A program made the position numbers and the translations under genes. A DNA stretch of 64,000 nucleotides from Candidatus Micrarchaeota archaeon (GTDB lineage Archaea; Micrarchaeota; Micrarchaeia; Anstonellales; Bilamarchaeaceae). Numbering within the stretch: the first letter of the stretch is position 1; the number at the start of each line of letters is the position of its first letter. The notes beneath the pieces were generated by a model. That model saw only the letters and a list, made by a program, of their open reading frames with translations, was not told the origin of the DNA and made no database searches. Location of the stretch: the NCBI GenBank assembly GCA_040753215.1, contig JBFMEZ010000025.1, positions 74,440 to 138,439 on the forward strand, in the 5' to 3' direction. Below, piece by piece: positions 1 to 64,000 of this stretch.

Positions 1-261
1 CGTGGTGGGGTAGCGCGTGTGCGCAATCCCGGCGCTCCCGTTCATATCCATATCCTTCTCAGAGAATATGCGCGAGACCAGCCCAATCCCCCTCTTCTCC
101 TCCAGTTTTTTACCGTTGTAGACCGCCATGCCCGCGGCATCCTGGCCCCTGTGCTGGAGCGCGAGCATGCCGTTGTAAACGTAGTTAGCCACGGGCTTGC
201 CGGTTTTGGACAGCACGGCGACTATGCCGCAGCTCTCCCGTTTTCCGTTCCCGGTTTTCAT
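1..261 (-). CDS. purF: Amidophosphoribosyltransferase (PurF-like class II glutamine amidotransferase), N-terminal part; the gene continues beyond the window start
   Basis: Reverse-complement translation reads MKTGNGKRESCGIVAV...YNGMLALQHRGQDAAGMAVYNG. It has a propeptide followed by a nucleophile Cys and an LQHRGQDAAG motif, as in PurF. The six-frame track only lists ATG-containing ORFs, so this partial gene is not in it. Confidence 0.55.
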   Translation of the reverse strand, partial: MKTGNGKRESCGIVAVLSKTGKPVANYVYNGMLALQHRGQDAAGMAVYNGKKLEEKRGIGLVSRIFSEKDMDMNGSAGIAHTRYPTT

Positions 262-443
262 ATCTCTGCGGAGATAACTTGCAGAAACCTGCCGGTTTCC
301 GCAATCCGGTTTCCAGTGCGCCGGCTCGTTTTCCATATCACATCTTTGCCGTTGATGTTTTAAAAACATCGTTTTGCCCTGCTGAATTGTAACCATGGTT
401 ACAAACCAGTTCTCAGTTTCCAGTTCCCTGTTTTCGAAACAGG

Positions 444-1631
444 CTAGAAAAACTCGCCCAGCCTTCTCTGCCTGAGGATTTTGCTCCTCTTCACATATTC
501 CGAAATCCCCTTCCTCAGCCGGCTTCCAGCGGAAGCCAGCGCCTCAGAGAGAGTAGAATATTTCCTCACGTTCAGCGTCGCATCCCTCACGTTCTCCCGT
601 ACCTGGAACACTCCAACAGGAATCTGGTACCCTTCATAAATTTCCCGTATGGAAACCACCCGCGCCTGCCTCCTTATCCTGTCCAAAAACTCCAGAACCC
701 CTATGCGCACAGCGTAATATCCGCCCGCCTGCGCGTCCGCATAAGCGGTCCTCCCCCCGAACGGCTCGTATTCCCCGCTCACCCGGAAATTATCGCTCCC
801 GGGCGTCCATATTGTCCCTGGCGCCCATGCCTCAAAGTTCTCAAATTCCCATTTTCCCGGCATCACAATTATCTCAAAATGATTGGATAGCGATTCATTG
901 CTCAGCACATAGAAATCCGGAACCTCCCCATACCCCCGAACCCTCTCCATCAGGTGCTTCCCGAGCATGTCATCCGTCGCAGTGATGCTCCACCGCGTGG
1001 GCACCATCTTCCTGTTCTCCTGCATCCCAAGAAGCCCTGCAGACAAAACCTTTGTGATATAATAGTTATCCAGCCCCGTCTCAAACATCTCCGTGGCAAT
1101 CTCCCTCGCCTTCGCCCTCTCATGCAGCAATTCATCCGCCTTCTTCGGCACCTTCGGGTTCTCGCAAAGCCTCACATCCTTCATCGTCCCTGAAGCCCCT
1201 ATGGGCTGCGCAACGGAAGAAAAAGTGGGGCTGAACACCGGCTCTTTCGAGAATCTCATCTCCACATCCACCGGCCGCACGCTCATCGCCACATCCTGCG
1301 TCTCTTCCGCCATCCTGCCTTCCGGCCTTATCCCCCCATACCTTTTCCCGCGTACAACATTCACCCTGTGCTCTATTATCTTCTCATAACCCATCTCATA
1401 CATTTCCCGCTCGCCCGCGTATTCTTTAAGTGGCAGCACCGGCCCCCAGGAAACCGAAGGATAGCCGAAGCTGCCCACAAAAACCTCCGCGCTTTCTCCG
1501 AAAATATCCTTCTTCCCCAGGCTCTCCTGCCCCCTTCTCATCGCGCCCAGTTTGCTGAGCAGCGGGCAGTAGTCCAGCCCACACATCTTCCTTGTGCCTT
1601 TGCAGATGTGGCAATAGTTGTCCGGTCTCAT
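444..1631 (-). CDS. NreA-like archaeal DNA-repair protein (Nre family, N-terminal Cys4 zinc motif)
   Basis: 395 aa. The N-terminus reads CHICKGTRKMCGLDYCPLL, a Cys cluster typical of the archaeal Nre family. Size and overall architecture are consistent with that family. Confidence 0.45.
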   Translation of the reverse strand: MRPDNYCHICKGTRKMCGLDYCPLLSKLGAMRRGQESLGKKDIFGESAEVFVGSFGYPSVSWGPVLPLKEYAGEREMYEMGYEKIIEHRVNVVRGKRYGGIRPEGRMAEETQDVAMSVRPVDVEMRFSKEPVFSPTFSSVAQPIGASGTMKDVRLCENPKVPKKADELLHERAKAREIATEMFETGLDNYYITKVLSAGLLGMQENRKMVPTRWSITATDDMLGKHLMERVRGYGEVPDFYVLSNESLSNHFEIIVMPGKWEFENFEAWAPGTIWTPGSDNFRVSGEYEPFGGRTAYADAQAGGYYAVRIGVLEFLDRIRRQARVVSIREIYEGYQIPVGVFQVRENVRDATLNVRKYSTLSEALASAGSRLRKGISEYVKRSKILRQRRLGEFF

Positions 1632-1798
1632 GTAGTTCTCGGTCTCCGGTTTCCAGTTTCCAGCCCGGGTAGCATACTGTTTATTCCGTTTGCCTTCTAA
1701 TAAACCTTCGCACGCCTCAGCCCGGTTTTCCCTGCATACATTCCTTACGCCGTCGGCTCCCAGATAGGTTTATATAACATTTCCGAGTAAATATAGAA

Positions 1799-2533
1799 GT
1801 GGTAATGATGGCGCATAAAGCCAGACGTCATTCTAAAGAAAAAAAGAGGCCGAGCGCAAGGAAGCCCTCCCGTGCGGCAAAGCGCGCTAAGGCAAAGCCC
1901 AGCCGCAAGGCCGTGCGTAAGCGCCTGCCCCACGTAAAATCCTGGCCGAAGTCCATGGTTAAGCTCAGGCCAAAATCCGCACAAAAAACAAAAAAGGCCG
2001 CGGAGGCCCCCGCAAGGAAGGAGGCGCCGCCAAAGCCGAACACGGAGCTCCTCACACTACTCGGAGATGCGCGCATCCGCCAGCTTCTCGTGGATGCGGG
2101 CGGCGAGCACACTCTGGAGATAGTAAAATCCTTCTCAAAGGAGCTGAGCGACGATGACCTCGCCAAGAAGCTCAAGATAAAGATAAGCGATGTCCGCGCC
2201 ACGCTAAACCGGCTCCACAACATAGGGGTTGTCCAGTACAACCGCTACAAGGATGCGGAGACGGGCTGGTTCTCCTATTTCTGGTCCCTCAACATGGATA
2301 AGACAAAGGGATGGGTGGAGGAGCAGCTCATGAAGGATTCCGCGCCCGGCGACATCTCCAGCTCGGAATACTATTTCTGCCCCAAGTGCGGCTCAGAGAG
2401 CATCTATGAGTTCGCAGCCGCTTCTGACTACTCCTTCAGGTGCCCGCTCTGCAACCGCGCCCTTGAATTCGTGGACGAGGATGCAGCGAAGGATTTGTTC
2501 CCAAGGGGCCCGAGGCGCCCGTCCACCCCGTAA
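1799..2533 (+). CDS. tfe: Transcription factor E (TFIIE-alpha homolog) with an unusual ~80-aa Lys/Arg/Ala-rich N-terminal extension
   Basis: The protein has a winged-helix region (LLTLLGDARIRQLLVDAGGEHTLEIVK...ATLNRLHNIGVV) followed by a C-terminal zinc ribbon (CPKCGS...CPLCNRAL). A TATA-like TTTATATAA box lies about 25 nt upstream of the ATG. Confidence 0.75.
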   Translation: MVMMAHKARRHSKEKKRPSARKPSRAAKRAKAKPSRKAVRKRLPHVKSWPKSMVKLRPKSAQKTKKAAEAPARKEAPPKPNTELLTLLGDARIRQLLVDAGGEHTLEIVKSFSKELSDDDLAKKLKIKISDVRATLNRLHNIGVVQYNRYKDAETGWFSYFWSLNMDKTKGWVEEQLMKDSAPGDISSSEYYFCPKCGSESIYEFAAASDYSFRCPLCNRALEFVDEDAAKDLFPRGPRRPSTP

Positions 2534-2600
2534 TCGGTTCTCTGTCTCCGGTTCCCAGTTTCCCCGCACGCTTTTATCCCTTTCCTCCTAATCCATAGCC

Positions 2601-3005
2601 ATGGGGAAGGAAAAGCATGAGAAGCGCATACAGGAGATTAACGCCTACTTAGTCCCATCCTTCCAGGGCAAGTTCCTTATCCTACGCAGGAGGGGCTCCA
2701 GCATCTGGGAATTCCCCGGAGGCGGCGTGGACTGGGGCGAGGACCCTTATGCAGCAGCCATACGCGAATGCAGGGAAGAGATAGGGCTCGCGCCCCACTC
2801 CGTAAAATTAGTAGGGATAACCTCCGCCACTTATGAGAAAGATGGAACCGAAAAGCACTCCATCTACATCGTCTATAAGGGAGAAATAAGCTCGGACAAA
2901 TACGAATTAGGATTAGAGCATGAGGAGGGAAGGTGGGTTTCCCTCACCGAATTACAGTTCATGCACCTCGGGCTGAATGCGCAGGACGTGCCCCAAATGC
3001 TTTAA
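2601..3005 (+). CDS. NUDIX hydrolase
   Basis: The Nudix box GGGVDWGEDPYAAAIRECREEIGL is present. Confidence 0.8.
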   Translation: MGKEKHEKRIQEINAYLVPSFQGKFLILRRRGSSIWEFPGGGVDWGEDPYAAAIRECREEIGLAPHSVKLVGITSATYEKDGTEKHSIYIVYKGEISSDKYELGLEHEEGRWVSLTELQFMHLGLNAQDVPQML

Positions 3006-3770
3006 TCAGTTTTCGGTTCCCTATTTCCAGTTCCGCCCGTTCCCTTCCTCTTCTTCAGGAAAAATATGTACTTCTCCGCCCTCTCCAATCTGCCCTTCAG
3101 CCTTCTCACTTCCGCATCCCTCGCCACCTCCCCAACCCGCGCACTCCTTGCCCTTCTCAGCTCCGCCTCCAGCCCGTCCGCCCTCGCCTTCTCGTATTCC
3201 AGCGCCTTTCTAAGATTTGCATTCTCCTCCGCCAGTCTTGCAACCCGTTCGTCCCTCCTGCCCGATGCCCCCTCTCTTTTCACTTCCTTCTCTTCTTCCG
3301 CCACCCTCTTCTCCTCCTTTCTCGTCAGCATCAGTTCCGCATTGTGCAGAGAATACCCCTGCACAACCATATGCTTCAATAAATCCCTGTCCAGCGCAGT
3401 ATCCATCCCCTCAATCTGCCTCAGCCGGTTCTCATACGCGTGGTAGGCCTTCATCGCGCCTGCGTATGCATCCCTTATGTGCACATCATCAATGAACCTG
3501 CCCATTTCCTTCTTCTCCTCCTGCGTGAGGCTCCGCTCAGGATAAGACAACCGTACATTGAACCTTGCAGCCACCTTCTGCACAAAGCTGGGAGGCGGAT
3601 TCACATCGCTCGCAATCAGGGAAGGAACGCCCACCTTCCTTATGATTTCCACAACCCTCTCGTCGCTTGCCTCCTTCTCGCATCCAGAGGCAACAAGCTC
3701 GCCTTTCAAATTGAGTGCCGCAAAAGCCGTATACACGCCCGGGTCAATGCCAACAATGAGGTGTTGTATC
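3002..3770 (-). CDS. RNase H-like (RuvC/YqgF-fold) domain protein with C-terminal coiled coil (DUF460-like)
   Basis: The IGIDPGV motif lies just upstream of the first GTG/ATG, and the C-terminal half is an E/R/K-rich coiled coil. No canonical start codon precedes the catalytic motif; the in-frame candidates are ATT/CTC. Confidence 0.4.
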
Positions 3771-3781
3771 CAATCCCCTTC

Positions 3782-4999
3782 CTATCCAGTTATAACGTAA
3801 TCCTGCTTCAAAAGGACCTTCTGCCCAGGGCGGAGGTTCCTCGTAACCGTAACCCCGCTCCCAACCCAGCAATCATTTCCAATAAGCTTTCCAGGCATCG
3901 TGCAACTAAGAACCCCGAACTTCACATTATCCCCAATCAGCGCCCCAAGCTTCTTCCTCCCGGAATTCACCCACCCCTTCTCCACAAGCACGACCACATT
4001 GCTAGCGTCAAACCTGTAATTTGCAACCTGTGTCCCCGAACCGAAATTAACCCCCTGCCCGACCACGCTATCCCCAATATACGATAAATGCTTCGCCTTC
4101 ACATCATCAAATAGAATACTGTTCTTCACCGTAGTGGATTCACCAATCTCGCAGTTCTTCCCAATTGAATTGAACCCTCTCAAAAGTGCATGAGGCCCAA
4201 TCCTGGTTCCGGCCCCGATATACGAAGCCCCCTCCACAAAGCTATCCACGACCTCCGCCCCCTCCTCCATTATCAGCTTCCCCTTCACAGTGGAATTCTC
4301 GACAGTCCCTGCGTTTGCCTCCATCTTATCCAAAAGATACTGATTCAAATCGAAAAGGTGCCACGGATACCCCACGTCCATCCAGAACTCCTCCGTCTCC
4401 ACCACGTGCGCGCCCTTCAGCACATCCGTAATCTCATACTCCCCCCGCGGTGAGGGCGCGAGTGCCCTGATCTCATCAAAAATCTTCTTATTGAACGCAT
4501 AAACAGAGATGTTCGCAAGGTTTCCCTTCGGGTGCTCCGGCTTCTCCTCCATGCCCACGAGCACCCCATCCTTCACTTCCGCAATCCCGTACCTCTGCGG
4601 CTCATCCACTTTTTTGAGCGCAACCGTCTTCTTCCCGTCATATTTCTCAATCACGTCCCTGTAAATCTCCGGGCTGCACACATTGTCCGCAGCCACCACC
4701 AGAAACTCCTCCACCGCCTTCTCCCTCGCATCATAAATCGCGGCAGCAGTCCCGTGCCTTTCCCCCTGCACCGCAAACTCAATCGCCATCCCCAAATTTT
4801 CTTCCTTCAAGTAATCGATAATCTGCTCCTTCCTGTACTTCACCACCACTACCGCTTCCTTCACCCCCGCATTCTTCAGATTGGACAGCACATTCCACAC
4901 AAGCGGCTTCCCGGCCACCTGCAGCATCGCCTTTGGCCGCGTATAGGTAAGGGGGCGCATCCGTTCGCCTTCCCCGCCCGCCAAAACGATTGCTTTCAA
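3782..4999 (-). CDS. Bifunctional sugar-1-phosphate nucleotidyltransferase / acetyltransferase (archaeal GlmU-like, UDP-GlcNAc synthesis)
   Basis: The N-terminal nucleotidyltransferase fold reads MKAIVLAGGEGERMRPLT. The C-terminus is a left-handed beta-helix hexapeptide-repeat domain. Confidence 0.75.
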   Translation of the reverse strand: MKAIVLAGGEGERMRPLTYTRPKAMLQVAGKPLVWNVLSNLKNAGVKEAVVVVKYRKEQIIDYLKEENLGMAIEFAVQGERHGTAAAIYDAREKAVEEFLVVAADNVCSPEIYRDVIEKYDGKKTVALKKVDEPQRYGIAEVKDGVLVGMEEKPEHPKGNLANISVYAFNKKIFDEIRALAPSPRGEYEITDVLKGAHVVETEEFWMDVGYPWHLFDLNQYLLDKMEANAGTVENSTVKGKLIMEEGAEVVDSFVEGASYIGAGTRIGPHALLRGFNSIGKNCEIGESTTVKNSILFDDVKAKHLSYIGDSVVGQGVNFGSGTQVANYRFDASNVVVLVEKGWVNSGRKKLGALIGDNVKFGVLSCTMPGKLIGNDCWVGSGVTVTRNLRPGQKVLLKQDYVITG

Positions 5000-5064
5000 G
5001 TTTCCACCCGATTTACTCTCTGCGCAAGAGAATAAGAAATTAACTAACGCCTACACACTAACGC

Positions 5065-6402
5065 CTAAACAGCCTTCCTTATTATTTCCCTCGCCTTCCC
5101 CGCAACCTTGTCCAGCAATTCCTTATTCTTCGCTTCGGCCGTCAGTCTGATTATGCTTTCAGTTCCGGAAGGCCTAACAAGAACCCAATACCCTTCTCCA
5201 TCTATCCGTATCCCGTCCCCGGTTTCCAGTTTCCAGTTGCCGGTTTCCCGTTTCCAGCCTGATTCAAGCTCCGGCATTATCCTTTCCATCGCCTTTTTCC
5301 TGTCCGCAGTCTTATACTTCTCCCTGACCATTGGATTGGGTTTAAACCGGGCCGCAAGCGCACTGAATTTCCCTTTCTCACAGAACATCTCCACAAACTT
5401 CGCGGCAGCCATTACCCCATCAGGCACAAGCACTCCCCCCCTAAAGATGTACTCCCCAGCCGGCTCACCGCCAAAGACCCCCTCGCTCTTCACCATCTCC
5501 TCGCTCACATGCACGCTCCCCACAGAAGTCAAAACAAACTCCACCCCATTCTTCTCAACCGTCTCCTTCACAATGAGCGAGCTCTCCACCGTGCTCACCA
5601 CCTTCCCCTTCTTCTTTGCCAGCTCTTCCTCAATCATAAGCGCAAGTTGCACATCCGCATTCAAAAGCTCCCCTCTCTCATCCACAACTGCGCACCTGTC
5701 CGCATCCCCATCATGCGCAATGCCCAAATCCGCCCCGCATGCCCGTACCGCAGCAGAAAGCCAGGGCAGATTCTCCTTATTCGGCTCAGAAGGCCGGTTG
5801 AACCCCCTGGTTTCGCAGTTCAAGGATACAACCCTGCACCCCAGCTCCCTAAGAAGATAGGGCGTAACCACCGCCCCTGCCCCATTGCAGTCCACAACAA
5901 CCTTCGGCTTCTTCTTCGCAATCAGTTTCGCATCCACATTCCTCTTCACAAGTTCAACATATTCAGGAATTACATCCTCAACCCTCCTTCCCCCTGGAAA
6001 AGCCCCGTATTCCATCCCCTTTTCATATCTTTCCAGAACCCGCTTCTCTTCGTTTCTGCTTATCTCCCGCCCTTTTCTCATGAATTTCAAGCCATTATAC
6101 TCGGCCGGATTATGGGAAGCCGTAACCATCATCCCCCCGCACCCGAATTTCATGCTCGCAAAAGCCACTAAAGGAGTAGGCACAATCCCCAGCCCGATCC
6201 CATCATGCCCCGAACCCAAAACCCCACTCATGGCCGCAAAAGCCAGCGGAACCCCGCTCTCCCGCGTATCCCTTCCTATGCAGACATCTGATTCGGCAAA
6301 TGCATTTGCCATCCTTAACGCTAACTCAGGCGTAATCTCCTTTCCATAGATTCCCCTTATCCCCGAAGTCCCAAACATCGGTTTCCTATTCCCCAAAAGC
6401 AA
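5065..6402 (-). CDS. glmM: Phosphoglucosamine/phosphohexose mutase (GlmM/ManB family)
   Basis: The TASHNP phosphoserine motif, GIRG, and a C-terminal LVRPSGTE motif are present. A GTTTCC heptamer array is inserted in frame near the C-terminus (WKRETGNWKLETG). Confidence 0.8.
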   Translation of the reverse strand: MLLGNRKPMFGTSGIRGIYGKEITPELALRMANAFAESDVCIGRDTRESGVPLAFAAMSGVLGSGHDGIGLGIVPTPLVAFASMKFGCGGMMVTASHNPAEYNGLKFMRKGREISRNEEKRVLERYEKGMEYGAFPGGRRVEDVIPEYVELVKRNVDAKLIAKKKPKVVVDCNGAGAVVTPYLLRELGCRVVSLNCETRGFNRPSEPNKENLPWLSAAVRACGADLGIAHDGDADRCAVVDERGELLNADVQLALMIEEELAKKKGKVVSTVESSLIVKETVEKNGVEFVLTSVGSVHVSEEMVKSEGVFGGEPAGEYIFRGGVLVPDGVMAAAKFVEMFCEKGKFSALAARFKPNPMVREKYKTADRKKAMERIMPELESGWKRETGNWKLETGDGIRIDGEGYWVLVRPSGTESIIRLTAEAKNKELLDKVAGKAREIIRKAV

Positions 6403-6475
6403 ATATAAAGATAAGTTTGTGCATTTTGGTGTTTAAAAGTGTCTTTTAAAACCCTTCGCAACCCTATATTATTGA

Positions 6476-8341
6476 ATGGCAGGCCAGAACGGAGATTCAA
6501 AAGCCCCACGGCAGGCAGTGGTTCCCCCAGAGCCGGGGCCGCCGGCCAGGAGGCTCGAATCCCGTGTCCCCACGCTCCCGCCCCAGGCTCCAGCACAGCC
6601 CAAGCCCCTGGTCGCAGGAATAGACAGGGCAGCAGGAATAAAGCCCTCTCAATCAACGGTTCCAGGGAGAACGCGGCCAAGGATTACCCGCATTTCCGAG
6701 TATCTCGCCGAGCTTAGGAGGATGGAAATGGCGCAGTCCCCCCCGCCCGCCGCGAGATTTGACAGGGACACGTACGAATTCATGCAGGGGTTGCGCGGAA
6801 AGGTTCAGGAGAGAAGGGAGCCGATGGACTGGTCCGGCATAGGCTGCGTAAAAGAAGCGCCTGCCCCGCATTCGCTCGTGGATACGCTCACAAACGGTTT
6901 CCCGGCAGCCGCGGAAGTGCCGGCCGGGGCTCCGCCAGGCACCGACGGGCTGCTTTCAAAGGAGCTGTGGGTTGAAGCCGGCCTCCCGCGCCTGCGCAAG
7001 AAGAAGCCGGCATCCATTGATGAGCCCCCTGACATCAAGAAGCGCCTTGACCAGTGGTGCCTTTCGCTTGACCATCCCGCAAAGGAGGTCCTGCTCAATT
7101 CCCTCATAGAGGACGCGGTCTCCGAATTCTCGGCCCTGAAGCGCGCGTCAAAGGGCCTGGTGACCGTCTGCTCCGGAGGAAGGCCCGACTACCTTCTCGA
7201 AGCCGAGGTCGGCGCACCGGTCGGCAACATCTCAGCCCAGTTCCTCAGGAAAATGAACACAATGAGAAAGCATGGCATTCTCCCGGAAGCGGACGCAAAG
7301 GCGCTGGTTGAGCAGCTCGTCCGCTTCGTCTTCCACAATCCCGGCCCGGTGGAGGGCCCCGGCATAACAGAGGCCGGCATGAGGAACGGCTTCTTCCGCG
7401 CTGTCACATGGTGCATATGCACGTGCACGAACCCCTCCCTGTTCCAGGAATTCTTCTCGAAGAACAACATACTGCTCATAGATGCGGTCGGGATAGCGGC
7501 AGGCCTCAATTCAGACGAGGCCAGGGCAGTTATGGGCGATGCGGGCGTTCGCTCCGCGCTTTACAGGCTCCTGAAAAAGAGGTGGGTGGCCACAGGTTTC
7601 GAGCACCTCAAGGAGACGCTAAGGGCGGACAGCGCCAGGGGGTTGCTCGACCCAAGGGCTGCGTTCCACTTCACCACGGTCCTTTTCAGGGAGGCCGGCG
7701 AATACCAGCGCATCGTACAGTCCTACTCCATACTCGCAAGGAACATGAGCAACCTTAAGGTAGTATCCCCCTCGCGCGGCATTCTTTACCTAAGCGAGAG
7801 GGAGTTCATCGCCTGCCTCAGGTCTAGGGGAAACCTGCAGCCCAGGCTCAGGGCCGGGATAGACAGGATGCACGAGTTCATAGCCGGGCTTTTCGCAGGC
7901 AGGGCAAAGGGTTCTGGCCAGGAGGAACACCAGTATGCGGTGGGCAGGAGCCCGGCGGAGATATCCGGGATATTCAACACGGTCCTTGAGGGGCTGGATT
8001 TTTTCATCGGAGACCCCAAGATGCGCAGGATGGCCCTGGAGGCGATACAGCACTATGGGATAGGGGGCGGGGAGGGCCAGCCGGCTTCCTTCAAGAAGAT
8101 ATTCGCGCTCTGCCTCTTCACGCGCTACAGGGACGTGCAGGATTACGGCAGGCTCTTCAGGCTGCTCTTCGACTATTCTGACCCAATAGTCTCGGACCTG
8201 GCCCTGGACCATGCCGCGTGGCTTCTGGCGCAGGAGGCAAACTTCATCCTGCTGCGCGAGGAAAAGCCGCGGGAGTCCGCCGCCACCCTAAGCCCGGAGG
8301 ACCTCGCGCAGATACTCGCGGAAGGGGATTCCCCGTTCTGA
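6476..8341 (+). CDS. Hypothetical protein with Pro-rich N-terminus and no recognisable domain
   Basis: 621-aa ORF with coding-like composition. A TATA-like sequence lies about 27 nt upstream. Confidence 0.45.
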   Translation: MAGQNGDSKAPRQAVVPPEPGPPARRLESRVPTLPPQAPAQPKPLVAGIDRAAGIKPSQSTVPGRTRPRITRISEYLAELRRMEMAQSPPPAARFDRDTYEFMQGLRGKVQERREPMDWSGIGCVKEAPAPHSLVDTLTNGFPAAAEVPAGAPPGTDGLLSKELWVEAGLPRLRKKKPASIDEPPDIKKRLDQWCLSLDHPAKEVLLNSLIEDAVSEFSALKRASKGLVTVCSGGRPDYLLEAEVGAPVGNISAQFLRKMNTMRKHGILPEADAKALVEQLVRFVFHNPGPVEGPGITEAGMRNGFFRAVTWCICTCTNPSLFQEFFSKNNILLIDAVGIAAGLNSDEARAVMGDAGVRSALYRLLKKRWVATGFEHLKETLRADSARGLLDPRAAFHFTTVLFREAGEYQRIVQSYSILARNMSNLKVVSPSRGILYLSEREFIACLRSRGNLQPRLRAGIDRMHEFIAGLFAGRAKGSGQEEHQYAVGRSPAEISGIFNTVLEGLDFFIGDPKMRRMALEAIQHYGIGGGEGQPASFKKIFALCLFTRYRDVQDYGRLFRLLFDYSDPIVSDLALDHAAWLLAQEANFILLREEKPRESAATLSPEDLAQILAEGDSPF

Positions 8342-8462
8342 GTTTCCAGTTTCCGTGTCTCTGCGGAGACAACTCCATGTTGCTTCGGCAACAACTGGCG
8401 AAGTTCTGCGGAACTTCACCATGGCAGAAACCCGCGGGTTTCCGCCATCGGGTTTCCAGTCA
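8341..8462 (+). repeat. Family A structured repeat (copy A1), flanked by GTTTCC heptamers
   Basis: A core of four consecutive hairpins: gtctctgcggagac, ttgcc-tc-ggcaa, gaagttc-tgcg-gaacttc, and atggcagaaacc...ggtttccgccat. It is near-identical to copies at 40809-40900 and 59453-59544. Confidence 0.8.
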
Positions 8463-9446
8463 TCTTTCTACGGTCGCGTTGTACCTCATCCCGTTCCAGA
8501 CTATCTTCACGTCCTCCCCTAGATAGTTCTCAATCACCGTTATGTTCCTCACGGTACCCAGGACCGCTGCGTTCTTCAGCGACTGCCTTGAATTTGTCCA
8601 GTCGGTTGCGCTCCCGCTTATCACAATCAGCTCCGGCTTCGTCTGGTCCATCATCCAGTTTATCTCAGTCAGCCCCGCGCCCATGCCGTGGTTCGGCCAC
8701 TGCACTATCTGGCACGGCCCGCTGAGCTGCGCGACCCTCTGCTGCGAGCCCAGTATGTCGCCCGTGAGCAGCACGCACAGCCCGCGGTCTTCAACCTTAA
8801 GGACAATCCCGTCATTATTCACGTCAAAGAACCTGTCCTCCCCCTTTATCGGGTTGAGCACGGTTATGTTTATCCCGTTCAGCACCGCACGGTCCCCTTC
8901 GCCAACAATCTTCAGGCTCTCTTCCCCAAGGTTCGCCAGGTAGGCGGCGTATTCCTGGCCCCCCTCCTCCGGCCTCCACACCTCCCCGAACCTGAACCTG
9001 TTGGACACGTACTCCAGCCCCCCATAGTGCTCAGGGTCATCGTGGGTTGAAACCACAAGCTCAAAATCGTCCACGCCCTTCTCCAGCAGCATGTTCACGA
9101 GTTTCTGCTGGCTTACAGAAGGCCCCCCGTCCACGAGTATGTCCGTGTCCCCTTTCTTTATGAGGACCGCATCCCCCTGCGTGTCCCCGGAGCCCACGTT
9201 GAAGAAATACACGTACAAATCCGTATTCGGCGTGCTCACGTACTCCGTGGCGCTCGCCTGCGGCGGGGTTGCGTTGCCCTGCGTGACCACAGTCCCCTCG
9301 CCCTCCCTTATCACAAGATAGCCGCCGGAAGCGTTTCCGGTTTCCGGTGTCCTGTTTCCGGTTTCCTGTTCTCCGGCAGGCGGCTGTCCGCCGCCGATGC
9401 AGCCCAAAACAAGCAAAAGAACCAGCCCGAATGCGATCCACTTCAT
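8460..9446 (-). CDS. Secreted metallo-beta-lactamase-fold lipoprotein (ComEC/Rec2-type MBL domain)
   Basis: Signal peptide with a lipobox-like LGCIGG. The MBL motifs LIDGG and HxHxDH-like STHDDPEH are present. An in-frame heptamer array after the signal peptide encodes ETGNRTPETGN. Confidence 0.6.
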   Translation of the reverse strand: MKWIAFGLVLLLVLGCIGGGQPPAGEQETGNRTPETGNASGGYLVIREGEGTVVTQGNATPPQASATEYVSTPNTDLYVYFFNVGSGDTQGDAVLIKKGDTDILVDGGPSVSQQKLVNMLLEKGVDDFELVVSTHDDPEHYGGLEYVSNRFRFGEVWRPEEGGQEYAAYLANLGEESLKIVGEGDRAVLNGINITVLNPIKGEDRFFDVNNDGIVLKVEDRGLCVLLTGDILGSQQRVAQLSGPCQIVQWPNHGMGAGLTEINWMMDQTKPELIVISGSATDWTNSRQSLKNAAVLGTVRNITVIENYLGEDVKIVWNGMRYNATVER

Positions 9447-9891
9447 ATTCTACACCAACAACCTCTTGGGTAATTCTTTTTATAAACATGCGCCGAATCC
9501 GTCCGGAATAATGCGGCAGAGAATAACACAACGGGCTTAAAACTCCCGCATCACCAGACTCCACATGGTTTCCAGACTTAGTTTCAGGTCAGAGGCAGAG
9601 CTAGGCAGGTATGTGGAACAGTAGCAGGGCAAGCTGGTCCCTGGTCGAAACGGCTTCAGGAAGATACTCGACCCCGAGGGCATGATAAGGGCCAACGTAA
9701 TACAGAATACGGACGGCTCCATCAGCGGGACCCAGTTTGCGACCCCGTTCCACACCCGGCGGGCATACGAAGAGAGAAAGGGCCATATCGGCCAGCCGGT
9801 GGAAAGGAGGGCTGGAGGGCTGCGCAGCGGATTCTGGCCGCAGGAGTGCATGCTGGATTAGAAGTTTCCGGTTTCCAGTTTTTTCTTATTC

Positions 9892-10437
9892 CTACTTTAT
9901 TAACTTCCCCCGCGCGTCCTCTAACTGTACCCTGCCGACGTCTTGCTTCCTCCGCAATTCCGGCATCAGCGCACCGGAGAAATGCAAAGGTTCAACTTCC
10001 ATGAATATCTTTTCCATAAACCCGAAAATCCGCTCCGCCTCCTTCCTTTCCCCCTTCCTCAGGTGGTCGAACATCCTCCTTTTCAGCTCGCCCATGCAAT
10101 CCAGCAATCCATCCAGATAGGACTCATCTCCCACCCCGACCTCCTTCTGCGAAAGCACTTTTCCGTCCCTCGCAATCCCGAGGTAAACCATTCCCTCGGT
10201 GTATTCCGCCTTAGGGTGCTCCAGCCGCCACTCCAATCCCGTGGCATTCTTCTCCATTTCCCCGAGCACCTTCTTCGCCTCCCCGAGCAATTTCTCCGCC
10301 TCTTCAAAATTCCCCAGGTGCGTTTCCTTTATGGATTTTGAGCAGAGCCGCACGGCCTCCCTCTCCTTCACGATGAGCGAATCCAGCCGTTTCTCCTTCT
10401 CAAGCATCCTCTTCTCAATCTCAGAAACAAGTTCCAT
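9892..10437 (-). CDS. All-helical hypothetical protein, possibly translin-like
   Basis: 181 aa, charged and helical. It has a GEL(K/R)R-like segment (LLDCMGELKRRMF) reminiscent of translin. This is a weak call. Confidence 0.3.
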   Translation of the reverse strand: MELVSEIEKRMLEKEKRLDSLIVKEREAVRLCSKSIKETHLGNFEEAEKLLGEAKKVLGEMEKNATGLEWRLEHPKAEYTEGMVYLGIARDGKVLSQKEVGVGDESYLDGLLDCMGELKRRMFDHLRKGERKEAERIFGFMEKIFMEVEPLHFSGALMPELRRKQDVGRVQLEDARGKLIK

Positions 10438-10523
10438 GCCTTATTCTCTCACTCCTGCTTAAAAAACTCTTTCCAAAACCCGCAGTCCCCGGTTTTAAAA
10501 CATTTCCTATCATAAATAATAAC

Positions 10524-11537
10524 ATGGCTGAAACCACCTACCAGCCGCAGACACAGCAAAGAATCCTGCAGGTGCCCGCCGCTGAGCAAAAAGACGCATT
10601 GTTCCGCAAGCATCCGTTCCTCAAGCACTTCGGCACCAGGCAGCGCAACAAGGCCGGGGAGTGGCTGATGGTGCTGGCAGAACGTGAAAAGCTTGTTTCG
10701 TCGTTTGTCCAGTGCATTGTGGATGAACTTGCAAGAAAGGATGCACGCGAGAAGATGTGCTCTCTGGTGGCGGGTCCTTCTCCCGAAGCAATGGATAAGT
10801 TCATAGAAGCCGCGAAGGCAAAGGCCGAAGACTATGGCATCGAAACAGATGGCTTGAGACACGAATCTGTGCTAGAGAAAATAAGGCGGAGCCCCTTAGA
10901 TGCGGTCGAGATAACAGTATTGGCAGATGTGCTTCGTGCCAACGGAATCTTCTTTGGCCGTTATGGCCACAATATAGTTGACGCCTTTATCGCGGACATA
11001 ATCAAATATGCATCGTTCCCCTTCATGACTAAGCCGGCGGCGTATGTTCTTTGTAAAGATACCATGTTGTTTTTTGGGAGGGTTGTCGAGCCAGGGTCCC
11101 CCCTCTTCTTTTTTATGCCATCCGCATGGGCTGACGGGCACCAGTTTGTAATACCCCACTCACGGTGGTATAGATCCGAAGCGCTTTGCCCCGAAGCCAT
11201 ACAGCACGAAGCACAACACATGTTCGATGCTAATGCAGGGATTATTTTCGAGAATATTGAATACACACCATACCTTGCTGGATTTGCATTTGCACCGGAA
11301 GTACGCGTCTATCCTCAGTTGCCAGACCCAGGGCCTCATTCTTCAGCCCGTTTGCGCATCCACAACGAACTCATGGCGCTATTCGATTTCGGCGATGCCA
11401 TCAGGCTAATTTCTTTGTCTCCAGAGCAGGTTAATGCAGCCGCGCTCGCGCTGTTGAATGCCGAATACAAGAGGAAGATTGGCTTCACCTACGATGAGCT
11501 GGTCGCACCGTTCAAAGAATTGCAACCCGTCATCTAG
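10524..11537 (+). CDS. Hypothetical protein with an HExxH motif (possible zinc metallopeptidase-like)
   Basis: The motif reads AIQHEAQHMF. The gene is lower in GC than its neighbours, and no other domain was recognised. Confidence 0.4.
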   Translation: MAETTYQPQTQQRILQVPAAEQKDALFRKHPFLKHFGTRQRNKAGEWLMVLAEREKLVSSFVQCIVDELARKDAREKMCSLVAGPSPEAMDKFIEAAKAKAEDYGIETDGLRHESVLEKIRRSPLDAVEITVLADVLRANGIFFGRYGHNIVDAFIADIIKYASFPFMTKPAAYVLCKDTMLFFGRVVEPGSPLFFFMPSAWADGHQFVIPHSRWYRSEALCPEAIQHEAQHMFDANAGIIFENIEYTPYLAGFAFAPEVRVYPQLPDPGPHSSARLRIHNELMALFDFGDAIRLISLSPEQVNAAALALLNAEYKRKIGFTYDELVAPFKELQPVI

Positions 11538-11577
11538 TTTTTAATCCGTTCCCTCCATTACTGCACATGGTGCTCTA

Positions 11578-12228
11578 ATGATAGTCCTCAATCTTAAGAA
11601 TTATTCCGCCTCCTTCACCCGCTGCCTCGCCCTCACGGACGCGGCCGCGAAGGTCTCCCATGATTCCGGCATGCGCATAATCGTGTGCCCCCCTCCCACC
11701 CACCTAAACTGTTCCGCCTCCATGTACAAGGACGTCTTCGCCCAGCACACGGATGCGTTCGAGCAGGGCGCGCACACAGGTTTCCTCATTCCGGAGGCGC
11801 TCAAATCCATCAACGTAAAGGGCTCATTGGTAAACCATTCCGAGCACAGGATAGGCACGGAGAATGTAGGAAAAACCGTTTCCCTGCTCAAAACCCACGG
11901 ATTGGAAACCGTGGTTTGCGGAGAAAATGCGACAGAATGCGCAGAATTAGCCAAGTTCGGCCCGGATTACATCGCGGTTGAGCCACCCGAACTCATCGGC
12001 TCAGGCATTTCAGTTTCCACAGCGAAGCCCGAAGTGATTACTTCTACAGTAGATGCAGTAAAAGCAGCCAACCCTTCCGTCCGCGTCCTCTGCGGCGCCG
12101 GAGTCTCCACAAAGGAGGATGTAAAGAAATCCCTGGAATTGGGCGCAAAGGGAGTCCTGCTCGCCTCCGCATATGTGAAGGCAAAGGACCCGGTCAAGTT
12201 TTTGCAGGAGTTCGCCGGGGCGTTCTGA
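11578..12228 (+). CDS. tpiA: Triosephosphate isomerase (archaeal type)
   Basis: The NHSEHR active-site motif is present and the protein is ~216 aa. Confidence 0.85.
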   Translation: MIVLNLKNYSASFTRCLALTDAAAKVSHDSGMRIIVCPPPTHLNCSASMYKDVFAQHTDAFEQGAHTGFLIPEALKSINVKGSLVNHSEHRIGTENVGKTVSLLKTHGLETVVCGENATECAELAKFGPDYIAVEPPELIGSGISVSTAKPEVITSTVDAVKAANPSVRVLCGAGVSTKEDVKKSLELGAKGVLLASAYVKAKDPVKFLQEFAGAF

Positions 12229-12344
12229 AAAAATGTGCCAGTCCGTGTCCGTTTAAATATTTCAGTACATAATACAACCATGAACTCAAGACGTTTGCAA
12301 TTTGTTCAGTTGGGACTGCCCATTCGTACCCGGAAGCAAGGAGA

Positions 12345-12947
12345 ATGGCTGCAAGCCGGGACATGGAACTCCCCGCTTACAAGTTGCTTGACAGATATTT
12401 CCTGAACCATGCTGGTTCCGGAATGGCCAAAGAACTCCTTGCCCACCCGGAAAAGGACGGCGTTTTCCAGAGAGGAAGGGACATCAGGGATTCCTTATCA
12501 GACCTCTCAATCCCGGCGTCTGAAGTGCCTCCGCAGGCATTCGGAAGGAAAGGAATCGGGATGCTGGTGGTGCCGAGGGATGGGGAAGAGGGACTGGAGG
12601 CAAGCAAAGGGCGGACATACGTCCATCCGCAGCCCATAGCAATTTTCAATGGAATGGTACAGACCTCCGGTAGATGGGTGTACGGATGCATGCCGCATGG
12701 CAACTTGGGGTTTCCAGTCGCAATGTCAATCTACGATACGTGTGCAGAAGATACGAAGAGGTCGCTTTTACGGACTGCGGGCGAGGGCATTAGGCCTGTC
12801 AAGTGCGGGTGCGTCATCGTAAAGGGCGCATGGTACAACAAATTCGTCTACCTGGGCGGCAGTCCGTCGTATGGTCTTAGAGTGGTTGGAGTGCTTCCCT
12901 CCAGCGAAAGCGCCCCGCAGCACTATTATGGACTAGGCGGCAGGTAG
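12345..12947 (+). CDS. Hypothetical protein inside an inserted island
   Basis: 200-aa ORF with no recognisable motifs. Confidence 0.35.
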   Translation: MAASRDMELPAYKLLDRYFLNHAGSGMAKELLAHPEKDGVFQRGRDIRDSLSDLSIPASEVPPQAFGRKGIGMLVVPRDGEEGLEASKGRTYVHPQPIAIFNGMVQTSGRWVYGCMPHGNLGFPVAMSIYDTCAEDTKRSLLRTAGEGIRPVKCGCVIVKGAWYNKFVYLGGSPSYGLRVVGVLPSSESAPQHYYGLGGR

Positions 12948-13142
12948 CGTTTTAGGGGAATGCCTTAGGCCAATTATGGAACTTATCTGGGCAGCCCAAA
13001 ACTTTAGCCGTAGAATATCTGCCTTAGTGAAAGGTCCTTGGGCAAACTGACATGCACCCACTTCTTTCTTTCAACCCATCGTCTTTCCATATCTGTTAAT
13101 AAACATATCGCACGTAATATACATATCAAACAGGTGAAAGAA

Positions 13143-13364
13143 ATGGTAAGCATAACACTGTCCGTCCCTCTGGAGCTGAAGAAGGAGATGGAGGTCTTCC
13201 CGGAGATGAACTGGAGCGAGGTCGCGAGGCAGGCGATAATCAGGAAACTGCAGATGCTCAAGAAGTTCAGGGAATTCTCGAAGGAGAGCAAGCTCACAGA
13301 AGATGATGCGCTGCGGCTCGGCCAAGAAGTCAGCGCGGCGGTTTCAAGGCGCCACAAGAGATGA
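13143..13364 (+). CDS. vapB: VapB-type antitoxin (RHH/CopG-like)
   Basis: The protein begins MVSITLSVPLELKKEMEVFPEMNWSEVARQAI, typical of archaeal VapB antitoxins. It sits immediately upstream of a PIN-domain gene. Confidence 0.6.
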   Translation: MVSITLSVPLELKKEMEVFPEMNWSEVARQAIIRKLQMLKKFREFSKESKLTEDDALRLGQEVSAAVSRRHKR

Positions 13365-13368
13365 AGGG

Positions 13369-13764
13369 ATGCAGCTCGTGGTGGATGCGAACATCCTTTT
13401 CGCTGCCCTGATAAAGGACAGCAAGACAATCGAGCTTCTTTTCAGCGATTTTGCGATGTTCTTCGCCCCGGAATTCATACTTGAGGAATTCCAAAAGCAC
13501 AGGGACGAAATCCTGCAAAAGACCAGCAGGAGCCCGGAGGAGTTTGATTCCGTATTCGAAATCCTTAAGGAAGTCATCATCGTTGTGCCAAAAGAGGACT
13601 ACGAAGGCATGCTTCCCGCCGCGGATAAAATCGCCCCGGACCCTAAAGACGCCCCCTATCTCGCCCTTGCGCTCAAGTTGAACATTCCGATATGGAGCAA
13701 CGATAAGAGGCTAAAAACCCAAAACGAAGTGAACGTATACAGCACAAAAGAGCTTTTGGGATAA
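13369..13764 (+). CDS. vapC: VapC PIN-domain toxin
   Basis: The protein begins MQLVVDANILFAAL, with a conserved Asp in the first strand. It is ~130 aa and lies directly after vapB. Confidence 0.65.
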   Translation: MQLVVDANILFAALIKDSKTIELLFSDFAMFFAPEFILEEFQKHRDEILQKTSRSPEEFDSVFEILKEVIIVVPKEDYEGMLPAADKIAPDPKDAPYLALALKLNIPIWSNDKRLKTQNEVNVYSTKELLG

Positions 13765-13999
13765 GCAAAGGACCCGGTCAAGTTTTTGCAGGAGTTTGCG
13801 GCGGCATTCTGAAAAGTGTGGTAATAGCTTCTTAAATATTCCCATATACTAATACCTTTATGAACGCTACAATTCATGCAGCAAGATTGATCCGCGGCCC
13901 GGCGCTGGAAGTGCTCGTCCCCAGGAGCAGGGGCGTGCCTTTTGACGAGGCGCTCGGGGTTGCGGAGCGGGGAAGGATGTTATTGCTTCAAACCTGAGA

Positions 14000-14563
14000 T
14001 TGCACAGGGCACAAACAACCGGGGAGTGGAGGGCCATTAGAGAAGTTTTTGCATGCTGGACGGGTACAATGGTGGGCTTCGTGGAGCCGGGCGAAAGGCT
14101 TGGGGAGGCAATTGTGTGGAACGAGCCCGGAACAGCCATTGAAAGGGTTTTCCCGGTTCCAAAGAGGTTCAGGGAGCTGAGGGATTGCGCCCTTGTTGTG
14201 GAACATCCATATTACACTATTGAGCCAAAGGGGAATGAAAGGATTGTCAGGGCAGAAAGGGGAAAGGTGGAAGTTGTAGAGGAATTGCCACCTGAGGATG
14301 GCTTTTATCTTATAGACCCGAAGCACGGCATCCCGCAGGGAAAAAAAGTGGAGCCAGAAGGTCGGGTGGATTTGGCAAATCTGTCTAGGATTGCGAAAAG
14401 GGTGGGCCTTGTTGCCTGCGGCAACAACAACTGGGGCGGCTACGTCAGGCGGTACGTCGACGCGGTCTACCAGGTGTCCTGCAGGCTCGGGGTGGCAGTG
14501 GAAGCCCCCGGAGGGGGCGCGCCGAAAATGCACCGCCAACACAGAGGAGAAGCGCTGGAATAA
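14000..14563 (+). CDS. Hypothetical protein
   Basis: 187-aa ORF within the island. No motif was recognised, and the start is uncertain. Confidence 0.35.
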   Translation: MHRAQTTGEWRAIREVFACWTGTMVGFVEPGERLGEAIVWNEPGTAIERVFPVPKRFRELRDCALVVEHPYYTIEPKGNERIVRAERGKVEVVEELPPEDGFYLIDPKHGIPQGKKVEPEGRVDLANLSRIAKRVGLVACGNNNWGGYVRRYVDAVYQVSCRLGVAVEAPGGGAPKMHRQHRGEALE

Positions 14564-14860
14564 GCCAAGCGCCTCGCGCAAGGCGCGGCATCTGCAGTTG
14601 AGCATCTAGGCACGGTGGTCGCAGCCGAGCGCCTAGAAGAGATAAGGGCGTTGATTGCGGCAGTTGAAATTGAGCATTCCACCCATCTCTGATGGGTGGT
14701 GGGGGGTGGAATGCAGCTGTCAAAATGCTCCCAGTGCGAGCGCCCTTGCAAGCCACCGGCCTGCGGCCGGTGGTGGCGCGAGCATTTTGACAATCTCTAG
14801 CCCGCCAGCGCGAAAACATATAGTCCAAACTATGCAAATATCATAGCCGGGACTATATTT

Positions 14861-16297
14861 CTATCTGACCGGCAAGGAGTCAAACATCCGCGTTATATCT
14901 TTCAACTCCAGCCCAACCACCCCCCGCTCTTCCATGTATCTTTTCGCAGATGGCGTAAATCCTGCCTTCGCAACGACCAGCATCCTTACGTTTGAGCGCT
15001 GTTCATGCGTGCAGGAAAGGAAGGAAATCCTGCTCTCAAGCTCCGCCACAACCTGCGCGTCAGCAGGCGTGTTCTCCCACTTCACCTCGCCCACGAGCAT
15101 GGATTTCTTCCCAAGCGCTACGATATCCATGTCTCCCTCCTTGCGCCCCCACCAGCTTCCAAGCTCGTAGAACTCCAGAACCGCGTCCCCAAGCTTTTTG
15201 CCGTTCCATTTCGCCAAAAGCTCCTTCACCACGCTTTCAAACACGCGCCCTTCGAAAGCAGGCATCTCCGCCGCAATCCTTTCCTTGACATAATTGTAGT
15301 TCTCTATCTCAAGCGCGGAAAGGTTCCTGAACACGAAATTGTACCAGAAGGCGAAGAAATTGTCCTGGAAAACATACTGCGGCCGGTGCTTGCCGCAGAG
15401 GGGCGTAATCTTTTTTATGAGCTCAAGGTACTTCTCCAGCTTGTTCAGGTAAAAACCCATCTGGCCTGCGCCAATCCCGGTCTGGTCAGATATTTCCTTC
15501 GGATTCCTGTGCCCGCCAGCAATTGCTGCCAGGATGGAATTGTACCTTCCCGTATTCTTCAGCTCCATCCGCAGGAGCGCCTGCGGCTCGTCGCGCAGAA
15601 GCCCGTCCTTCTTCAGCATTGCCGCCTCCACAACCCCCATGTACTTTGAAGCGTCGGTGCACTGCTCCGCAAAGCGCAGGTAGCTCGGCATCCCGCCGTA
15701 AGTTGCATAAAGCTTCATGAGCATCCCTTCATCAATCCCCGGAAGCGCCTGCCTGAACGACTGGTAGTCAAAAGGGCGAAGCTTTATCCGTGCGGTCGCC
15801 CTCCCAAAGAGAGGCGATTTGCTGCTTATCGCTATGCGTTGTATCGCGCCAACCGCTGAGCCGAGGAAAACAACCATTATCGGCACATCTTTGAGCTTGG
15901 TGTCCCATAATTTCTGGAACCTAGTGAAGGCCCTCGGGTCCGTGCGCATTCTCTGGAATTCATCAATCACTACGACGGTCTTCCTTTCCCCCGCCCTCTC
16001 ACCGAGAAATGAGAAGAAAGACTCCCACGCCCTGAAGTCTGCCCTGACCTCCGGCCACGATATGGATACATCTTCGGATATTGAACGGAGCATGTCCGCA
16101 GGAGCCCTCTCGTCCACGAGAATGTAAGCTCCTTCGTCCTTGGGAACGTTGTCGGCGAGGAATTTCCTTACAAGCTCGGTTTTCCCAACCCTCCTCCTGC
16201 CATACAGGATGATTAGTTCCCCGCGGCGCAGGTTCTCAAACCTCTGCCTGAAAGTTTCCAGCTCCTCTTTTCTGTCGGTGAATTTTACCATGCACAA
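14861..16297 (-). CDS. Archaeal ATPase family protein (AAA+ Arch_ATPase with C-terminal DUF234-like domain)
   Basis: Walker A reads GRRRVGKT and Walker B reads VVIDEFQ. The C-terminal winged-helix/DUF234-like region is of a type common in archaeal accessory regions. Confidence 0.65.
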   Translation of the reverse strand: MCMVKFTDRKEELETFRQRFENLRRGELIILYGRRRVGKTELVRKFLADNVPKDEGAYILVDERAPADMLRSISEDVSISWPEVRADFRAWESFFSFLGERAGERKTVVVIDEFQRMRTDPRAFTRFQKLWDTKLKDVPIMVVFLGSAVGAIQRIAISSKSPLFGRATARIKLRPFDYQSFRQALPGIDEGMLMKLYATYGGMPSYLRFAEQCTDASKYMGVVEAAMLKKDGLLRDEPQALLRMELKNTGRYNSILAAIAGGHRNPKEISDQTGIGAGQMGFYLNKLEKYLELIKKITPLCGKHRPQYVFQDNFFAFWYNFVFRNLSALEIENYNYVKERIAAEMPAFEGRVFESVVKELLAKWNGKKLGDAVLEFYELGSWWGRKEGDMDIVALGKKSMLVGEVKWENTPADAQVVAELESRISFLSCTHEQRSNVRMLVVAKAGFTPSAKRYMEERGVVGLELKDITRMFDSLPVR

Positions 16298-16363
16298 TAC
16301 TTATAGTTCAAACTATATAAATGTTATTGTTTCGGCTATAACTTAGAAAACCAGCACAAGTAG

Positions 16364-18268
16364 TCATCCGTAAAATATCGGCCTCAGAGACAATTCCTTG
16401 GGCATGCTGAGCTGCTCAAATGGTTTATCCGCAGTTTTCTTCTTAATCTCCGCAGCCAGCTCCTCAGCCTTCATCTCTTTCTTTTCCCCGGTCTCACGAA
16501 CAGTAACAGAAAGCTTGCCGCTCTCCATTTCCTTGTCCCCAACCACAGCAACATAAGGAACCCAGTCCTTTTCCGCCTGCCTTATCTTCTTTGCGAGGCT
16601 TTCCTGCGTATCATCGATGTCCGTCCGTACCCCCTCAAACTTTGCAAACAGTTTCCCTGCATATTCCAGATGCCTGTCTGCAATAGGAATAATCCGCACC
16701 TGCGTTGGAGAAAGCCAGAGCGGAAGCATCGCCTTCTCCCCCTTCTCCATCCTCATCGCTTCCTTCTCCAAGAGAGCATAGACCACCCTTTCCAGGCTCC
16801 CGGAAATGGATGCATGCGTAATCACGGGCTTCTTCCTGCTTCCATCCTCATCCACATAATGGATTCCGTACGTGCCTGCATTCTCCACATCAATCTGCAC
16901 CGTAGTAAGTGCAGAAGCCTTGTCCATCGAATCCAAAAAGTTGAACTCAAATTTCGTAATGAAGTACGCATACCTCTCATCAAACATCTCCACAAGCACC
17001 GGCTTTCCAATCCTCTTCACCATCCTCGCATACCATTCCTTATTTTTCTCATAGAAATCCGTCTCTATGCGGAAGCCCACCTCCGCCTTCTCAAACAACC
17101 CAACCGAAGAAAGCCAGGAAATCCCAAGCCCAAGCTGCCTCTCAAACTCCTCCTGCGCCTGTGGAATGTCCCTGCAGAGGGCGTGCATATCCGGCATCGT
17201 GAAAGCCCGCAATCTCTTCAGCCCGGCGAGCTCCCCTCCCTGCTCGCGCCTAAATGAATAGCGCGTCAATTCATACATTTTCAAAGGAAGGTGCCTGTGC
17301 GAAATCACCATTCCCGTGGCCATCAAAAACTGCCCGAAGCAGGCGGAGAACCGTAAAAACAGCTTCTTCTCGTCCGAAAGCACCACATACTGCCTCGCAG
17401 GGAAGCGGTCAAGGTATTTCTTCAGCGTCGGGTGCTCAAAATCATACATCACGGGCGTCTCCACCTCCATCGCCCCATAATCCACGCAGAAATCCGTTAT
17501 GTCCTTCTCAAGTATTCTTTTGATCAGCCGCCCGTTCGGGTACCAGCGGAAGTTCCCCTGATCCGTCCCAGGCTCGTAATCCACGAACTCGTGCTCCTTC
17601 ATTATCTTCACGTGCGGCGGCTCCTTCTCATACGCCCGCACCTTCTTGGCCTCATAGGTCATGAACTTATGCAATCCCTCATGTCCCTTGTAATTGAACT
17701 TCTCATGCTCAACCAGCTTCCCTTCCGGAGTAAGCACATAGAACCTGCTCTGCAGCCCCGCCTCCTTTTTTAGGGATTCCGAAACCCTCTCTTCGCTCTC
17801 CACGCCCTTTATCTTCATCTCCTTTTTCTCTGCCTTCATTCCCGGAGTGAAAACGCGCGAAAGCTCACTAAGCGGATGGCCTTTTGCCTCCACCTTGAAT
17901 TTTTTATAATAGCCGAAAGGCGCCCTAAGCACCGTAAACCCGTTCTCCTTCAGCGCCCCCTCGATATCCTTGAGCAATTGTATCGCCGCTTCCGGAGAGG
18001 ATGGCGTGCTCCCAAAAAGAAGGTGCGCATACGGATAAAGCATCACATTCCTGCATTTCACCTGCTCGGAGACAGACAAAAGGTCATCCACGGCCTGCTG
18101 CGCAATCCCGTTCAGGTCCTCCTCATCGCTCTTCTCCACCGCAATCCGGACCCAGATTACGTCCTTCATCTCGCCTTTTTCCATTTCCTTGGGAATAGCT
18201 TCCGCAAACTTGGTCTTCCTGGTGGTCTCGTACGAAACCCTGTCCGCATGGATGATAAGCTCCTTCAT
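16364..18268 (-). CDS. thrS: Threonyl-tRNA synthetase, archaeal type with N-terminal editing domain
   Basis: The protein has an N-terminal archaeal editing domain, class II aaRS core motifs, and a C-terminal anticodon-binding domain. Confidence 0.9.
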   Translation of the reverse strand: MKELIIHADRVSYETTRKTKFAEAIPKEMEKGEMKDVIWVRIAVEKSDEEDLNGIAQQAVDDLLSVSEQVKCRNVMLYPYAHLLFGSTPSSPEAAIQLLKDIEGALKENGFTVLRAPFGYYKKFKVEAKGHPLSELSRVFTPGMKAEKKEMKIKGVESEERVSESLKKEAGLQSRFYVLTPEGKLVEHEKFNYKGHEGLHKFMTYEAKKVRAYEKEPPHVKIMKEHEFVDYEPGTDQGNFRWYPNGRLIKRILEKDITDFCVDYGAMEVETPVMYDFEHPTLKKYLDRFPARQYVVLSDEKKLFLRFSACFGQFLMATGMVISHRHLPLKMYELTRYSFRREQGGELAGLKRLRAFTMPDMHALCRDIPQAQEEFERQLGLGISWLSSVGLFEKAEVGFRIETDFYEKNKEWYARMVKRIGKPVLVEMFDERYAYFITKFEFNFLDSMDKASALTTVQIDVENAGTYGIHYVDEDGSRKKPVITHASISGSLERVVYALLEKEAMRMEKGEKAMLPLWLSPTQVRIIPIADRHLEYAGKLFAKFEGVRTDIDDTQESLAKKIRQAEKDWVPYVAVVGDKEMESGKLSVTVRETGEKKEMKAEELAAEIKKKTADKPFEQLSMPKELSLRPIFYG

Positions 18269-18361
18269 CTGTAATACCTCTATAATGTAACCATGGTTAC
18301 ATGCCAGTTTTCAGCTTCCGGTCTCCAGTTTCCAGAACGGGAAACCCGAAACAGGAAACCA

Positions 18362-20008
18362 TCAATCCCCAACCCCCTCTATAATAGCGGCATAAGCCGG
18401 CCTGGATATCAGCAATCCAAGCAGCGCACCCAGTATTGTCGAAATCGCGAACCCGATAATCTCCACCATTCCGGAGAAAAGCAAAGGAACCATCGCAAAC
18501 ACAGCCACCGTAACCGTAGTCGTCACAATCTCGAACGCCTTCGCCAGCTTCTCCTCCCTCGTCCCTTCCTTCTTCAGCAGCTCATCCGTAATCACGATCT
18601 GCGAGTCCACTCCCACCCCAATCGCCGCAATAATCCCCGCCATCCCGGCCAGATCAATAGTGAAAGACCCTATCACCGAAAGAAGTATCACCATCTCAGA
18701 GACGCTTATCGCAATAATGGGCAGGAGTATGCTCACCTTCCTGTACCTCAGCGAAACAAGGATGGAGATAGCCACAAGCGCCAGCCCGAGCCCTATTATG
18801 CTCAGCCTCAGGAACTCTTCTCCCAAAGGTGCGGGAACCACGGTCTTGGAACCGATGGAAATCTGCACAGGAAGCGCCCCGCCCTTCAGGATGGATTCTA
18901 TCTTCCTCTCGCTCTCATAAGCATTCCTTGTCTTGTCCGCTCCCGTCCCCTGCGCAGCCCCGCCTATCTGGAACCCATAATTAGGTATCCCCGTAGTAAT
19001 AGAAGGCGAAAGCCGCGGCGATGAAAGCAGCCCGACCGCCTTCCACTCATCCACCGTAGTCCCCTGCACATCCTCCGAATACTGGAATTTTGGGGAAATC
19101 TCCCCATCCTCCACAACACTTAGCACGAACCCCTTCGCTTCCAGCTGGCTTCCAATCTCCCCAGCCAGCGAGCTTGAAACAATCGCCTTCGTCCTGTTTG
19201 TTTTCGGCGTAAGGTTTCCCAAACCCCCATCATAAACATACAGCCCAATATCATTCCCATCCAGCCGCAGCGCCTCCTCCATCGCGGATAGAATCCCCTC
19301 CCTGTCCGCAACCTGCGCATTCCTGCCCAGCTCTTCCCATGCAGCCACCACAACCGCATCGTTCGGCCTGTCCAGGAACATGTATATGGGATAATTCCCC
19401 TTTCCCTTCACCGCTTCCGCAAAATGCTCCGCCCCCTCCCTGTTCACCGAGAACGCGACCCCCCAGTCCTCCCCCCTTAGCGCTGAAGGCGGCACCCTGT
19501 AAATAGTTCCCGGGAGTATATACTCCCCCCTCATCGCCTCCTTCCCGTCCACAACCCCGGTATACACCCCCTGGTGGGCAAGCACGTCCTCAACTGATTT
19601 TATGAAACCCGGGTCCGAGCTCGGCACCTCCACGTTTATCTGCGATTCACCGACCGCCCTCACCTTCACTTCCGTAAGCCCAAACGCGGATGCCCTTTTC
19701 TTTATCGTATTCACCATCTCGTCCATAAGGCTCGATGGCACAGGCTGCTCCAGTATTACCGGAATCCTCGTCCCCCCGCTGAAATCTATCCCGAACTTCA
19801 GCCCGTGCAGCCCCATGTTGAAAAGCGCAAGGAGTATTATCGCCCCCAGCCCCATCATCTTCAGCTCTTTCCCGTGCCAGAAGTGCGTGAGTGCCCCGAA
19901 CACGATTAGCGCGAGCATGAGGAAAAGTCCGGAGAAAACCGGATAGAGATAAATGGCAGCAGCGAAAAGGAGGACAAGCGCAGCCAGCACTTTCTTTGCG
20001 TCTATCAT
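18362..20008 (-). CDS. secD: Protein-export membrane protein SecD
   Basis: The GIDFSGG motif, a large periplasmic domain, and six C-terminal TM helices are present. The start is assigned to MIDAKK. Confidence 0.75.
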   Translation of the reverse strand: MIDAKKVLAALVLLFAAAIYLYPVFSGLFLMLALIVFGALTHFWHGKELKMMGLGAIILLALFNMGLHGLKFGIDFSGGTRIPVILEQPVPSSLMDEMVNTIKKRASAFGLTEVKVRAVGESQINVEVPSSDPGFIKSVEDVLAHQGVYTGVVDGKEAMRGEYILPGTIYRVPPSALRGEDWGVAFSVNREGAEHFAEAVKGKGNYPIYMFLDRPNDAVVVAAWEELGRNAQVADREGILSAMEEALRLDGNDIGLYVYDGGLGNLTPKTNRTKAIVSSSLAGEIGSQLEAKGFVLSVVEDGEISPKFQYSEDVQGTTVDEWKAVGLLSSPRLSPSITTGIPNYGFQIGGAAQGTGADKTRNAYESERKIESILKGGALPVQISIGSKTVVPAPLGEEFLRLSIIGLGLALVAISILVSLRYRKVSILLPIIAISVSEMVILLSVIGSFTIDLAGMAGIIAAIGVGVDSQIVITDELLKKEGTREEKLAKAFEIVTTTVTVAVFAMVPLLFSGMVEIIGFAISTILGALLGLLISRPAYAAIIEGVGD

Positions 20009-20144
20009 TTTTTCTCCCCACCCATGTGCTCCTTGTAATACAACACCATCACCGCTCTCCTTTTTTCTCGCTCCAGCTCGCCAGTGGCTCGCTTCCGCTC
20101 TGTGCGGCAAATAGGCAAAAAGGAGACCAAAAACCCCAGACTAT

Positions 20145-21251
20145 TCATCCGCCCACCTTCGCCGCATGCTCCTTATACCACAACACCATCACCGCATTTA
20201 ATCCCCAGGTCGCAAACACGTCCCCAACCAGCCCCGCGAGCGCAACCGCCGAAATCTCATAATAAACCGCTATGTGCGTAATCACCGAGACCGCAAACAG
20301 CACCAGGAAGGCAACCATCGCCGAGAAGCTCATCGTCATCCCGGTCTTCATCGCATCAAACGCGTTCTCCCTCGGGTCGCCCCTCCTCTTCACCAGCCGC
20401 GTGGTCAGCAGCACATCCGTGTCCAGCGAGAACCCGACAAGCATCAGCAATGCCGCAAACGAAGGCAATGTAAGCGGTATTCCGAAAATGCTCATCGCGC
20501 CCAGCGCTATTACCACATCGCTCGCAGCGCCCGTAAGCACCGCAAGGCTCGGCACGAGCGTCCTGAAGAAAAAGAACACCAGGATAGTGCTGAGTATTGC
20601 GGAGAAAACAACAACATTGAACGCCTGCTCGAGGAAGTGCGTGCTAAGCGCCGGGCTCACGGTCACCGCCGACCTGCTCGTGTATTCCACGCCCCTGTCC
20701 ACAACCCCCATCACCTGCTCCATCTGCAGGTCGCTCATCCTCATGTAGGCCTCGTTGAATGCGCCCCTGAGCGCATTCAGGTTGGTGTAAAGCCTCGCCT
20801 CTGTATTCGACCCCGCGAGCTCAAACATCCTGTCCGCAATCCCATCCAGCTTCTCCCTCTCCGCCTCATACTCCGCCTGCACCGATGCGTTCTGGTTCGC
20901 CTCCGCCTCCAGCCGCGCCACCTTATCCAGCTGCGTGCCGAACTCCGCCTTCAGGTCGTCCGCCTCATACATCTGCTCGGTCTGCGACACCTCTATCTCC
21001 ATCTTCCTCCCCAGCTCGCTCTCGTACATCTTCACGTTCGCATCAAAGCCGGCAGCCCTCAGGTCCTCCTGCAGTGCGGCCGCATCCGGCTGGTTCGTCA
21101 CTTCTAAAGTTATGAGCGTCCCCCCCCTGAAATCCACGCCCAGCTTCAGGTTGGGCAGGTAGTATATGGATAAGATTATGAGTATGAGCGGGAATATGAG
21201 CAACAGCCGGTAATCTCCCTTATATATATTAGGAATCATCTTATACCCCAA
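20145..21251 (-). CDS. secF: Protein-export membrane protein SecF (with extended periplasmic coiled-coil insert)
   Basis: The GVDFRGG motif and an RND-like TM bundle are present. The secF-secD gene order matches archaeal secFD. Confidence 0.75.
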   Translation of the reverse strand: MGYKMIPNIYKGDYRLLLIFPLILIILSIYYLPNLKLGVDFRGGTLITLEVTNQPDAAALQEDLRAAGFDANVKMYESELGRKMEIEVSQTEQMYEADDLKAEFGTQLDKVARLEAEANQNASVQAEYEAEREKLDGIADRMFELAGSNTEARLYTNLNALRGAFNEAYMRMSDLQMEQVMGVVDRGVEYTSRSAVTVSPALSTHFLEQAFNVVVFSAILSTILVFFFFRTLVPSLAVLTGAASDVVIALGAMSIFGIPLTLPSFAALLMLVGFSLDTDVLLTTRLVKRRGDPRENAFDAMKTGMTMSFSAMVAFLVLFAVSVITHIAVYYEISAVALAGLVGDVFATWGLNAVMVLWYKEHAAKVGG

Positions 21252-21278
21252 AAACCTGTCTGTATTATCCGATAATGT

Positions 21279-21318
21279 TTATAAAATACCGACTTTGTTT
21301 ATAAAATACCGACTTTCA
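21279..21318. promoter_or_regulatory. Tandem direct duplication of a TATA-box promoter element (gtttataaaataccgacttt x2)
   Basis: The 20-bp unit contains TTTATAAAAT and is repeated head-to-tail. It lies in the divergent intergenic region between secF and the sigma-like gene. Confidence 0.6.
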
Positions 21319-21378
21319 GCATCTCCTTCTCCGTCCTATGCGCGGGTTTTTAAAAACGAATCATTATAATAAATAGTT

Positions 21379-22452
21379 ATGCATGGTTCTATCACAGCCA
21401 GCGCCAGAGTGGTGCCTTCCCGCAATAGGAGCCTTCGCGGCAGGCCTCCGCTTGAAAATGTGGTCGCCGCGATCCTAAAGCCGGCGGGCCGCACGAAAGA
21501 AGAGGTGGCTTCCGCAGAGCAGGAGCTAGTCCAGAGGCGGGATTCCGGCAATTTGGGTAAAATCCGGCTTTGCTTGGCAATAAGGGCGATGGGGGCTGAG
21601 CCCTGCGACGCAAAGAAGGGACGCCTCGGCACCATTGTCCCGGATCACCTCCCGGACAGGACATTTGCAGAAGCTTGGGAGATGGTCCTCAAAAATATCC
21701 GCCTCATCGGGAAGTTTCTCTCCAGAATTCAAAATTTGCTAAAGAAATGCAACATCCCTGAAAAAGACGCCGAGCAGATACTCACCGAAAACATGTTCTG
21801 GGCCGCGCTTTTCCACGACGGCTCGAGAGCCGCATTCTCCACATACGCCATGGAATGGTTCAAGAGGGGCCGCACGGGAATCGTTGCAGAAGCAGGCCTC
21901 ATCACATTCCCGCACCACATAGTCACAGAGATGATAATGTTGGAGCGGTTCCGCGACAGGCACCCCCTCATGCCAGCGCACAGGATTGCAGATTGCCTGG
22001 ATATGGCTCCTGTGCGCGTAGAGAGGCTTATGCGCCTCCGCGGGCTCCGCGAATCATCCATACGCCCCTTAAATGCAGATACGCTTTTCAATTCCGACAC
22101 CCCTACCTTCAGGATGCACGAAACCCCGGACGAAACCCGCGGGGTGGTGCCCATAACGAGCTTCCCGCATGATGTGGTCGAGAAGATGAGGCCGCACCAG
22201 GAAGACGCTATCCTCAGGGAACAGCTCGACCAGAGCATGCGCAACGCCCTGCTGGTCCTGACTCCAAGGGAATCGCGGGTCCTGAAGATGCGCTTTGGGT
22301 TTGGAACGGGGGAAGGTGACACCTTCGAAGAAGCCGCCCGAAAGATGAACGTAACCAGGGAACGCATCCGCCAGATAGAAGCCAAGGCGCTGCGCAAGCT
22401 GTGGCACCCATCGCGCAGGTCTTTGCACCATTTCTTAGAGGATGATGATTAA
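21379..22452 (+). CDS. Bacterial-type sigma-70 (RpoD-like) homolog with degenerate region 2 and near-canonical region 4.2
   Basis: The C-terminus LTPRESRVLKMRFGF...VTRERIRQIEAKALRKLWHPSRRSLHHFLEDDD matches RpoD region 4.2 and even its C-terminal FLDD ending. Region 2.4-3.0 reads FSTYAMEWFKRGRTGIVAEAGLITFPHHIVTEMIML (compare FSTYATWWIRQAITR...RIPVHMIETINKL in RpoD). Region 2.1 reads EMVLKNIRLIGKF (compare EMVEANLRLVISIA). The first ~100 aa are unrelated to sigma factors. Confidence 0.65.
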   Translation: MHGSITASARVVPSRNRSLRGRPPLENVVAAILKPAGRTKEEVASAEQELVQRRDSGNLGKIRLCLAIRAMGAEPCDAKKGRLGTIVPDHLPDRTFAEAWEMVLKNIRLIGKFLSRIQNLLKKCNIPEKDAEQILTENMFWAALFHDGSRAAFSTYAMEWFKRGRTGIVAEAGLITFPHHIVTEMIMLERFRDRHPLMPAHRIADCLDMAPVRVERLMRLRGLRESSIRPLNADTLFNSDTPTFRMHETPDETRGVVPITSFPHDVVEKMRPHQEDAILREQLDQSMRNALLVLTPRESRVLKMRFGFGTGEGDTFEEAARKMNVTRERIRQIEAKALRKLWHPSRRSLHHFLEDDD

Positions 22453-22507
22453 TCCTGCTTATTATGCAGGCAGGTAAATTGGCAGACAGCATACTGCTGA
22501 CAGCAAA

Positions 22508-22530
22508 TGCGGCCGCCGGGATTCGAACCC
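22508..22530 (-). other. Displaced 23-nt copy of the tRNA-Gly(TCC) 3' end (T-arm plus acceptor), an att-like duplication
   Basis: Identical to positions 23141-23163 of the intact tRNA. It is separated from the tRNA by the cdd cassette. Confidence 0.8.
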
Positions 22531-22534
22531 TCCC

Positions 22535-22629
22535 AAAAACGCGGAGGGGAGCGCCCCTCCCCATTTTTAGGGTTCATTCTGACCCTCCCCCAACTTCTCT
22601 TTGCAACCCTTTGCCAGTACTCCTTACGC
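22535..22629 (+). repeat. Family B repeat, copy B1
   Basis: It contains aaaacgcggaggggagcgcccctcccca (a near-palindromic hairpin), then ttctgaccctccccc, ctttgcaa, and ...actccttacgc. Nine other copies are present in the window. Confidence 0.8.
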
Positions 22630-22634
22630 AAGGT

Positions 22635-23024
22635 TCAATATGCCTTATCCCAAGGATATGGAAGCAGCTCCCTGAGTTTGGCTACTTTATTTTTTCCAAT
22701 AATAACTTCTGTATCCAGGTTTTCTTCACTAATCTGGCTCATGAACTCTCTGCACGCTCCACACGGAGGGATAATTCCATATTCCGAAACTGCCACTATT
22801 TTCTTTATTTTGTACTCCCCGTTCGTAACCATGGCAGCGATGGCACCCTGTTCTGCACAGAAACCCATGCCAGAGGCGGTGTCTATACTTACGCCCGAAT
22901 AAATAGTGCCTTTATTTGAAATTAGCGCACATCCAACATCCCCGATTGTGAATCCGTGTTTTATCTTTCTCGGCTTCAATATGGATTTGGCCTTCTCAAC
23001 CAGTTGCTCATCCGTTATTTGCAT
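22635..23024 (-). CDS. cdd: Cytidine deaminase
   Basis: The zinc-binding motifs CAEQGAI and PCGACREFM are present. The protein is ~129 aa, starting at MQITDEQL. The gene is markedly AT-rich (~40% GC) relative to its surroundings. Confidence 0.8.
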   Translation of the reverse strand: MQITDEQLVEKAKSILKPRKIKHGFTIGDVGCALISNKGTIYSGVSIDTASGMGFCAEQGAIAAMVTNGEYKIKKIVAVSEYGIIPPCGACREFMSQISEENLDTEVIIGKNKVAKLRELLPYPWDKAY

Positions 23025-23099
23025 GATTATTGCTCTTTCATCAAATTTTAAAGCCTTAATTCCACCGGTCTTTGACCAGCGGTAGTTCACAAACAAAGC

Positions 23100-23140
23100 A
23101 CGGATACCGAAAACCCAAAACGGGAAACAGGAAACTGTTT
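23100..23140 (-). terminator. T-rich GTTTCCN heptamer array immediately 3' of tRNA-Gly(TCC)
   Basis: On the transcribed strand it reads aaaacagtttcctgtttcccgttttgggttttcgg, with several oligo-T runs. An equivalent array follows tRNA-Gly(GCC) at 38521-38559. Confidence 0.5.
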
Positions 23141-23211
23141 TGCGGCCGCCGGGATTCGAACCCGGGTCGTTGGCTTGGAAGGCCAAAATCCTACCGCTAG
23201 ACTACGGCCGC
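23141..23211 (-). tRNA. tRNA-Gly (anticodon TCC)
   Basis: Cloverleaf: acceptor GCGGCCG/CGGCCGC, D-arm TAGTCTAGCGGTAGGA, anticodon stem ttggc/gccaa with loop cttCCaa, and T-arm GGGTTCGAATCCC. CCA is not encoded. Confidence 0.85.
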
Positions 23212-23287
23212 TCTCCTTTTTACATCGTGAAGCTCGCCATAGCTCGCTTCACTCTGCCTTTGGGTTGCCTCGCTCATGCTGCAGCAT

Positions 23288-23334
23288 TCTGCATCGCTGC
23301 GGCGATGTCTGGCGAAGTTCTGCGGAACTTCACC
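23288..23334 (+). repeat. Family A repeat, partial copy A2
   Basis: It contains the gcatcgctgcggcgatg hairpin followed by tctggcgaagttctgcggaacttcacc. Confidence 0.6.
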
Positions 23335-23396
23335 ATCGCTCGGCGCAAAAAGGAGCCCAAAAACCTCAAGCTCCTTTACCTCATTTCTCTCTACGT

Positions 23397-23448
23397 TTCT
23401 GACCCCCTCCCACTTCACTTTGCAACTCTTTGAACGTACTCCTTACGC
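23397..23448 (+). repeat. Family B repeat, partial copy B2, upstream (on the minus strand) of tRNA-Gly(TCC)
   Basis: Reads ttctgaccccctcccacttcactttgcaactctttgaacgtactccttacgc. Confidence 0.7.
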
Positions 23449-23500
23449 GTGGGGTTCAGTATTTATATTATGGCAAGAGAAGAAAATTAAAAGACCGCGC

Positions 23501-24817
23501 TCAGAGCACGGGCAGATACTCCTTAACTTCCCACGGCGTGACCTGCGTCCTGTACGCGTCCCAGTGCATCCTCTGGGCATCCAGCAGATTGGAATAGATA
23601 TGCTCCCCCAGCGTCTCCCTGATTAAGGAATCCTTCTCCATCTCCTCCATCGCCTCCCCCAGGGACCCCGGCAGCGTCTTCAGCCCTTTCGAATGCTCCT
23701 CTTCGTACACATCCTCCTCAACCGGCTCCGGCGGCTCCATCTTCTTCTCTATTCCATCCAGCCCCGCAGCAAGCATCACCGCAAAAGCCAGATAAGGATT
23801 GCAGGAGGGGTCCGGGCACCGAAGCTCGCACCTCGCAGCCCCGCCCCTCCCCTTCTGGTGCCTAGGAACCCTTATGAGCGCAGAGCGGTTCACCTGCCCC
23901 CAGCATATGTACACCGGCGCCTCATACCCCGGAACAAGCCTCTTATACGAATTCACCGTTGGCGCAACCACCCCTGCGAATCCCCTCGCATGCGCCAGCT
24001 GCCCTGCAATGAAATTCCTCGCAGCATCCGAAATCCCGAACCTCCCTCCCCCATCCGCAAACGCATTCCCCCCGTCCTTCCACAGGCTCTGGTGTACATG
24101 CATCCCGCTCCCGTTAATCCCAAACACAGGCTTAGGCATGAAGGACGCAAAAAGCCCGTATTTCTTGGCTATGATTTTCACCGCATCCTTGTAGGCCATA
24201 ACAGAATCCGCAACCCCCAGCGCATCCCCATACCTGAAATCTATCTCGTGCTGCCCGGGCGCGACCTCATGGTGCGACATCTCTATGGAGAGCCCCATCG
24301 CCTCAAGCGCAGGCACAAGCTCCCTCCTCATGCCCGCCGCAAGGTCCATCGGGCTCAGGTCGAAATACGCACCGCTGTCATGCGGCTCCGGGGAAGTGCT
24401 AAGCCCATCCTTCCCCTGGAAGAGGAAGAACTCCAGCTCAGGCCCGGTCTTATAAGAATACCCCATCCCCTCCGCCTTCTTCAGCACCCTTTTCAGAACC
24501 CCCCTCGGGTCCCCCTCAAACGGCTTCTCCTCCGTAGTATACACATCGCACATCACCCTCGCCACGCTCGGCTCCCACGGGAGCACCGCAAAGGTCCCGG
24601 GCTCCGGCTTAAGGAGCATGTCGCTCTCGCAGATCCTCGCAAACCCCTCTATGGAGCTCCCGTCAAACCACATCCCGCTCTCCAGTGCATCCTCCAGCCG
24701 CCCCACGGGAATCTCGCAGTTCTTCGCAGTCCCAAGCACATCCACGAACCTGAGCTGCACGAACCTCACTCCCTTCTCTTCCGCCTCGGATAGAACTTTT
24801 TTTGCCTCCTCTTCCAT
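23501..24817 (-). CDS. glnA: Glutamine synthetase type I
   Basis: GS catalytic-domain motifs are conserved. The start is assigned to MEEEAKKVLSEAEEKGVRFVQLRFVD. The longer ORF upstream only covers a heptamer array. Confidence 0.85.
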   Translation of the reverse strand: MEEEAKKVLSEAEEKGVRFVQLRFVDVLGTAKNCEIPVGRLEDALESGMWFDGSSIEGFARICESDMLLKPEPGTFAVLPWEPSVARVMCDVYTTEEKPFEGDPRGVLKRVLKKAEGMGYSYKTGPELEFFLFQGKDGLSTSPEPHDSGAYFDLSPMDLAAGMRRELVPALEAMGLSIEMSHHEVAPGQHEIDFRYGDALGVADSVMAYKDAVKIIAKKYGLFASFMPKPVFGINGSGMHVHQSLWKDGGNAFADGGGRFGISDAARNFIAGQLAHARGFAGVVAPTVNSYKRLVPGYEAPVYICWGQVNRSALIRVPRHQKGRGGAARCELRCPDPSCNPYLAFAVMLAAGLDGIEKKMEPPEPVEEDVYEEEHSKGLKTLPGSLGEAMEEMEKDSLIRETLGEHIYSNLLDAQRMHWDAYRTQVTPWEVKEYLPVL

Positions 24818-24959
24818 AAACTCAACCCCCTTCAGTTTCCGGTTCCCTGTTCTCAGTTCCCCGAATTTGGTTCCAACCTTTGTTTCCGCCCATTTATTAC
24901 CCTTTCCCGCATTCCGCGATACAAATGCCTTAAATATATTCCTATTCCAATACAAATGC

Positions 24960-25439
24960 ATGAAAAAATTCTCAAAATTGATTAAAAATGAACAAATGAT
25001 GCTCGACCATCTGGACGAGGAGCTCCTGGATGCGCTCTGCCAAAACCCCCGCCGCTCCTCCCGCGAGCTCGCGAGGGAGCTCAACTCCTCCCCCTCCACA
25101 ATCCTCAAGCGCCTCTCCTCCCTGGAGAAATCAGGAATAATCCGCGGCTATTCAATAGAGCGCAACTGGGAATCCCTCGGCTACGATTTCATGGCCCTCA
25201 TCGAAGTTACCATCCGCAAGGGCGCGCTGCTCGAAGTGCAGAAGAAAATCTCACAGCTCCCCGGAGTGGTTTCAGTGTACGATGTGACTGGCCAGGCCGA
25301 TTCCATGGTGCTCGCCCGCTGCAGGAACCGCAGGGAATTCAGCGGGCTCGTGAAGAAGATACTCGCCATGGAGCAGGTTGAGCGCACCAACACCCACGTG
25401 ATTCTCAATACAATAAAAGAGAACTACCGCATGCTCTAG
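24960..25439 (+). CDS. lrp: Lrp/AsnC family transcriptional regulator, divergent from glnA
   Basis: An HTH_AsnC domain (RRSSRELARELNSSPSTILKRLSSLEKSGII) is followed by a RAM domain. A TATA-like TTAAATATATT lies about 25 nt upstream. Confidence 0.8.
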   Translation: MKKFSKLIKNEQMMLDHLDEELLDALCQNPRRSSRELARELNSSPSTILKRLSSLEKSGIIRGYSIERNWESLGYDFMALIEVTIRKGALLEVQKKISQLPGVVSVYDVTGQADSMVLARCRNRREFSGLVKKILAMEQVERTNTHVILNTIKENYRML

Positions 25440-25473
25440 ATTTCTTTTTATTTCTAACCTCCCAAATCCCCGC

Positions 25474-25854
25474 ATGGAATCCTTTACAATCCGCACTTCC
25501 AGGAAGGTGGAGGTCCTGGACATCACTTCCGAAGTCTCCAAAAGAATGAAGGGCGGTTCCCTCTGCGTGCTCTTTACCCCGCACACCACCGCCGCGCTGA
25601 CCGTAAACGAGTTCGAGCCCCTCCTCAAATCCGATTTGGAGAGATTCTACTCCTCCACGATACCGGAGAAAAACTGGAAGCACAACTCCATAGACAACAA
25701 CGCTGAGGCGCACCTCCTCTCATCCATTATTAAGCCTTCCGTCGCAATCCCAGTAAAAGGCGGTTCCCTTTCCCTGGGAACATGGCAGAAAATCCTTTTC
25801 ATAGAGCTGGACGGCCCGCGTACCCGCACCGTCCACATGCAGGTGTTGGAATGA
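25474..25854 (+). CDS. YjbQ/UPF0047 family protein (secondary thiamine-phosphate synthase-like)
   Basis: The length and the pattern VLFTPHTTAALTVNE...AHL match the YjbQ family. Confidence 0.6.
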   Translation: MESFTIRTSRKVEVLDITSEVSKRMKGGSLCVLFTPHTTAALTVNEFEPLLKSDLERFYSSTIPEKNWKHNSIDNNAEAHLLSSIIKPSVAIPVKGGSLSLGTWQKILFIELDGPRTRTVHMQVLE

Positions 25855-26549
25855 GGGCAAAAGTCCTGTACAACAAAACGAAGGATTGGGCGGTGAAAAC
25901 CGCGAAGGAGGTTTCGGAATTCCTGAAATCCGCAAAGGTCCAGCAGGTGGAAAAGGGCGCGGACTTCACCATAGTAATCGGGGGGGACGGCACCATCCTC
26001 TATCACAAGAATGAGCTGGAGGGCGCAATCTTCGGGGTTGGGAGCGAGCGCAGCTACGTATGCCAGTCAAGGCAGGAGAACTGGAGGGAAAAGCTCCGGT
26101 CCTTCCTCAAAAACCCCCGCGCAGAGGAGCGCATCCTCCTCTCTGTTTCCATGGAGGGAAAGGAAATCGGCTTCGCGATAAACGATGCCGCCTTCCTCTC
26201 AAGGGACCACAACATGCTGCACATTTCCATCTCCGTGGATGGGGGTTCCTGCACCTTCCCAGCGGACGGCCTCATAATCTCAACCCCCACCGGCTCCACC
26301 GCCTACTGCTATTCCGCTGGCGGGGTGAAGCTGGATGCGCCCCTTGATGCGGTCGAGCTCGTCCCCATCGCCCCCTTCAAGCACTGCTTCGACCCGATGG
26401 TCGTCTCGGCCCAGCGGGAAATAAGGGTGAGCACCGAAGAGCCCTGCCACCTCCTTATAGATGGCCAGCAGCTCATCCAGCTCAAGGAGAAAACCCCGGC
26501 CGCTATCCGGAAGCACAAAAGGAAAATCGCATTCGCGGAGGTCCCCTGA
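25851..26549 (+). CDS. nadK: NAD kinase
   Basis: The GGDGT motif and the NE/D short motif are present, with a conserved C-terminal domain. Confidence 0.8.
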   Translation: MRAKVLYNKTKDWAVKTAKEVSEFLKSAKVQQVEKGADFTIVIGGDGTILYHKNELEGAIFGVGSERSYVCQSRQENWREKLRSFLKNPRAEERILLSVSMEGKEIGFAINDAAFLSRDHNMLHISISVDGGSCTFPADGLIISTPTGSTAYCYSAGGVKLDAPLDAVELVPIAPFKHCFDPMVVSAQREIRVSTEEPCHLLIDGQQLIQLKEKTPAAIRKHKRKIAFAEVP

Positions 26550-26806
26550 TGGGCATGGAAATAGTGAAGAAGGGCTACACGGAAGCCCACATCCGCATCG
26601 CAGGAATCCTCCAGCTCCACAGGTTCATTGTAGTGAAGGAGAAAACCGCTTTCGGTGAAATCCCCGTCTTGGTCCCCGAGAGAAAAATCGCCCTTCCGCT
26701 AACCGAGGCCCTCAAGGTGGCGAACGAATCCGGCCTGCCCGCCCGCTCCTCCTCAGGCCTGGTTTTCCCGCCCGGAAAATTCGCGAAGGATTTCGCCCGG
26801 AAGTGA
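26549..26806 (+). CDS. Small hypothetical protein
   Basis: 85-aa ORF whose start overlaps the nadK stop. Confidence 0.3.
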   Translation: MGMEIVKKGYTEAHIRIAGILQLHRFIVVKEKTAFGEIPVLVPERKIALPLTEALKVANESGLPARSSSGLVFPPGKFAKDFARK

Positions 26807-26810
26807 TCCC

Positions 26811-28175
26811 ATGCCGGAGATGCGCATCTACCCCCTGAAGAACGTCCCCGAAGAAATAATCGCAGCCGCCTTCGCAAAAACCAGCCGCTCCCCCGAGCCC
26901 TTCGACAAGATAGCGGCAGAGCTGAGCGCCGAATCATCTTCAAAATTCCACGAGAAATGGGTAGTGGGCTACGGCCACTCCAGCGTAGCCGAGCATTCTG
27001 TCGCCCATCTCGCAGCCGAAAACATCTCCCGCCTCGCGATAGAAACGATAGAATCCAACCGCCTCGGCTCCTACACCGAGAAATCCACCCGCTACCAGCA
27101 ATTAGATGAGGAGCATACCCATCTTCCTGAAGAAATCAAGGGAACCTCCCTCGAGCGCAATTACAAGGATGCCCTGGACATTCTCTTCTCCACCTATGAA
27201 AAGTCCCTCTCAGCCCTTGTGGATTACTACTCCTCCCAATCAAAGCCCGAACCAGGAAAGGAGAAGGCCCACGAAATCAAGCTCAAAACCATGGCAATGG
27301 ATTCTGCCCGCTTCCTCCTCCCCAACTCCACCCTCGCAAACGTTGGAATAACGATGAACGCCCGCTCCCTCGAGCACGCGCTCGTAAAGATGCTTTCCCA
27401 TCCCCTTGCAGAAGTAAGAAGGGCAGGCCTTCTCCTGAGGGATGCAGGGATGCAGGCATTCCCGACTCTTCTCAGGAAGGCGGAGGAAAACACAGCGCTT
27501 GCCGGGTTCCAGGAAGAATCCAGAAAACAATTCAGCCCGTTCTCCTCCCCCGCAGGAAGCAAGCACGCCTCCCTCATCCACTACGATAAAAATGCCCTCG
27601 AAAACCTCTCCGCCTCCATCCTATACCGCTGGAGCGGCCTCTCCTATGAAGATGCACTGGAGCATGTGCGCTCCTCCAGGCCTTCCAGTCCGATGGAAAT
27701 ATTCAGGTCCGTAACCGCCCGCTTCCCCGAAGGCCTCAAGCCAATCCGCGAGTTCGAGCACATCACCTACACCTTCGATTTGCTGATGGACCAGGGCGCC
27801 TACTACGAATTCAAGCGCCACCGCATGCTCACCATAAGCGCCCAGGAGCCCACAATCTCCCTCGGCTACAGAATCCCCCAGGATATAGAAAAATGCGGAA
27901 TGAAAAAAGAATTCGCAGAAGCGATGAAGGAGAGCGAGGGATGCTTCCGGGAAATAGAAGAAACCCATCCCTTTGCAGCCGGCTACATCGCCACGAATGC
28001 CCACCACCGCCGCGTCCTCGCAACCATGAACCTCCGCGAGCTCGCAACCTTCATAAAGCTCAGGAGCGCCCCATTCGCCCACTTCACCATCCGCGAGCTT
28101 GCCCTTGAGATGCTGGAGGAATTGAGGAAAGTCCACCCGGAATTCGCGGAATCCATAGGGCCCGGAGTGGTTTAA
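26811..28175 (+). CDS. thyX: FAD-dependent thymidylate synthase ThyX-like, tandem two-domain form
   Basis: The N-terminal half reads GHSSVAEHSVAHL...RYQQL. The C-terminal half carries RHRMLTISAQ, the ThyX RHRxxxxxxxS-type motif. At 454 aa it is about twice the usual ThyX size. Confidence 0.55.
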   Translation: MPEMRIYPLKNVPEEIIAAAFAKTSRSPEPFDKIAAELSAESSSKFHEKWVVGYGHSSVAEHSVAHLAAENISRLAIETIESNRLGSYTEKSTRYQQLDEEHTHLPEEIKGTSLERNYKDALDILFSTYEKSLSALVDYYSSQSKPEPGKEKAHEIKLKTMAMDSARFLLPNSTLANVGITMNARSLEHALVKMLSHPLAEVRRAGLLLRDAGMQAFPTLLRKAEENTALAGFQEESRKQFSPFSSPAGSKHASLIHYDKNALENLSASILYRWSGLSYEDALEHVRSSRPSSPMEIFRSVTARFPEGLKPIREFEHITYTFDLLMDQGAYYEFKRHRMLTISAQEPTISLGYRIPQDIEKCGMKKEFAEAMKESEGCFREIEETHPFAAGYIATNAHHRRVLATMNLRELATFIKLRSAPFAHFTIRELALEMLEELRKVHPEFAESIGPGVV

Positions 28176-29053
28176 TGGTCTCAGGAAAGCACCTGCAAAG
28201 GGAGTTCATGCTCTTTATACTCCTCTCCGCCTTCATATTATTGCTTGAGCTTGCAGGCGGCCTTTTCACCAACAGCCTCTCGCTTTTGGGAGATGCGGGC
28301 CATGTTTTCGTGGACTTGCTCGCACTCCTGCTCGCATATTTTTCAATGTGGCTTTCTCAGAAGAAGGCCGGCAGGGAATTCACATTCGGCTACCACCGCG
28401 CAGAAATAGTAGCCACCATCGCAAACGGCCTAATCCTCTTACTCATAACAGCATACATCTTCTACGAATCATACATTCGCCTCATTTCTCCCCCACCGGT
28501 TAAAGGGCCCGAGATGCTTGCAATCGCGCTTATCGGTCTTTTCGCGAATGCCTACGTGCTGTTCAGAATGAGGCATTTTGCAGAAAAAAGCATCACAGTC
28601 AAAGGTGCATACCTCCATGTACTGAGCGATGCGCTCACCTCTGTTGCGGTAGTGCTCTCTGGCCTCCTCATCATATACACGGGCAATTATGTATTCGACC
28701 CAGTTGCAGGCGCATTAATCGGCCTTTTTATACTTGGCGGCTCCCTGCGCCTTCTTCGGGATTCGTTGCGGATAATAATGGAGGCGTCGCCCCGGGGCAT
28801 AGATTTGGAGGCGGTTTCAGCAGACATATCCGGGATAAGCGGCGTAAAGGATGTCCACGACCTCCATGTATGGACAATAACCTCTGGCTTCTTTGCCCTG
28901 ACCGCGCACGTGCTCGTGGATGCAGAAAGCACGAGAGACATGAACAGGATAGTTGCGGAAATAAAAAAGATGCTCAGGAAAAAGTACTCAATAACCCACG
29001 CGGTGATACAGGCGGAGTGCCCAACCTGCATAGATACCGAGCACCCGCATTAG
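28175..29053 (+). CDS. Cation diffusion facilitator (CDF) family metal efflux transporter
   Basis: Six TM helices with HxxxD motifs are followed by a C-terminal cytoplasmic domain. Confidence 0.8.
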   Translation: MVSGKHLQREFMLFILLSAFILLLELAGGLFTNSLSLLGDAGHVFVDLLALLLAYFSMWLSQKKAGREFTFGYHRAEIVATIANGLILLLITAYIFYESYIRLISPPPVKGPEMLAIALIGLFANAYVLFRMRHFAEKSITVKGAYLHVLSDALTSVAVVLSGLLIIYTGNYVFDPVAGALIGLFILGGSLRLLRDSLRIIMEASPRGIDLEAVSADISGISGVKDVHDLHVWTITSGFFALTAHVLVDAESTRDMNRIVAEIKKMLRKKYSITHAVIQAECPTCIDTEHPH

Positions 29054-29080
29054 AGCTGCTTCATAAACAAGGGAAAACCC

Positions 29081-30055
29081 ATGAAAATAATTTCCTTCTC
29101 CAACGGAACGCTCACCATTCTCGACCAGAGGAAGCTCCCGCGCAAAATCCAATATGCAAAATGCCGCAATTACTCAGAAATCTCATCCGCCATAAAAAAC
29201 ATGGCAGTCCGCGGTGCCCCTGCAATCTCAATAGCCGCAGCCTACGGATACGCGCTCGGCGCCCTCTCCGGAAAAGAAAAGGAGGCATGCTCCGCTCTCC
29301 TCTCCTCCCGCCCAACCGCGATAGACCTGAAAAATGCCCTAGATTTCATGAAGAAAGGCAAAGGCAATCCTATTTCACTCGCAAGGAAGTGGGAACAATC
29401 CGTATATGAAAACTGCCGCCTCCTCGGAATCCATGGCCAGAAACTAATCCCAAGAAATGCGAAAATAATGACACACTGCAACACAGGCCCGCTTGCAGTT
29501 GGAAAATACGGCACCGCCCTCTCCGCAATATTCTTCGCCCACAAAAGCAAAAAGCGCCCGTTTGCATGGGTGAAGGAAACCCGCCCCCGCTTCCAGGGCG
29601 CCCTCACTTCCTGGGAGCTTAAGCGCTGGGGCATCCCGCACAGGGTGATAGTCGATTCTGCCGCCGCCTTCCTGATGCAAAAGGGCGAGGTGGGCCTCAT
29701 AATTCTCGGCGCAGACAGGATTTGCAGGAACGGCGATTTCGCAAACAAGATAGGCACCTATTCCCTCGCAGTCCTTGCAAAGGCCCACAATATACCCTTC
29801 TACGTATCCGCCCCCAGCTCAACCCTCGACCATTCCTCCAGCTCAGGCAAAGACATCCCAATAGAATACAGGGATGAAAATGAAATACTGAAAACAAATG
29901 GAAAGCCTGCCTATGCAAAAGGCACAAAAGCCCTCAACCCCGCATTCGACATAACCCCCGCCTCCCTCGTAACCGCCTACATAACCGAAAAAGGGGTATT
30001 CCGGAGCTTGGATGCGCTATGGAAGAGTATGAAGGCCCGAAGTTCAGGGCAATAA
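29081..30055 (+). CDS. eIF-2B alpha/beta/delta family protein (methylthioribose-1-phosphate / ribose-1,5-bisphosphate isomerase family)
   Basis: The motifs AVRGAPAIS and THCNTG are present, giving the typical e2B2 fold signature. Confidence 0.75.
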   Translation: MKIISFSNGTLTILDQRKLPRKIQYAKCRNYSEISSAIKNMAVRGAPAISIAAAYGYALGALSGKEKEACSALLSSRPTAIDLKNALDFMKKGKGNPISLARKWEQSVYENCRLLGIHGQKLIPRNAKIMTHCNTGPLAVGKYGTALSAIFFAHKSKKRPFAWVKETRPRFQGALTSWELKRWGIPHRVIVDSAAAFLMQKGEVGLIILGADRICRNGDFANKIGTYSLAVLAKAHNIPFYVSAPSSTLDHSSSSGKDIPIEYRDENEILKTNGKPAYAKGTKALNPAFDITPASLVTAYITEKGVFRSLDALWKSMKARSSGQ

Positions 30056-30555
30056 AAGTCCCCGGGGAGGTTCCGCTCCGTTGCGCAGAGCGCCTCCTCA
30101 GCCTCGATGCCCAGCCCGGCGCATTCCTGCCGCCCTCCACAAACGGAAACCTGAGCATCCTCTGTGAAAAGGGCTTCCTGATAAAAGGTACAGGCGCCAC
30201 CCTCACCCTCCTCGCAATCGAAGACCTATCCTACGTTTTCTCCCTTGATGAGCGCTCATTATCCGTAACCTTTGCGGGTGCAGCCCCATCCTCGGAGTCC
30301 TTCATGCACCATCTCATCTACCGCTCCGTCCCCGCCTCCTCCATCCTCCATTTCCATGGCGAAGAACTGCTCTCGCGCAGCCTTCCATTTCCATCCGTTC
30401 CCCCTCTCCCATACGGCTCCCTGGAGCTCGCAAAGGCGGTTTCCCTGGAGGCGAAAAGAAGCAAAACCATAATCCTCAGGGAGCACGGCTTCGTCATCTG
30501 GGCAGAGAGCGATGGAGAGCTCCTTTCCCTGCTCCGGAATCTTCTGCAGAAATAG
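30019..30555 (+). CDS. Class II aldolase/adducin-like protein (possible MtnB-type dehydratase)
   Basis: His-x-His metal site candidates and the neighbourhood with the e2B2 isomerase support this. It is a weak call. Confidence 0.35.
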   Translation: MEEYEGPKFRAIKVPGEVPLRCAERLLSLDAQPGAFLPPSTNGNLSILCEKGFLIKGTGATLTLLAIEDLSYVFSLDERSLSVTFAGAAPSSESFMHHLIYRSVPASSILHFHGEELLSRSLPFPSVPPLPYGSLELAKAVSLEAKRSKTIILREHGFVIWAESDGELLSLLRNLLQK

Positions 30556-30942
30556 CTACCCGATGGTTATTTTCCCGTTCGAATTCCCCACCCTTATCTC
30601 TCCCGAATACTCCCCGCCATCGCATTCCACCCCGCAGCCCGAAACGCTTGCGTTCGCCTCAGCCCCGGAAACCGAAACAAATATCGCATTCCCCCCGCAC
30701 GCGATTTCCGCCCTCTCCATAGAATAAGCCCTTGAATTCCCATCCCCCAGCGCGCAAATCTCATTTCCAATCGCAGCAATATCATTTGCGACAATCCGCG
30801 CCTTCTCCCTCGCATAGACCTGCGCCTCTGCCCCTTTGATTGAAGTCAGCGCAAACAAAGAAACAGCAAGCAAAGATATCCCTACCGCAACCAAAAGCAA
30901 ATATTCAGCAGTCACCTGCCCTCTCCTTTTTGCTTCCTGCAT
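30556..30942 (-). CDS. Archaeal type IV pilin-like protein (class III signal peptide)
   Basis: The N-terminus reads MQEAKRRGQVTAEYLLLVAVGISLLAV, a class III signal with an R-G-Q cleavage context and a hydrophobic stretch. Confidence 0.55.
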   Translation of the reverse strand: MQEAKRRGQVTAEYLLLVAVGISLLAVSLFALTSIKGAEAQVYAREKARIVANDIAAIGNEICALGDGNSRAYSMERAEIACGGNAIFVSVSGAEANASVSGCGVECDGGEYSGEIRVGNSNGKITIG

Positions 30943-31011
30943 TTGGGTATCCTCGCTCGCTGCTGCTCGCTCGGAAGCAAAAATGAGCCCAAAAACCTCA
31001 AGCATCGATGC

Positions 31012-31254
31012 TTACCTGCAATACCCATACTGGCAAAGCCCGGAGAGGCAGTCGGAATTCACGTCGCACGGGTCCCCCGCCTGCCCGGTCCCTCCCTGCG
31101 CATCCCCGCTCTCCGCCAATACCTCCCCGACCCGGCTCTCCACCGCTTCCCCTCCCTGCCTCGCGGCGTTCATCAGGTATACAGCAGCAATAGCAACAAT
31201 CGCAATCACGACCGCCAGCAGTATCAGCATCTCAGCGCTTACCTGTCCTCTCAT
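31012..31254 (-). CDS. Small archaeal pilin-like protein (class III signal peptide)
   Basis: The N-terminus reads MRGQVSAEMLILLAVVIAIVAI. Confidence 0.55.
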   Translation of the reverse strand: MRGQVSAEMLILLAVVIAIVAIAAVYLMNAARQGGEAVESRVGEVLAESGDAQGGTGQAGDPCDVNSDCLSGLCQYGYCR

Positions 31255-31258
31255 AGGC

Positions 31259-32008
31259 TCACCGTATATACGTGATCTCTTTCTTCTCCCCCACGGCCTG
31301 CCTCTCTATCTCGCTTTCAATCTTTTTAATCACTTTCTCCCTCTCCTTCGCCTCCTGCTCAAGCTGCGCAAGGTCCAGCTTGAAGCCGAAGAGCTTCTGC
31401 AGCTTCTCCAGCACCGCCGTAGCCGCAGAGGCATCCACGTAGCTCCCGTGCGTCTCGCCCATGATGCACATCGCATCCATCCCCCTCACGCGCGCAAGCG
31501 CAGGAAGCAGCCCCGCCACCCCCACGATGGAGCCCTTCGTTTCCCCGAATATGAAATGCTCCTTGTACCGGTCCCTTACGCGCTCGCTGTTCGCGGCCGC
31601 AAAAACCTTCTTCGGCCCGCCCATCTTCCCGGAGCTGTACCCGCCGATTGTGATTATCGCCCTGATTTTGTGCTTCTCCGCATAATCTAGGATCTTTCCC
31701 GCCACCTCGTACTGCCCCTGCCCCGTGATCGCCTGCACGTCCCCGACAACCAGCACAAGGTCCCTGTCCTTGAGCCGGATGAGGTAAAACTTGTTCTTGA
31801 GCAGCCGCATCCCGCCCTTCTTCGTCATCAGAACCTGGTGCGGGAAGTGGGGCGAGTACAAATCCGCAATCTTCTTCCCGCCCATCTTCTTTATCATGTA
31901 TTTTGCAACGACCTGCCCGACCAGCCCTATCCCCGGAAGCCCTGTAATCAATACCGGGTTCCTCAGCTTCCCTGCTCCTTCCTTCTCAATTATGGTGGTT
32001 TCAATCAT
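31259..32008 (-). CDS. PAC2-family proteasome assembly chaperone / ATP-grasp superfamily (COG1938)
   Basis: The protein matches the family, and it sits in the conserved S27e-aIF2a-Nop10-COG1938 neighbourhood. Confidence 0.6.
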   Translation of the reverse strand: MIETTIIEKEGAGKLRNPVLITGLPGIGLVGQVVAKYMIKKMGGKKIADLYSPHFPHQVLMTKKGGMRLLKNKFYLIRLKDRDLVLVVGDVQAITGQGQYEVAGKILDYAEKHKIRAIITIGGYSSGKMGGPKKVFAAANSERVRDRYKEHFIFGETKGSIVGVAGLLPALARVRGMDAMCIMGETHGSYVDASAATAVLEKLQKLFGFKLDLAQLEQEAKEREKVIKKIESEIERQAVGEKKEITYIR

Positions 32009-32154
32009 TCTAACCCCTTCTCCTTCCTCCTGTACCTAGCATAACGGTCGTTAATATTATAAGGCGGAGGGTGCACGGGCTTCGCCTTCCTGCCGCAGTG
32101 CTCCTCCAGCATCGTATAAGCGCCGCACGAAACGCACCTCCCCATCTTTTTCAT
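32005..32154 (-). CDS. nop10: H/ACA RNP protein Nop10
   Basis: Translates to MKKMGRCVSCGAYTMLEEHCGRKAKPVHPPPYNINDRYARYRRKEKGLE, a zinc ribbon plus the Nop10 tail. At 49 aa it is below the ORF-track size cutoff. Confidence 0.7.
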   Translation of the reverse strand: MKKMGRCVSCGAYTMLEEHCGRKAKPVHPPPYNINDRYARYRRKEKGLE

Positions 32155-32198
32155 CAGTCTTCAGTCCCCAGCTCCCGGTTTCCAGCCGGATGCTTTCC

Positions 32199-32942
32199 CT
32201 ACTTGTTTTCCTCGACAGAAAATGCGCAGTCCTTCCCCTTGAGCGCCTTCTCGACCCTCGCCGCGGTCCTGTCCATCTCCTTGTCCGCGGCCTTCGGGTC
32301 CTCGCTCTCCACCTTCATCCGGTACCTCCCGGCCCCGAGGTAATGCGCCGGAACCCCTTCCAGCGCCTTCTTTATCACTTCAATGCCGTCCGGCTCGTAG
32401 CACGTTATCTTGAATGTCCTCGAGATCTCGACCACTGGCTTCTTCACGTATTTCGCGACAAGCTCCTCTATCTCCTTCCCCAGCTCATCCGGGATGTCCA
32501 GCCCTTCAAAGGCGGAGCCCCCCTCATCCCTCACCGACTCGAAGAAGGAGAAAAGCTCCCCGTGCTTCTCCTCTATCTCGCTTCTCAGCTTCTCGAAGGG
32601 CTTCCTTGATTTCGCATTCTTAAGCGCAACCTGCAGCAGCTTGGCGGCCCGCGTCTCCCTCCTCATCGCCTCGAGCTTGCCCACCCTCTCGCTCTCGCTC
32701 ACCCTCTTGAGCGAGAGGTCCACCTGGTTCTTCTCCCTGTCCACCCTGTGCACCTTCAGGACAAGCTTCTGGTTTTCGGAAAGGAATTCGCGTATGTTCT
32801 TTATCCAGCGGGGCGCGACCTCGGAAACGTGCATGAACCCCTCAAGGTTCCCGTATTCGGTGAGGGAGCAGAACGCCCCGTATGGCATTATCTTCTTCAC
32901 GACCGCAAAAACCAGTTCGTTTTCTTTTGGAAGCGCAACCAT
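32199..32942 (-). CDS. eif2a: Translation initiation factor 2 alpha subunit
   Basis: An S1 domain (MPYGAFCSLTEYGNLEGFMHVSEV) is followed by helical and C-terminal domains. The start overlaps the rps27e stop (ATGA). Confidence 0.85.
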   Translation of the reverse strand: MVALPKENELVFAVVKKIMPYGAFCSLTEYGNLEGFMHVSEVAPRWIKNIREFLSENQKLVLKVHRVDREKNQVDLSLKRVSESERVGKLEAMRRETRAAKLLQVALKNAKSRKPFEKLRSEIEEKHGELFSFFESVRDEGGSAFEGLDIPDELGKEIEELVAKYVKKPVVEISRTFKITCYEPDGIEVIKKALEGVPAHYLGAGRYRMKVESEDPKAADKEMDRTAARVEKALKGKDCAFSVEENK

Positions 32943-33106
32943 CATTCCATCTCGGATACAATTGTCCCTCCGACCACTATGCACTTCCCGCCCCTCGGCT
33001 CAACCAGCCTCTTGTTGCACACCCTGCAGCCCACGCGGCTTGAGGCGCTCTCGAAAATGACCTGCTCGTTCCCGCACTCACACTTAACCTTCATGTACCT
33101 GCTCAT
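32942..33106 (-). CDS. rps27e: Ribosomal protein S27e
   Basis: Translates to MSRYMKVKCECGNEQVIFESASSRVGCRVCNKRLVEPRGGKCIVVGGTIVSEME, with the C4 zinc-finger pattern of S27e. It is below the ORF-track cutoff. Confidence 0.75.
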   Translation of the reverse strand: MSRYMKVKCECGNEQVIFESASSRVGCRVCNKRLVEPRGGKCIVVGGTIVSEME

Positions 33107-33112
33107 AAATCA

Positions 33113-33394
33113 TCATCTCTTCAATTCCACTTTCTTCTTCGTCCTCCCCCGCAGGACCTTCTCAACGCTCTTCTTGCACTCCGGGCAGGTGAGCATCAGC
33201 TTCTGCCTCTTCCCCTGCTTCTTCACGGCCTTCTTCCCCTTCCTCTTTCCCCCGTGCCCCAGAAGGCTCCTCTCGTGCCTCCTCGTCCCGTGGGCGAGGC
33301 TCCTCGCCCTTCCCTTGCTGGCAATCTTCACCTTCATCCTCTGGTGCCTGCTGCACGTGGGGCAGTATGTCCTGATCTCCTTTGGAAATTCCAT
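33113..33394 (-). CDS. rpl44e: Ribosomal protein L44e
   Basis: The N-terminus reads MEFPKEIRTYCPTCSRHQRMKV and the C-terminal region carries a CPECKK zinc ribbon. Confidence 0.75.
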   Translation of the reverse strand: MEFPKEIRTYCPTCSRHQRMKVKIASKGRARSLAHGTRRHERSLLGHGGKRKGKKAVKKQGKRQKLMLTCPECKKSVEKVLRGRTKKKVELKR

Positions 33395-33460
33395 CCTAAA
33401 TCACCTTAAATTACTGAAGCAGCTCCACCATCTTTTCCTTAAGAAGCCACTGCGCTCCGA

Positions 33461-33561
33461 ACCGCGGGGAGAGCGCTCCCCCCATTCAGTTTCCTGTTTC
33501 CAGCCTCCAGTTTCCCTAAACCCTAAACGGGAAACCGGGAACTCTCTGACCCCCTCCCACT
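33461..33561 (+). repeat. Family B repeat (copy B3) fused to an inverted GTTTC-heptamer hairpin, flanked by a ~50-bp duplication of the upstream gene's 3' end
   Basis: The displaced copy 33411-33460 encodes AQWLLKEKMVELLQ*. The current gene end 33562-33611 encodes EEAQWLLKEKMAELLQ*. Confidence 0.7.
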
Positions 33562-34119
33562 TCATTGTAGGAGCTCTGCCATCTTCTCTTTCAGAAGCCA
33601 TTGGGCCTCCTCACCAGGCAGCTCCGCCTCGTCCCCCGTCTTGAAGGGCCCGTAGACCTTCTCGTCCAGCCCTTTGTAGGGGCTTATATCTTTTACGAAC
33701 TTAATTCTTTTAATGTTTGCCTTCCCGCCCCCGACCACAACCGCATCCGTCCCTGAGACGGAAATACTGCACTTCTCCGCGTCCACGAGCCCGTGCATAG
33801 CTGCCTCGTTCCTGTCCACGACCTCCCTGAGCCGGGCCAGGAACTCCTTCTCCTCCGGAGTCAGCCCCTTCACCTCGCTCTTCCCGCGCAATGAAATGAG
33901 CACAATCTTTTCCATCCTCTTGTTGATGATGCCTTTCGCAATCCTCTTCACGTTCTCGCATTCCTTTATCACGAGCAAATTCTGCGAAGAAAGCGCCTCG
34001 CTCTTCCTCGCTTCGAGAAAAGCCCTCAGCTCCGGGTAGAACCCCTCATCAAGGGCCGCGAGCTCCGCGTTCTGCATCTCGGAGCGCTGCAACTCCCTCA
34101 GCCTTGAGTACGTGAGCAT
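33562..34119 (-). CDS. Hypothetical protein, possibly GINS (Gins51-like) by size and conserved neighbourhood
   Basis: 185 aa with a helical N-terminal half and a beta-rich C-terminal half. It is located upstream of rpl44e, as gins51 is in many euryarchaea. Confidence 0.3.
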   Translation of the reverse strand: MLTYSRLRELQRSEMQNAELAALDEGFYPELRAFLEARKSEALSSQNLLVIKECENVKRIAKGIINKRMEKIVLISLRGKSEVKGLTPEEKEFLARLREVVDRNEAAMHGLVDAEKCSISVSGTDAVVVGGGKANIKRIKFVKDISPYKGLDEKVYGPFKTGDEAELPGEEAQWLLKEKMAELLQ

Positions 34120-34173
34120 AAGATTCCTTCCCCACTTACTTTACCGGAAAATGAATATAAACCGGTAAGTTTG

Positions 34174-35076
34174 CTATCCAACATACTCCCAGTACTGCTT
34201 CACGAAAACCGAGAACAGATACCGCACGAAATGCGCGCTCCGTTTCGAGTAGTCCACCTTCCGCAGCACAAGATAATAGAGCATTTTTTCTGCATCAAAT
34301 ATATTCAGCAGCGGATACCCGTTCCTCAGCAGCACCAAGTTCATGAGCAGCCTGGACATCCTTCCATTCCCGTCCCTGAACGGGTGTATGCGCACAAACT
34401 TGAGGTGCACGAGCGCCGCCAGCTCAAAGGGGTTCAGCTTCCCCTTCGCCTCCGAGTACCACCTGAAGAACTTTCCCATCAGCTCCGGCACCTCCTCGTG
34501 CCTCGGCGCAAAATAGCCTCCCACCCGCACATCCACATCCCTGTACCTGCCCGCATCCCGCATGGAACCATCCATCTGCATCCTGTGCAGCTTCAGCACC
34601 AGCTTCTCAGAAATATCTTCTCTGTTGCTGAAGAGGAAATCGACGCACTTCTTCATGTTCCTCGCTTCCCGCGCGTACTCCCCCTTTCCCTTCACTCTTC
34701 TCCCCAGCAGCGCCGCCTCCGTCTCCTCCAGCGTGAGCGTGCTTCCCTCAATCGCATTCGTGTTGTAGATGAAGCTTACCAGCCGCTCCCTCTCTTCCTT
34801 CCAGAGGTTCTTTCCTATCCTGTGCTTTTTCGAGTAATTTTTCCTTATTTTTTCCAGCACCTCCGTTTCCTCTTCTGAAAGAATGGGCTTCGGGCGCTCC
34901 CGCCTCGGCTTCTCAAAGCCGGCCGGCGTATGCACGCCGAGGTATTTCCGCACCTTCTTCGTCTTCTCCCCAACTCTCTTCGTCTCCGTAAGATAGTAGT
35001 AAGTCTTTCCCGCGATTTTTTTCTTCTCTATGTATCCCGCCATACATACATTTAGGGGGCACGCCATTTTAAACAT
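34174..35076 (-). CDS. Fic family protein (AMPylase-type Fic/Doc domain)
   Basis: The Fic motif HPFRDGNGRMSRLL is present. The start is uncertain: MACPL or MAGYIEKK. Confidence 0.8.
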   Translation of the reverse strand: MFKMACPLNVCMAGYIEKKKIAGKTYYYLTETKRVGEKTKKVRKYLGVHTPAGFEKPRRERPKPILSEEETEVLEKIRKNYSKKHRIGKNLWKEERERLVSFIYNTNAIEGSTLTLEETEAALLGRRVKGKGEYAREARNMKKCVDFLFSNREDISEKLVLKLHRMQMDGSMRDAGRYRDVDVRVGGYFAPRHEEVPELMGKFFRWYSEAKGKLNPFELAALVHLKFVRIHPFRDGNGRMSRLLMNLVLLRNGYPLLNIFDAEKMLYYLVLRKVDYSKRSAHFVRYLFSVFVKQYWEYVG

Positions 35077-35214
35077 TTAGGGGGCACAGTTCCAGTTTCC
35101 TGTATCCGGTTTTCAGTTTCGATTGCTTTATGGCTATGCTTTCCATTTTTGTAGTCCCATCCAATCGGGAAAGTGGAGACTGAAAACCTGTTGCTGGAAA
35201 CCGAAGACTGATTT

Positions 35215-35238
35215 AGCCCCGGAGGGGGATTGAACCCC
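35215..35238 (-). other. Displaced 24-nt copy of the tRNA-Thr 3' end (T-arm plus acceptor)
   Basis: Matches positions 35871-35894 of the intact gene. It is followed directly by B-family copy B4 (35241-35333). Confidence 0.75.
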
Positions 35239-35240
35239 TC

Positions 35241-35333
35241 CAAGAAGAAGGGGGAAGGCGTTCCCCCCTCTCTTTAGGGTAATCATACCCCCCTTCCACT
35301 TCACTTCGTCACTCTTTGCACGTGCTCCTTACG
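35241..35333 (+). repeat. Family B repeat, copy B4
   Basis: Reads aagaagaagggggaaggcgttcccccctctctttagggtaatcata...cttcacttcgtcactctttgcacgtgctccttacgc. Confidence 0.75.
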
Positions 35334-35375
35334 CCCGACCGAAAGAGATTAAATCCACGCCCCAGAACATCTCGT

Positions 35376-35867
35376 ATGCAGATAATCATAAGGAAAGCCC
35401 GCCCGGGCGACATCGAACTGCTCGCGCCCATGTGGAGGGAACTCACCAATTACCATACTATTCTCGCAGCCAGAAATCCGGCAAGAAAAGAGTTTACCGC
35501 AATGGTCGGAAACGCAGAATCACTATGGAGAAAGTGGATTCTGAAATGGATTCGCTCGCCCAACGGGCTCGTGCTGATAGCGGAGCATGCCGGCAAGCCA
35601 GTCGGTTATTCCTTCAATTTCATCAAGAAATCCAATCCGGTGTATCGCGTAAATAAGATGGGCTGCATGAGCGACCTTTACGTCGCACCCGGCTACCGCA
35701 ATAAAGGAATTTCCTCACGATTCAGGGACGAAGCATTCAAGTGGTTCAGAAAGAAGGGCTTGAGGCACGCTTGCATAGGCGCCCACGGCTCCAACAAAAG
35801 AGCCCTGAGCATTTATCGGAAATGGGGTTTCTTCGACTTCTCAGTTGATCTAAGAAAGAGGATATAA
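35376..35867 (+). CDS. GNAT family N-acetyltransferase (cassette cargo)
   Basis: Acetyl-CoA binding motif region GYRNKGISSRF. The protein is ~163 aa starting at MQIIIRKARPGD. Confidence 0.7.
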   Translation: MQIIIRKARPGDIELLAPMWRELTNYHTILAARNPARKEFTAMVGNAESLWRKWILKWIRSPNGLVLIAEHAGKPVGYSFNFIKKSNPVYRVNKMGCMSDLYVAPGYRNKGISSRFRDEAFKWFRKKGLRHACIGAHGSNKRALSIYRKWGFFDFSVDLRKRI

Positions 35868-35870
35868 CCA

Positions 35871-36078
35871 AGCCCCGGAGGGGGATTGAACCCCCGACCT
35901 CTCGCTGTCCCGTTTCCGGTTTCCGCATCTCTGCGGAGATGACTCCGCTTCTCTGCGGAGAAGACTGGCAGAATCCTTCGGGATTCCGCCATGGCAGAAA
36001 CCTGCTGGTTTCCGCCATCCTGTTTCCAGTTCCGAACCGGATTACGAGGCGAGCGCTCTACCGCTGAGCTACCGAGGC
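35871..36078 (-). tRNA. tRNA-Thr (anticodon CGT) with ~136-nt intron (about 35906-36041) in the anticodon loop at or near position 37/38
   Basis: Exon 1 reads GCCTCGGTAGCTCAGCGGTAGAGCGCTCGCCTCGTAA and exon 2 reads GCGAGAGGTCGGGGGTTCAATCCCCCTCCGGGGCT. The anticodon stem is ctcgc/gcgag with loop ctCGTaa. The intron contains a family-A repeat copy. Confidence 0.7.
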
Positions 36079-36080
36079 GC

Positions 36081-36174
36081 AAAGAGGAAGGGGGAAGCGT
36101 TCCCCCTTCTCTTTAGCGTAATCATAACTCCCTTCAACTTTGCTTAGGGGATGCTTTGCTCGTACTCCTTACGC
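36081..36174 (+). repeat. Family B repeat, copy B5, directly upstream of the tRNA-Thr 5' end
   Basis: Reads aaagaggaagggggaagcgttcccccttctctttagcgtaatcataac...ctttgctcgtactccttacgc. Confidence 0.75.
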
Positions 36175-36304
36175 ATTTCTTTGCTCCCCAACTTTTATTA
36201 AATTGAGGAGAACGCCAGGAGCAGGATTTGAACCTGCAATCCCTTGCGGGACTCGTTTTCGAGACGAGCGCGTTCACCGGGCTCCGCCATCCTGGCAGCA
36301 ATTA

Positions 36305-36982
36305 TTATACTCCGCTTATTTTCTTAAACCTGATTGCATCCTCGCCCATAGTAATGTTGTTGAAGAATACGTACTCCGCTCCCCTCGTTTTCTTTGCAAT
36401 TTCCTTTAGCTCCGCATCGCTGAATGTATAATAATACATCATCCTTTCTCCCAATCCGTGCAATCTGTAATACCCAATTTTCCGATGAAAACTCTCCTGC
36501 CTCAAAGGGTCCACAATATGCTCCAGCTCTAGTTCTTCAAATAGGGGCTCCGCAATCTCCCGTGTCCAGTCCTTGCTCCATCTCACCTCCCACCCCAGCC
36601 TAAACTCTTCCCGCTTAATCTTCCCGAAGAATTTCCTCGCCCTCGCAATATTCTCCTTCGTAGGCTTAAATGAAGCAGGAGATTGGAAAACCAGAAAGTC
36701 CGCCCTCAACAATTCCGCAACTTTCTTCGTCTCCCAAAATGCCTTCACCGATTCCGCTCCTCTAAACCTGTCAAAATGCGTCACAGTTCGCAAAACCTTC
36801 AGCGTAAACTCAAACTCCGGATTCACCGAATCCGCCTTCGCCCTCCACTTCTCCGCGGTCTTCAGCATAGGCAGTTTATAGAAGGTGGAATTCACCTCCA
36901 CCGCAGGAAATGCATGCACATAATTCAGCAGCCTGTCTCCCCTCTCAGGAAAAGAAGACCATCCGCAGGTTCCTATTTTCAT
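36305..36982 (-). CDS. DUF72 family protein
   Basis: The N-terminus reads MKIGTCGWS and a YRLHG motif is present. Confidence 0.7.
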   Translation of the reverse strand: MKIGTCGWSSFPERGDRLLNYVHAFPAVEVNSTFYKLPMLKTAEKWRAKADSVNPEFEFTLKVLRTVTHFDRFRGAESVKAFWETKKVAELLRADFLVFQSPASFKPTKENIARARKFFGKIKREEFRLGWEVRWSKDWTREIAEPLFEELELEHIVDPLRQESFHRKIGYYRLHGLGERMMYYYTFSDAELKEIAKKTRGAEYVFFNNITMGEDAIRFKKISGV

Positions 36983-36987
36983 AGCAC

Positions 36988-37494
36988 TCACAAGAATTTG
37001 CTCATCACGCACACATCCTTGCCGCCCCAGTGCTTCCTCAGCCTCGCCTCTTCCTTATAACCCCTGCTCTTATAGAATTTGTACGCATTAATCGTGGGCA
37101 AAGTCCAAAGATAAATCTTCACGCACTTGTTCTTTCTCGCCATCTCCTCGCACTTTTCCAGCAATTCCGTGCCTATCCCGCTTCTCCTGCGTCCCTTCGC
37201 AACAGCAAAAGCGCCCACGCTAGCGACCTTCCTCCCCACACGCAGCGAAATCGCCCCGACTATCCTGCCCCCTTCCTTGGCGGATAAAAAGTACCTTTTT
37301 TCCTTATTAGAAAATGTCTTGTAATAATCCGCCCCGGCCTTGGGCCCGAAGAAATCCATGAAAAAGCCCTTCATCTCCCTGCCTACGAATTTTCTGTACG
37401 CCTTTTTGGAAACAGGAGCTATTCTCATGCTGGGCTTACGAAGCCAAAGGCTAAAAATCAGATTGCGGTTCCGGGTAGTCCACGCCCGCCGCAA
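36988..37494 (-). CDS. GNAT family N-acetyltransferase
   Basis: The acetyltransferase fold shows in AFAVAKGRRRSGIGTELL. The start is uncertain. Confidence 0.65.
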   Translation of the reverse strand: MRRAWTTRNRNLIFSLWLRKPSMRIAPVSKKAYRKFVGREMKGFFMDFFGPKAGADYYKTFSNKEKRYFLSAKEGGRIVGAISLRVGRKVASVGAFAVAKGRRRSGIGTELLEKCEEMARKNKCVKIYLWTLPTINAYKFYKSRGYKEEARLRKHWGGKDVCVMSKFL

Positions 37495-37549
37495 TTCCCT
37501 ATTGTGTCATATTATGTATTTTTATATTCTATCAGGCATAAATCAACTA

Positions 37550-38533
37550 ATGGGCGATTATGTTTCCCGCAATGCCAATCCTGTCCTTAAGAGCATAGCG
37601 CCGGTTGTCGAACGTTCGGTGCATGTCCGGATAGACTGGGACCGGTTAAAGCAATTTGCCAGCCGGTTCATGGAAGGCAACATAAGGCACTGGGTGGCAG
37701 CCTCCCACGTCGACCTCTCAGGCATGGGCGCCGATGAGAAACTAGCTTTCCTATTCGTCTTCAATTCGATCAGCTTCAGCTACTGGGGCAGCCCGAAATG
37801 GTCGGTTCCGCTCGAGGGCGTGCCCCAGCGCGGAACCCTCTACATGCTCCACTGCCTGCGCAGGGCGGTGGCCGAAGGGAAGCCCATCCTGAACCCAGAC
37901 TACCTCGCCACAATCCGCAGGGAGGAACTCGCGGAAATCCTGAAAGGAACCCCTGAAATCCCTCTTCTCGACGCGCGCAACAATATACTCCGGCAGCTGG
38001 GCAGCGTGACCGCCACCGGCTGGGGCGGCAAATTTTCAAATTACCTGGAAGCCGCATGTGGGGATGCGGTGGACCTCCTACTGGTCATTGAACACGCCCT
38101 GCCGTCTTTCTGGGATGAGCCATGTTACGGAAATGATGGCGTGAGGGTTTTCTTCTACAAGCGCGCCCAGCTTCTGGTTTCAGATATCCATGCAGTATTC
38201 AACGGCGAGGGATACGGTGATTTAGTGCGCACCGAAAAACTGACCGCATGCGCCGACTATATTCTCCCCATGGTTCTCAGGCACCATGGCATACTCGTGT
38301 ACAGCCCTGTTCTCGCGGATGTTGTCGATAACGGAGTTGAGGTCAAAAACGGCAGCGATGAAGAAATCGAGATAAGGGCCAACACCGTATTTGCGGTAGA
38401 ACTGCTAAAGAGCGAGCTTCTTGGGAGGTTTCCGGGCATAACCTCCATGCAACTGAACGATTATCTCTGGCTCTCAAGAACAAGGCTTCCAGAAGGCGTG
38501 AAACATCATCTCACAAGGACAACTGCCTACTGA
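37550..38533 (+). CDS. DUF2419 / Qng1-like protein (queuosine 5'-phosphate N-glycosylase/hydrolase family)
   Basis: Several segments align to human C9orf64/QNG1: VFFYKRAQLLVSDIHAVFNGEGYGD, ADYILPMVLRHHGILVYS, EEIEIRANTVFAVELLK, and LNDYLW. A TATA-like TTTTTATATT lies about 25 nt upstream of the MGDYV start. Confidence 0.65.
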   Translation: MGDYVSRNANPVLKSIAPVVERSVHVRIDWDRLKQFASRFMEGNIRHWVAASHVDLSGMGADEKLAFLFVFNSISFSYWGSPKWSVPLEGVPQRGTLYMLHCLRRAVAEGKPILNPDYLATIRREELAEILKGTPEIPLLDARNNILRQLGSVTATGWGGKFSNYLEAACGDAVDLLLVIEHALPSFWDEPCYGNDGVRVFFYKRAQLLVSDIHAVFNGEGYGDLVRTEKLTACADYILPMVLRHHGILVYSPVLADVVDNGVEVKNGSDEEIEIRANTVFAVELLKSELLGRFPGITSMQLNDYLWLSRTRLPEGVKHHLTRTTAY

Positions 38534-38559
38534 AACTGGAAACCGAGAACTGGATGCTG
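38521..38559 (-). terminator. T-rich heptamer array 3' of tRNA-Gly(GCC)
   Basis: The transcribed strand reads aaatcagttttcagcatccagttctcggtttccagtttca. Confidence 0.45.
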
Positions 38560-38630
38560 AAAACTGATTTGCGGCCGCCGGGATTTGAACCCGGGTCGCC
38601 AGATTGGCAATCTGGAATCCTACCGCTAGA
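38560..38630 (-). tRNA. tRNA-Gly (anticodon GCC)
   Basis: Reads GCGGCCGTAGTCTAGCGGTAGGATTCCAGATTGCCAATCTGGCGACCCGGGTTCAAATCCCGGCGGCCGCA. The anticodon stem is ccaga/tctgg with loop ttGCCaa. Confidence 0.85.
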
Positions 38631-38633
38631 CTA

Positions 38634-38768
38634 CGGCCGCTCCAAGAGGAAGGGGGAGCGCCCCCTTCTCTCTAGGGTACTCATAACCCCCCATCAATTG
38701 CGGGGCTGTGAATTCATTCTGACCCCCTCCCACTTCACTTTGCAATGCTTTACTCGTACTCCTTACGC
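38634..38768 (+). repeat. Family B repeat, copy B6 (long form), upstream of tRNA-Gly(GCC)
   Basis: Reads aagaggaagggggagcgcccccttctctctagggtactcataa...cattctgaccccctcccacttcactttgcaatgctttactcgtactccttacgc. Confidence 0.75.
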
Positions 38769-38853
38769 ATAGGGGCGTGCATCTCTTCTAACCGAAGAGC
38801 ATTCCTATTTTCCAATAAAACCTTTTATTAACTTTCTTGCAGCAATTTGCTCC

Positions 38854-39924
38854 GTGAATTCTGTCCATATAATCGGCGCAGGGCCTGCTGGCGCAGTCGC
38901 CGCAATCTCAGCCCTCCGCGAGGGTCACAGAGTAGAAATGAGCGAGGAGCACCCTACTCCCGGCTTTCCTGTTGACTGCTCCGGCCTTGTTTCTAGGGAA
39001 GGCCTGGAATCCCTCTCCGGCCTGGTTGATTACAGGAACCACACCATCAACCCAATTCACGGCGCAATCCTGGATTTCTCCGGCCACACCCTCAGGATAG
39101 ATGCTAGGAAGCCGGTCGCATTCGTAATCAACCGCGCTTCCTTCGACCTCTCCCTCTCCAAAAAGGCCGAATCCGAAGGCGCAAGATTAATCTGCAATGA
39201 GCGCATCTCCTCCCAATTCCGCGGCGATTCCATAATAGGCGCAGACGGCCCCAATTCATCAGTCGCTTCCCATTTCCAATTCCCGCAAATCCGCCGCTTC
39301 GTCCTCACCGCCCGCTGCACCGTAAAATATGATGGGGAAAATCCCCATTCCATCCGCGCCTACCTCTCCAACAAGCTCTCTCCCGGCTTCTTCTCCTGGC
39401 TCATCCCCCACAATGAGGAATACGCGGAAATGGGAACGGGTGTCCTCCTTCCCAAAAACCCACTCCCGTCCCTCCATTCCCTCTCCAGAAGAACAGGAAT
39501 CCCGCTCCCAAAGGAAATCCGCTTCGCCCTTATCCCTCTCGAATGCAGGAAGAAAACCTCCCTCCGCTCCGCAGGAAAATCCGTCCTTCTCGCAGGAGAT
39601 GCAGCCGGCCAGGTAAAATCCACCACCGGAGGAGGGGTCTTCTTCGGAACCTCCTGCGCCCGCCTCGCGGGAAGGCATGCATTCTTCCCCGAAGTATACG
39701 AGAAGGAATGGAGAGCCCTGCACGGGAAAGACCTGCGCCTCCACAAATTTGCCCATCGCCTCTACGGCCTGCTCCCCGACCCGCCCATGAACCTCGCAGG
39801 GAAAGCCCTCTCTTTCTTCAAAGTGGAGAGATACCTGGAGGAAAGGGGGCAGATGGACAGGCCGACGGAAATCCTCCGCCCTTCCCTCCTGGGGCACACC
39901 TTCTCCTCGCTGATGCAAAAATAG
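38854..39924 (+). CDS. FAD-dependent oxidoreductase, geranylgeranyl reductase family
   Basis: The N-terminus reads HIIGAGPAGAVAA (Rossmann FAD motif), and the GDAAG motif is present. Confidence 0.7.
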   Translation: MNSVHIIGAGPAGAVAAISALREGHRVEMSEEHPTPGFPVDCSGLVSREGLESLSGLVDYRNHTINPIHGAILDFSGHTLRIDARKPVAFVINRASFDLSLSKKAESEGARLICNERISSQFRGDSIIGADGPNSSVASHFQFPQIRRFVLTARCTVKYDGENPHSIRAYLSNKLSPGFFSWLIPHNEEYAEMGTGVLLPKNPLPSLHSLSRRTGIPLPKEIRFALIPLECRKKTSLRSAGKSVLLAGDAAGQVKSTTGGGVFFGTSCARLAGRHAFFPEVYEKEWRALHGKDLRLHKFAHRLYGLLPDPPMNLAGKALSFFKVERYLEERGQMDRPTEILRPSLLGHTFSSLMQK

Positions 39925-39973
39925 CAATATTTATAAACAACCTCGAACCCACTATTCCCGCACAAGGTGGCGT

Positions 39974-40474
39974 ATGATAATCCGGTATGAACAGACGAAA
40001 TCAAAGGAAGAGCAGCCGGAGCACAACGGCTTCCCCCACCTTCCGCAGTATACGCTCCCGATGCTGCCCCACCACTACGAAGAGCTCCCGCGCCACCACA
40101 AGGACCAGGTCGTCTGGTCCTACGTCCCCTGGATAAGGGAATCGCGCACAGATTTCTACGAAATCCTCGCCCTGCCGCAGGAGGAGCGCCTCAGGATATA
40201 CGAGCGCATAGTGCTCGGCCACAGCGTGAACATAGCCGGTGAGGTCGCCCGGGTCGAGCTGAAGAGCCCCAAGACAGGCAGGGTAACCCGCTCCACGGAG
40301 AGGGACGTGAGGAAGGTCATCTCCTATATAGAGGAAAACCCGGACATAAAGGCCGAGCAGCTCGTCGGCTACGTCCAGCCTAAGGTTTTCAGCCGCCTCA
40401 TGCTATACATAAAATTCTCCGGGAACAACCAGGCGTCGCTCAGGAAATTCTTCGAAGGGCTCCTGAAGGAATAA
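39974..40474 (+). CDS. Hypothetical protein
   Basis: 166-aa ORF with no recognised domain. Confidence 0.35.
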   Translation: MIIRYEQTKSKEEQPEHNGFPHLPQYTLPMLPHHYEELPRHHKDQVVWSYVPWIRESRTDFYEILALPQEERLRIYERIVLGHSVNIAGEVARVELKSPKTGRVTRSTERDVRKVISYIEENPDIKAEQLVGYVQPKVFSRLMLYIKFSGNNQASLRKFFEGLLKE

Positions 40475-40511
40475 GTAGCTTTCTCTTCAAATCAATCCAT
40501 CTGGTGCATCT

Positions 40512-40790
40512 ATGGAATATATCATACTCTCACCCTGCACAACCGCAAAGACCCGGGAACTCCGCATGCGCGGCAGGATAGACATCCGCAAGGCGGAGAA
40601 AGCCCTCCCCCCGGAAGCTGATATCCTCGCGTTCACAGAAGTGTTCCTTTCCCTCGCCTACAAGGGAAAACCCTTCTCCCTCTACCCCTCCGGAAAGATA
40701 ATAGTGAAGGATTCGGAGGCGGAAGAGGCGAAGTCCCTTCTGAAGGAGATGTTCTCCCTTTTAGAGAGAAAAGGGTGCCTGAGTGAGTAG
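40512..40790 (+). CDS. Small hypothetical protein
   Basis: 92-aa ORF. Confidence 0.3.
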   Translation: MEYIILSPCTTAKTRELRMRGRIDIRKAEKALPPEADILAFTEVFLSLAYKGKPFSLYPSGKIIVKDSEAEEAKSLLKEMFSLLERKGCLSE

Positions 40791-40808
40791 CCAGTCCCCC
40801 GTTTCCAC

Positions 40809-40900
40809 ATCGCTTCGCGATGACTCCATGTTGCCTCGGCAACAACTGGCGAAGTTCTGCGGAACTTCACCATGGCAGAAACCTTCCGGGTTTCCGCCAT
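40809..40900 (+). repeat. Family A repeat, copy A4, overlapping the 5' end of the PHP gene
   Basis: Reads atcgcttcgcgatgactccatgttgcctcggcaacaactggcgaagttctgcggaacttcaccatggcagaaaccttccgggtttccgccat. Confidence 0.8.
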
Positions 40901-41538
40901 CCAGTTTCCCGAAGCTAAACATTGACTTCCACGTGCACACCTCCTTCTCTTCGGATGGAAGGATAAAATTAGCTGAACTCGCCTCCCTTTCCAAACAATT
41001 CGGAATAATCCCCGCCCTCACCGACCACAACAACATGGATGCCTGCTCCCCCTTCAAAAAATTCGAAATCCCCTTCATCCCCGGAGAGGAAATCCGCGTT
41101 GCACAGGGCGATTTCATAGGCCTCTTCCTCTCCGAGCCGATTCCTGAAGGGATAGATTTCTACGAAGCCCTCGACTTAATCCGTGCGCAGGGAGCCCTCG
41201 CTTATGTCCCGCACATGTTCGACGCACTCCGCCCCGGAGTAGTAAAGGAGGAATACGGAAAAGCCGCAGACATAATAGAAGTATTCAACGCCCGCTCCTT
41301 CGCCCGCTTCGACAGGCAGGCAGAAGAATTCGCCAAAAGGGAAGGCAAATTAATGGCGGCAGGAAGCGACGCCCACTTCCCGTTCGAATTCGGGCACACT
41401 TATACCGAATTAAGCCTCACCCCAGACCAACTGGAACCCAAATCTCTTCTCCGCGCTTTAAAGAATGCGAGAATAGCAGGAAAGCGCACTTCTTTTCTCA
41501 AGAGGAAAATAGCGAAATATACCGGAATCTACATCTAA
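40828..41538 (+). CDS. PHP-domain phosphoesterase; the only in-frame ATG lies inside repeat A4
   Basis: The PHP motif begins at LNIDFHVHTSFSSDG, with a later GSDAH motif. No ATG/GTG/TTG lies between the repeat and the first His motif. The annotated N-terminus MLPRQQLAKFCGTSPWQKPSGFPPSSFPK is therefore repeat-encoded. Confidence 0.6.
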   Translation: MLPRQQLAKFCGTSPWQKPSGFPPSSFPKLNIDFHVHTSFSSDGRIKLAELASLSKQFGIIPALTDHNNMDACSPFKKFEIPFIPGEEIRVAQGDFIGLFLSEPIPEGIDFYEALDLIRAQGALAYVPHMFDALRPGVVKEEYGKAADIIEVFNARSFARFDRQAEEFAKREGKLMAAGSDAHFPFEFGHTYTELSLTPDQLEPKSLLRALKNARIAGKRTSFLKRKIAKYTGIYI

Positions 41539-42509
41539 AGGAACTCCCTAATCGGGTTCAGCATCCTCTCTTCTATCGCAGAAATATATTTGTGGTTCCC
41601 AATCACATGCCCGAATTTGGTCTTTACCCCGCTTATGAACCTGTGCAGCTCAGCCGTATTCTCCACAATCACATCCACCTCAATGTCCCAGCTCCCTATG
41701 CACTTGTTCAGGAACACCACATTATCATGCTCAAGGCAGAAGCCCAGGAACTCCTTCTCCTTTTCTCTCGTAATGCTTCTAAAGTTTATCAAAATCTTAT
41801 AGTACTCAAACCCCATCCTCTTCGCATCAAACCACGCCGTATACCCAAGTATGAACCCCTCTCTAGTAAGCCGGTCCATCCTATACCTCACCGCATCAGG
41901 GGTGAGCCCAACCTTCCCAGCCAAATCCACCGTCGTCGCCCTCGCATCCCCATACAATGAAGCCAGTATCTTCATATCCGTTTCATCCCGCTTCTCTGCC
42001 TCCACCACCCTCTCCAGCGGGAACTCCGGGTGCCTCTCCCCTCCCACCGCCCTGTTCCACGATAAATATGTCTGGTACGTAGTAGTGACGACCGTCTTCT
42101 CCACAATCCTCGCCCCAAACCTTTCCGTCATCATATTTATCGCATCCTCCACCTCCTTCTCGTCCCTCGCTACAATCCTCCACAGCACGTCATACGCCCC
42201 CTCGCATACCACCCCCCAGAGCGTCCGCTTGTAGGATTCGAACAGCGCCACCACCTCCTTCTCCGCCTTCTCATCGAACACGTCAAATCTCAGGTAAATC
42301 CTGTATGCCTTGAAGCCCAGCTTCGCAAGGTTGACGTCAGCAAACAGCAGCGATATTGTGCCCGCCTCTCTGAGCTGCCTCATCCTCCGCTCCACTGCGC
42401 TGCTGCTCATCGGGGCGGTAATCCAGATGCTTTGACATTTTCTTTCTTTTATTTTTTCTGCATTATAATGCATAAAAATATGCAAAATTGTTTCGATGCT
42501 TTCCACCAA
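41535..42509 (-). CDS. Tandem-duplicated Lrp/AsnC family transcriptional regulator (two HTH_AsnC plus RAM units)
   Basis: Two HTH_AsnC segments (SSSAVERRMRQLREAGTI and ARATTVDLAGKVGLTPDAVRYRMDRLTREGFILGY) are each followed by a RAM-like domain. Confidence 0.65.
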   Translation of the reverse strand: MVESIETILHIFMHYNAEKIKERKCQSIWITAPMSSSAVERRMRQLREAGTISLLFADVNLAKLGFKAYRIYLRFDVFDEKAEKEVVALFESYKRTLWGVVCEGAYDVLWRIVARDEKEVEDAINMMTERFGARIVEKTVVTTTYQTYLSWNRAVGGERHPEFPLERVVEAEKRDETDMKILASLYGDARATTVDLAGKVGLTPDAVRYRMDRLTREGFILGYTAWFDAKRMGFEYYKILINFRSITREKEKEFLGFCLEHDNVVFLNKCIGSWDIEVDVIVENTAELHRFISGVKTKFGHVIGNHKYISAIEERMLNPIREFL

Positions 42510-42613
42510 TTGATACGCATTCTATTAAATCAATTTGAACAAATGACCATCAAAATATGAAATCAATTTTATAAAATGCATATATTTAAAAGGAATTAGC
42601 CCGTAATACTTAC

Positions 42614-43816
42614 ATGGACCAGGAACTCATTGAACTCAACAACGAAGCAAAAAAGGAAGGCAAAAAATACGCAAAAAAAAGGTTCATCTACCCGAAAATA
42701 GCCGCAGGGCTGGCGGAGCGCGAACACACTGCCCTCGTTGGCCCGAGGGGCGCGGGGAAGACAATCCTGCTTAAGCAGCTTCTTGCGGGCAACGAAAGCG
42801 CATTCTATGTTTCACTGGACACCTCAAGGATAGAAGGCGGGCTGTTCAGGCTTGCAAAAGAGCTATCGGATTCCGGCATCAAGCTGCTCCTTCTGGACGA
42901 GATACACGGCTATCCCGGCTACGATTTGGAGCTCAAGAGGATTTACGATTTCCTGGGAATCAAGATTGTCTTGACCAGTTCTTCTGCCCTTACCCTCCAC
43001 GAGCTGGCGGCCGACCTCTCCAGGAGGATGCGCATCATAAAAATCAGGCCGTTCTCCTTCAGGGAATACCTGTTCTTCCAGAACGATGAGCTGCTGGAGC
43101 CCCTCAGCTTCGTGCAGTTATCCGATGAGAAATCTTCACGGGAATATCTGGGCAGAGCCCTCCATGCTGAACCCCGCCTGGAAGAATACATGAAGGGAAG
43201 GAATTATCCGCTGGCGCTCGGGAGGCAGGATTTCCTGCCGTTGTTCAGGAACATCCTTGAAACAGTCATAAACAGGGACCTGATCAGGACAGGGAAGGTC
43301 AGCCACGACGAAACCCTCCATATCGCCAGGCTCGTGGCATATCTCGGCAAATCCCATCCGGAGGATATGAACTACACATCCATTGCAAAGAACATAGGCA
43401 TAAGCAGGCATATGGCCGAAAAATACGTGGGTCTGCTGGAAAAGGCATTCGTGTTGCATGTGGTGCCGCCGGAAGGGCAGGGCGTCATGAAGGAGCCCAA
43501 GGTGCTCATTGCCCTCCCGTACCGCCTCCTCTATCGCCCATACGAGGAGTGCATCGGAGCCCTGCGCGAGGACTTTTTCGTCGATTCTGCCGTCTGGCTC
43601 GGCTTCGGCCCAAAATATCTCAAAACCAACCGTGGGGAAAAAACCCCGGACTATGCGATTGACGATACGGTTTTTGAAATAGGAGGACCAGGCAAGGGGC
43701 ATTCCCAGTTCAAGGGGTTCGCACTGAAGAGGAAGATAATACTGACACATCCCGGAATGCTTGATGCAATGCGCCGGCCACTATTCTTCATGGGCTTGCT
43801 GGAAGAAGGGCAGTGA
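42614..43816 (+). CDS. AAA ATPase of the AAA_14/DUF4143 family (COG1373)
   Basis: Walker A reads GPRGAGKT and Walker B reads LLLDEIH. A C-terminal DUF4143-like domain is present. Confidence 0.7.
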   Translation: MDQELIELNNEAKKEGKKYAKKRFIYPKIAAGLAEREHTALVGPRGAGKTILLKQLLAGNESAFYVSLDTSRIEGGLFRLAKELSDSGIKLLLLDEIHGYPGYDLELKRIYDFLGIKIVLTSSSALTLHELAADLSRRMRIIKIRPFSFREYLFFQNDELLEPLSFVQLSDEKSSREYLGRALHAEPRLEEYMKGRNYPLALGRQDFLPLFRNILETVINRDLIRTGKVSHDETLHIARLVAYLGKSHPEDMNYTSIAKNIGISRHMAEKYVGLLEKAFVLHVVPPEGQGVMKEPKVLIALPYRLLYRPYEECIGALREDFFVDSAVWLGFGPKYLKTNRGEKTPDYAIDDTVFEIGGPGKGHSQFKGFALKRKIILTHPGMLDAMRRPLFFMGLLEEGQ

Positions 43817-43920
43817 CCAGGGAAGATATCCGCAGATTTGCAGCCTCAGATTGTCGGTTATGGAAGGAAAAAATCCGCAAAAGTTTCCTTCCATGTTAGA
43901 CGCCTTATAGCATCGTTTTT

Positions 43921-44122
43921 CACTGAACCTCCACGGCTCGGTCACACCTTGTAGTCGCCTGCGTGGCGGCGATAGGTCTGCCTAGCCATTGGGTGCGGCT
44001 ACAAGGTGTGAGGAAGCCTCGGCATTTATGCCGGGGAGGAGAGCCGAGGCTTCCTCTAAAGGCAGCAGGAATACATCTGCCCTTTATCTACGAAGAAGCC
44101 ACGGCCTTTAGTGGAGGTTCAC
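43921..44122 (+). repeat. Family C ~200-nt structured repeat, copy C1
   Basis: 99% identical to 46120-46325. The ends (cactgaacctccac...gtggaggttcac) are inverted-repeat-like and can pair. It has internal hairpins (gaggaagcctcggc/gccgaggcttcctc and caccttgtag/ctacaaggtg). Confidence 0.8.
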
Positions 44123-44186
44123 AAAACGCTTATTTAAGAAGATACCATTAATCGCAAAAACGATAAATGACTCGGTCCGACGATGA

Positions 44187-44882
44187 CTATTTTTCTCCAA
44201 CCACAATCGCAAAATTAGCTAAAGGTGGCACCAGCACCCGTGTTTTTCTGAACCCAAACCCATCCATAATCTTCTTCAGCTCAAGTGGGCAGATAGGGTA
44301 TTCCTTCGGATGCTTTTCCTGGTACTCCTTGCTCATGCCTTTCAGCGCCTGCGCCCAGCTCCGGTCGAATTCTCTTGCCCTTTTTGGATTCTTCTTTCTT
44401 AATCTCCAAACTTTTTCCTTATACTCGCTACTGGGCTTAAACCAGTCCCCTATCACCAGTCTTCCGCCTTCACGAAGAGACTTCCGTATCCGGGAAATAA
44501 CAGCCGCCTTATTCTTCACGTGATGAAAAGCGAGGTTGGAAACCACATAATCTGCACGCCCGCCGAACCCCTCTATCGGAGAAGCTTTGAATTTCATATT
44601 CTTAATTCCAGCAACCCTAACCTTCCCCATTGCTACCTTCATCATGCCTTTGGAAACATCCACGCAAGTTACCTGCGCCTTCGGCTTCCTCTCCGCAAGC
44701 CTTATGGCAAGCCCTCCACTCCCGGCTCCCAGGTCCGCCACCCTGCATTTCCGGTCCGGAACCTCCCTTATTATGTTGTCCACAAGCCATCTGTAAAACA
44801 AGTATTGGTACCTGTCCTGCTCTTCGTACTCTTTCGCGTATTTATCGAAGAACTCCTTTGCCTTTTTCACAATCAAAACCAC
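44187..44882 (-). CDS. Class I SAM-dependent methyltransferase
   Basis: SAM motif I reads VADLGAGSGGLAI. The start is a GTG that overlaps the stop of the displaced fen-1 tail. Confidence 0.75.
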   Translation of the reverse strand: MVLIVKKAKEFFDKYAKEYEEQDRYQYLFYRWLVDNIIREVPDRKCRVADLGAGSGGLAIRLAERKPKAQVTCVDVSKGMMKVAMGKVRVAGIKNMKFKASPIEGFGGRADYVVSNLAFHHVKNKAAVISRIRKSLREGGRLVIGDWFKPSSEYKEKVWRLRKKNPKRAREFDRSWAQALKGMSKEYQEKHPKEYPICPLELKKIMDGFGFRKTRVLVPPLANFAIVVGEK

Positions 44883-44945
44883 TTATCCAAAGTCCGCTGG
44901 CTCCGCGTCTCCTTCACGTTGCTCATCATCCCTTCCAGCGCCTTC
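44876..44945 (-). other. Displaced duplicate of the fen-1 3' end (last 22 codons, ending in a canonical PIP box)
   Basis: It encodes ALEGMMSNVKETRSQRTLDKWF*. The current gene end is EGMLSNVKETRSQRTLDKWL*. Nucleotide identity over 70 bp is about 70%. Confidence 0.75.
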
Positions 44946-44951
44946 TCCCGG

Positions 44952-45020
44952 AAAAACGCGGGGAACCCAGGTTCCCCCCATTTTTACCGTTTATTCTGAC
45001 CCCCTCCTAACGGTTTTCAG
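44952..45020 (+). repeat. Family B repeat, short copy B7, lying between fen-1 and its displaced 3' end
   Basis: Reads aaaaacgcggggaacccaggttccccccatttttaccgtttattctgaccccctcc. Confidence 0.7.
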
Positions 45021-46054
45021 AGCCACTTATCCAATGTTCGTTGGCTTCTTGTTTCTTTTACATTGCTTAGCATTCCCTCTAAAGCTCTTTCTACCCTCTC
45101 CCTTGAGAAATCGTGCTCCTCCACCAACAATTCTATTACTCCCTCCCTGCTCGCCTTCCCCCACCCCAGCTCTCCGACCTCCTTCACTGGCGGGCTCATG
45201 AAAAAACCGAAAATCGCCTCCACATCCTCAGGAAACTCATATCCCTTCTCCTTCTTCAAATATGCCCTCACCTTCTCCAGCGTATCATTCTCTTTCACAA
45301 TCTTCAGACCGGTTTTCGGCCCAATCCCCCGCACCCCTTCATTGAAATCCGTTCCCACAAGAATCCCAATCAAAATCAATTGCTCCCTCTTCAGCCCAAG
45401 CGCCTTCAGCGTCTCTTCCAGCTCCACCCTCTCAATCTCTATATCTATGAACCTATTCTGCTTCGGCACCTTCCTTTTCCCGGTAATGGACAAATTCCTC
45501 AAAAGCACCGGCGACCCAAATAGAACCGAATCATAATCCTGCGATGCGGCCGCATAGCAAAGCCCTGTCCCCACCATCCACGCTGCCTGCGCCTCCCCTT
45601 CAGAGGGCGCCTGCACCCAGGGAATCCCCATCAGTGAAAGCAGCCTCTTCCCCTCATCCACCATCTCCTTGGTGAGCCGCGAGCTTGCCTGCGCATATTT
45701 CCTCGCCTCCTCAATTTTCTCCTCCGCAAGCGCCTTCTTCCATTTGTGCTCCGCCTCCCTCCGCACCTCTATCCTTTCCTCTATAGTTTTCCTCTTGAAT
45801 TCCGGCGGAGGCCCGTCAAACACATAAATAGGTTTTATCCCAGCATTCACCAATCTTATGCTCCTGTAAAATAGCCCAGATAAATGCCCGGTCACCCGCC
45901 CCTTCATATCCATTAAGGGCGTCCCGTCCTCCTGCCTTATGGAAGCCAAAAATTGATAGAGTATATTCATCCCATCTATCGCTATGCTCTTTCCCGCAAG
46001 CTCCTCCAGCTCGACCTTGTGCTTAATTGCAAGGTCGCCCAAATCTACTCCCAT
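45017..46054 (-). CDS. fen: Flap endonuclease 1
   Basis: The XPG-N and XPG-I motifs and the N-terminal sequence MGVDLGDLAIKHKVELEELAGKSIAIDGMNILYQFL are present. The C-terminal PIP-like box reads QRTLDKWL. Confidence 0.9.
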   Translation of the reverse strand: MGVDLGDLAIKHKVELEELAGKSIAIDGMNILYQFLASIRQEDGTPLMDMKGRVTGHLSGLFYRSIRLVNAGIKPIYVFDGPPPEFKRKTIEERIEVRREAEHKWKKALAEEKIEEARKYAQASSRLTKEMVDEGKRLLSLMGIPWVQAPSEGEAQAAWMVGTGLCYAAASQDYDSVLFGSPVLLRNLSITGKRKVPKQNRFIDIEIERVELEETLKALGLKREQLILIGILVGTDFNEGVRGIGPKTGLKIVKENDTLEKVRAYLKKEKGYEFPEDVEAIFGFFMSPPVKEVGELGWGKASREGVIELLVEEHDFSRERVERALEGMLSNVKETRSQRTLDKWL

Positions 46055-46119
46055 CCTAATCCTCGCTTACCTATAATCAGGCATACTTTTATTTCTCTGC
46101 CTGCCGCAGCCGGCAGACT

Positions 46120-46325
46120 CACTGAACCTCCACGGCTCGGTCACACCTTGTAGTCGCCTGCGTGGCGGCGATAGGTCTGCCTAGCCATTGGGTGCGGCTA
46201 CAAGGTGTGAGGAAGCCTCGGCATTTATGCCGGAGAGGAGAGCCGAGGCTTCCTCTAAAGGCAGCAGGAATACATCTGCCCTTTATCTACGAAGAAGCCA
46301 CGGCCTTTAGGCCGTGGAGGGTCAC
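46120..46325 (+). repeat. Family C repeat, copy C2
   Basis: See copy C1. This copy ends in the perfect hairpin gccacggcc-ttta-ggccgtggag. Confidence 0.8.
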
Positions 46326-46567
46326 AGAACAAGGAACTTCGTTTTAGCCAGCACTTCATGCACTGCTGCAATCTCCATCCTTGACTCTATTGCCTCTATT
46401 TTCTTCCTAATTCTCTCGTACTCCTCCTCTTCTATGAACTCCTCCCCGCATTTGCCGCACACAAACAGGGTCGTGTCCGAAATAACATACCTGCCAAGAA
46501 ACATCCTATTTACTCCGCTAACCTTCTTCATGGAATGCCTGCATTTTGCGCATTTTATGCCGCTCAT
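46322..46567 (-). CDS. Zinc-ribbon protein (YgiT/MqsA-type antitoxin-like), downstream partner of the DUF4258 gene
   Basis: Two CxxC pairs are present (CAKCRH...CGKCGE). The gene overlaps the upstream gene by 4 nt. Confidence 0.45.
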   Translation of the reverse strand: MSGIKCAKCRHSMKKVSGVNRMFLGRYVISDTTLFVCGKCGEEFIEEEEYERIRKKIEAIESRMEIAAVHEVLAKTKFLVL

Positions 46568-46872
46568 CTTTTCTTCACCTTATGGTACTGTTCCACCTGC
46601 CATCTCGAAGATTCGTATCCTGTGATTATTATAATCCTGTCCTCTTCCTCTTCCAGCACCAATGTATAGTACTTGTCCGCCTTTTGTTTATAAACGCATA
46701 AGGTCGCCCCGCTCACCTTGTCCTCCAGCCGGACGCCCTTCTCAACGATCGCTCTCACTTCCGCTATCGGCATCTTCCTTTCCAAGAGCCTGTCAGCCGC
46801 ATGCTTCGTCATTATCATTCGCTTGTTTCTCATTCTATCCGTCATGAACTTTCTGCCCCAGAATAAAAACAT
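46564..46872 (-). CDS. DUF4258 family protein (toxin-like)
   Basis: The conserved DUF4258 N-terminal region MTKHAADRLLERKMPIAEVRAIVEKG is present. The start is either MFLF or MTKH. Confidence 0.5.
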   Translation of the reverse strand: MFLFWGRKFMTDRMRNKRMIMTKHAADRLLERKMPIAEVRAIVEKGVRLEDKVSGATLCVYKQKADKYYTLVLEEEEDRIIIITGYESSRWQVEQYHKVKKR

Positions 46873-46932
46873 TTGCCAGGTGCGATGCCACTAATCGGTT
46901 CTCAGTTTCCGGCTCCCAGTTTCCAGAACCAT

Positions 46933-47469
46933 CTACTCGTTCTTCTTTTTCTTCTGCATTTCCAACATATCCAGGAGAGTAAGCTCAGTCTTCCCCCCTC
47001 CGCCTTTAGGGGTAGGTGAAACCGAGACCTCCACCTTCTCCACTAATTTTATTCCCAAGGCCTTCTCCAGTTTCCTCGCCTCCTCCAGGCTGGGCGCAAC
47101 CCTCTCATTCTCAATCTTGTCCAGCCAGGAGGCCTTCACATTCACTTTCCGCGCCAGCTCCTCAATCGTCATCACGCGCGTCTTCTTCTCCTTCTTCCCG
47201 TATTCGTTCACTTCCTCAAAAGTAATCTTTACATTCTCCCGCGCCCTCCTGATTTTCCGCCCGTACCCGTCCACCACTTCCTCTTCCATCCGGAACTGTT
47301 TCGGAGTAGTATAGTCCACTTTAACGGGCGCTTCCTCTTCTTCCCCGCTCCCCAAAGAATGCAGAATCTTCCCGTGGTAGGCGCAGCGGGGGCACACCGC
47401 CATCTTCGCGCCCTCCACCGCGATTATGAAGGCAACCCCCTTCCTCCCGCAGATGTCGCAATCCACCAT
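46933..47469 (-). CDS. mbf1: Archaeal multiprotein-bridging factor 1 (aMBF1: zinc ribbon plus HTH_XRE)
   Basis: An N-terminal CDICGRK...CPRCAYHG zinc ribbon is followed by a C-terminal HTH (MTIEELARKVNVKASWLDKIENE). Confidence 0.7.
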   Translation of the reverse strand: MVDCDICGRKGVAFIIAVEGAKMAVCPRCAYHGKILHSLGSGEEEEAPVKVDYTTPKQFRMEEEVVDGYGRKIRRARENVKITFEEVNEYGKKEKKTRVMTIEELARKVNVKASWLDKIENERVAPSLEEARKLEKALGIKLVEKVEVSVSPTPKGGGGKTELTLLDMLEMQKKKKNE

Positions 47470-47518
47470 AAGCTAATTTTGCAGTTATTCTTATAAGCTA
47501 TGCCTCCCCTACCCAACC

Positions 47519-47938
47519 ATGAAAACAATCTCCAACCTCCAGGAGCTTCTCAAGAACATGAAGCCAACCCTCTCAAAGGGAAAATTCTACATGGCTTCAA
47601 TAGATGAATCCGAACTTATGGCTCTTGCCGGCTATGCAGATTACATAACCGACATATTCCGCGAGAAGGAGGGCCTGAGCATCGTGTTTTCCGAAGAAAT
47701 AAAGGAAGAGATGGAAAGCTTGACTGAAAAGAAGATATTCGGCCCCTTCGCCCTCATAACCCTAAATGTATACTCCGACCTCATGGCAGTGGGCTTCCTT
47801 GCAAAAATAACAGAAACCCTTGCGAAGGAAAAAATAAGCGTGAACGCCTTCTCCGCCTACAACCACGACCATCTTTTCGTCCCATACGAAAGGAAGGAAG
47901 ACGCCCTAAAGGCACTTCAGAAGCTCCAGAAAAGCTGA
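47519..47938 (+). CDS. ACT-domain containing protein
   Basis: Small beta-alpha-beta-beta-alpha-beta-like regulatory domain of 139 aa. This is a weak call. Confidence 0.35.
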   Translation: MKTISNLQELLKNMKPTLSKGKFYMASIDESELMALAGYADYITDIFREKEGLSIVFSEEIKEEMESLTEKKIFGPFALITLNVYSDLMAVGFLAKITETLAKEKISVNAFSAYNHDHLFVPYERKEDALKALQKLQKS

Positions 47939-47995
47939 GGCAAAATCCCGCACAAAGGTAAAGTGTTTTAATCCCGCCCCTCCAAATCCCTCCCA

Positions 47996-49348
47996 ATGGA
48001 CCACGTCAAGCTCTTCGCAGTAATACTCCTCACGGCAATCGCTATCTGGGCAATAGTCCAGACCGACCTACCGCCCACTGCAAAGTTCATCTCTTCGATA
48101 ATAATCCTCGCCATCTCCGGAGAGATAATCGCCCGCATCGCAAAGCTCCACAGCGACTGGGGCCTCATCCTTCTCCGCACCCAGAAGGGGATAGACATGG
48201 CAAGGGATTTTGCAAAAAGGGAAAAGTTCTGGAACCTCTTCTCTGATTTCGGCCTCGCCCTTTCCTATGGAATCCTCTCCTTCTTCGTAATAGAGAGAAG
48301 GGGCGCAAAAGAGAAGGCAGGCATAATCGCAGCCGCCCTCCTCACCATAACCTTCCTCCTCTTCTTCGTCTCGCCGCTCATCCTCCCCTTCCTTTCCTAC
48401 ACGCTCGGGATGCCGATAGGTGGAGGAAGGGCCGCGCATATAGACCCGCTCAGCTCCCTCCTCATTCTCGCCCTGGTCTATGTCGGCGGCTTCGTGTTCT
48501 TCATAACCGCCAGCCTCCTAATGTACGCGTTTGTGGTGATAGGCGCGGTCGCATCCACCCTTTTATGGGGAACAACCGCAATCTCAGAGACCGCTCCCGG
48601 CCTCACCCTTATTCTCCCGGGCATAAACATCCCGCTTTTCGAGGGCCTGCTCGCCCTCATAATCATCCTTCTGGTCCATGAAGGCGCCCACGCGGTCCTC
48701 GCGGTAATAGGGAAAATCCCCATCCTCTCCTCAGGAATCGCATTCTTTGGGATAGTCCCAATAGGAGCATTTGTGGAGCCCGATGAGAAGCGTCTTGCCA
48801 CCAAATCCCCAGAAGTGCAGAAGCGCGTAATAGTCGCGGGCTCCACTGCCAATCTAACCACCTCCATCCTCTTCTTCATCCTCCTCATTGCTTTCCTCTC
48901 CCTTTCCGCACCGTTCAAGGAAAAGGGATGGTATGTGCTCAGCGGAATGGACAACGGGACCATAATTTATGCGATAAATGGAATCCCGGTGGAAAACCTT
49001 CCGGAAAATTATGCTGCCCCGAACACCACCATAAACCTCACCACCAATCGCGGAATAATCGAACGCACCGCCAATTCCACCGGAGGCTACGACATCTCAT
49101 ACATCCCGATGGACTACGCACCCTTCACCCAATACGCGAACCCGATCCTTTCCTTCATCTTCAAAACTTTAGTCCTCGCATTCGCCCTCAATTTCATCAT
49201 AGGAGTAGTCAACCTCCTCCCGCTCCCCTTCTTCGATGGGATGCGTTTGCTGGAATTGTCCGTAAACAATAAGCGCTTCACTGATTTTGTAATGTATCTC
49301 ATCCTGGCGGCTTTTCTGTCCAATTTACTCCCCTGGTTCTTCAGATAA
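47996..49348 (+). CDS. Site-2 protease (M50 family intramembrane metallopeptidase)
   Basis: The HEGAHAV (HExxH) motif lies in a TM helix. Multiple TM helices and a PDZ-like insert are present. Confidence 0.75.
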   Translation: MDHVKLFAVILLTAIAIWAIVQTDLPPTAKFISSIIILAISGEIIARIAKLHSDWGLILLRTQKGIDMARDFAKREKFWNLFSDFGLALSYGILSFFVIERRGAKEKAGIIAAALLTITFLLFFVSPLILPFLSYTLGMPIGGGRAAHIDPLSSLLILALVYVGGFVFFITASLLMYAFVVIGAVASTLLWGTTAISETAPGLTLILPGINIPLFEGLLALIIILLVHEGAHAVLAVIGKIPILSSGIAFFGIVPIGAFVEPDEKRLATKSPEVQKRVIVAGSTANLTTSILFFILLIAFLSLSAPFKEKGWYVLSGMDNGTIIYAINGIPVENLPENYAAPNTTINLTTNRGIIERTANSTGGYDISYIPMDYAPFTQYANPILSFIFKTLVLAFALNFIIGVVNLLPLPFFDGMRLLELSVNNKRFTDFVMYLILAAFLSNLLPWFFR

Positions 49349-49467
49349 TTTTACCGCATTCATCCAACATTGATTACTGGCATTACTGGAACCGAGGTCT
49401 CCTTTTATTTAAAAATAGCCCCATATAAATACATATACAATAGAACATATATGGGGTTCTGAAAAAG

Positions 49468-49782
49468 GTGAAGAAAATGGAGGAAAGATTGGAGGAGTTT
49501 GAGGAAATAGAGGAGCCAAAAAAGGGGAGAAAGCCAAGTTCTGATGAGTCCGAATCCGCACCGAGCGAAAGCGTTGGCGCGAGGCCGGACTTCCGCGTGG
49601 TCCAGACCGAAAGGGATGCGGAGGGCAAGACAATATACAAGAACGTGGGTGGGCTCTGGAAGCGCACGAGCAAGAATGGAAACACATACTACAGCATGAG
49701 CATAGGCCGATTGAGGCTGCTCGTATTCCCTAACGACAGGGATGGTGGTTCTTATGGCAGAGAAGACAGAGAAGAAATATGA
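49468..49782 (+). CDS. Hypothetical acidic/basic small protein
   Basis: 104-aa ORF with a strong Shine-Dalgarno-like sequence (aaaaggtgaag) about 8 nt upstream. Confidence 0.4.
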   Translation: MKKMEERLEEFEEIEEPKKGRKPSSDESESAPSESVGARPDFRVVQTERDAEGKTIYKNVGGLWKRTSKNGNTYYSMSIGRLRLLVFPNDRDGGSYGREDREEI

Positions 49783-52252
49783 GCTCCCGAAGGAGCTGGA
49801 GGACCTTCCTGGAATAGGGGAGGCGACCGCGGAGAGGCTGCGCAAGGCCGGTTATACATCTATGGACCAGATTGCGGCCGCGATGCCCCACGAGCTCGCG
49901 GAAGCGGGTGAATTCGGGGCGGAAGCCGCAAAGAAGGCCATCGCAGTTGCGCAGGAAGCTGTGGAGACCGGCTACGAGACCGCGGACCTGATATTCGAGC
50001 GCAGGAAGGAAATCAAGAGGATTCCAACCGGCTCCAAGAACTTCGACGATTTGATTGGAGGCGGAGTGGAGACCCAGGCAATCACCGAGTGCTTCGGAAA
50101 GTTCAGTTCTGGGAAATGTGTTTCCGGGGATACCCCGCTGGTCTTCTTCAATTCCAGCTCCCCGCACATTCGCTCCTTTGAGGACGTATATAATACATAC
50201 AAGACCGAAGAGTTCGAGCAGGATGGCGGCACATTCTCCGTTCCCTCAAAGGAACTGCACGTGCTCAGCCTCGGGGATGACTGCCAATTGAGGAAGGAAA
50301 AGGTCCAGCACCTCTACAAGGAGAAAGTAACTTCGATACAAGAGATGGAAACCTCCCGCGGCTCGGTCATAAAGGCGACGAAGAGGCACCCGCTCCTCGT
50401 TTTCTCAGAAGAAGGGATGGAGTGGAAATCTTCTGGCCTTCTTTCCGAAGGGGCGTACGTTGCGGTGCCAAAAGAGATAAGGACAGAATCAGAGACGGAG
50501 ATAAGCGCAGAGGATGCATATTTCCTCGGCCTCTTTGCCGCTGAGGGTACAGCCAATCCATTCAGCATAACCAACTACGATGAAAAAATAAACGCAAAGC
50601 TGCACGACTACATACGAAAGAGGTTCGGCAGGGAGCCGTCCTTCAGGAAGGAGAGGGGCCTCACGCTCCTTTTCAAGGACGCAGAACCTTTGCTCGGGGA
50701 GCTCGCCTCTTCCAATTCCGGGACGAAGTTCATACCGGACAGCGTGCTCAGCGGAAGTGATGAGATTGCTGCCTCATTCCTGTCGGGCTACATAGATGGC
50801 GACGGCTTCGTCTCCAACTGCCCCGAGCTTTGCACGAAATCCGCAAAACTCGCCTCCCAGCTGACCTACCTCCTTTCCCGCTTTGGGATAGGCTGCTCGG
50901 TCAGGCACAAGAAGGTGGAGGAGAGCAGGTTCTACAGGATTTTCATAACCGACGCAGGAAGCAAAACGCGCCTCATGAAAATCCTGGGCCAGAGCACGAA
51001 GGGCCTGGATGCGCTTTCCTGCGAAGGCAAGCACTCGGAATACGGGATTCCGTCCAAACCATTGCGCACAATCCTGAAGCGGCTGCACGGGAAGCTCTCA
51101 GGCACGCACAGGAGGGACATCTCGGCCAAGAAGGCGGAAATAGCGGAGGGAAAGTTCTTCAGCCTCTATTTTAACTACCTTGCAAGGACTCCCGCGACCC
51201 GCGTGGCCACGGAAGAAACCGTGAAGCTTGCCCTGGATTTCTACAGGGAGAGGGTAGGGAAGATGCGCGGGCACGAGGCGCTCCTCTCGGAGCCAACAAG
51301 TGAAAAAATCCTCAACGCGCTTAGGGACATTCTGTTCAAGAGCACTGCCCTTGTGCAGAGGCTCGGGATAAAGAGGCCGACCTTCCAGAATTTCGTAACC
51401 AGGAAGAAAGTTCCGGAGGAAAGGGTTGCGCAGGTCGCCTCGGCTATCCGCACCCTTATTGCGGAGACTCTCTCGGACCCAGCCCTTGCAAAAGACCTCA
51501 AGACGCTGGAACTGCTCGCAAACGGGAACATGCGCTGGGAAAAGGTCATAAGGATGGAAGAGAAGCCCTACGACGGATATGTGTACGACCTGGTCGTTCC
51601 GGGGGCGCACAACTTCGTCGCTGGCTTCAAGCCGATGCTGATGCACAACACGCAGGTCGGCTTCCAGCTCGCGGTGAACGCCCAGAAGGCCCTCTCAGCC
51701 AACGGAACGCCCGCAAGGGTCCTCTTCATAGACACGGAAAGCACCTTCCGCCCGGAGAGGATAATCCAGATTGCGGAGGCGCAGGGGCTGGATCCGCAGG
51801 AGGTCCTGAAGAACATCCTCGTCGCCAAGGCTGAGAACTCAGACCACCAGCTGATTCTCGTGGAAAAGGCCGGCAACGTAATCGAGAAGGAGAACATTAA
51901 GCTGATAATAGTCGACTCCCTCACCTCCCACTTCCGCGCTGATTACGTAGGCAGGGGCGCCCTTAGCGAAAGGCAGCAGAAGCTGAACAAGCACATCCAC
52001 ACCCTGCAGAAGTATGCGGACAAGTACAACATCGCAATCTATGTGACCAACCAGGTCATGGACAACCCGGGGATTCTTTTCGGGGACCCGACCATGCCGA
52101 TTGGAGGCCACATTTTGGCGCACGCAGCGACCTACCGCCTCTACCTGCGCAAGAGCAAGGAGGAAAAAAGGATTGCGAGGCTCGTGGATTCGCCCAACAT
52201 GCCCGAAGGCGAGACGGTCTTCAAGGTCACGAAGGGCGGCGTAATCGATTAG
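49757..52252 (+). CDS. radA: DNA repair and recombination protein RadA, interrupted by a 511-aa intein with LAGLIDADG homing endonuclease domain (intein approx 50117-51649)
   Basis: The N-terminal HhH reads LPGIGEATAERLRKAGY. The Walker A motif is split GKFSSGK|CVSGDTPL...MLMHN|TQVGF. The intein carries LAGLIDADG motifs YFLGLFAAEG and LSGYIDGDG. The exteins total 325 aa, typical of RadA. Confidence 0.9.
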   Translation, partial: AEKTEKKYELPKELEDLPGIGEATAERLRKAGYTSMDQIAAAMPHELAEAGEFGAEAAKKAIAVAQEAVETGYETADLIFERRKEIKRIPTGSKNFDDLIGGGVETQAITECFGKFSSGKCVSGDTPLVFFNSSSPHIRSFEDVYNTYKTEEFEQDGGTFSVPSKELHVLSLGDDCQLRKEKVQHLYKEKVTSIQEMETSRGSVIKATKRHPLLVFSEEGMEWKSSGLLSEGAYVAVPKEIRTESETEISAEDAYFLGLFAAEGTANPFSITNYDEKINAKLHDYIRKRFGREPSFRKERGLTLLFKDAEPLLGELASSNSGTKFIPDSVLSGSDEIAASFLSGYIDGDGFVSNCPELCTKSAKLASQLTYLLSRFGIGCSVRHKKVEESRFYRIFITDAGSKTRLMKILGQSTKGLDALSCEGKHSEYGIPSKPLRTILKRLHGKLSGTHRRDISAKKAEIAEGKFFSLYFNYLARTPATRVATEETVKLALDFYRERVGKMRGHEALLSEPTSEKILNALRDILFKSTALVQRLGIKRPTFQNFVTRKKVPEERVAQVASAIRTLIAETLSDPALAKDLKTLELLANGNMRWEKVIRMEEKPYDGYVYDLVVPGAHNFVAGFKPMLMHNTQVGFQLAVNAQKALSANGTPARVLFIDTESTFRPERIIQIAEAQGLDPQEVLKNILVAKAENSDHQLILVEKAGNVIEKENIKLIIVDSLTSHFRADYVGRGALSERQQKLNKHIHTLQKYADKYNIAIYVTNQVMDNPGILFGDPTMPIGGHILAHAATYRLYLRKSKEEKRIARLVDSPNMPEGETVFKVTKGGVID

Positions 52253-52254
52253 TT

Positions 52255-53580
52255 ATGTCTTTTGATTTTTCCCCCTTTTTGGAGGCATGCGCCGAGGCGA
52301 AGCGCACTGCCTTCTCCTTTTCCAATCCTTTAATCGTACATCACCTTGACGCCGACGGGGTATCGGCCGGCGCAATAATCGAATCCGCATTCTGCGCCGA
52401 ATGGAGAAAGCACAGAAGGATTTGCATAAAGAAATTGGGCGATACGGAATTAGACCAGATAAAAGATGAAAAAGAAATCATATTCGTGGATTTGGGCGGA
52501 GGCAATCCCCGCGTGAACGAGTTGCACGATGTCCTGATAATAGACCATCACCAGACCAAAGGCGTTGCGAAGCACCAGATTAATCCCCTCCTTTACGGAA
52601 TAGATGGCGGGGACGAGCTCAGCGCAGCCGGAACCGCAGCACTGGTCTTCAATACCCACTACGACCTCGGAGTTGTTGGTGCGGTGGGCGACATGCAATA
52701 CCCCCTCCGCGGGGCCAACCGCCTCCTAATCGAGCGCGGGCAGAAGAAAGGCGAAATAGAACTCGCAAACGAGCTCCGCATGTTCGGCCGTTACTCCCGC
52801 CCCCTCACCCAATTCCTCGCCTACTCGGATGAGCCCTACCTTCCCGGCATCTCCTTCAATGAATTGAATGCGGAAAAATTCCTCTCGGATTTGCAAATCC
52901 CTCTCCAGAAAGGAGAGAAATGGCGCACCTACTCAGACTTATCCGGATCTGAAAAGAAAAAATTAGTTTCCGCCCTTTCCGACCTCCTGGTGGAGAAAGG
53001 AAAGCCCTTCCTCGCTGAAAATCTCATCGGCGAGACCTACCTCCTCACGAAAAGGGAAAAGAGGAGCGAGACCTTCGATGCTTCCGAATTCTCCACAATG
53101 CTCAACGCATGCGGAAGGCACGGCAGGCCGGATGTCGGGGTAGCTGTCTGCCTCGGCGAAAAATGGGCAGAAGAAGAGGCAGCGCAGCTCCTCCGCCTCC
53201 ACAAGACAAGAATCCGCGAGGGAATTCTCTTCGCCCGCGAATCAATCGTGGATTTCGGCCCCTTCCTCTTCCTGGACGCACGGGACAAAATAGAGGATTC
53301 GGTGCTCGGGATAGTGTGCGGGATGGCAATAGGCGGCTCGCCCAAGCCGATTCTCGGAATCGCATCTTCCGAGGAAGGAAAATCCATAAAGGTCTCGGCT
53401 CGTGGAACCCGCGGCCAGGTGGATGCAGGCCTAAACCTCGGGAATGCGATGGCTGCAGGCGCAGAAGCGTCGGGAGGGGTGGGCGGCGGCCACAAAATCG
53501 CCGCAGGAGCAAACATCCCTTCCGGGAACCTAAATCTTTTCCTTACGGCAGTCGCCGGTTACTTACGTCAAAAGCCGTAG
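52255..53580 (+). CDS. DHH/DHHA1 family phosphoesterase (archaeal RecJ-like / NrnA-like)
   Basis: The DHH motifs HHLDADG and IIDHHQ and the DHHA1 GGGH motif are present. The gene lies immediately downstream of radA. Confidence 0.75.
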   Translation: MSFDFSPFLEACAEAKRTAFSFSNPLIVHHLDADGVSAGAIIESAFCAEWRKHRRICIKKLGDTELDQIKDEKEIIFVDLGGGNPRVNELHDVLIIDHHQTKGVAKHQINPLLYGIDGGDELSAAGTAALVFNTHYDLGVVGAVGDMQYPLRGANRLLIERGQKKGEIELANELRMFGRYSRPLTQFLAYSDEPYLPGISFNELNAEKFLSDLQIPLQKGEKWRTYSDLSGSEKKKLVSALSDLLVEKGKPFLAENLIGETYLLTKREKRSETFDASEFSTMLNACGRHGRPDVGVAVCLGEKWAEEEAAQLLRLHKTRIREGILFARESIVDFGPFLFLDARDKIEDSVLGIVCGMAIGGSPKPILGIASSEEGKSIKVSARGTRGQVDAGLNLGNAMAAGAEASGGVGGGHKIAAGANIPSGNLNLFLTAVAGYLRQKP

Positions 53581-53614
53581 CTATATATGGCACATAGCAA
53601 CTTTTATATACCTT

Positions 53615-54202
53615 ATGCGGAAATACAATCCTATGGGTCCGTATTCTGGCGGCAGGTTTCTGCGCACCAGCGCGATGCCGCCAAACGTAATAAAATTCAC
53701 GCCTGAGAGGCGGAAGAGGGACGTTCTCCCGCCAGACCGGCTTATGCCGGCAAAAGTAATCGATATTGCAGGGGCGCTGACAGCCAGGCGCAGCAAGGAG
53801 CTGGCCTCCGTAGCGTCTTCCCTGCAATCCGGCTGGAACATCCTGAGCGATGCCGTATTCCACGGAAAGGGCAGGCACTCCATCAATCAGGCGGTGGAAT
53901 CAATGGCCGTAAGCCTCTCCAGGATAAGCGAGATAATCAAAAGGGACCCGCACGTGCTTTTTCTCCCGGCAAATGGACGCAGGCACCTCATGTCGGACCT
54001 TGCGCAGCTCATAAAGGAGTTCACGCAGCAGAAGGACAAGGGCGCATTCAGGCGCGCGGCAGAGCCGCCCAGCGACCACTGGCTCCTCGCCTGGGTGGTA
54101 TGGAACTTCTATGTAATCGCCATGCTCACACACGGGCTGAAGATAAGCGAGGATGCAAAGCGCTATGAAGAATTCCACCAGAAGGCAGCCACCCGGCATT
54201 AG
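53615..54202 (+). CDS. Hypothetical protein
   Basis: 195-aa ORF that overlaps the ksgA start by about 50 nt. Confidence 0.35.
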   Translation: MRKYNPMGPYSGGRFLRTSAMPPNVIKFTPERRKRDVLPPDRLMPAKVIDIAGALTARRSKELASVASSLQSGWNILSDAVFHGKGRHSINQAVESMAVSLSRISEIIKRDPHVLFLPANGRRHLMSDLAQLIKEFTQQKDKGAFRRAAEPPSDHWLLAWVVWNFYVIAMLTHGLKISEDAKRYEEFHQKAATRH

Positions 54203-54929
54203 GAAAAGCAGGAGGCTGGGCCAGCATTTCCTCAGCAGCCCCCAAATCCTGGAATTCGAAGCCGAAGCCGCAGGGGTGGAGGGCAAAACCGTAGTAGAAA
54301 TAGGCGGGGGGGACGGAAGGCTCACAGAAAAGCTGCTTGCAAAAAGCCCGAAGAAACTGACCGTGGTGGAAAAGGATTCCCGATGGGCAGATTTCCTCGG
54401 GCACAAGTTCGGAGACAGGATAGAAGTCCTTCAGAAGGATTTCCTGGACACGGAGCTTGATGCGGAGATATTCGTGGGCAACATACCATACTACATCTCC
54501 TCCCCCATCATTTTCCACATCGCAAAAAGGGATTTCTTGCGCGCCCTCCTTATGGTCCAGGAGGAATTCGCGGAGAGGATGGCCGCGAAGCCCCACACAA
54601 AAGAATACGGGCGCCTCAGCGTCACCTCCCAGCTCCTCTTCAGGATAAAACTCCTGAAAAAGGTGAAGAGGGGCGCCTTCTCGCCCCCTCCGGAAGTGGA
54701 TTCCGCGATAATCCTGCTCGAGAAAAGAACATCCTCCCTGGACCCGTGGACAGAGAAGATAATCCTCGCCCTCTTCCAGCACAAGAACCAGATGGTTTCA
54801 AATGCCCTCAGGCATGCGGGCATAGCCCCGAAGGCATGGCTCCCGAAAAAGAGGCCCAGGGAGATGGGCCCCGAAGAAATAGTAAAACTTGCGGAGTCTA
54901 TCCGGCCTTCAGGTGCTGCTCGAGCGTGA
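54153..54929 (+). CDS. ksgA: 16S rRNA (adenine1518/1519-N6)-dimethyltransferase KsgA/Dim1
   Basis: The N-terminal LGQHFL, SAM motif VVEIGGGDG, and NIPY motif are present. Confidence 0.85.
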   Translation: MQSAMKNSTRRQPPGIRKSRRLGQHFLSSPQILEFEAEAAGVEGKTVVEIGGGDGRLTEKLLAKSPKKLTVVEKDSRWADFLGHKFGDRIEVLQKDFLDTELDAEIFVGNIPYYISSPIIFHIAKRDFLRALLMVQEEFAERMAAKPHTKEYGRLSVTSQLLFRIKLLKKVKRGAFSPPPEVDSAIILLEKRTSSLDPWTEKIILALFQHKNQMVSNALRHAGIAPKAWLPKKRPREMGPEEIVKLAESIRPSGAARA

Positions 54930-55239
54930 AATTCTCCTCCCCCTCAACCGTAAGCTTCACCGGGCCCTGGGAGAGCGGATAAAAAAACTCGACCCTGTCC
55001 CCCGGCTTAAGGTCCTCTTTCACAAACACTATCGGCTCCTCGCCCACCACGTCCTCTATCACGGCCCTCTTTATCGGGATGAACGTCTGGAGGAACACCC
55101 TGCTCTTCCCCTCGTACGCGGTCTTCTCGAATTTGACGAGCGATGAGAACCTCCGCCACAGGAAGAAGAGTATTATCAGGAATACTGCCAGCCCGAAGAA
55201 CGCAAACAAGCCCAGGAGTATCAGCTTTATGTCCATCAA
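54898..55239 (-). CDS. Small membrane protein (one N-terminal TM helix)
   Basis: The N-terminus IKLILLGLFAFFGLAVFLIILFFLW is a hydrophobic helix. 113 aa. Confidence 0.4.
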   Translation of the reverse strand: MMDIKLILLGLFAFFGLAVFLIILFFLWRRFSSLVKFEKTAYEGKSRVFLQTFIPIKRAVIEDVVGEEPIVFVKEDLKPGDRVEFFYPLSQGPVKLTVEGEENFTLEQHLKAG

Positions 55240-55625
55240 ACCATCCCAAGCCTCGCCCTGGAACGCAGCACAATGACCTTTACTCCCGCATTTTTTAATT
55301 TATGCCTGAGCGCGGCATCGTTCGTCGCCACAACCGCGCCCTCCTTTTCGGCGTATTCAGCAATCCAGCCGTCCACATCCCCGGCGCTCCTCACCCTCCT
55401 TACTTTATGCGCCTCCAGGAACTTCAGCGCAAACCTCGCTGCCGCCCCCTCCTTCCCCCTGCCCTTCGCGAGCTTCCCAAGCTCCGCGGCCACGCCATCG
55501 GGCACGACAAGCTCGTGCGGCGCCTCCAGCAGCCCCTCAATCTGCTTTGCGATGTCCACTCCGAACTGGTAGGGGAGGAGCAGGAAGTTCGTGTCCAGGA
55601 CAACCTTCTTCAGGATAGAATCTCC
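55236..55625 (-). CDS. PIN-domain protein downstream of ftsY; start codon unclear
   Basis: The PIN first strand with catalytic Asp (KKVVLDTNFLLLPYQF) lies upstream of the first in-frame ATG/GTG. Only ATC/CTG codons are available. The reading frame stays open across the ftsY stop. Confidence 0.45.
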   Translation of the reverse strand, partial: GDSILKKVVLDTNFLLLPYQFGVDIAKQIEGLLEAPHELVVPDGVAAELGKLAKGRGKEGAAARFALKFLEAHKVRRVRSAGDVDGWIAEYAEKEGAVVATNDAALRHKLKNAGVKVIVLRSRARLGMV

Positions 55626-56710
55626 CCTATAATCCTGTCGGGGTCGAACGGCTCGATGTCCCCGTACCCCTGCCCGGTCCCCACGTATATCACCGGCAGC
55701 CCGGTCACCTTTGACACGGAAACAACCGCCCCTCCCTTCGCATCGCAGTCCAGCTTGGTGAGTATCACGCCGTCAAGCCCTATCTCCTTATGGAAAACCG
55801 AAATCTGCTCCACAATCGCGTTCCCCGCGATGCTCTCCCCGACATAAATCTTGAGCTGCGGCGCGATGACCCTGTCCATCTTCTTCAGCTGGTTTATGAG
55901 GTTTATGTTCGTGTCCTGCCTTCCCGCAGTGTCTATGAGCACTGCATCCGCCCCGTGCGCCTTCGCGTATTCCACCGCGTCGAACGCGAGCGCGGTCGGG
56001 TCCGAGCCGTAGGCGCCCGAGACGACCTTCACCCCGAGCCGGTCCCCGTGGTGCCTAAGCTGCTCCACTGCAGCAGCCCTGAAGGTGTCCGAAGCCGCAA
56101 TCACGACCGATAGCCCCTCATTCTGCAGCATCTTCGTTATCTTCGCTATCGTGGTTGTTTTCCCTGAGCCGTTCGGCCCCATGATCATTACCTTCGCAGG
56201 CTTTTCCGTTTCCCTCACCCTCTCCGGGATGGAAAAGCCCTTCACGCCCACAAGCCCGATGAGCGTCTCCCTGAGCTGCCCCTTCACGAATTCCGCGGTC
56301 TTTCCCTTCGGGATTTTCGCCCCCACGACCCTCTTCCTGAGCTCTTTCTTCACGTCCTCGGCAACCTCAAGCGCCACATCGCTCTCTATGAGCCCGAGCT
56401 CCAGTTCGTCCAGCAGCTCCCCGACCTCGGATTCCTTTATCTCCGATGCGCCGGTGATGGTCTCCTTTACGGCAGAAAAGATATCCTTCCTTACCTTCCT
56501 TTCCAGCTCCGCGGTTTCCTGCCCCGCAACCCTTCCGGTTTCCAGTTTCCGGCTCCCAGTTTCCCGGGCGCGTTCCTCCCTCCTTTCCATAATTGGGGCG
56601 GCTGCCTCCGCCGCCTTTTTCTCTTCAAAAACAGCCTCCGGCTTCCTCTCCTCCTTCCCGGCTATGCTCTCCACGAAACCCGAAATCTTCTTCTTCAGGA
56701 GCTCAAACAC
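55610..56710 (-). CDS. ftsY: Signal recognition particle receptor FtsY
   Basis: The NG domain motifs GPNGSGKTTT, DTFRAAA, and DTAGR are present. The N-terminal acidic region contains an in-frame heptamer array (ETGSRKLETG). Confidence 0.9.
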   Translation of the reverse strand: MFELLKKKISGFVESIAGKEERKPEAVFEEKKAAEAAAPIMERREERARETGSRKLETGRVAGQETAELERKVRKDIFSAVKETITGASEIKESEVGELLDELELGLIESDVALEVAEDVKKELRKRVVGAKIPKGKTAEFVKGQLRETLIGLVGVKGFSIPERVRETEKPAKVMIMGPNGSGKTTTIAKITKMLQNEGLSVVIAASDTFRAAAVEQLRHHGDRLGVKVVSGAYGSDPTALAFDAVEYAKAHGADAVLIDTAGRQDTNINLINQLKKMDRVIAPQLKIYVGESIAGNAIVEQISVFHKEIGLDGVILTKLDCDAKGGAVVSVSKVTGLPVIYVGTGQGYGDIEPFDPDRIIGEILS

Positions 56711-56750
56711 TCAATACCCTCTCCCTTCCGGCATCGTGCGCACCTGCGCA

Positions 56751-57155
56751 TCAGCCAGCCTCCTCATGGGCCCTTCCCCCCTTTTCCCTGTATGCCTTTT
56801 CAAGCCTCGCGAACTCCTCGTCAGCCTTCCTGAGCTCGTTCCTGAGGTTCTGGATTGCGGCCTCAGTCATCTTCATGCGCGCATCTATCTCCTTCTTCGC
56901 GCCCTCCGCATCGTATTCCATTATGTAGTTCGCGCCTACCGGGATGTACACCTTCTTCGCCTCAAGCCTCGCCTTTATGAACGCCCCGCCGCCCACGGGC
57001 ACGAGCCCCTGCTCCTCCTTCATCTGGGCGATTGTGGTGAGCGAATTGTTCAGGTCCAGCATGGAGAGCATCATCCTCTCCACCTCCCTCTCTATGTAAT
57101 TCCTCTGCTGCCCCACAAGCCTTGCCCGCGAAACGATCTCTTCCCTCTCCATCAT
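56751..57155 (-). CDS. pfdA: Prefoldin alpha subunit
   Basis: Coiled coil - beta hairpin - coiled coil architecture with motif YIPVGANYIMEY. The conserved position between rplX and ftsY also supports the call. Confidence 0.75.
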   Translation of the reverse strand: MMEREEIVSRARLVGQQRNYIEREVERMMLSMLDLNNSLTTIAQMKEEQGLVPVGGGAFIKARLEAKKVYIPVGANYIMEYDAEGAKKEIDARMKMTEAAIQNLRNELRKADEEFARLEKAYREKGGRAHEEAG

Positions 57156-57171
57156 CCCACCTTTTCCAGAG

Positions 57172-57262
57172 AAAACGCGGGGGAAGCGTCCCCCCCATTT
57201 TCTTCTATCTCTCTGACCCCCCTCAACTTCGCATCAAAATTCTTCTGACTTCTTCTTACGCT
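57172..57262 (+). repeat. Family B repeat, copy B8, inserted between rplX and pfdA
   Basis: Reads aaaacgcgggggaagcgtcccccccattttcttctatctctctgacccccctcaacttcgc...cttcttacgc. It is flanked by similar ~11-18 bp segments ggagaaggtggtctagatga / ggaaaaggtgggatgatgg. Confidence 0.7.
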
Positions 57263-57274
57263 CCTAGCCGTCAT

Positions 57275-57450
57275 CTAGACCACCTTCTCCACGTTCTCGA
57301 CCTTTATCATGCTCCTCGGTATCCCGTTCGCCGCCCCGAGCAGCATGTAGGCCTTCTCCACCGCGAATTTCTCGGTGCCTGCCTCGACCTCCTTGGCGAA
57401 CTTTCTCCACTCCCTTCCAAGCCTCATCGTCCCGCTTACCCTGAATTTCA
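57275..57450 (-). CDS. rplX: Ribosomal protein LX (L18Ae)
   Basis: Translates to MKFRVSGTMRLGREWRKFAKEVEAGTEKFAVEKAYMLLGAANGIPRSMIKVENVEKVV. At 58 aa it is below the ORF-track cutoff. Confidence 0.7.
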
Positions 57451-57487
57451 TATTTTCACCCTATTCCATCTATGAATCACTATTTCC

Positions 57488-57808
57488 TCATCCCACCTTT
57501 GCCCCTTCGCCCACATCCCTGTCCACCGTCAGCAGCACAACCCCTTTATCGTCCCATGCCGCCAGCAGCATCCCCTGCGATTCCAGCCCCATCATCTTTT
57601 TCGGCTCCAGGTTTGCTAGCACCACTATCTTCTTCCCCACAACCTCCTCAGGCGCATAGTCCTTCCCGATTCCGGCGACCAGCTGCCTCCTTTCCGTTCC
57701 GAGGTCCACATCCATCCTCAGGAGCTTCTCCGAGCCCTGGACCCTCTCCGCGGCGGCCACCCTCCCGATGCGCATCTCCAGCCTGGCGAAATCCGCATAG
57801 CTTACCAT
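57488..57808 (-). CDS. tRNA-binding domain protein (Trbp111/CsaA/EMAP-like OB fold)
   Basis: The protein starts MVSYADFARLEMRIGRV and continues ...LVAGI...ESQGMLL. 106 aa. Confidence 0.7.
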   Translation of the reverse strand: MVSYADFARLEMRIGRVAAAERVQGSEKLLRMDVDLGTERRQLVAGIGKDYAPEEVVGKKIVVLANLEPKKMMGLESQGMLLAAWDDKGVVLLTVDRDVGEGAKVG

Positions 57809-57812
57809 AGCC

Positions 57813-58487
57813 CTACCCCAGGAAGCCCAGCGCCTCCTCGGCCCTACCCATCTCAAAGGCGCTGGTGCCCTCTCCGGCCACATATCCCCGGTCGTTGGCG
57901 AGCATGCACACCGAAACGAACCCCGTCCCCATGTTTGCGGTGCCTTTCGCACCCTTCACCCTGAAGATCCTTTCCAGTTCCCCCACTTCCTCCTCATTCG
58001 CCCCGTAGTGCACAAGGAATCCCCTGTTGGTGGCAACGCAGAGCGAACCGACGGTGGCGTATCCTCCGATGTGCATCGGCACCAGCTCCACCCCGAGGCA
58101 TTCCTCCATCCTTCTCCTCTCCGCCGCATGCACGTGCACGCTGATTATCCCGCCCCTGTCGTTCACGGCGATGTTGTTCCCGTGCGCGTTCAGCTTCTCC
58201 CCGCTCGCGTAAACCTCCAGCCCGGTTTCAACCCTGAGCTTTCCCATGAGCGCCCCGTCAAACCGCGGCATGACAATCCCGCGCGAATTCATCGCCGCGT
58301 AAATACCGTTCAGGCTGCTCCCCCCCATGCCGCAAACCACCCCCCTGGTCCCGAGCGCGCCGCATACCCTGTGCACAAAGTTCGCGGAAGCGCCCTCCGG
58401 GAATATGGTGTGCGAGTTGTTCGTGGCCGCGAATATGCCGATGAACGGGTTTCCGTAGTAGGCGGCCTTCCTGTGCTCGAGCGTCAT
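57813..58487 (-). CDS. eif6: Translation initiation factor 6 (aIF6)
   Basis: Five-fold pseudosymmetric repeats with characteristic GNxxxxN/D motifs. 224 aa. Confidence 0.85.
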   Translation of the reverse strand: MTLEHRKAAYYGNPFIGIFAATNNSHTIFPEGASANFVHRVCGALGTRGVVCGMGGSSLNGIYAAMNSRGIVMPRFDGALMGKLRVETGLEVYASGEKLNAHGNNIAVNDRGGIISVHVHAAERRRMEECLGVELVPMHIGGYATVGSLCVATNRGFLVHYGANEEEVGELERIFRVKGAKGTANMGTGFVSVCMLANDRGYVAGEGTSAFEMGRAEEALGFLG

Positions 58488-58882
58488 TTCTTCTCTTCCT
58501 TCTCCGGCCCTTTTTTGGATGCCTCCTTCCCTTTTTCCGGCGCTTCCTTCCCGTGCGCCTCTTTCGGGGCTTCCTCGGGCTCCTTCCCCTTTTTCTCTTC
58601 CTTCTTCGCCTCCTTCTTTTCCTCCGGCTTCTCGTCTATGAGGTAGGCCCTCACAACCCCCGCCTCCTTCACAGCCCTCATCTTCACCTTCCTGGGCGGC
58701 TTCTGCATCCCCCTCCGGAAAAGCAGCTCATTCGCCTTTTCGCTTATCTTCACGTCCTCCGCCTTCATGTGCCTTGAGAGGAATGAGCGCACGATCTTAA
58801 CGGCCCTCCTTGCCCTCCTCACCCTGGAGTAATCGTACGCCTTTCCCAGTGGTATCGTATAAATCCTTTCAAGCTCAGCCAT
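58484..58882 (-). CDS. rpl31e: Ribosomal protein L31e with Lys/Glu-rich C-terminal extension
   Basis: The protein begins MAELERIYTIPLGKAYDYSRVRRARRAVKIVRSFL and continues ...VKISEKANELLF. The tail is KEAKKEEKKGKEPEE.... Confidence 0.8.
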   Translation of the reverse strand: MAELERIYTIPLGKAYDYSRVRRARRAVKIVRSFLSRHMKAEDVKISEKANELLFRRGMQKPPRKVKMRAVKEAGVVRAYLIDEKPEEKKEAKKEEKKGKEPEEAPKEAHGKEAPEKGKEASKKGPEKEEKK

Positions 58883-58888
58883 GCTCTC

Positions 58889-58978
58889 ACTCCTCCCTAA
58901 AACGCGGAGGGGAGCGCCCCTCCCCATTTTGAGGGTTCATTCTGACCCTCCCCCATCTCCCCTTTCCATTGCTTTGCA
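58889..58978 (+). repeat. Family B repeat, copy B9, inserted between rpl39e and rpl31e and flanked by a 15-bp direct duplication (catgctctcactcct)
   Basis: The duplicates at 58870-58884 and 58977-58991 contain the rpl31e RBS/ATG and the rpl39e stop region respectively. Confidence 0.75.
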
Positions 58979-58983
58979 TGCTC

Positions 58984-59142
58984 TCACTCCTTAATCCTCA
59001 GCTTGCTGGTCCTCCATTCCCTTCTCCTGTTGTTCCAGAGGACCTTCCTTTTGGTCCTCACGGTGACGAATATCGGCATCCTCCTGTTCTGCCTGCCCGC
59101 CTTCGCGAGCCTTCTCTTTTTCAGTCCGCTCTTCTTTCCCAT
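58984..59142 (-). CDS. rpl39e: Ribosomal protein L39e
   Basis: Translates to MGKKSGLKKRRLAKAGRQNRRMPIFVTVRTKRKVLWNNRRREWRTSKLRIKE. It is below the ORF-track cutoff. Confidence 0.75.
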   Translation of the reverse strand: MGKKSGLKKRRLAKAGRQNRRMPIFVTVRTKRKVLWNNRRREWRTSKLRIKE

Positions 59143-59151
59143 ATGAACACC

Positions 59152-59433
59152 CTACTTGAACACGATCTTCGTTTCCCTTTCGCCCCCGCGCATCATCCGC
59201 AGAAGGGCAAGCACTTCCGCATCCCCGAGCTTCTTCCCGCCCCTCTTCGCGTACGCGAGAACCTGCCTCGCGGCAGCGGCATACAGCTCCGGCTTCGCAA
59301 GCCTCACGTTCATGAGCCGCTCATACGCTTCCGGGGTGAGGCAAAGGCGTAGCGCCGCTTTCAGCTGCGCCTCCATCCTTTTCGCTTCCAGGAGCCTTTC
59401 CTCTTCGCTCCCGGCTCCCTCCTCTTCGCCCAT
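59152..59433 (-). CDS. PDCD5/TFAR19-like double-stranded DNA-binding protein
   Basis: The segment LTPEAYERLMNVRLAKPELY matches the family. The position between rps19e and rpl39e is conserved. Confidence 0.7.
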   Translation of the reverse strand: MGEEEGAGSEEERLLEAKRMEAQLKAALRLCLTPEAYERLMNVRLAKPELYAAAARQVLAYAKRGGKKLGDAEVLALLRMMRGGERETKIVFK

Positions 59434-59452
59434 ATAAGTCCCCAGTTTCTAT

Positions 59453-59544
59453 ATCGCTTCGCGATAACTCCATGTTGCCTCGGCAACAACTGGCGAAGTT
59501 CTGCGGAACTTCACCATGGCAGAAACCCCCCGGGTTTCCGCCAT
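59453..59544 (+). repeat. Family A repeat, copy A5 (between rps19e and the PDCD5-like gene)
   Basis: Reads atcgcttcgcgataactccatgttgcctcggcaacaactggcgaagttctgcggaacttcaccatggcagaaaccccccgggtttccgccat. Confidence 0.8.
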
Positions 59545-59570
59545 CCGGTTCCCAGTCCCCGGTTCCGCGC

Positions 59571-59984
59571 TCAGCCGCCCTTTATCGCGGTTGCTGCTTT
59601 GTCAAGCAGCGCCCTCCCTTTCGGGGTCAGTTCCCTCCCTTTCCTGGCCTTCCTCATGAGCCCGGCCTTCTCAAGCGCCTGCATGGCCTTCCTTATCGTT
59701 GAGCCCCCGGCGGGCCTGTGCTTCTGCGGCTTCACGCCCCTTCCCTTCCTTCCGCCGTAGTGCCTCCTCAGCCTCTGCACCCCGGTCCCCGGGTTCACGT
59801 ATGCCTGCCTCATGACCGAGGCGCACCTCACAAACCAGAAGTCAGGGTCCTCGGGGGGCCTCTCGGCGTGGGCGCCGCTCTTCACTATTCCCACGAACGC
59901 GGGCCTCTCTATCCCCATCTCCCTGAGCCTTCCGGCCACTTCCTTCACGAGCCTGTTCGGCTCCACGTCATAAGCTCTGACCAT
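59571..59984 (-). CDS. rps19e: Ribosomal protein S19e
   Basis: The protein begins MVRAYDVEPNRLVKEVAGRL and continues ...PAFVGIVKSG. 137 aa. Confidence 0.75.
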   Translation of the reverse strand: MVRAYDVEPNRLVKEVAGRLREMGIERPAFVGIVKSGAHAERPPEDPDFWFVRCASVMRQAYVNPGTGVQRLRRHYGGRKGRGVKPQKHRPAGGSTIRKAMQALEKAGLMRKARKGRELTPKGRALLDKAATAIKGG

Positions 59985-60077
59985 ATATCCACCTTATCCT
60001 GTATCGCAACTCTCTAATAAGCTGGAATTGTAAGTCAATATATTCTGTCGTTTCCTATTTAAACCTTACAGATTCGC

Positions 60078-61994
60078 TCAGATGAATTCCGAGAGCCCGT
60101 CCACCGTGGTAATGGTGACCTTCCCGTTCTCCAGCTTCAGGTCCATCTCCGCCCTCGAGAGCGGCTCCATGGAATCCAGGAACCTCCTCTTCTCCTCCTC
60201 GTCCTCAAAAACGAGTATGAGGTGCTTGTCCGTGTTGAAATATTCGGTGCTCACCACGAACCTGTCAAGCTCGAACCCTCCCCACGCGTCCCTGAACTTC
60301 TCGCCCGAGAGGACCAGCGCATCCCTCGCCTTCCTCTTCATTACGTTCTTCCTCACGTCCCCCCATCCGCGCAGCTGGTAGTAGTCCCCGTACCTCTCCA
60401 CGAGCCCCCGCTCCTCCATCTTCTTCATCAGGCTCTCCACGTCCCCGTCATACATGTCCGCACCGTCGGTCATGTTCTTCTTGAAGCTCTGCATCAGCTC
60501 CTTCAGCGAAACGGGCACGTCCTTCCACCCGCAGCTCTTCTCCACGTCCCGTATCGCATCCACCACCTGCCCGGGCGCAACCCACACCGTGTTGGCCTTC
60601 TTCTTCCCCATCTTCTCTATCCTCAGCGTATAAACCGGCCTCCTCCTGATGCTCGCATAAACGTAAACCCCCGCGATTACCGCGAGCCCTGGCACCAGCC
60701 ATTTGAGGTAAACGTCGAACAGCCCCTCCTCCTTCTGGCTGTACGGTATGGTCTCCACATACTCGAGGTACCTTACCCTGAAGTTGTTCTCCCCCGCCCT
60801 GAGCCTCGCGGGGACCGCCATCTGCCCGTCGGCTATTGAGAATTCCCTCTCCTCGTCCCCGTCCATCGAGACGGCCGCCCTGCCGCTCTTGACCGGTACG
60901 CCGTCCACAGTCACGTTGAATATCACCCGCACGTCCCTCACGTCGACTATGCTTACGTCTATCCTCTTCACGTGCATGTGCGCGGAGCCCAGCATCCCGG
61001 AGCTATCGTAAACCCAGAATATGTAGTCCCCCGGCTCCTCAAACTCGAACGTATAGTAGAACACCTTCTCGCTCCCCACGTACCCAAGCTCCTCCGCGGC
61101 TATCTGGTCGCCTTCCCTCTCCAGGGTGTAGAGCACCTTCCCCGCGCTCTGGTTGACCGTGAAGAAAAGCTCCGCCTTCTCCCAGGGGTATATGCTCGGC
61201 GTTACGGTCACCTCTATCGGCTCCATCGGCATCCTCTGGGAGTCGATTATGCCCTTCTGCCCGCCCGCCTCGTAGATGAACCTGTAGTATCCCCCGTGCC
61301 CGAGCGGGACGAACAACGTTTTCCTGCCGGAGAACGAGGAGAATGCGAAATCCGACTCCGCGCTCTCAGCCCACTCGTTCTTCAGGATCTCCTCCGCCAG
61401 CTCCTCCGGCTCCCCGCGCGCGTCCAGGAAGTCGCCCAGCTTCATCTCCCTAACCACGAGCTTCTCCCTGCTCTCGTTGTCCAGCTGCGCGAGCCAGTAG
61501 TCCTGCCTTAGTTCCCTCGACAGGACGAAATCCGTCTTCCCTATGTACACTATCCTGTTGTCGCGCGAATGCAGCGCGCCCAGGTCGTCCAGCACATACC
61601 TGGGCATCGCCCCGCTGGGTATGATTATGACGCTCTCCCTGATGGCCCTCAGGTCCGCGGCGCTCACCACCTGCACGCTCATCCCGTACTGCTCAAGCCC
61701 GCTCATCCTCTCAACGAATTCCCCGAACCTGTTCGTCGTCTCATCGTCTATCCCTTCCTCGCTTAATACCGCAACAGAGGTTTTCGGCTTCTCTCCCAGC
61801 GCGACGAGCCTCGCGCTCCCGCTCCCGTTGGCCAGGAAAAGGTAGTATGCGTCCACTCCCGCCCTGCCCCCCTTTATGGGCTGCACGAACCCGGTGGGCG
61901 CCTGCTCCTCCTTCGTGCCGAGCAGCGTCATCGCTATTGTAGCCGCAAGGAAAAGCGCAACTATCCCCAGCATTATCAGCTTCCTGCCGGCCAT
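60078..61994 (-). CDS. Hypothetical membrane-anchored protein (N-terminal TM, large extracellular domain, second TM, cytoplasmic tail)
   Basis: 638 aa with hydrophobic segments at the N-terminus and near residue 440. No domain was recognised. Confidence 0.45.
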   Translation of the reverse strand: MAGRKLIMLGIVALFLAATIAMTLLGTKEEQAPTGFVQPIKGGRAGVDAYYLFLANGSGSARLVALGEKPKTSVAVLSEEGIDDETTNRFGEFVERMSGLEQYGMSVQVVSAADLRAIRESVIIIPSGAMPRYVLDDLGALHSRDNRIVYIGKTDFVLSRELRQDYWLAQLDNESREKLVVREMKLGDFLDARGEPEELAEEILKNEWAESAESDFAFSSFSGRKTLFVPLGHGGYYRFIYEAGGQKGIIDSQRMPMEPIEVTVTPSIYPWEKAELFFTVNQSAGKVLYTLEREGDQIAAEELGYVGSEKVFYYTFEFEEPGDYIFWVYDSSGMLGSAHMHVKRIDVSIVDVRDVRVIFNVTVDGVPVKSGRAAVSMDGDEEREFSIADGQMAVPARLRAGENNFRVRYLEYVETIPYSQKEEGLFDVYLKWLVPGLAVIAGVYVYASIRRRPVYTLRIEKMGKKKANTVWVAPGQVVDAIRDVEKSCGWKDVPVSLKELMQSFKKNMTDGADMYDGDVESLMKKMEERGLVERYGDYYQLRGWGDVRKNVMKRKARDALVLSGEKFRDAWGGFELDRFVVSTEYFNTDKHLILVFEDEEEKRRFLDSMEPLSRAEMDLKLENGKVTITTVDGLSEFI

Positions 61995-61996
61995 CT

Positions 61997-63511
61997 TTAC
62001 CCCTTCCCTATTCGGCTACCCCTCAGCCAGTCCAGATCATTCTTATAGAACGTCCTTATATCCGCAAGCCCTTCCATGAGCATCATCGGCCTTTCCAGGC
62101 TCAGCCCCCACGCAAGCACCGGATAAACGCCGCAGAGCGGCTTCGTCATCTCGGGCCTGAATATCCCGGCCCCGCCAAGCTCCATCCAGCCCCCGGTTCC
62201 CGGCGAACCAAACCTCCGCTCCTCCTTCCCTTCAGTTGCTCTGGAGGTTTGGTTCGGTTCCCCGTTTCCGGCTTTCCGCTCAAAAAATACCTCTATCTCC
62301 AGGCTCGGCTCCGTGTACGGGAAATAGCTCGGCCTGAACCTTATCTTCTCAAACCCCAGCCTGCTGTAGAACTCCTTCAGCAATCCGAGAAGGTGCCTGA
62401 AGTTCGCCCCGTCCCACGCCACTATGCCCTCCACCTGGTGGAATTCCGCAAGGTGCTTGAAGTCCGTCGCCTCGTTCCTGAACACCCTTCCCACGCAGAA
62501 GTATTTTTTCCCCTTCCCCCCGCTTTTCCTGAGCGTCTCATCCAGCTTCGCGAGGTACCTCGCGCTCACCGCGGTCGTGTGTGTGCGCAGAACCATCTTC
62601 CGTGCCTCTTCCGCGCTCCATGGGCATTTCCATCCTTCCTCATGGCTCTTCTTCACCTTCTCTACTATTTTCCTGTCCGGCAGCTCCCCGTCCATTTCCA
62701 GATAGAAAGTGTCCGCCAAATCACGGGCAGGGTGGTCCTGCGGCTGGAACAGGGCATCGAAGTTCCAGAACGCGCTCTCGACCATGGGCCCCTCCATCTC
62801 CTCGAATCCCATCTCTATGAAAATCCTCCTTATCCTTTCCGTCATCCGCGTCAGCGGGTGCATCTTGCCCACCGGCTCATCAGCCGCCGGCGCGACCGCA
62901 TATGGGCTGAACTCCGCGCCCTTCCACTTCCCGCTCACGATAATCCCATGCGTCAGCTCGCCGATCTCCTCCCCCATCCCGCCGATTCCCTTCGCCTCCC
63001 CCTCGCCCTTTTTTGTGAGCGCCACGAGCATCTTCCTGTGTTCGCTCTCCAGGAGCAGCCCCCTCCCCACGAGGGTTTCCAGTTCCCGGTTTCCCGTTTC
63101 CAGCTTCTCCGGCTCCCTCGCCGCCTTCTCAAGCGCATACTCCCCCGGCTTCCTGACCGCCTTTACCCTCCCGTTCTCAATCGCAATCCAGCCGTTCTTC
63201 TTCGCCCACATCACCCCTATTCTTTTTTCTTCTTCACTCAGTTCCCCCACCGCCTTCCCGCCCTTCGCCGCAACCCTCACTTCCGGGAACCCTTCCCTCA
63301 AAAACCGTTCGCACTCCGCGCTCCTCGCATATTCTTTCGCGGCCCTCTCCTCCACTTCCACAAGCCCCTTCTCCTGCAGCCAGAGCGCCGCCCTCCTGAA
63401 CGCGTCCAGCTCTCCGGGCCCCTTCGCAAGGGCTTCCAGGCCGTGGCTGCCGGCTCCGGCATCCAGAAGCCTCTTCAGCAGAATCTTTTCCGTCCTGTGG
63501 AGTATCATCAC
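61997..63511 (-). CDS. pheS: Phenylalanyl-tRNA synthetase alpha subunit (archaeal type)
   Basis: The class II core motifs FRNEATD...EFHQVEG and the C-terminal motif 3 are present. Two in-frame heptamer-array insertions are present (PEKLETGNRELETLVG and ERKAGNGEPN). Confidence 0.85.
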   Translation of the reverse strand: MMILHRTEKILLKRLLDAGAGSHGLEALAKGPGELDAFRRAALWLQEKGLVEVEERAAKEYARSAECERFLREGFPEVRVAAKGGKAVGELSEEEKRIGVMWAKKNGWIAIENGRVKAVRKPGEYALEKAAREPEKLETGNRELETLVGRGLLLESEHRKMLVALTKKGEGEAKGIGGMGEEIGELTHGIIVSGKWKGAEFSPYAVAPAADEPVGKMHPLTRMTERIRRIFIEMGFEEMEGPMVESAFWNFDALFQPQDHPARDLADTFYLEMDGELPDRKIVEKVKKSHEEGWKCPWSAEEARKMVLRTHTTAVSARYLAKLDETLRKSGGKGKKYFCVGRVFRNEATDFKHLAEFHQVEGIVAWDGANFRHLLGLLKEFYSRLGFEKIRFRPSYFPYTEPSLEIEVFFERKAGNGEPNQTSRATEGKEERRFGSPGTGGWMELGGAGIFRPEMTKPLCGVYPVLAWGLSLERPMMLMEGLADIRTFYKNDLDWLRGSRIGKG

Positions 63512-63537
63512 TGCTCCCTCTTTTTCCTCGCCAAGAC

Positions 63538-63650
63538 AAAACGCGGAGGGGGGCGCCCCTCCTCATTTTTTCCTGGATGGTGAAATTCCGCAGAATTTCG
63601 CCAGACATCGCCGCAGCGATGCAGATTTTCTGATCCTCCCCCCACTTCAC
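63538..63650 (+). repeat. Family B repeat (copy B10) with a nested inverted partial family A copy (A6, 63579-63624)
   Basis: Reads aaaacgcggaggggggcgcccctcctca, then rc(tggcgaagttctgcggaacttcacc...), then cctccccccacttcac. It is flanked by ttttcctc-containing direct repeats. Confidence 0.7.
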
Positions 63651-64000
63651 TCATCCTCCGCTTTTCCTCTTCCTCGCTTGTAGATAGAAATACGAGCCCG
63701 CCACTATCAGCACGAGCAGCAGCGCGGGTACCCCCTGCGGGCCGCGCAGGAAACCGTAAAGTTCCGTCCTCGCGCCTATGAAGAAGCCGACCACCTCCTG
63801 GTCCAGGCTCTCCTCCTTCTCGAATATGAGCGAGAAGTGCGCGAGCACCTCGTTCTGCCAGCTCATCTGCACCCTCCCGCCACTCTCGGCGCTCTCCTCC
63901 GGCAGCGGGCTCACGTAGAGCACCTTCGCCCCCTGCGGCAGCTCGAAGGTGATCCTCTGGTTCTCCCCCAGTATGACATCCCCGAGCTCGCTCGTCTCGA
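63651..64000 (-). CDS. C-terminal part of a protein with C-terminal TM anchor and basic tail (gene continues beyond window end)
   Basis: The ORF ends ...ALLLVLIVAGSYFYLQARKRKSGG*. Its upstream sequence runs off the window. Confidence 0.4.
   Translation of the reverse strand, partial: ETSELGDVILGENQRITFELPQGAKVLYVSPLPEESAESGGRVQMSWQNEVLAHFSLIFEKEESLDQEVVGFFIGARTELYGFLRGPQGVPALLLVLIVAGSYFYLQARKRKSGG

Follow-up and report, generated by a model that had tools for sequence, protein, structure and literature searches.

A sigma-70-family protein of Candidatus Micrarchaeota, possibly remodelled into a DNA-binding transcription regulator

Bacteria pick their promoters by sigma and archaea and eukaryotes by TBP together with TFB/TFIIB, two systems that are viewed as analogous yet separate. 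Here, homology tests and a predicted fold show that a protein encoded on a Candidatus Micrarchaeota contig is a genuine member of the sigma-70 family with sigma2 and sigma4 domains and a sigma3-like region between them, and its relatives, as far as sequence searches define them, are a small, Micrarchaeota-specific branch of that family. The reading that we favour, with confidence that is evenly balanced, is that the protein would act as a sequence-specific DNA-binding transcription regulator, remodelled from an anciently transferred group-1/2 sigma, rather than as a true sigma factor. We analysed a stretch of 64,000 nucleotides (GCA_040753215.1, JBFMEZ010000025.1:74440-138439), called the window below; all positions are counted from its first letter unless another contig is named.

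The gene and its product

The gene is a complete open reading frame that begins with ATG and encodes 357 aa plus a stop codon (Table 1), with the position and length given in an earlier note on this DNA that had been written from the sequence alone. The strings quoted in that note, YAMEWFKRGRTG, TFPHHI, VTRERIRQIEAKALRKL and the terminal FLEDDD, are all found in the product. An identical NCBI protein, the sole exact record, is named 'MAG: sigma-70 family RNA polymerase sigma factor [Candidatus Micrarchaeota archaeon]'.

Table 1. Coordinates of the gene, its domains and associated features
Feature	Position	Strand	Basis or remark
Sigma-70-family protein, open reading frame	21379..22452	+	Translation; identity to NCBI protein
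N-terminal helical module, family-specific (residues ~21-98)	21439..21672	+	Family motif; no region 1.2 similarity
Sigma2-like domain (residues ~99-178, regions 2.1-2.4)	21673..21912	+	Homology, fold
Sigma3-like region (residues ~179-230, regions 3.0-3.1 helix-turn-helix)	21913..22068	+	hhalign to residue 222; AF2 pLDDT 81-91
Variable linker (residues ~231-273, region 3.2 position)	22069..22197	+	pLDDT 41-59; gappy family alignment
Sigma4 domain (residues ~274-346, regions 4.1-4.2)	22198..22416	+	Recognition helix VTRERIRQIEAKALRKL, as in bacterial RpoD
TATA-like box TTTTTAAAAA	21347-21356	+	Centred ~27 nt before ATG; sequence, relatives' boxes
GC-rich hairpin, terminator-like, T-runs flanking on both strands	22543..22560	.	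91 nt past stop codon
Family member L008	6931-7920, JAKQHW010000047.1		RpoD-like 4.2 helix lost

Homology to sigma-70 from region 2.1 to region 4.2

Region 4 is the part of the protein that is recognised most readily. The Pfam profile Sigma70_r4 (PF04545) matches residues 290-341, the helix-turn-helix (HTH) of regions 4.1-4.2, with 61.8 bits against a cut-off of 24.1, and the -35 recognition helix of region 4.2, VTRERIRQIEAKALRKL, is identical to that of bacterial RpoD; the description of region 4.2 as RpoD-like was therefore sound. A phmmer search against the PDB aligned residues 152-354 to regions 2.3-4.2 of RpoD/SigA. The NCBIfam RpoD models match chiefly residues ~265-354, the full-length ones aligning from ~152, and their scores of 77-92 bits exceed those of RpoS (57) and RpoH (37). 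Since the RpoD models stand at the top of the NCBIfam sigma scores, a group-1/2 origin is indicated, but the RpoD equivalog level, with cut-offs of 500-572, was missed (the best score was 92 against 555).

Upstream of region 4, single-sequence and simple profile searches fade quickly. The region 2 and region 3 profiles of Pfam gave no match above threshold in the query, and a profile built from 60 bacterial RpoD hits scored 98 bits over region 4, only 7.6 bits over residues 152-219 and nothing over residues 1-151. Of the three Sigma70 profiles by which the earlier note had proposed to check its claim, r4 thus passes and r2 and r3 stay below the Pfam thresholds, but regions 2-3 were recovered by profile-profile comparison. 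When region 4 was cut from both the family profile and the bacterial profile, hhalign still aligned 119 collinear columns over regions 2.1-3.1 (98.2% probability, E 3e-14), so the homology does extend beyond the HTH, contrary to one possibility that had been raised; full length against full length, it aligned 310 columns (99.9% probability, E 4e-37). An AF2 model made from the family-only alignment has a fold that matches full-length SigA/RpoD as well as isolated sigma2 and sigma4 domains. For the sigma2 domain (regions 2.1-2.4), the homology and fold tests are both positive. For sigma3, the Sigma70_r3 profile of Pfam is weak, being seen in 2 of 15 family members with a best E of 4.7e-4; the hhalign columns run through the region 3.1 HTH. 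Homology over regions 2.1 to 4.2, as the earlier note had it, is hence a point on which profile-profile comparison and fold prediction agree.

The label "full-length RpoD-type" holds in part only. The sigma domains from 2.1 to 4.2 are there, but regions 1.1 and 1.2 and the non-conserved region are missing from the protein, and in front of sigma2 stands the family-specific module listed in Table 1, with the motif R61..L..G72-x-E74-P75-x-D-A..T..L..VVP..P92-x-R94-T95..E-A99-W100. We considered whether this module could be a diverged region 1.2; hhalign between the two gave a probability of 0.3%, and we rejected this reading. A fold search with the module returned weak generic helical matches and no convincing structural relative.

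A small family confined to Micrarchaeota

The family consists of about 20 relatives of 290-377 aa with intact frames. It came to light only through exhaustive HMMER searching: with the N-terminal 275 aa as query, 14 relatives were recovered among 1.84 billion cluster representatives (E 1e-24 to 5e-4; one is a 186-aa fragment), most of which also bear sigma region 4. Word-indexed searching returned only bacterial RpoD, by way of region 4, when given the whole protein, and almost no matches when given the N-terminal 275 aa or the family's N-terminal alignment. A cluster look-up supplied further close variants together with a single named member, MDO8553833.1, 'Candidatus Micrarchaeota archaeon'. 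We also scanned DNA collections with a degenerate pattern that encodes the family-specific block E-P-x-[DE]...P-x-R-T-x-x-[DE]-A-W...N, which matches once in the window, at the gene itself, and not at all in shuffled copies of the window. In GTDB, where each of 185,579 species was represented by a single genome, the pattern met 3 contigs, all from Ca. Micrarchaeota MAGs; there were 6 contigs in the JGI metagenomes and 0 matches in IMG/VR. These counts underestimate the true spread of the family, because the scan skips members that deviate from the motif.

Every named genome that carries a family member is labelled Candidatus Micrarchaeota by its depositors, and none is viral. Where the context exists, the neighbours of family members are archaeal housekeeping genes (eRF1, MCM, L11, LeuRS, TrmB, archease, GAPDH, beta-CASP and RNase J). 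Synteny in relatives' genomes, a check suggested in the earlier note, did not emerge: the family members lie at differing, non-syntenic positions, and neither synteny between family genomes nor a recurrent partner gene was seen at the loci compared. The window copy is a distant member, its closest relative being at most 36% identical. The family HMM and tblastn found no second copy in the window. The open reading frame at 38854-39924 had looked like a possible paralog, since it matches the gene in length and likewise has a 222-aa open reading frame on its antisense strand; BLASTP showed no similarity, and Pfam assigns it as FAD/geranylgeranyl-reductase-like.

One further arrangement was noted beside the closest relative, P0122 (Micrarchaeota MAG GCA_030648615.1), where L001 6093-6932 holds two small free-standing open reading frames with weak LAGLIDADG_3 matches and a divergent TrmB-family regulator; the window has no equivalent of these LAGLIDADG_3 frames or of the TrmB arrangement.

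Residues kept and residues lost

The roles of the core-binding, melting, -10 and -35 positions are here presumed from general sigma-70 structural knowledge; Y430, W433, W434, Q437 and T440 below are in E. coli numbering. In region 4.2, residues R327, E328, R329, R331 and Q332 of the R-E-R-x-R-Q string are kept in 17, 15, 14, 17 and 15 of 21 family members, respectively. In region 2, the conserved positions are N106 of region 2.1, D130, and F153-S-T-Y156, the FSTY of region 2.3 that includes the Y430 equivalent; FSTY and N106 are nearly invariant. The core-binding motif DLIQEGN of region 2.2 has given way to a strongly conserved, family-specific (E/D)D....MF.AALYWD..K, in which only the D is partly kept.

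The earlier note had reported that residues of regions 2.3 and 2.4 are replaced, and YAMEWFKRGRTG and TFPHHI do stand in the query at these places. In region 2.3, the tryptophan pair is not conserved across the family, and the query has E-W against the bacterial W-W, with E at W433 and with W434 kept; in region 2.4, RTIRIPVHM becomes G..(F/I)P in the family and TFPHHI in the query. The equivalents of Q437 and T440 are unconserved across the family, so that out of the set Y430, W433, W434, Q437 and T440, the family conserves only FSTY with its Y430.

The family is not uniform in the remaining positions. The window copy deviates from it at conserved sites (T81G, W146H, G108R and C164G). In L008/P0135, P0131, P0134 and L010 the RpoD-like recognition helix is lost (e.g., MDVSRAKNLLERALAHL), and the N-terminal module and the FSTY block are kept. 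Members of the family may therefore differ in the DNA sequence that they prefer, or in whether they bind DNA at all.

An archaeal neighbourhood, host-like composition and selection

The archaeal surroundings that had been described for the gene (TFE, RadA, aIF6, SecFD) were all verified in the window. Its neighbours are SecF, SecD, ThrRS with the archaea-specific editing domain, cytidine deaminase, a DUF234 ATPase, glutamine synthetase (glnA) and an Lrp/AsnC regulator, and further archaeal genes of the window encode Nre, aIF2-alpha, an aIF2B-like protein, GINS51, FEN1, a DHH-CID (GAN-like) nuclease, TFE-alpha and aIF6. Bacterial RNA polymerase genes were absent from the window. In comparison with 19 neighbour genes, the GC content of the gene is 0.569 (neighbours, 0.51-0.61), its GC3 0.684 (0.57-0.85) and its codon-usage log-score 0.088 (-0.06 to 0.30). 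The GC content does match the host, as had been claimed, and the composition is ameliorated; since GC, GC3 and codon use are all host-like, a long residence may be assumed.

These data bear on the idea that the contig is chimeric, an assembly or binning artefact in which bacterial DNA was joined to an archaeal contig. The 53-57% identity of region 4 to bacterial RpoD would fit such an origin, but archaeal genes extend for tens of kb on each side, the composition is that of the neighbours, three other Micrarchaeota MAGs, each assembled independently, and several metagenome contigs carry homologs, in every case among archaeal genes, and nothing bacterial corresponds to the N-terminal 275 residues. 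We regard an artefact as next to impossible.

A second idea, offered in the earlier note, is a functionless, decaying relic of horizontal gene transfer. It could draw on regions 2 and 3 being below the Pfam thresholds, on the deviations of the window copy from the consensus at conserved positions and on the low identity to the nearest ortholog. Against it, the frame is intact here and in the ~20 relatives, which are similar in length, invariant motifs mark the family, its fold is predicted with confidence, and a promoter-like TATA box lies at the expected distance. For the pair L014 and L012, which share 61% aa identity, the Nei-Gojobori dN/dS is 0.18 (N-terminal part, 0.18; region 4, 0.19); in the sigma2-3 part of this pair, synonymous sites are saturated. 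With dS of ~1.5 near saturation, the pN/pS of 0.34 is a conservative bound for the pair. The selection figure comes from this single pair, the only one suitably diverged, of which the window copy is not a member. Taken with the invariant motifs, the ratio indicates that the family is maintained by selection, and that selection is, by this sequence comparison, purifying. Decay is thus highly improbable; on these data, the relic reading and the chimeric-contig reading are both rejected.

Several other genes of the window deserve mention in their own right. The RadA gene at 49742-52252 (+) encodes 836 aa and carries an intein with a LAGLIDADG homing-endonuclease domain, the Rad51 matches being split round Intein_splicing and LAGLIDADG_3. 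ThyX (Thy1) at 26811-28175 (+) has 454 aa, about 2x the usual length, and two Thy1 stretches, which suggests an internal duplication or a fusion. The DUF234/ATPase_2 ATPase at 14861-16297 (-) matches the PADLOC candidate defence family PDC-S27 at near full length (E 1.5e-39), a PIN_2 protein is encoded not far from it at 13303-13764, and a Fic/DOC-family protein of 300 aa is encoded among housekeeping genes at 34174-35076 (-).

Promoter and flanks of the gene

Upstream of the gene, the box TTTTTAAAAA (Table 1) is a putative archaeal TBP-dependent promoter of the sigma-like gene. The same TTTTAAA box occurs at -30 to -33 from the ATG in the independent members L014 and L004/L015. Because the spacing of the box before the ATG matches that of an archaeal TBP-dependent promoter, the mRNA would be leaderless or nearly so. 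Further upstream, at 21276-21316, lies an exact tandem repeat of 20 bp x2 (TGTTTATAAAATACCGACTT x2), each copy of which contains the palindromic TATA TTTATAAA. This duplicated TATA had been pointed out as an unusual divergent promoter next to the gene; the proximal TTTATAAA is ~30 nt from the start codon of secF, on the opposite strand, and for this reason the repeat is probably a duplicated secF promoter, separate from that of the sigma-like gene, which has its own TATA.

Signals of the bacterial type are not enriched: sigma-70-type promoters number 9, with 10.5+-4.0 expected, and TTGACA numbers 12, with 19.8+-4.8 expected, so we do not assume bacterial-type promoter use genome-wide. TTGACA-like sites were also absent upstream of the family genes, which leaves autoregulation through such a site unsupported at every one of them.

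Directly 3' of the sigma-like gene, we observed a degraded duplicate of a tRNA-Gly(TCC) locus (window 22490-22640 and 23125-23460). The 3' end of the tRNA recurs as an exact 23-nt copy (22508-22530 = 23141-23163), a flanking stretch of 46 nt is shared at 83% (22584-22629 vs 23403-23448), and ~190 nt, including most of the tRNA, are deleted. A cytidine deaminase gene (22635-~23024, minus strand) lies between the two copies. The duplicate looks like a scar of local duplication or rearrangement and not like an att site around the sigma-like gene. An element integrated through the 23-nt tRNA-Gly sequence was considered and discarded, the duplicate spanning the cytidine deaminase and not the sigma-like gene, with no integrase.

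Regulator or polymerase-binding factor

We propose a mechanism for the origin and action of the protein as a DNA-binding regulator. A group-1/2 (RpoD-like) bacterial sigma would have been acquired long ago by horizontal transfer. It would then have lost regions 1.1 and 1.2 and most determinants of core binding, melting and -10 recognition, acquired the N-terminal module as a new part and retained the HTH that reads the -35 element. The sigma4 HTH, possibly aided by the sigma3 HTH, would bind a TTGACA-like operator near TBP/TFB promoters, and the sigma2-like domain together with the N-terminal module could serve as a protein-interaction or regulatory surface. Region 1.1 of sigma-70 masks DNA binding; because this autoinhibitory region is absent here, the free protein could bind DNA.

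Two sets of observations point to a regulator rather than a sigma factor. The R-E-R-x-R-Q string is kept, and the equivalents of W433/W434, Q437/T440 and QEGN are unconserved. Furthermore, sigma-70 promoters are not enriched, TFE is encoded in the window, and the promoter of the gene itself looks archaeal. A repurposed DNA-binding regulator was among the options listed in the earlier note, and it is the one we prefer, at roughly even confidence. Other observations count against it. The sigma2 domain and the sigma3-like region are kept, confidently modelled and under a dN/dS like that of region 4, which argues against a plain HTH regulator. The family genes lack a TTGACA-like site upstream, and the recognition helix is lost in L008/P0135, P0131 and P0134. 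The reading is further weakened in that the selection pair excludes the window copy, which is itself distant from its relatives and deviates at conserved sites.

Since a plain HTH regulator would have no need of sigma2 and sigma3, contact with RNA polymerase has to be weighed as a rival. Bacterial sigma, NusG/Spt5 and TFE all engage the clamp coiled-coil, a site conserved universally. In a true RNA-polymerase-binding specificity factor, the sigma2-like domain would dock to the Rpo1 clamp coiled-coil and sigma4 would contact upstream DNA, so that the polymerase is redirected or modulated alongside TBP/TFB. In its favour, sigma2, the sigma3-like region and sigma4 stand in their usual order and are subject to purifying selection. 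This retention, together with a near-invariant FSTY, is as compatible with a function still tied to RNA polymerase as with a regulatory domain. N106 is nearly invariant too, and the strongly conserved MF.AALYWD..K of region 2.2 could suit a different clamp surface. A transcriptional role was also left possible for the sigma-70 proteins described by Castelle et al. 2021 (PMC8204110). The QEGN core-binding residues, the W433/W434 pair and the -10-reading residues of region 2.4 are, however, unconserved across the family, and bacterial-type promoter signals are not enriched. In addition, to our knowledge the archaeal RNA polymerase lacks the bacterial beta-flap-tip that partners sigma4. We therefore hold a polymerase-binding specificity factor to be unlikely. 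A more elaborate form of this idea has the family operate in a sigma-like way in initiation or specificity of the archaeal RNA polymerase, with the remodelled sigma2 on the clamp coiled-coil, the RpoD-type sigma4 on a TTGACA-like element and the N-terminal module as an adaptor; this we find quite doubtful.

A sigma-derived protein that has long been kept under selection in archaea is a natural experiment on the reuse of one system's parts in the other, and a bare annotation has now become a defined family of ~20 members with motifs, kept and lost residues and a confident model. Were the protein only a regulator, it would be a neat case of domain repurposing after inter-domain transfer; polymerase binding would be a major surprise, and if the sigma-like reading were true, Micrarchaeota would have bacterial-style promoter selection alongside TBP/TFB.

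Comparison with known systems

Among annotated protein families, the best NCBIfam and PADLOC model for the protein is MzaA, the sigma of the MZA anti-phage system (98.7 and 65.7 bits), and the phage sigma family phrog_351 (PHROG 351) matches residues 99-351 with E 3e-25. These matches raise the question of whether the gene belongs to a mobile element or a defence system, be it an MzaA-like sigma or one borne by a virus or plasmid; the differing, non-syntenic positions of family members from genome to genome and the tRNA-Gly 3'-end duplicate in the 3' flank would agree with this. Yet the NCBIfam score of MzaA is far below its cut-off of 800, and of the ~700 aa of MzaA only the C-terminal sigma domains match (residues ~152-354 here). 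MzaB-E and other conserved partners were found at no locus of the family, and PADLOC recognised none among the neighbours in the window (SecF, SecD, cytidine deaminase, glnA). With a partial, below-cut-off match and no partners, an MZA defence system is set aside. The phage match reflects a generic sigma-70 likeness, the N-terminal module having no PHROG match, and no IMG/VR contig carries the family motif, so a viral origin is set aside as well. There is no integrase, the tRNA duplicate encloses the cytidine deaminase rather than the sigma-like gene, and the composition is host-like. A mobile or defence origin is, in our judgement, very unlikely.

Within archaea, the nearest precedent is fam00359, the DPANN sigma-70 of Castelle et al. 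2021 (PMC8204110), who reported sigma-70-class genes in DPANN, especially Woesearchaeota, ruled out mis-binning and found no anti-sigma factors. The gene is thus not the unique oddity that it might have seemed, all the more so as its NCBI name already places it in the sigma-70 family. Both fam00359 and the present family are bacterial-type sigma-70 homologs in DPANN with no assigned function, but the paper stresses Woesearchaeota, and the family in this study is seen by Pfam through region 4 alone and has an N-terminal module of its own. A 2018 review of archaeal transcription (PMC7289017) brings in sigma-70 solely as the functional counterpart of TBP/TFB, and in open-access papers we found neither a Micrarchaeota-specific subfamily nor its N-terminal module described. 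What is already known, then, is the occurrence of sigma-70 in DPANN and the sigma-70 annotation of the protein; what is new is the Micrarchaeota-restricted branch, the pattern of kept and lost residues, the N-terminal module and the evidence for selection.

A further comparison is with the group 1/2 sigma factors of bacteria, RpoD/SigA and RpoS. With them the protein shares the domain order (sigma2, a probable sigma3, sigma4), the identical VTRERIRQIEAKALRKL, FSTY with the N of region 2.1, and the fold. It differs from them in having lost regions 1.1 and 1.2 and the non-conserved region, in the replacement of region 2.2, W433 and region 2.4, in its new N-terminal module and in its host, an archaeon of the TBP/TFB/TFE type.

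Follow-up and report, generated by a model that had tools for sequence, protein, structure and literature searches.

A compositionally foreign cytidine deaminase gene between tRNA-Gly(UCC) and a copy of its 3′ end in a Micrarchaeota genome

A compositionally foreign, horizontally acquired cytidine deaminase-family gene (cdd) lies beside an intact tRNA-Gly(UCC) gene in the window (the whole 64-kb stretch of Micrarchaeota DNA analysed here), within a 0.63-kb unit bounded by an exact 23-nt copy of the tRNA 3′ end. The DNA fused to this stub is not specific to an element but is a lineage-wide repeat module, normally located just upstream of tRNA genes. The same type of scar, consisting of an intact gene, optional cargo, the palindromic module and a stub of the old gene end, is reproducible in the window, where two tRNA genes, FEN1 and closely packed operon-type junctions such as L39e/L31e all bear it. 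Our preferred reading, held tentatively and at a little short of even confidence, is a duplicative insertion, guided by homology or microhomology, of DNA ending at the palindrome, with the stub as the dead tail of the resident tRNA gene.

The tRNA-Gly(UCC) locus and its cargo

Read along the minus strand, tRNA-Gly(UCC) is succeeded by the heptamer tract, cdd, family B and the exact 23-nt copy, the order that the initial annotation had described, with every feature where it had been placed (Table 1). The direct repeat, TGCGGCCGCCGGGATTCGAACCC, is the 3′ part of the intact tRNA-Gly gene and bounds the insert. Shuffled sequences gave an expectation of 0 for such a match, and the sole further near match in the window is tRNA-Gly(gcc) at 38570 (1 mismatch). 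In tRNA orientation, the shared block opens at base 3 of the 5′ strand of the T-stem and closes at the discriminator, with a sharp loss of identity on either side. The repeat starts are 633 bp apart, the insert measures 610 bp, and cdd is the sole gene inside, which bears out the earlier description of a small unit encoding no recombinase. The 23-mer does not belong to a larger tandem tRNA array, the caveat attached to that description, and an orphan 5′ tRNA piece is absent from the window. The stop of a convergent Sigma70_r4 gene lies 55 nt from the distal stub.

Table 1. Positions of the features discussed, numbered from the first nucleotide of the window.
Feature	Position	Strand	Remarks
tRNA-Gly(UCC) gene, intact, 71 nt, without encoded CCA	23141..23211	−	ARAGORN; Rfam RF00005, 71.3 bits
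23-nt repeat, proximal copy (part of T-stem, T-loop, 3′ acceptor strand, discriminator)	23141..23163	−	exact match
Host-type, terminator-like T-rich heptamer tract, CAGTTTC CTGTTTC CCGTTTT GGGTTTT	23107..23140	−	directly after tRNA-Gly(UCC)
TATA-like box CTTTAAAAT, putative leaderless promoter of cdd	23045..23053	−	~25 nt upstream of ATG, inside low-GC tract; predicted from sequence
Cytidine deaminase-family gene cdd, 129 aa	22635..23024	−	PF00383, 1.4e-9; PDB matches
Family B box GCGTAAGGAGTAC...TTGCAAAG...GGGAGGGTCAGAATGA	22578..22632	−	begins at or within last cdd codons
Palindromic module: A-tract, GC stem-loop (22543-22560), T-tract, GGGAG	22531..22577	−	between family B box and stub
23-nt repeat, distal copy (stub of tRNA-Gly 3′ end)	22508..22530	−	exact match
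Family B copy upstream of intact tRNA-Gly(UCC)	23397..23454	−	
tRNA-Thr(CGU), 136-nt anticodon-loop intron	35871..36078	−	proximal repeat is last 24 nt, 35871-35894
GNAT acetyltransferase gene, convergent on tRNA-Thr	35376..35867	+	3-nt gap to tRNA-Thr; GC3 0.62, host-like
Family B and palindromic module	35240..35337	−	88% identical to module upstream of tRNA-Thr
Exact 24-nt stub of tRNA-Thr 3′ end	35215..35238	−	followed by heptamer terminator tract
FEN1: live 3′ end (GC3 0.36), module, stub of last ~25 codons (GC3 0.79)	44873..45100	−	
L39e/L31e: 82-nt module between genes, cargo-free	58880..58991	−	exact 15-nt duplication, 58880-58894 and 58977-58991

The families of the heptamer tract (D1, D3 and D12) recur after tRNA-Gly(GCC) and after the stub of tRNA-Thr. 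At the other end of the unit, the palindromic module has a terminator-like score on both strands, its A-tract holds a possible TATA (CTAAAAAT), and its GGGAGG end overlaps the stub by GG (a 2–3 nt G overlap, GG/GGG); judged by this overlap, the joint is a microhomology junction. An Rfam search of family B and the module returned nothing above noise, and a sigma-70-like site, as in a bacterial-type promoter, was not found in family B. Between the intact tRNA-Gly(UCC) and its upstream family B copy lie a different hairpin/T-run and a member of a 119-nt repeat family (matched over ~23288–23339).

The cdd product scored above the PF00383 gathering threshold, its translation contains the motifs CAEQ and PCGAC, and it matches solved tetrameric cytidine and blasticidin-S deaminases in the PDB; it falls below every NCBIfam equivalog cut-off. 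On these matches, it is predicted to be a cytidine deaminase of the tetrameric CDA/blasticidin-S deaminase group. The gene has a GC content of 43.6% (GC3 0.44) compared to 54.6% for the window (host genes, GC3 0.60–0.74) and lies within the lowest 0.8% of 390-bp windows by GC at the scale of the 64-kb window. The composition is thus atypical, as had been proposed, with a milder contrast than the ~40% against ~60% first given. The low-GC tract (~22640–23100) covers only the cdd ORF and its promoter, and leaves the heptamer tract and the B/palindrome segment outside.

The closest homologs of cdd (71–77% identity) are from low-GC DPANN/CPR genomes, and DNA homology between this and other cdd genes is confined to the ORF. 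In one genome (L002), a 77%-identical cdd adjoins a GNAT gene, with an integrase about 3 kb away, and in the Micrarchaeota genome L003 cdd follows tRNA-Gln without any repeat. Linkage of cdd to tRNA genes as a general rule was rejected (no linkage in L001, L002, L089 and L091; the linkage in L003 lacks the repeat), as was a viral or phage origin (best viral or phage identity, 30–42%).

Recurrence of the module and of gene-end stubs

The B/palindrome module is also present upstream of tRNA-Gly(GCC), tRNA-Thr and tRNA-Asn, and between ribosomal protein genes. It lies 0–12 nt upstream of tRNA-Gly(GCC), of tRNA-Thr(CGU) and of tRNA-Asn on the JGI contig L086, and beside tRNA-Ala 3′ ends on L085. 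The copies at the tRNA-Gly stub and at L39e/L31e are 97% identical over 64 nt and have the GGGAGG end in common.

A second unit occurs downstream of tRNA-Thr(CGU), where the repeat copies start 656 bp apart and the order is GNAT, B and palindrome, 24-nt stub. The host-wide module is the sole part common to the tRNA-Gly and tRNA-Thr units, the cargo genes have opposite orientations, and both stub junctions fall at T-stem positions 50/51. A search of viral contigs for the tRNA-Thr core gave no match.

At protein-gene junctions, module copies were flanked by duplicated local sequence in all cases (4/4; 15/15, 11/12 and 11/13 nt, plus 63 nt at 75%), with the duplications at 57157/57280 and 63519/63665 being imperfect and short. 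Lengths across the loci are 12, 13, 15, 23, 24 and ~63 nt. As module copies away from tRNA genes are also flanked by a target duplication, such duplications are not specific to a tRNA-recognising integrase. The 15-mer at L39e/L31e contains the L39e stop together with the L31e SD and ATG, which indicates insertion of the module at this junction. The live tail of FEN1 is distinguished from its stub by 14 synonymous and 3 non-synonymous codons, and this near-synonymous recoding, with a GC3 of 0.36 compared to 0.79, suggests that low-GC foreign DNA and a module were imported and the resident tail left behind, the same logic as at cdd. The 192-nt repeats around FEN1 were considered as a large target duplication and rejected; they are two MITE copies with terminal inverted repeats.

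Each tRNA stub is placed where a tRNA body would begin relative to the module, as would be the case if two neighbouring tRNA-Gly genes (e.g., UCC and CCC, with the same 3′ part) had each carried B/palindrome upstream, cdd had been inserted between them or was already there, and the downstream gene had lost nt 1 to ~50. Clusters of tRNA genes do occur in the lineage (Ser-Thr in the window, Ala-Trp-Ala in L085), tRNA-Gly(GCC) and tRNA-Gly(UCC) share the 3′ block save 1 nt, and the module at the Thr stub is closest to the tRNA-Thr module. However, a near-precise deletion (+1 to T-stem position 49/50) would be required twice independently, both stubs are 100% identical to their neighbours, yet the B boxes differ by 12–17%, and neither the FEN1 stub, with its recoded, low-GC3 live tail, nor the L39e/L31e duplication would be explained. 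We regard this tandem origin as quite unlikely.

The tRNA-type module that precedes the stub could also be taken as driving expression of the stub, either as the working 3′ part of a split tRNA or as a tRNA 3′ fragment produced for its own sake. Split tRNA genes are known in DPANN archaea (Nanoarchaeum), which provides a precedent, but an extra 5′ piece of tRNA-Gly or tRNA-Thr was absent from the window at ≤3 mismatches, the split position (about 50) is without precedent, a leader complementary to a partner is not evident, and the parallels at FEN1 and L39e/L31e concern non-RNA genes. Such a function is hardly credible. False duplications, produced by a metagenome assembler joining strain variants or repeats, would be conceivable for a MAG of a repeat-rich genome. 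Against this, typical final k-mers exceed the 23-nt repeat in length, the fusion of stub and module is not a product of simple bubble collapse, and at least four independent loci follow the same logic, including duplications that preserve the reading frame, making an artefact very improbable.

Module-ended insertion and integrase-based readings

Under the preferred reading of duplicative insertion, the incoming segment would have been copied or recombined in from a start inside tRNA-Gly, where the junction would be homologous and hence invisible. It would have contained the tRNA 3′ end, the host-type terminator tract, cdd under its own promoter and the family B box, and would have ended just past the GC-rich palindromic terminator module, where a 2–3 nt microhomology at the T-stem G-run may have served to join it back to the resident tRNA. 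With a complete tRNA tail supplied by the incoming DNA, the resident one could be displaced downstream and persist as an inert stub. The donor may have been a relative's genome or a different locus within the same lineage; homology-facilitated illegitimate recombination is one candidate mechanism, and break repair in which template switching stalled at the palindrome is the other. The fixation of cdd beside tRNA-Gly(UCC) would then be one instance of a recurrent, integrase-independent and duplicative insertion of module-ended DNA.

Joining of this kind is matched by the GG/GGG overlap at the joint, the GGGAGG end found also at L39e/L31e, the variable duplications and the recoded FEN1 tail. The heptamer tract and module are host-type, with low GC limited to the cdd ORF and promoter, and no recombinase was found in the window, both of which count in favour of module-ended insertion. 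The 82-nt insert at L39e/L31e is below the size at which DNA cyclisation would allow a circular integrase substrate. Palindrome stalling and 2–3 nt microhomologies would on their own be weak evidence, and further points count against this reading: the two independent junctions at T-stem 50/51 are where att blocks of the T-loop class begin, an integrase-linked block with a near-identical start exists on an environmental viral contig, and the flanking duplications at 57157/57280 and 63519/63665 are imperfect and short.

That IMG/VR contig (L100, UViG_3300031877_000006, 29.5 kb, about 45% GC) carries an orphan 24-nt copy of the tRNA-Gly block followed by CCA, without a tRNA, 1.5 kb from a PF00589 tyrosine integrase; the block starts within 1 nt of the block in the window. 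Integrases that use the tRNA-Gly 3′ end plausibly exist in nature. The search for a tRNA-Gly-linked integrase that had been suggested at the outset gave this candidate in the viral contigs and was negative in the window, where no PF00589 domain or other recombinase was found among the 32 ORFs scanned against Pfam and tblastn with the L002 and L100 integrases gave no match across the whole 64 kb. A comparison of L100 with the window beyond the tRNA-Gly block revealed nothing further in common.

A serious, if on balance unlikely, rival is that a plasmid or virus tyrosine integrase acted at a T-loop/3′-end att site of tRNA-Gly(UCC), so that the 23-nt core represents attL and attR, and that deletions and module-associated rearrangements then left only cdd between host-type arms in a unit that is now immobile. 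The repeat is an exact one reaching from the T-stem to the discriminator, and according to a review (PMC8371274) archaeal integrases favour the tRNA 3′ end and vary in their 5′ limits. The foreign composition of cdd, the L100 block beside its integrase and the cdd of L002, with its GNAT neighbour and nearby integrase, all fit such a history. Of the attL/attR signature claimed by the initial annotation, the exact repeat, the typical T-loop/3′-end att extent and the foreign cargo stand; its attribution to an integrase is weakened by the missing recombinase, by arms that both belong to the host lineage and by duplications at non-tRNA sites. Neither an integrase nor a fragment of one was found in the window, L100 shows no other similarity to it, and the tRNA-Thr core has no viral match. 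Element-specific sequence is absent at both repeat copies, since the tRNA-side arm is the heptamer tract and the stub-side arm the host-wide module, and both of these att-proximal arms are host-lineage repeats. As the module also abuts the tRNA-Thr and FEN1 stubs, the erosion of three unrelated elements would have had to stop exactly at the module each time; the alternative, that the module belongs to an element family, has no evidence.

An active, non-autonomous cassette, in which a 0.63-kb circle excises and re-integrates with an integrase supplied from another part of the genome or from a co-resident element, is improbable. The identical flanking repeats, the similar sizes of the units at two tRNAs (633 and 656 bp between repeat starts) and the integrase-linked matching site on L100 would suit it. 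The circle junction predicted for the unit (...GCGTTTTTGGGAG, GGTTCGAATCCCGGCGGCCGCA, AAACAGTTTCC, also written GCGTTTTTGGGAG, GGTTCGAATCCCGGCGGCCGCA, AAACAGTTTCCTG) and the module-core junction were, however, not found in viral contigs, a second copy of the cdd or GNAT cargo at another tRNA was not found, the units share only the host-wide module with cargo in opposite orientations, and homologous cdd genes elsewhere are not generally tRNA-linked or repeat-flanked. Nothing indicates that the unit is mobile today. The module could also be a MITE mobilised by a transposase with long, variable target duplications; no terminal inverted repeats, the mark of casposons and MITEs, are visible in the sequence at the insert ends or the module.

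An empty site in relatives would show tRNA-Gly directly followed by TTTGCTGTCAGC, with the second tRNA absent and a predicted junction of GGGTTCGAATCCCGGCGGCCGCA to TTTGCTGTCAGCAGTATGC. In a search for syntenic relatives by way of glutamine synthetase (GS), the best GTDB representative had 62% identity with no tRNA nearby, and no tRNA follows GS in L092 (82% identity, the closest found) or in L093–L095 (67%). The Sigma70_r4 protein was dropped as a lineage anchor, as a word-based search gave only itself and bacterial RpoD at 36%. With no empty site, donor locus or sister genome recovered among the relatives compared, we infer which donor and repair mechanism were involved and in which direction and order the events ran; the anatomy and its recurrence, the flanking duplications and the foreign cdd composition are observed directly.

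Relation to known systems and implications

As at archaeal tRNA-gene integration and gene capture sites, an intact tRNA, foreign DNA and a 3′ repeat starting in the T-arm occur with no surviving integrase ('gene capture in archaeal chromosomes' by tRNA-gene integrases; She et al. 2001, cited in PMC8371274). Unlike those sites, the locus has no integrase fragments and host-type arms, of which the stub-side arm is the genome-wide tRNA-upstream module, and the same scar occurs at protein-gene junctions with inserts down to 82 nt. Williams reportedly defined, in 2002, sublocation classes of integration within tRNA genes. The CIMEs of Firmicutes are att-flanked units without recombination genes that are mobilised in trans, and the present unit resembles them in being small, recombinase-free, bounded by attL/attR-like sequence and located at a tRNA gene; it differs in being archaeal and in that a cognate element or integrase, excision and other copies were not seen.

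Homology-facilitated illegitimate recombination is said to have been described by de Vries and Wackernagel in 2002, and the MMBIR/FoSTeS models invoke microhomology-mediated templated insertion. Both are similar to the present case in having one junction hidden in homology and the other at a 2–3 nt microhomology, in the variable length of the flanking duplication and in foreign DNA beside a homologous anchor. In neither, as described, is there a recurrent end point at one specific palindromic module, and we know of no demonstration of homology-facilitated or microhomology-mediated insertion in DPANN archaea.

Casposons make target site duplications of 14–15 bp, often at tRNA 3′ ends. Like them and like MITEs and IS elements whose target duplications are long or variable, the units combine short non-coding repeats with target duplications of 12–24 nt at tRNA gene ends; unlike them, left ends vary, duplications range from 12 to at least 63 nt, and no transposase or casposase was seen in the window. 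A single ORF followed by a structured palindromic element recalls integron cassettes, but IntI, attI and an array are lacking, cdd has its own TATA-like box, and integron cassettes insert without the target duplication seen here. Scattering of tRNA fragments by a mobile element is reported for Caldiarchaeum subterraneum (Sugahara et al. 2012, PMC3293823). The fragment in that case is 5′, with a recombinase gene in the 1.8 kb between; at the present loci the stubs are 3′ and joined to a promoter/terminator module, and the window yielded no recombinase.

On either the preferred module-ended insertion or an eroded integrase event, a repeat of the tRNA 3′ end is insufficient alone to establish an integrase cassette. 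The genomes of DPANN archaea are tiny, and these archaea rely on salvage pathways, in which cytidine deaminase is an enzyme; to our knowledge, how they gain single genes is little understood and integrated elements have seldom been documented in them. If an integrase event has eroded here, 'gene capture at tRNA genes' would be extended to Micrarchaeota and the site tied to an environmental element whose att site matches. More speculatively, and doubtfully at present, the module may be the business end of an undescribed gene-capture system in Micrarchaeota, recombinase-independent or trans-acting, in which palindrome-ended segments are inserted duplicatively at tRNA 3′ ends and gene boundaries, each supplying a stand-in for the gene end it displaces and, in some cases, one cargo gene (cdd, GNAT), a minimal cassette mechanism for genome-reduced symbionts. 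If the scars do reflect a specific process, it would constitute a compact route of gene acquisition that also inserts terminator/promoter units between overlapping genes without breaking them.

The cdd locus at tRNA-Gly(UCC)

The 23-mer TGCGGCCGCCGGGATTCGAACCC occurs exactly twice (chance expectation, none), within tRNA-Gly(UCC) and as a stub, an extra copy of the gene's 3' end, beyond the cytidine deaminase-family gene cdd; tRNA-Gly(GCC) has one mismatch to it. Read along the tRNA strand, this block begins at the third base of the 5' T-stem strand and reaches the discriminator; past either border, the two copies abruptly cease to be identical. Between them, the minus strand carries, 5' to 3', a T-rich heptamer tract, a TATA-like box ~25 nt before the ATG of cdd, the cdd ORF, the family B repeat box, and a GC-rich hairpin with an A-tract and a T-tract on its flanks. 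Every part named in the initial annotation was recovered in the order claimed. T-rich heptamer arrays (GTTTCCN; at least 12 copies in the window) follow genes and tRNAs and resemble a terminator signal of the lineage.

The 129-aa cdd product belongs to the cytidine/deoxycytidylate deaminase family (PF00383) and matches solved CDA and blasticidin-S deaminase structures, with a score below the NCBIfam equivalog cut-offs. Its atypical composition, also claimed earlier, was borne out in a milder form (GC, 43.6%, among the 0.8% of 390-bp windows poorest in GC; GC3, 0.44 compared to 0.60–0.74 in neighbouring genes), and the low-GC tract comprises only the ORF and promoter. The closest homologs (71–77% identical) belong to low-GC DPANN, CPR, and Bathyarchaeia genomes, with DNA-level homology ending at the ORF borders, and cdd was very probably acquired horizontally. 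Another Micrarchaeota genome (L003, 5861–6381) has cdd 66 nt past tRNA-Gln(CUG), where there is no repeat. On a Logan contig with 36% GC (L002, 1031–5986) a 77%-identical cdd directly follows a GNAT gene, with a tyrosine integrase ~3 kb away. A cassette mobilisable at present (other ALTERNATIVES) is very unlikely, as no second copy was found, no junction was found among viral contigs, and linkage to a tRNA is not the rule for cdd in other genomes.

The window is archaeal, as it encodes archaeal-type ThrRS, SecDF, L39e/L31e, TFE, and Nre, and tRNA genes without encoded CCA. Two of its proteins, those of cdd and the glutamine synthetase (GS) gene, have 100% identity to MEW5996843.1 and MEW5996845.1 (NCBI), both from a ‘Candidatus Micrarchaeota archaeon’ MAG (151,904-bp contig). 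An assembly artefact is highly improbable. A synteny search among relatives via glutamine synthetase turned up no sister genome in which the locus is conserved. Adjacent to the stub, this archaeal contig has a gene for a 357-aa product that carries a bacterial Sigma-70 region 4 domain (PF04545, 4e-17) and whose best database matches besides itself are bacterial RpoD (~36% identity); relatives L093–L095 also encode Sigma70_r4 proteins (399–454 aa) a few kb from GS. Further low-GC patches (minimum, 0.38–0.41), around an AsnC-type HTH gene, an AAA_14/DUF4143 ATPase gene, and the stretch just upstream of radA, may be other acquired DNA; the RadA/Rad51 gene itself is split by an intein carrying a LAGLIDADG domain.

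Positions of features in the window
Feature	Position	Strand	Remark
Sigma70_r4 protein gene	21379–22452	+	
23-mer, stub copy	22508–22530		
Low-GC tract of cdd	~22640–23100		
23-mer, tRNA copy	23141–23163		
tRNA-Gly(UCC)	23141–23211	-	
Second stub locus	35215–36078		
tRNA-Thr 3'-end copy	35215–35238		exact, 24 nt
GNAT acetyltransferase gene	35376–35867		after tRNA-Thr(CGU), convergent
tRNA-Thr(CGU)	35871–36078		136-nt intron
tRNA-Gly(GCC)	38570		
FEN1 locus	44873–45100		
MITE-like copies	43920–44111, 46119–46310		
L39e|L31e module locus	58880–58991		
~119-nt repeat	8342–8460, 40793–40911, 59437–59555		
~119-nt repeat, partial	23288–23339, 35912–36030, 63576–63625		
Low-GC patches	41441–42871, 49071–49641		
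RadA/Rad51 gene	49742–52252	+	
Heptamer arrays (examples)	1634–1669, 5207–5263, 9339–9374, 18306–18341, 46897–46932, 63074–63109		

A recurrent palindromic module

Rather than a random repeat, family B is part of a module, which it forms with the palindrome (A-tract, GC stem, T-tract). Of the window's four tRNA genes, three are directly preceded by this module (Gly-UCC, with a 119-nt repeat inserted between module and tRNA; Gly-GCC; and Thr-CGU), and tRNA-Ser has none. The module also precedes tRNA-Asn in JGI contig L086 and, with orientation reversed, adjoins the 3' ends of two tRNA-Ala genes in contig L085 (B box identity to the window, up to 98%). Palindrome structure is conserved through compensatory changes in 10 of 16 pairs and has a terminator-like score on either strand, and its A-tract CTAAAAAT could double as a TATA box. 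What the 23-nt copy is fused to is thus an upstream module of the tRNA type, and the pair looks like a tRNA gene without nucleotides 1–50; that it is a piece of a split tRNA is the least credible of the alternatives. The ~119-nt repeat is structured; one copy forms most of the tRNA-Thr(CGU) intron, another lies in the tRNA-Gly(UCC) leader, and another within a palindromic module, which suggests a mobile element able to reside as a tRNA intron.

A second stub locus has the same architecture as the cdd locus, in the order tRNA-Thr(CGU), GNAT, family B with palindrome, and 24-nt stub. The module is also found between protein genes, with duplicated local sequence on its flanks. At L39e|L31e, an 82-nt module, 97% identical over 64 nt to that beside the Gly stub, is bracketed by an exact 15-mer that holds the stop codon of L39e along with the Shine-Dalgarno sequence and ATG of L31e. 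It is clearly an insertion by which a junction of overlapping genes was duplicated. Both modules end 3' in GGGAGG, which overlaps the first G residues of the Gly stub. Two other copies have weaker flanking duplications (11/12 and 11/13 nt).

At FEN1, the last ~25 codons are repeated after the module, with 14 synonymous and 3 non-synonymous codon differences between live copy and stub. This synonymous recoding and the difference in GC3 (0.36 in the live tail compared to a host-like 0.79 in the stub) argue that the live tail was imported with the module and the resident tail left behind; the source would be diverged, lower-GC DNA. The FEN1 stub overlaps the start of a downstream methyltransferase-like gene, and two 192-nt MITE-like copies (99% identical; terminal inverted repeats CCTCCACGGC...GCCGTGGAGG) lie on either side of the FEN1/methyltransferase segment.

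Possible integrase insertion and proposed duplicative insertion

The initial annotation had read the 23-nt repeat as the attL/attR of an integrase. Archaeal integrases favour the tRNA 3' end, with varying 5' limits (review, PMC8371274). The exact repeat, with precisely the extent expected of T-loop/3'-end att sites, and the foreign cdd fit this reading, but a domain screen of 32 ORFs and an integrase search across the 64-kb window found no integrase, the arms beside both copies are host-type sequence, and one and the same module adjoins three different stubs. An IMG/VR scan with the 23-mer recovered only one contig (L100, UViG_3300031877_000006; ~45% GC), in which a 24-nt block followed by CCA (3285–3308, minus strand) stands without a tRNA as an orphan site within an ORF, and a PF00589 integrase (808–1776) lies 1.5 kb away. 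The block is a candidate attP for this tRNA-Gly, and integrases using this tRNA end probably exist; contig and window have nothing else in common. An eroded integrase event at tRNA-Gly(UCC) is possible, if on the unlikely side. That the stub is the relic of an isoacceptor tRNA gene once in tandem agrees with the module position, but this reading would require the same precise deletion twice, leaves FEN1 unexplained, and is improbable.

The loci share a common logic of complete gene end, optional cargo, module, and old copy of the same gene end, for which duplicative insertion is the most economical explanation, offered tentatively and with steps, donor, and palindrome role conjectural. The first junction would form within homology (tRNA or FEN1 coding sequence) and the second by microhomology just past the palindrome. 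Candidate routes are homology-facilitated illegitimate recombination with DNA of a related genome, or break repair on a homologous or homeologous template, in which synthesis would stall or dissociate at the GC palindrome and rejoin the broken end. Duplicative insertion would account for the foreign composition of cdd alone beside a host-type heptamer tract and module, the stub-module fusion, the variable duplication lengths (12–24 nt, and at least 63 nt at FEN1), and the existence of the 82-nt insert. At 82 nt, this insert is too short to serve an integrase as a circular substrate.

Compared to known systems, the cdd locus lacks the integrase and element-specific arms that define an integrated element, as well as the parts by which integron cassettes, casposons, and MITEs are defined. 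In its working it resembles ‘gene capture’ at tRNA genes and the scattering of tRNA fragments in Caldiarchaeum (PMC3293823). It fits best as a variant of recombinational gene capture at tRNA genes, unusual here in that the end point recurs at a palindromic module specific to the lineage.

Follow-up and report, generated by a model that had tools for sequence, protein, structure and literature searches.

In a Micrarchaeota (DPANN) archaeon, a GNAT N-acetyltransferase gene, a short spacer and B4, a copy of a conserved structured repeat referred to in the following as B, form an insertion of 632 bases (35239–35870) immediately 3' of the gene for tRNA-Thr(CGU). Positions refer to the window, the whole 64-kb stretch of DNA that was analyzed and that was compared with 8-kb pieces of relatives (designated by L numbers). 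The cassette shows a recent presence/absence polymorphism, and the recurrence of its layout suggests that this group exchanges single genes by a route not described so far. We consider it somewhat probable that it arose by insertion-duplication, in which a B-ended unit with a copy of its target's end integrates via a short common segment, and that it is one instance of a clade-wide process in the Micrarchaeota. The genomes of DPANN archaea are tiny, and little is understood of how these organisms acquire and lose genes. Here, single genes (for an acetyltransferase, a cytidine deaminase, Fic and a queuosine-salvage protein) come and go beside tRNA genes, even between genomes with about 97% identity; B marks one end of many such insertions, and the 3' end of the target is duplicated.

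Read on the minus strand, the locus begins with B5 and the tRNA-Thr(CGU) gene, which has a 136-nt intron; these are followed by the GNAT gene, which lies on the opposite strand, by B4 and by a second, exact copy of the last 24 nt of the tRNA (Table 1). The positions given in the preliminary description for the tRNA, the GNAT gene, B4 and the displaced fragment were all correct. For B4, the nhmmer match covered 35241–35335, and we set the limits of the repeat as listed in Table 1. The 24-mer GGGGTTCAATCCCCCTCCGGGGCT had exactly two matches in the window, on the same strand, when up to three mismatches were allowed, and such a repeat appeared in none of 100 dinucleotide shuffles (0 expected by chance), showing that the displaced fragment is a real copy, as had been proposed, and not a chance match. 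GNAT is antisense to tRNA-Thr and B4; cdd, the gene of a second cassette in the window, is co-oriented with its tRNA-Gly and B. The A/T box between GNAT and B4 is kept in L001 and L132 and, judging from its sequence, is possibly a bidirectional promoter element. Upstream of B5, at a distance of about 20 nt, is a TATA-like box, TTTAATAAAAG.

Table 1. Features of the tRNA-Thr(CGU) locus and of other B insertions in the window.
Feature	Position	Strand	Basis or remark
B5, B-family repeat abutting the tRNA-Thr 5' end	36079–36178	-	nhmmer, E = 1.7e-24
tRNA-Thr(CGU) 5' exon, gene positions 1–36	36043–36078	-	Rfam tRNA, 46 bits; ARAGORN with introns
tRNA-Thr(CGU) intron, 136 nt, canonical anticodon-loop position	35907–36042	-	Repeat search (family D2); fold z = -7.1
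tRNA-Thr(CGU) 3' exon; last 24 nt (35871–35894) are direct-repeat copy 1	35871–35906	-	Rfam
Spacer TGG, 3 nt, from tRNA 3' end to GNAT stop codon; left edge of cassette	35868–35870	-	Sequence
GNAT N-acetyltransferase gene, 163 aa, cargo	35376–35867	+	Pfam PF00583, E = 2e-11
A/T box GATTTAATC between GNAT and B4	35347–35355	.	Sequence
B4, B-family repeat; 3' terminus ...CTTCTTGGA joined to displaced tRNA fragment	35239–35338	-	nhmmer, E = 1.5e-25
Displaced tRNA-Thr 3' fragment (T-stem, T-loop, 3' acceptor strand, discriminator), repeat copy 2	35215–35238	-	Exact repeat
Flank: GTTTCC-type motif, Fic promoter region and Fic gene (34174–35076)	34174–35214	-	Pfam Fic
cdd cassette, overall	22507–23211	-	Order as at tRNA-Thr
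tRNA-Gly(UCC) of cdd cassette	23141–23211	-	
cdd, accompanied by a GTTTCC motif	22635–23024	-	
B of cdd cassette	22534–22633	-	
23-nt tRNA-Gly fragment	22507–22529	-	
B insertion between L39e and L31e	58882–58993	-	15-nt AGGAGTGAGAGCATG at 58979–58993 and 58882–58896
5'-truncated B between the AGGAGTGAGAGCATG copies, 82 nt	58897–58978	-	
B insertion at FEN1 3' end	44873–45091	-	Duplicated gene end
Imported, AT-richer copy of the last 24 FEN1 codons	45017–45091	-	
5'-truncated B at FEN1	~44948–45016	-	
Native copy of FEN1 end	44873–44947	-	

The tRNA-Thr(CGU) gene (35871–36078, minus strand) scored 46 bits with Rfam RF00005 (threshold 29) over model positions 1–71, with anticodon CGU. ARAGORN missed it with default settings, and an intron search recovered the tRNA with a 136-nt intron after position 37. 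When joined, the two exons correspond exactly to the 72-nt intronless tRNA-Thr of L012, and the 3' exon is 100% identical over its 36 nt to those of L012 and L132. The precursor folded into a cloverleaf with a bulge-helix-bulge (BHB)-like junction (z = -7.1). In the minimum-free-energy fold, the exon–intron borders formed a 5-bp helix between bulges of 3 nt (ACA) and 2 nt, a predicted relaxed BHB; a Micrarchaeum endonuclease is reported to have broad substrate specificity (PMC3488258). The core of the intron (35912–36030) belongs to the multi-hairpin "family A" repeat, whose other copies are intergenic. Orthologous tRNA-Thr genes are either intronless or interrupted by an intron of 42 nt or by an unrelated one of 56 nt, and a copy of B was found 5' of tRNA-Thr in every relative examined.

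Two relatives, L012 and L099, have empty sites. There, B is joined to tRNA-Thr, and immediately behind the tRNA come the AATCAG/GTTTCC flank and the Fic gene that in the window trail the 24-nt fragment; this flank is 81% identical at the nucleotide level to both. The metagenome pair L132 and L133, with flanks that are 94.8–98.5% identical, differs in the same way: L132 has the GNAT cassette and L133 is empty. Since the cassette is present or absent between genomes with flanks this similar, its gain or loss must have been recent. In L132, GNAT and B come with a repeat of 35–36 nt, the fragment being the tRNA 3' half from position 38/39, and in L001 GNAT and B are present and the tRNA fragment is absent. 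In L130, Fic is followed by a displaced tRNA-Thr fragment of about 29 nt, without B, showing that B is a frequent, but not an obligatory, partner of such insertions. The interval from tRNA-Thr to Gins51 contains different gene combinations in different genomes. The empty sites in L012, L099 and L133 bear out the earlier proposal that the GNAT and cdd cassettes are true tRNA-adjacent insertions with a displaced 3' fragment.

The 163-residue GNAT product matched Pfam Acetyltransf_1 (PF00583) with 44.6 bits (cut-off 20.7; E = 2e-11). Homologues with 84–88% amino acid identity occur at the identical junction (CT/TGG/TCA or CT/TGG/TTA) in L001, L045 and L132, and their divergence is about equal to that of neighboring core genes. 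The GNAT cassette is therefore not a fresh arrival. The GC content was 0.44 for cdd and 0.50 for GNAT, compared to 0.55 for the window and 0.56–0.57 for core genes. An exact-sequence look-up found neither the window GNAT nor P0004 on record.

B is a Micrarchaeota-specific repeat of about 95 bases, and copies in four other MAGs match the last ≈51 nt of B4 almost perfectly. An alignment of 41 copies showed one 3' hairpin, in which the sequence varies and the pairing is kept by covariation, and tails of CTCTTGG or CGTTTTTGG. The 3' end of B is fixed and always forms the junction; the 5' end is often truncated. This 3' end touches half of the sampled tRNA genes, lying within 0–5 nt of an intact tRNA 5' end (23 cases) or of a convergent tRNA 3' end (9–11 cases). 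Direct repeats of at least 11 nt that start 1–7 nt past the B 3' end were found for 12 of 59 B copies, compared to 32 of 1870 random positions. No terminal inverted repeats were found in B, whose 5' end, GCGTAAGGAGTRCG, and 3' end, ...CTCTTGG, are unrelated. Rfam 15, searched with gathering as well as E-value cut-offs, contained no matching family, the best hit being sRNA-Xcc1 with 21.8 bits (gathering score 53; E = 0.59). Three IMG/VR scans detected no B in viral contigs (seven hits to the 5' motif were not B by nhmmer), and no Micrarchaeota tRNA-associated repeat was found described in the literature searched. We also rejected B as a C/D-box or H/ACA sRNA, since conserved boxes were seen neither in the individual sequences nor in the 41-copy alignment, and as a small ORF, since the alignment contained no conserved start codon or reading frame.

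The preliminary description had likened the GNAT cassette to the cdd cassette, and the order of the elements (tRNA, gene, B, fragment) indeed matches. The further idea of a common element backbone did not hold up, as B alone was found in common. The 23-nt tRNA-Gly fragment is followed by TTTGCT, and so is the intact tRNA in L051 and L062. The cdd homologues that we fetched (L124–L126) had no B; one of these homologues sits right after tRNA-Gln. In general, the layout consists of a gene or tRNA, nothing or one gene, B, and a copy of the 3' end of the target. At tRNA-Thr(GGU), L084 has 47 nt plus B, with a 17–18-nt repeat, and L022 has a small ORF plus B, with an 18-nt repeat; in each case the fragment matches the tRNA variant of its own genome. 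The repeat starts in the T-stem or T-loop in the window, L084 and L022, and just past the anticodon loop in L132. In L088, an inverted pair of B copies lies inside a broken tRNA-Thr, the 5' half being followed by an antisense B, and a sense B by the matching T-arm piece. Positions ≈35–49 are missing, and the target shows a deletion rather than a duplication. The B copies at the two split pieces in L088 are complementary.

If B were a normal 5' leader of tRNA genes, the cassette might be a decayed tandem duplication, in which two B–tRNA-Thr units flanked GNAT and the second tRNA was partly deleted. B does abut intact tRNA 5' ends in the 23 cases above, tRNA-Thr included, and the fragments of 35–36 nt in L132, 24 nt in the window and none in L001 look like progressive loss from the B end. 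However, each deletion would have to begin exactly at the 3' terminus of an intact B, in at least six independent cases, and the postulated two complete copies were present in no genome examined. Tandem decay would also leave unexplained the duplicated homeologous protein-gene ends behind B and the insertion between L39e and L31e (see below), making it an improbable origin for the cassette.

Alternatively, B and the tRNA fragment could constitute a functional RNA, serving either as the 3' component of a split tRNA or as a small RNA ended by tRNA-processing enzymes. This would be consistent with the A/T box upstream of B4, with the L132 fragment being the exact tRNA 3' half, with the L084 and L022 fragments following the lineage-specific substitutions of their own tRNAs, and with the arrangement of tRNA-Thr halves and B pair in L088, which resembles a split-tRNA gene layout. 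Such a function is very improbable, however, given that the window contains an intact tRNA-Thr(CGU) only 630 nt from the fragment, and that the 24-nt fragment lacks the 3' strand of the anticodon stem and the 5' acceptor strand, so that neither a cloverleaf nor a minihelix is possible. Furthermore, the fold predicted for B4 plus fragment differs little from those of shuffles (z = -2.0), GNAT and B persist in L001 without the fragment, and the L088 pieces lack the positions noted above. Two specific forms were rejected: a tRNA-like or minihelix RNA, for which the predicted folds lie marginally above shuffles and there is no 5' acceptor partner, and a split tRNA gene of the Nanoarchaeum/Caldivirga type, since the window fragment covers positions ≈50–73 only and an intact gene is present.

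The claim that the cassettes target tRNA genes stood in so far as both lie at tRNAs, but the targeting is not tRNA-specific, since B plus a duplication was also found at the ends of protein genes. Between L39e and L31e, a 5'-truncated B separates two exact copies of a 15-nt sequence, and the corresponding sites in L135, L136 and L138 are empty, with a 4-nt spacer and no B. At the 3' end of FEN1, the two copies of the gene end encode ERALEGMLSNVKETRSQRTLDKWL and EKALEGMMSNVKETRSQRTLDKWF, each followed by a stop codon, with 21 of 24 residues identical; the copy behind B is the native one, because it overlaps the start of the next gene. In L019, both gene-end copies encode LQEEIVKAATMRKFLG and a stop codon, and they share a 13-nt identical patch, after which they differ at synonymous or stop-codon positions only. 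Because the peptides are near-equal and the differences mainly synonymous, the copy in front of B was imported in both cases, that is, the upstream copy is foreign (homeologous) at these two protein genes. At the tRNA cassettes, where both repeat copies are identical, import of the upstream copy is extrapolated from the protein genes. A diversity-generating retroelement was rejected as the source of the FEN1 duplicate, since the differences, examined by eye, were mostly synonymous and not adenine-specific. Overall, the flanking repeats are unrelated in sequence (tRNA-Thr, tRNA-Gly, L39e/L31e, FEN1 and others) and vary in length from 13 to at least 59 nt.

The homeologous copies bear on the possibility that B is a non-autonomous transposon or retroposon-like element that generates long, variable target-site duplications by widely staggered cuts and takes upstream DNA as cargo. 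An intact 3' end combined with frequent 5' truncation, flanking repeats varying from at least 13 to 59 nt, the target deletion in L088 and the exact 15-nt duplication at L39e/L31e would all fit such an element. In L019 and FEN1, however, the copies differ at synonymous sites while the peptide is kept, which is impossible by copying a single target, and staggered-cut duplication was rejected as a general mechanism for this reason. In addition, no transposase, Cas1 or reverse transcriptase was found among the ORFs scanned by Pfam, and B has no terminal inverted repeats and is absent from IMG/VR contigs, leaving a transposon or retroposon quite improbable. A MITE or other DDE-transposon derivative was rejected because the B ends are unrelated and the flanking repeats range from 13 to at least 59 nt and are partly homeologous; a casposon was rejected because there are no TIRs, the repeat length is variable as opposed to a 14–15-bp duplication, and no Cas1 occurred among the ORFs scanned.

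The presence of two such cassettes had been taken to argue for an active, or recently active, integration machinery. The L132/L133 pair does show recent gain or loss, but no integrase, transposase or recombinase domain was found by Pfam in the 28 ORFs of the window, with no match to Phage_integrase. A tblastn search with one integrase (from L125) also gave no match. The GNAT gene, spacer and B fill the whole cassette and leave no room for an integrase fragment.

These results have to be weighed against the possibility that the cassettes are remnants or non-autonomous derivatives of tyrosine-integrase elements, with crossover in the T-loop or anticodon loop, the attP part of the tRNA next to B, and the integrase acting in trans or deleted. 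As this would predict, the repeat starts within the T-arm in the window, L084, L022 and L088, and at position 38/39 in L132; the varying gene content between tRNA-Thr and Gins51 resembles a tandem integration hotspot. The standard signature of such islands consists of a restored tRNA and a displaced 3' fragment (Islander, PMC4383910), and Caldiarchaeum offers a precedent for an element with a recombinase at a polymorphic tRNA-Thr locus (PMC3293823). Thus, a 24-nt repeat with an intact tRNA and an empty site, both typical of tyrosine-integrase elements, were found here, whereas an integrase gene and a single core sequence were not. Apart from the lack of an integrase domain in the window ORFs, none would fit into the 632-bp cassette, and the same layout occurs at unrelated protein-gene ends without a common core, so that one sequence-specific integrase is unlikely to serve them all. 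The repeat length also varies, from 13 to at least 59 nt. We regard a tyrosine-integrase origin as unlikely, if worth serious consideration.

In the insertion-duplication that we favor, the unit would have one fixed end, the B 3' terminus, and one variable end, a copy of the last 13–75 nt of the target, which may be a tRNA or a protein gene. As cargo, the unit would carry along whatever separated the target from B in the donor, which may be a small ORF, GNAT, cdd or nothing at all. Integration would take place by recombination within the short common segment, most simply from a circle by a Campbell-type single crossover; both the circle and the crossover inside the common segment are what we infer from the layout. 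The incoming copy would complete the target gene and the resident 3' end would be pushed behind B as a dead fragment, and recombination between the direct repeats could precisely delete the cassette, restoring the empty site. The reaction could be catalyzed by host homologous recombination or by a recombinase encoded elsewhere. B may set the end of the unit, perhaps via its hairpin and a possible triplex. A circular or tandem junction would then read from the B 3' end through GGGGTTCAATCCCCCTCCGGGGCT into TGGTTATATCC; no circular form or excision junction was seen. Common segments of 13–24 nt are short for ordinary homologous recombination, which argues against a Campbell-type event. Repeats starting in the T-stem/T-loop or past the anticodon loop are also produced by tyrosine integrases, and the Fic cassette in L130 has a tRNA-Thr fragment and no B; both observations speak against the Campbell model as well. 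It also leaves unexplained the B 3' ends that abut intact tRNA 5' ends and convergent tRNA 3' ends.

More tentatively, B may be the cis-acting end of an undescribed, non-autonomous archaeal mobile unit. Such a unit would be copied or excised from the B 3' terminus to a variable upstream point, carrying a gene 3' end and any single gene, and would integrate in related genomes via the homeologous segment, with tRNAs and conserved gene ends as addresses and a possible hairpin-plus-triplex setting the end. If so, there would be an integrase-unlinked, homology-addressed system for single-gene exchange in ultra-small DPANN genomes. If units do travel between related genomes with their own copy of the target end, they would represent a minimal route of gene exchange that is not linked to an integrase. 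This would tie in directly with an older line of thought, in which mobile DNA is seen as the driving force behind disrupted tRNA genes, the gain of introns and split tRNAs in Archaea. Annotators could then use B together with a tRNA fragment as a practical marker of recently exchanged genes in these lineages.

In Campbell-type insertion-duplication, a circle with an internal gene fragment integrates, and CIMEs are att-bounded, cis-mobilizable elements without an integrase of their own. Like these, the present system involves a common segment duplicated on both sides, a non-autonomous unit, and potentially precise removal via direct repeats. To our knowledge, natural units so small, with common segments of 13–75 nt and a dedicated conserved end element, are undescribed in archaea. 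IS91/ISCR elements and Helitrons similarly have a fixed end, with a subterminal GC-rich hairpin and a short tail (CTTGG here), and a variable other end, and they capture upstream neighboring genes. Unlike here, where the target end is duplicated, they make no duplication and carry no target copy; no Rep/HUH gene was found in our case.

Integron gene cassettes (ORF plus attC) have been reported also in Archaea (PMC9668308). They too are single promoter-poor or promoter-less genes, in either orientation, followed by a hairpin element of ≈60–140 nt with conserved pairing and variable sequence. However, we found no array, attI or IntI, and the cassettes described here stand singly at tRNA or gene ends between duplicated copies of the target, a duplication that integron cassettes do not have. 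In contrast to attC, B has no R''/L''-L'/R' symmetry and no GTTRRRY box or RYYYAAC pair (41 B copies).

In Caldiarchaeum subterraneum, the tRNA-Thr(GGU) locus is polymorphic and contains a 1.8-kb element that encodes a recombinase (Sugahara et al. 2012, PMC3293823). As in the Micrarchaeota, the locus is heterogeneous in the population, with tRNA fragments beside the element and intron gain at the locus (PMC3293823). The displaced fragment in Caldiarchaeum is a 5' fragment, however, and the element has its own recombinase (PMC3293823), whereas we observed a 3' fragment and a cassette without a recombinase, with the intron representing one copy of a dispersed multi-hairpin repeat.

Similar in appearance are the tRNA-gene islands of the tyrosine-integrase type, as catalogued in Islander (PMC4383910). 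There, too, insertion splits the 3' part of a tRNA gene, which is made whole again by the incoming DNA, while the 3' fragment that was displaced lies at the far end; empty sites in relatives and hotspots with different gene contents between genomes are shared features as well. The units described here differ from such islands in their size of 80–680 bp, with zero or one gene and no integrase in or near them, and in that their far end is the conserved structured B and that they use unrelated protein-gene ends, with homeologous replacement copies.

The positions that the preliminary description had assigned to tRNA-Thr(CGU), the GNAT gene, B4 (a copy of the ≈95-nt structured repeat B) and the displaced tRNA fragment were all correct, as was its statement that the sister cassette carrying cdd is built in the same way; the order found there was tRNA-Gly(UCC), cdd, B and a 23-nt fragment. 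Rfam gave tRNA-Thr(CGU) 46 bits and placed a 138-nt insertion in its anticodon loop, and ARAGORN detected this gene in intron mode only. The 24-mer repeated behind B4 occurred exactly twice in the 64 kb with 3 mismatches tolerated, and 0 times in shuffled sequences. The window also encodes the archaeal ribosomal proteins L44e, S27e, L39e and L31e, recognized by ORF translations, sequence and Pfam labels of orthologues, as well as Gins51 and threonyl-tRNA synthetase.

Features of the tRNA-Thr(CGU) locus, in minus-strand reading order, followed by other features (window positions unless a locus is named)
Feature	Position	Strand	Remark
tRNA-Ser	36212-36297		first in order
B5	36079-36178		after tRNA-Ser
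tRNA-Thr(CGU)	35871-36078	minus	Rfam, ARAGORN intron mode
3-nt spacer			between tRNA-Thr(CGU) and GNAT gene
GNAT gene	35376-35867	opposite to tRNA-Thr	product matches Acetyltransf_1 (Pfam)
A/T box			between GNAT and B4
B4	35239-35338		minus-strand reading
24-nt copy of tRNA-Thr T-arm and 3' acceptor strand	35215-35238		behind B4
GTTTCC-type motif, Fic gene, Gins51	34174-35076 (Fic)		last in order, beyond the 24-nt fragment
Composite or nested B	38641-38772; L001 10610-10742; L133 1531-1594; L099 1386-1540
Family A	35912-36030; 8342-8460; 40793-40911; 59437-59555		first copy within tRNA-Thr intron
Family A, partial	23296-23339; 63575-63620; 263-305
GTTTCC-like runs, examples	23100-23140; 35184-35210; 38529-38569; 1634-1669; 5207-5263; 18306-18341
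Sigma-70 region 4 gene	21379-22452	plus	357 aa
192-nt repeat	43920-44111; 46119-46310	minus	two copies
RadA/Rad51 gene with intein	49742-52252	plus

Two loci from related genomes, L012 (MAG DeMMO3_23) and L099 (AlinenSediments bin-2471), were empty at this site. In both, tRNA-Thr(CGU) lacks an intron, has B in front of it and runs straight into the AATCAG/GTTTCC flank, after which come the Fic promoter and Fic (86–87% amino acid identity); in the window, the same flank lies behind the fragment, not behind the intact tRNA. The GNAT gene (84–88% amino acid identity) occurs at the identical junction, CT-TGG-stop, in L001, L045 and L132. The flanks of L132 and L133 are 94.8–98.5% identical over 1.4 and 3.1 kb, yet L132 has GNAT, B and a 35–36-nt tRNA fragment, whereas L133 lacks all three, its tRNA being followed by the flank that trails the fragment in L132. 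The cassette is therefore polymorphic between very close genomes. At the same time, GNAT has diverged among the window, L001 and L132 about as much as the neighbouring core genes (Gins51, 87–91% amino acid identity), and the cassette is therefore old and has been repeatedly lost or regained.

Between tRNA-Thr and Gins51, we found Fic in L012; Fic and B in L099; Fic, a tRNA fragment and a gene for a 229-aa secreted protein in L130; the secreted-protein gene alone in L083, L105, L128, L129, L131 and L134; GNAT, B and the secreted-protein gene in L001; and GNAT, B, the fragment and Fic in the window. In L001, the stop codon of the secreted-protein gene, on the opposite strand, lies inside the B 3' end (9806-9812) and no tRNA fragment is left; the original end of the gene appears to have been replaced by B.

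When all tRNAs in B-bearing loci were scanned for extra copies of tRNA ends, five loci were found: both window cassettes, L084, L022 and L088. L084 and L022 are orthologous, with tRNA-Thr(GGU) followed by 47 nt, B and a 17–18-nt repeat in the former, and by a small Cys-rich ORF, B and an 18-nt repeat in the latter. The two inserts are unrelated apart from a near-identical B, and each fragment bears the substitutions of its own genome's tRNA. In L088 (3590-3945), the 5' half of a broken tRNA-Thr (to about position 35) is followed by an antisense B, 23 nt and a complete tRNA-Thr(UGU), and then by 18 nt, a sense B and the matching T-arm and acceptor piece. An inverted B pair with a whole tRNA gene is here nested inside another tRNA gene, a superficial likeness to split-tRNA or giant-intron layouts; the broken tRNA-Thr is without positions ≈35–49.

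A direct repeat of at least 11 nt beginning 1–7 nt past B, with its second copy just upstream of the insert, was present at 12 of the 59 B copies with an intact 3' end, compared to 32 of 1870 random positions. At the L39e/L31e junction in the window, 82 nt of 5'-truncated B accompany a 15-nt duplication, where three relatives have only a 4-nt spacer. In L019, the gene ends before and behind B both encode LQEEIVKAATMRKFLG followed by a stop codon; the copies share a 13-nt identical patch, beyond which they differ solely at synonymous positions or in the stop codon. At FEN1 in the window, the copy before B is AT-richer and encodes ERALEGMLSNVKETRSQRTLDKWL and a stop, while that behind B encodes EKALEGMMSNVKETRSQRTLDKWF and a stop and extends into the start codon of the following gene, which is the native arrangement. 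Since the same peptide is kept with mainly silent differences, the two copies must have evolved separately under selection, and the upstream copy therefore arrived with B from a related genome. The same differences exclude a target duplication by staggered cuts at L019 and FEN1. This pattern is the signature of insertion-duplication, and import is also consistent with the low GC content of the cargo (0.44 in cdd and 0.50 in GNAT, against 0.55 in the window).

Insertion-duplication is thus the best-supported reading of the cassettes. A unit consisting of a copy of the target's 3' end, cargo and B would recombine with the resident gene within the shared segment; we infer a circular form of this unit. 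Its right end is always the B 3' terminus, its left end varies from 13 to ≈75 nt before the target end, and B is often truncated at the 5' end. Against this reading, the shared segments are short, and the repeat copies are identical at the tRNA cassettes, where import would be an extrapolation. Integrases usually cross over in the T-loop or the anticodon loop, and the repeat starts seen here coincide with these places. Classical integrase-mediated integration, the main rival, would leave an identical signature, a regenerated tRNA with a displaced fragment (PMC4383910). However, the active or recently active integration machinery argued for in the preliminary description was not borne out: no integrase was found by Pfam among the 28 window ORFs or by tblastn with one integrase. 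Moreover, protein-gene cores show no sequence relationship.

Among the 59 intact B 3' ends, 23 lie 2–5 nt ahead of the start of a tRNA in the same orientation (Gly-UCC, Gly-GCC, Thr-CGU, Asn, Ser), and 9 are found no more than 5 nt from where a convergent tRNA has its 3' end; two more cases of the latter kind were read by eye (L006, L090). A further 7 adjoin tRNA fragments, and most of the others adjoin the ends of protein genes. Half of the tRNAs in B-bearing loci (32/64) touch a B. This exact placement in both orientations is accounted for by neither insertion-duplication nor the integrase model. The first 7 bases of a tRNA gene are the reverse complement of its last 7 paired bases, so that a preference for the acceptor stem at the DNA level would look alike in both orientations, and this identity may be relevant to the presence of B at both borders.

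Alignment of 41 full copies from several MAGs showed that B begins with a nearly invariant GCGTAAGGAGTRCG, followed by a GTGAAGT motif, a purine tract, a small hairpin (GGGTATGATTACCC or GGTCAGAATGACACC) and a terminal hairpin of ≈15 bp ending in CTCTTGG or CGTTTTTGG. Of the 9 pairs that RNAalifold found in the terminal hairpin, 7 showed compensatory double changes. In 27 of 37 copies, the purine tract that precedes the small hairpin mirrors the terminal hairpin's purine strand, with interrupting A residues co-varying in mirror order (e.g., 35239-35300 and 22534-22590); in 6 copies, the tract is a direct repeat of that strand. Such mirror symmetry is expected for an intramolecular purine-purine-pyrimidine triplex, which the pattern suggests as a lead only. 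One ≈51-nt 3' module variant differed by 0–1 base across copies from five MAGs, among which Gins51 identity falls to 70%. Some copies are composite or nested, with a type-1 front and a type-2 hairpin or with additional hairpins inside, and orthologous copies upstream of tRNA-Thr bear different 3' modules in different genomes, which suggests module exchange or gene conversion.

All 9 copies of B in the window are on the minus strand. In a collection of species-representative genomes, the 5' motif GCGTAAGGAGYRCNNNYRAAG occurred on many contigs of Micrarchaeota or "Iainarchaeum" MAGs; bacterial matches were single chance matches that nhmmer did not confirm. B had no family in Rfam and was not found in IMG/VR, and literature searches returned no description of it.

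In L051 and L062, tRNA-Gly(UCC) leads into TTTGCTTT and the promoter of SecD. In the window, it is the tRNA-Gly fragment that precedes TTTGCT, and the stretch from the tRNA to SecD contains the cdd cassette as well as a gene whose product has a Sigma-70 region 4 domain of bacterial type (E=4e-17). This second gene, in an archaeal genome, is flanked by the displaced fragment and SecD, a space of only ≈60 nt in L051 and L062, and appears to be a further insertion at this hotspot. A cytidine deaminase gene again lies 3' of a tRNA, 66 nt after tRNA-Gln, in a distant B-less Micrarchaeota genome (L126, 3861-4381). The tRNA-Gly(GCC)-to-tRNA-Ser interval is ≈55–65 nt in L012, L045 and L133 (1855-1914 in L133), holds a queuosine-salvage gene in L132 (3587-4732), and holds this gene, a second GNAT and DUF72 in the window (36305-38533). 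Here, too, genomes ≈97% identical differ by the gain or loss of a single gene immediately 3' of a tRNA; neither B nor a tRNA fragment was recognizable in the interval.

Other repeats were also present. Family A is a multi-hairpin repeat of ≈120 nt with GGAAAC motifs on its flanks and fold z values of about −4 to −7. It makes up the core of the tRNA-Thr intron and also occurs between genes and within two B copies. In orthologues of this tRNA-Thr gene, the intron is missing, consists solely of GGAAAC motifs over 42 nt (L001) or is an unrelated one of 56 nt (L105, L133); the intron in the window therefore appears to have arisen recently, when a dispersed repeat inserted at the canonical splice position. 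GTTTCC-like heptamers occur in runs (families D1/D3, 12–13 copies) behind tRNA genes and numerous protein genes, often opposite inverted GGAAAC runs. Such runs, which may act as terminators or bind proteins, also make up the left part of the insertions with cdd, Fic and Q_salvage. The 192-nt repeat, with copies 99% identical on either side of the FEN1 and methyltransferase genes, folds as RNA closed by a 10-bp helix (z=−5.9) and is possibly an unannotated structured RNA gene; the sole hint from Rfam was a match to HgcC below threshold on the opposite strand (19.8 bits, E=0.012). An intein with a LAGLIDADG homing-endonuclease domain splits the gene for the RadA/Rad51 recombinase.

These results show that cassette insertion is real, recurrent and recently polymorphic, and that its end element, B, is clade-specific and previously undescribed. 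The GNAT locus failed the tests for an integron cassette, a MITE, a casposon and a split tRNA. It behaves like a tRNA-targeted integrative element, but neither of two defining traits of such elements, a linked integrase and a single specific core, was found here. Among archaea, the closest parallel is the tRNA-Thr(GGU) locus of Caldiarchaeum, which is polymorphic and has a recombinase-bearing element (PMC3293823).
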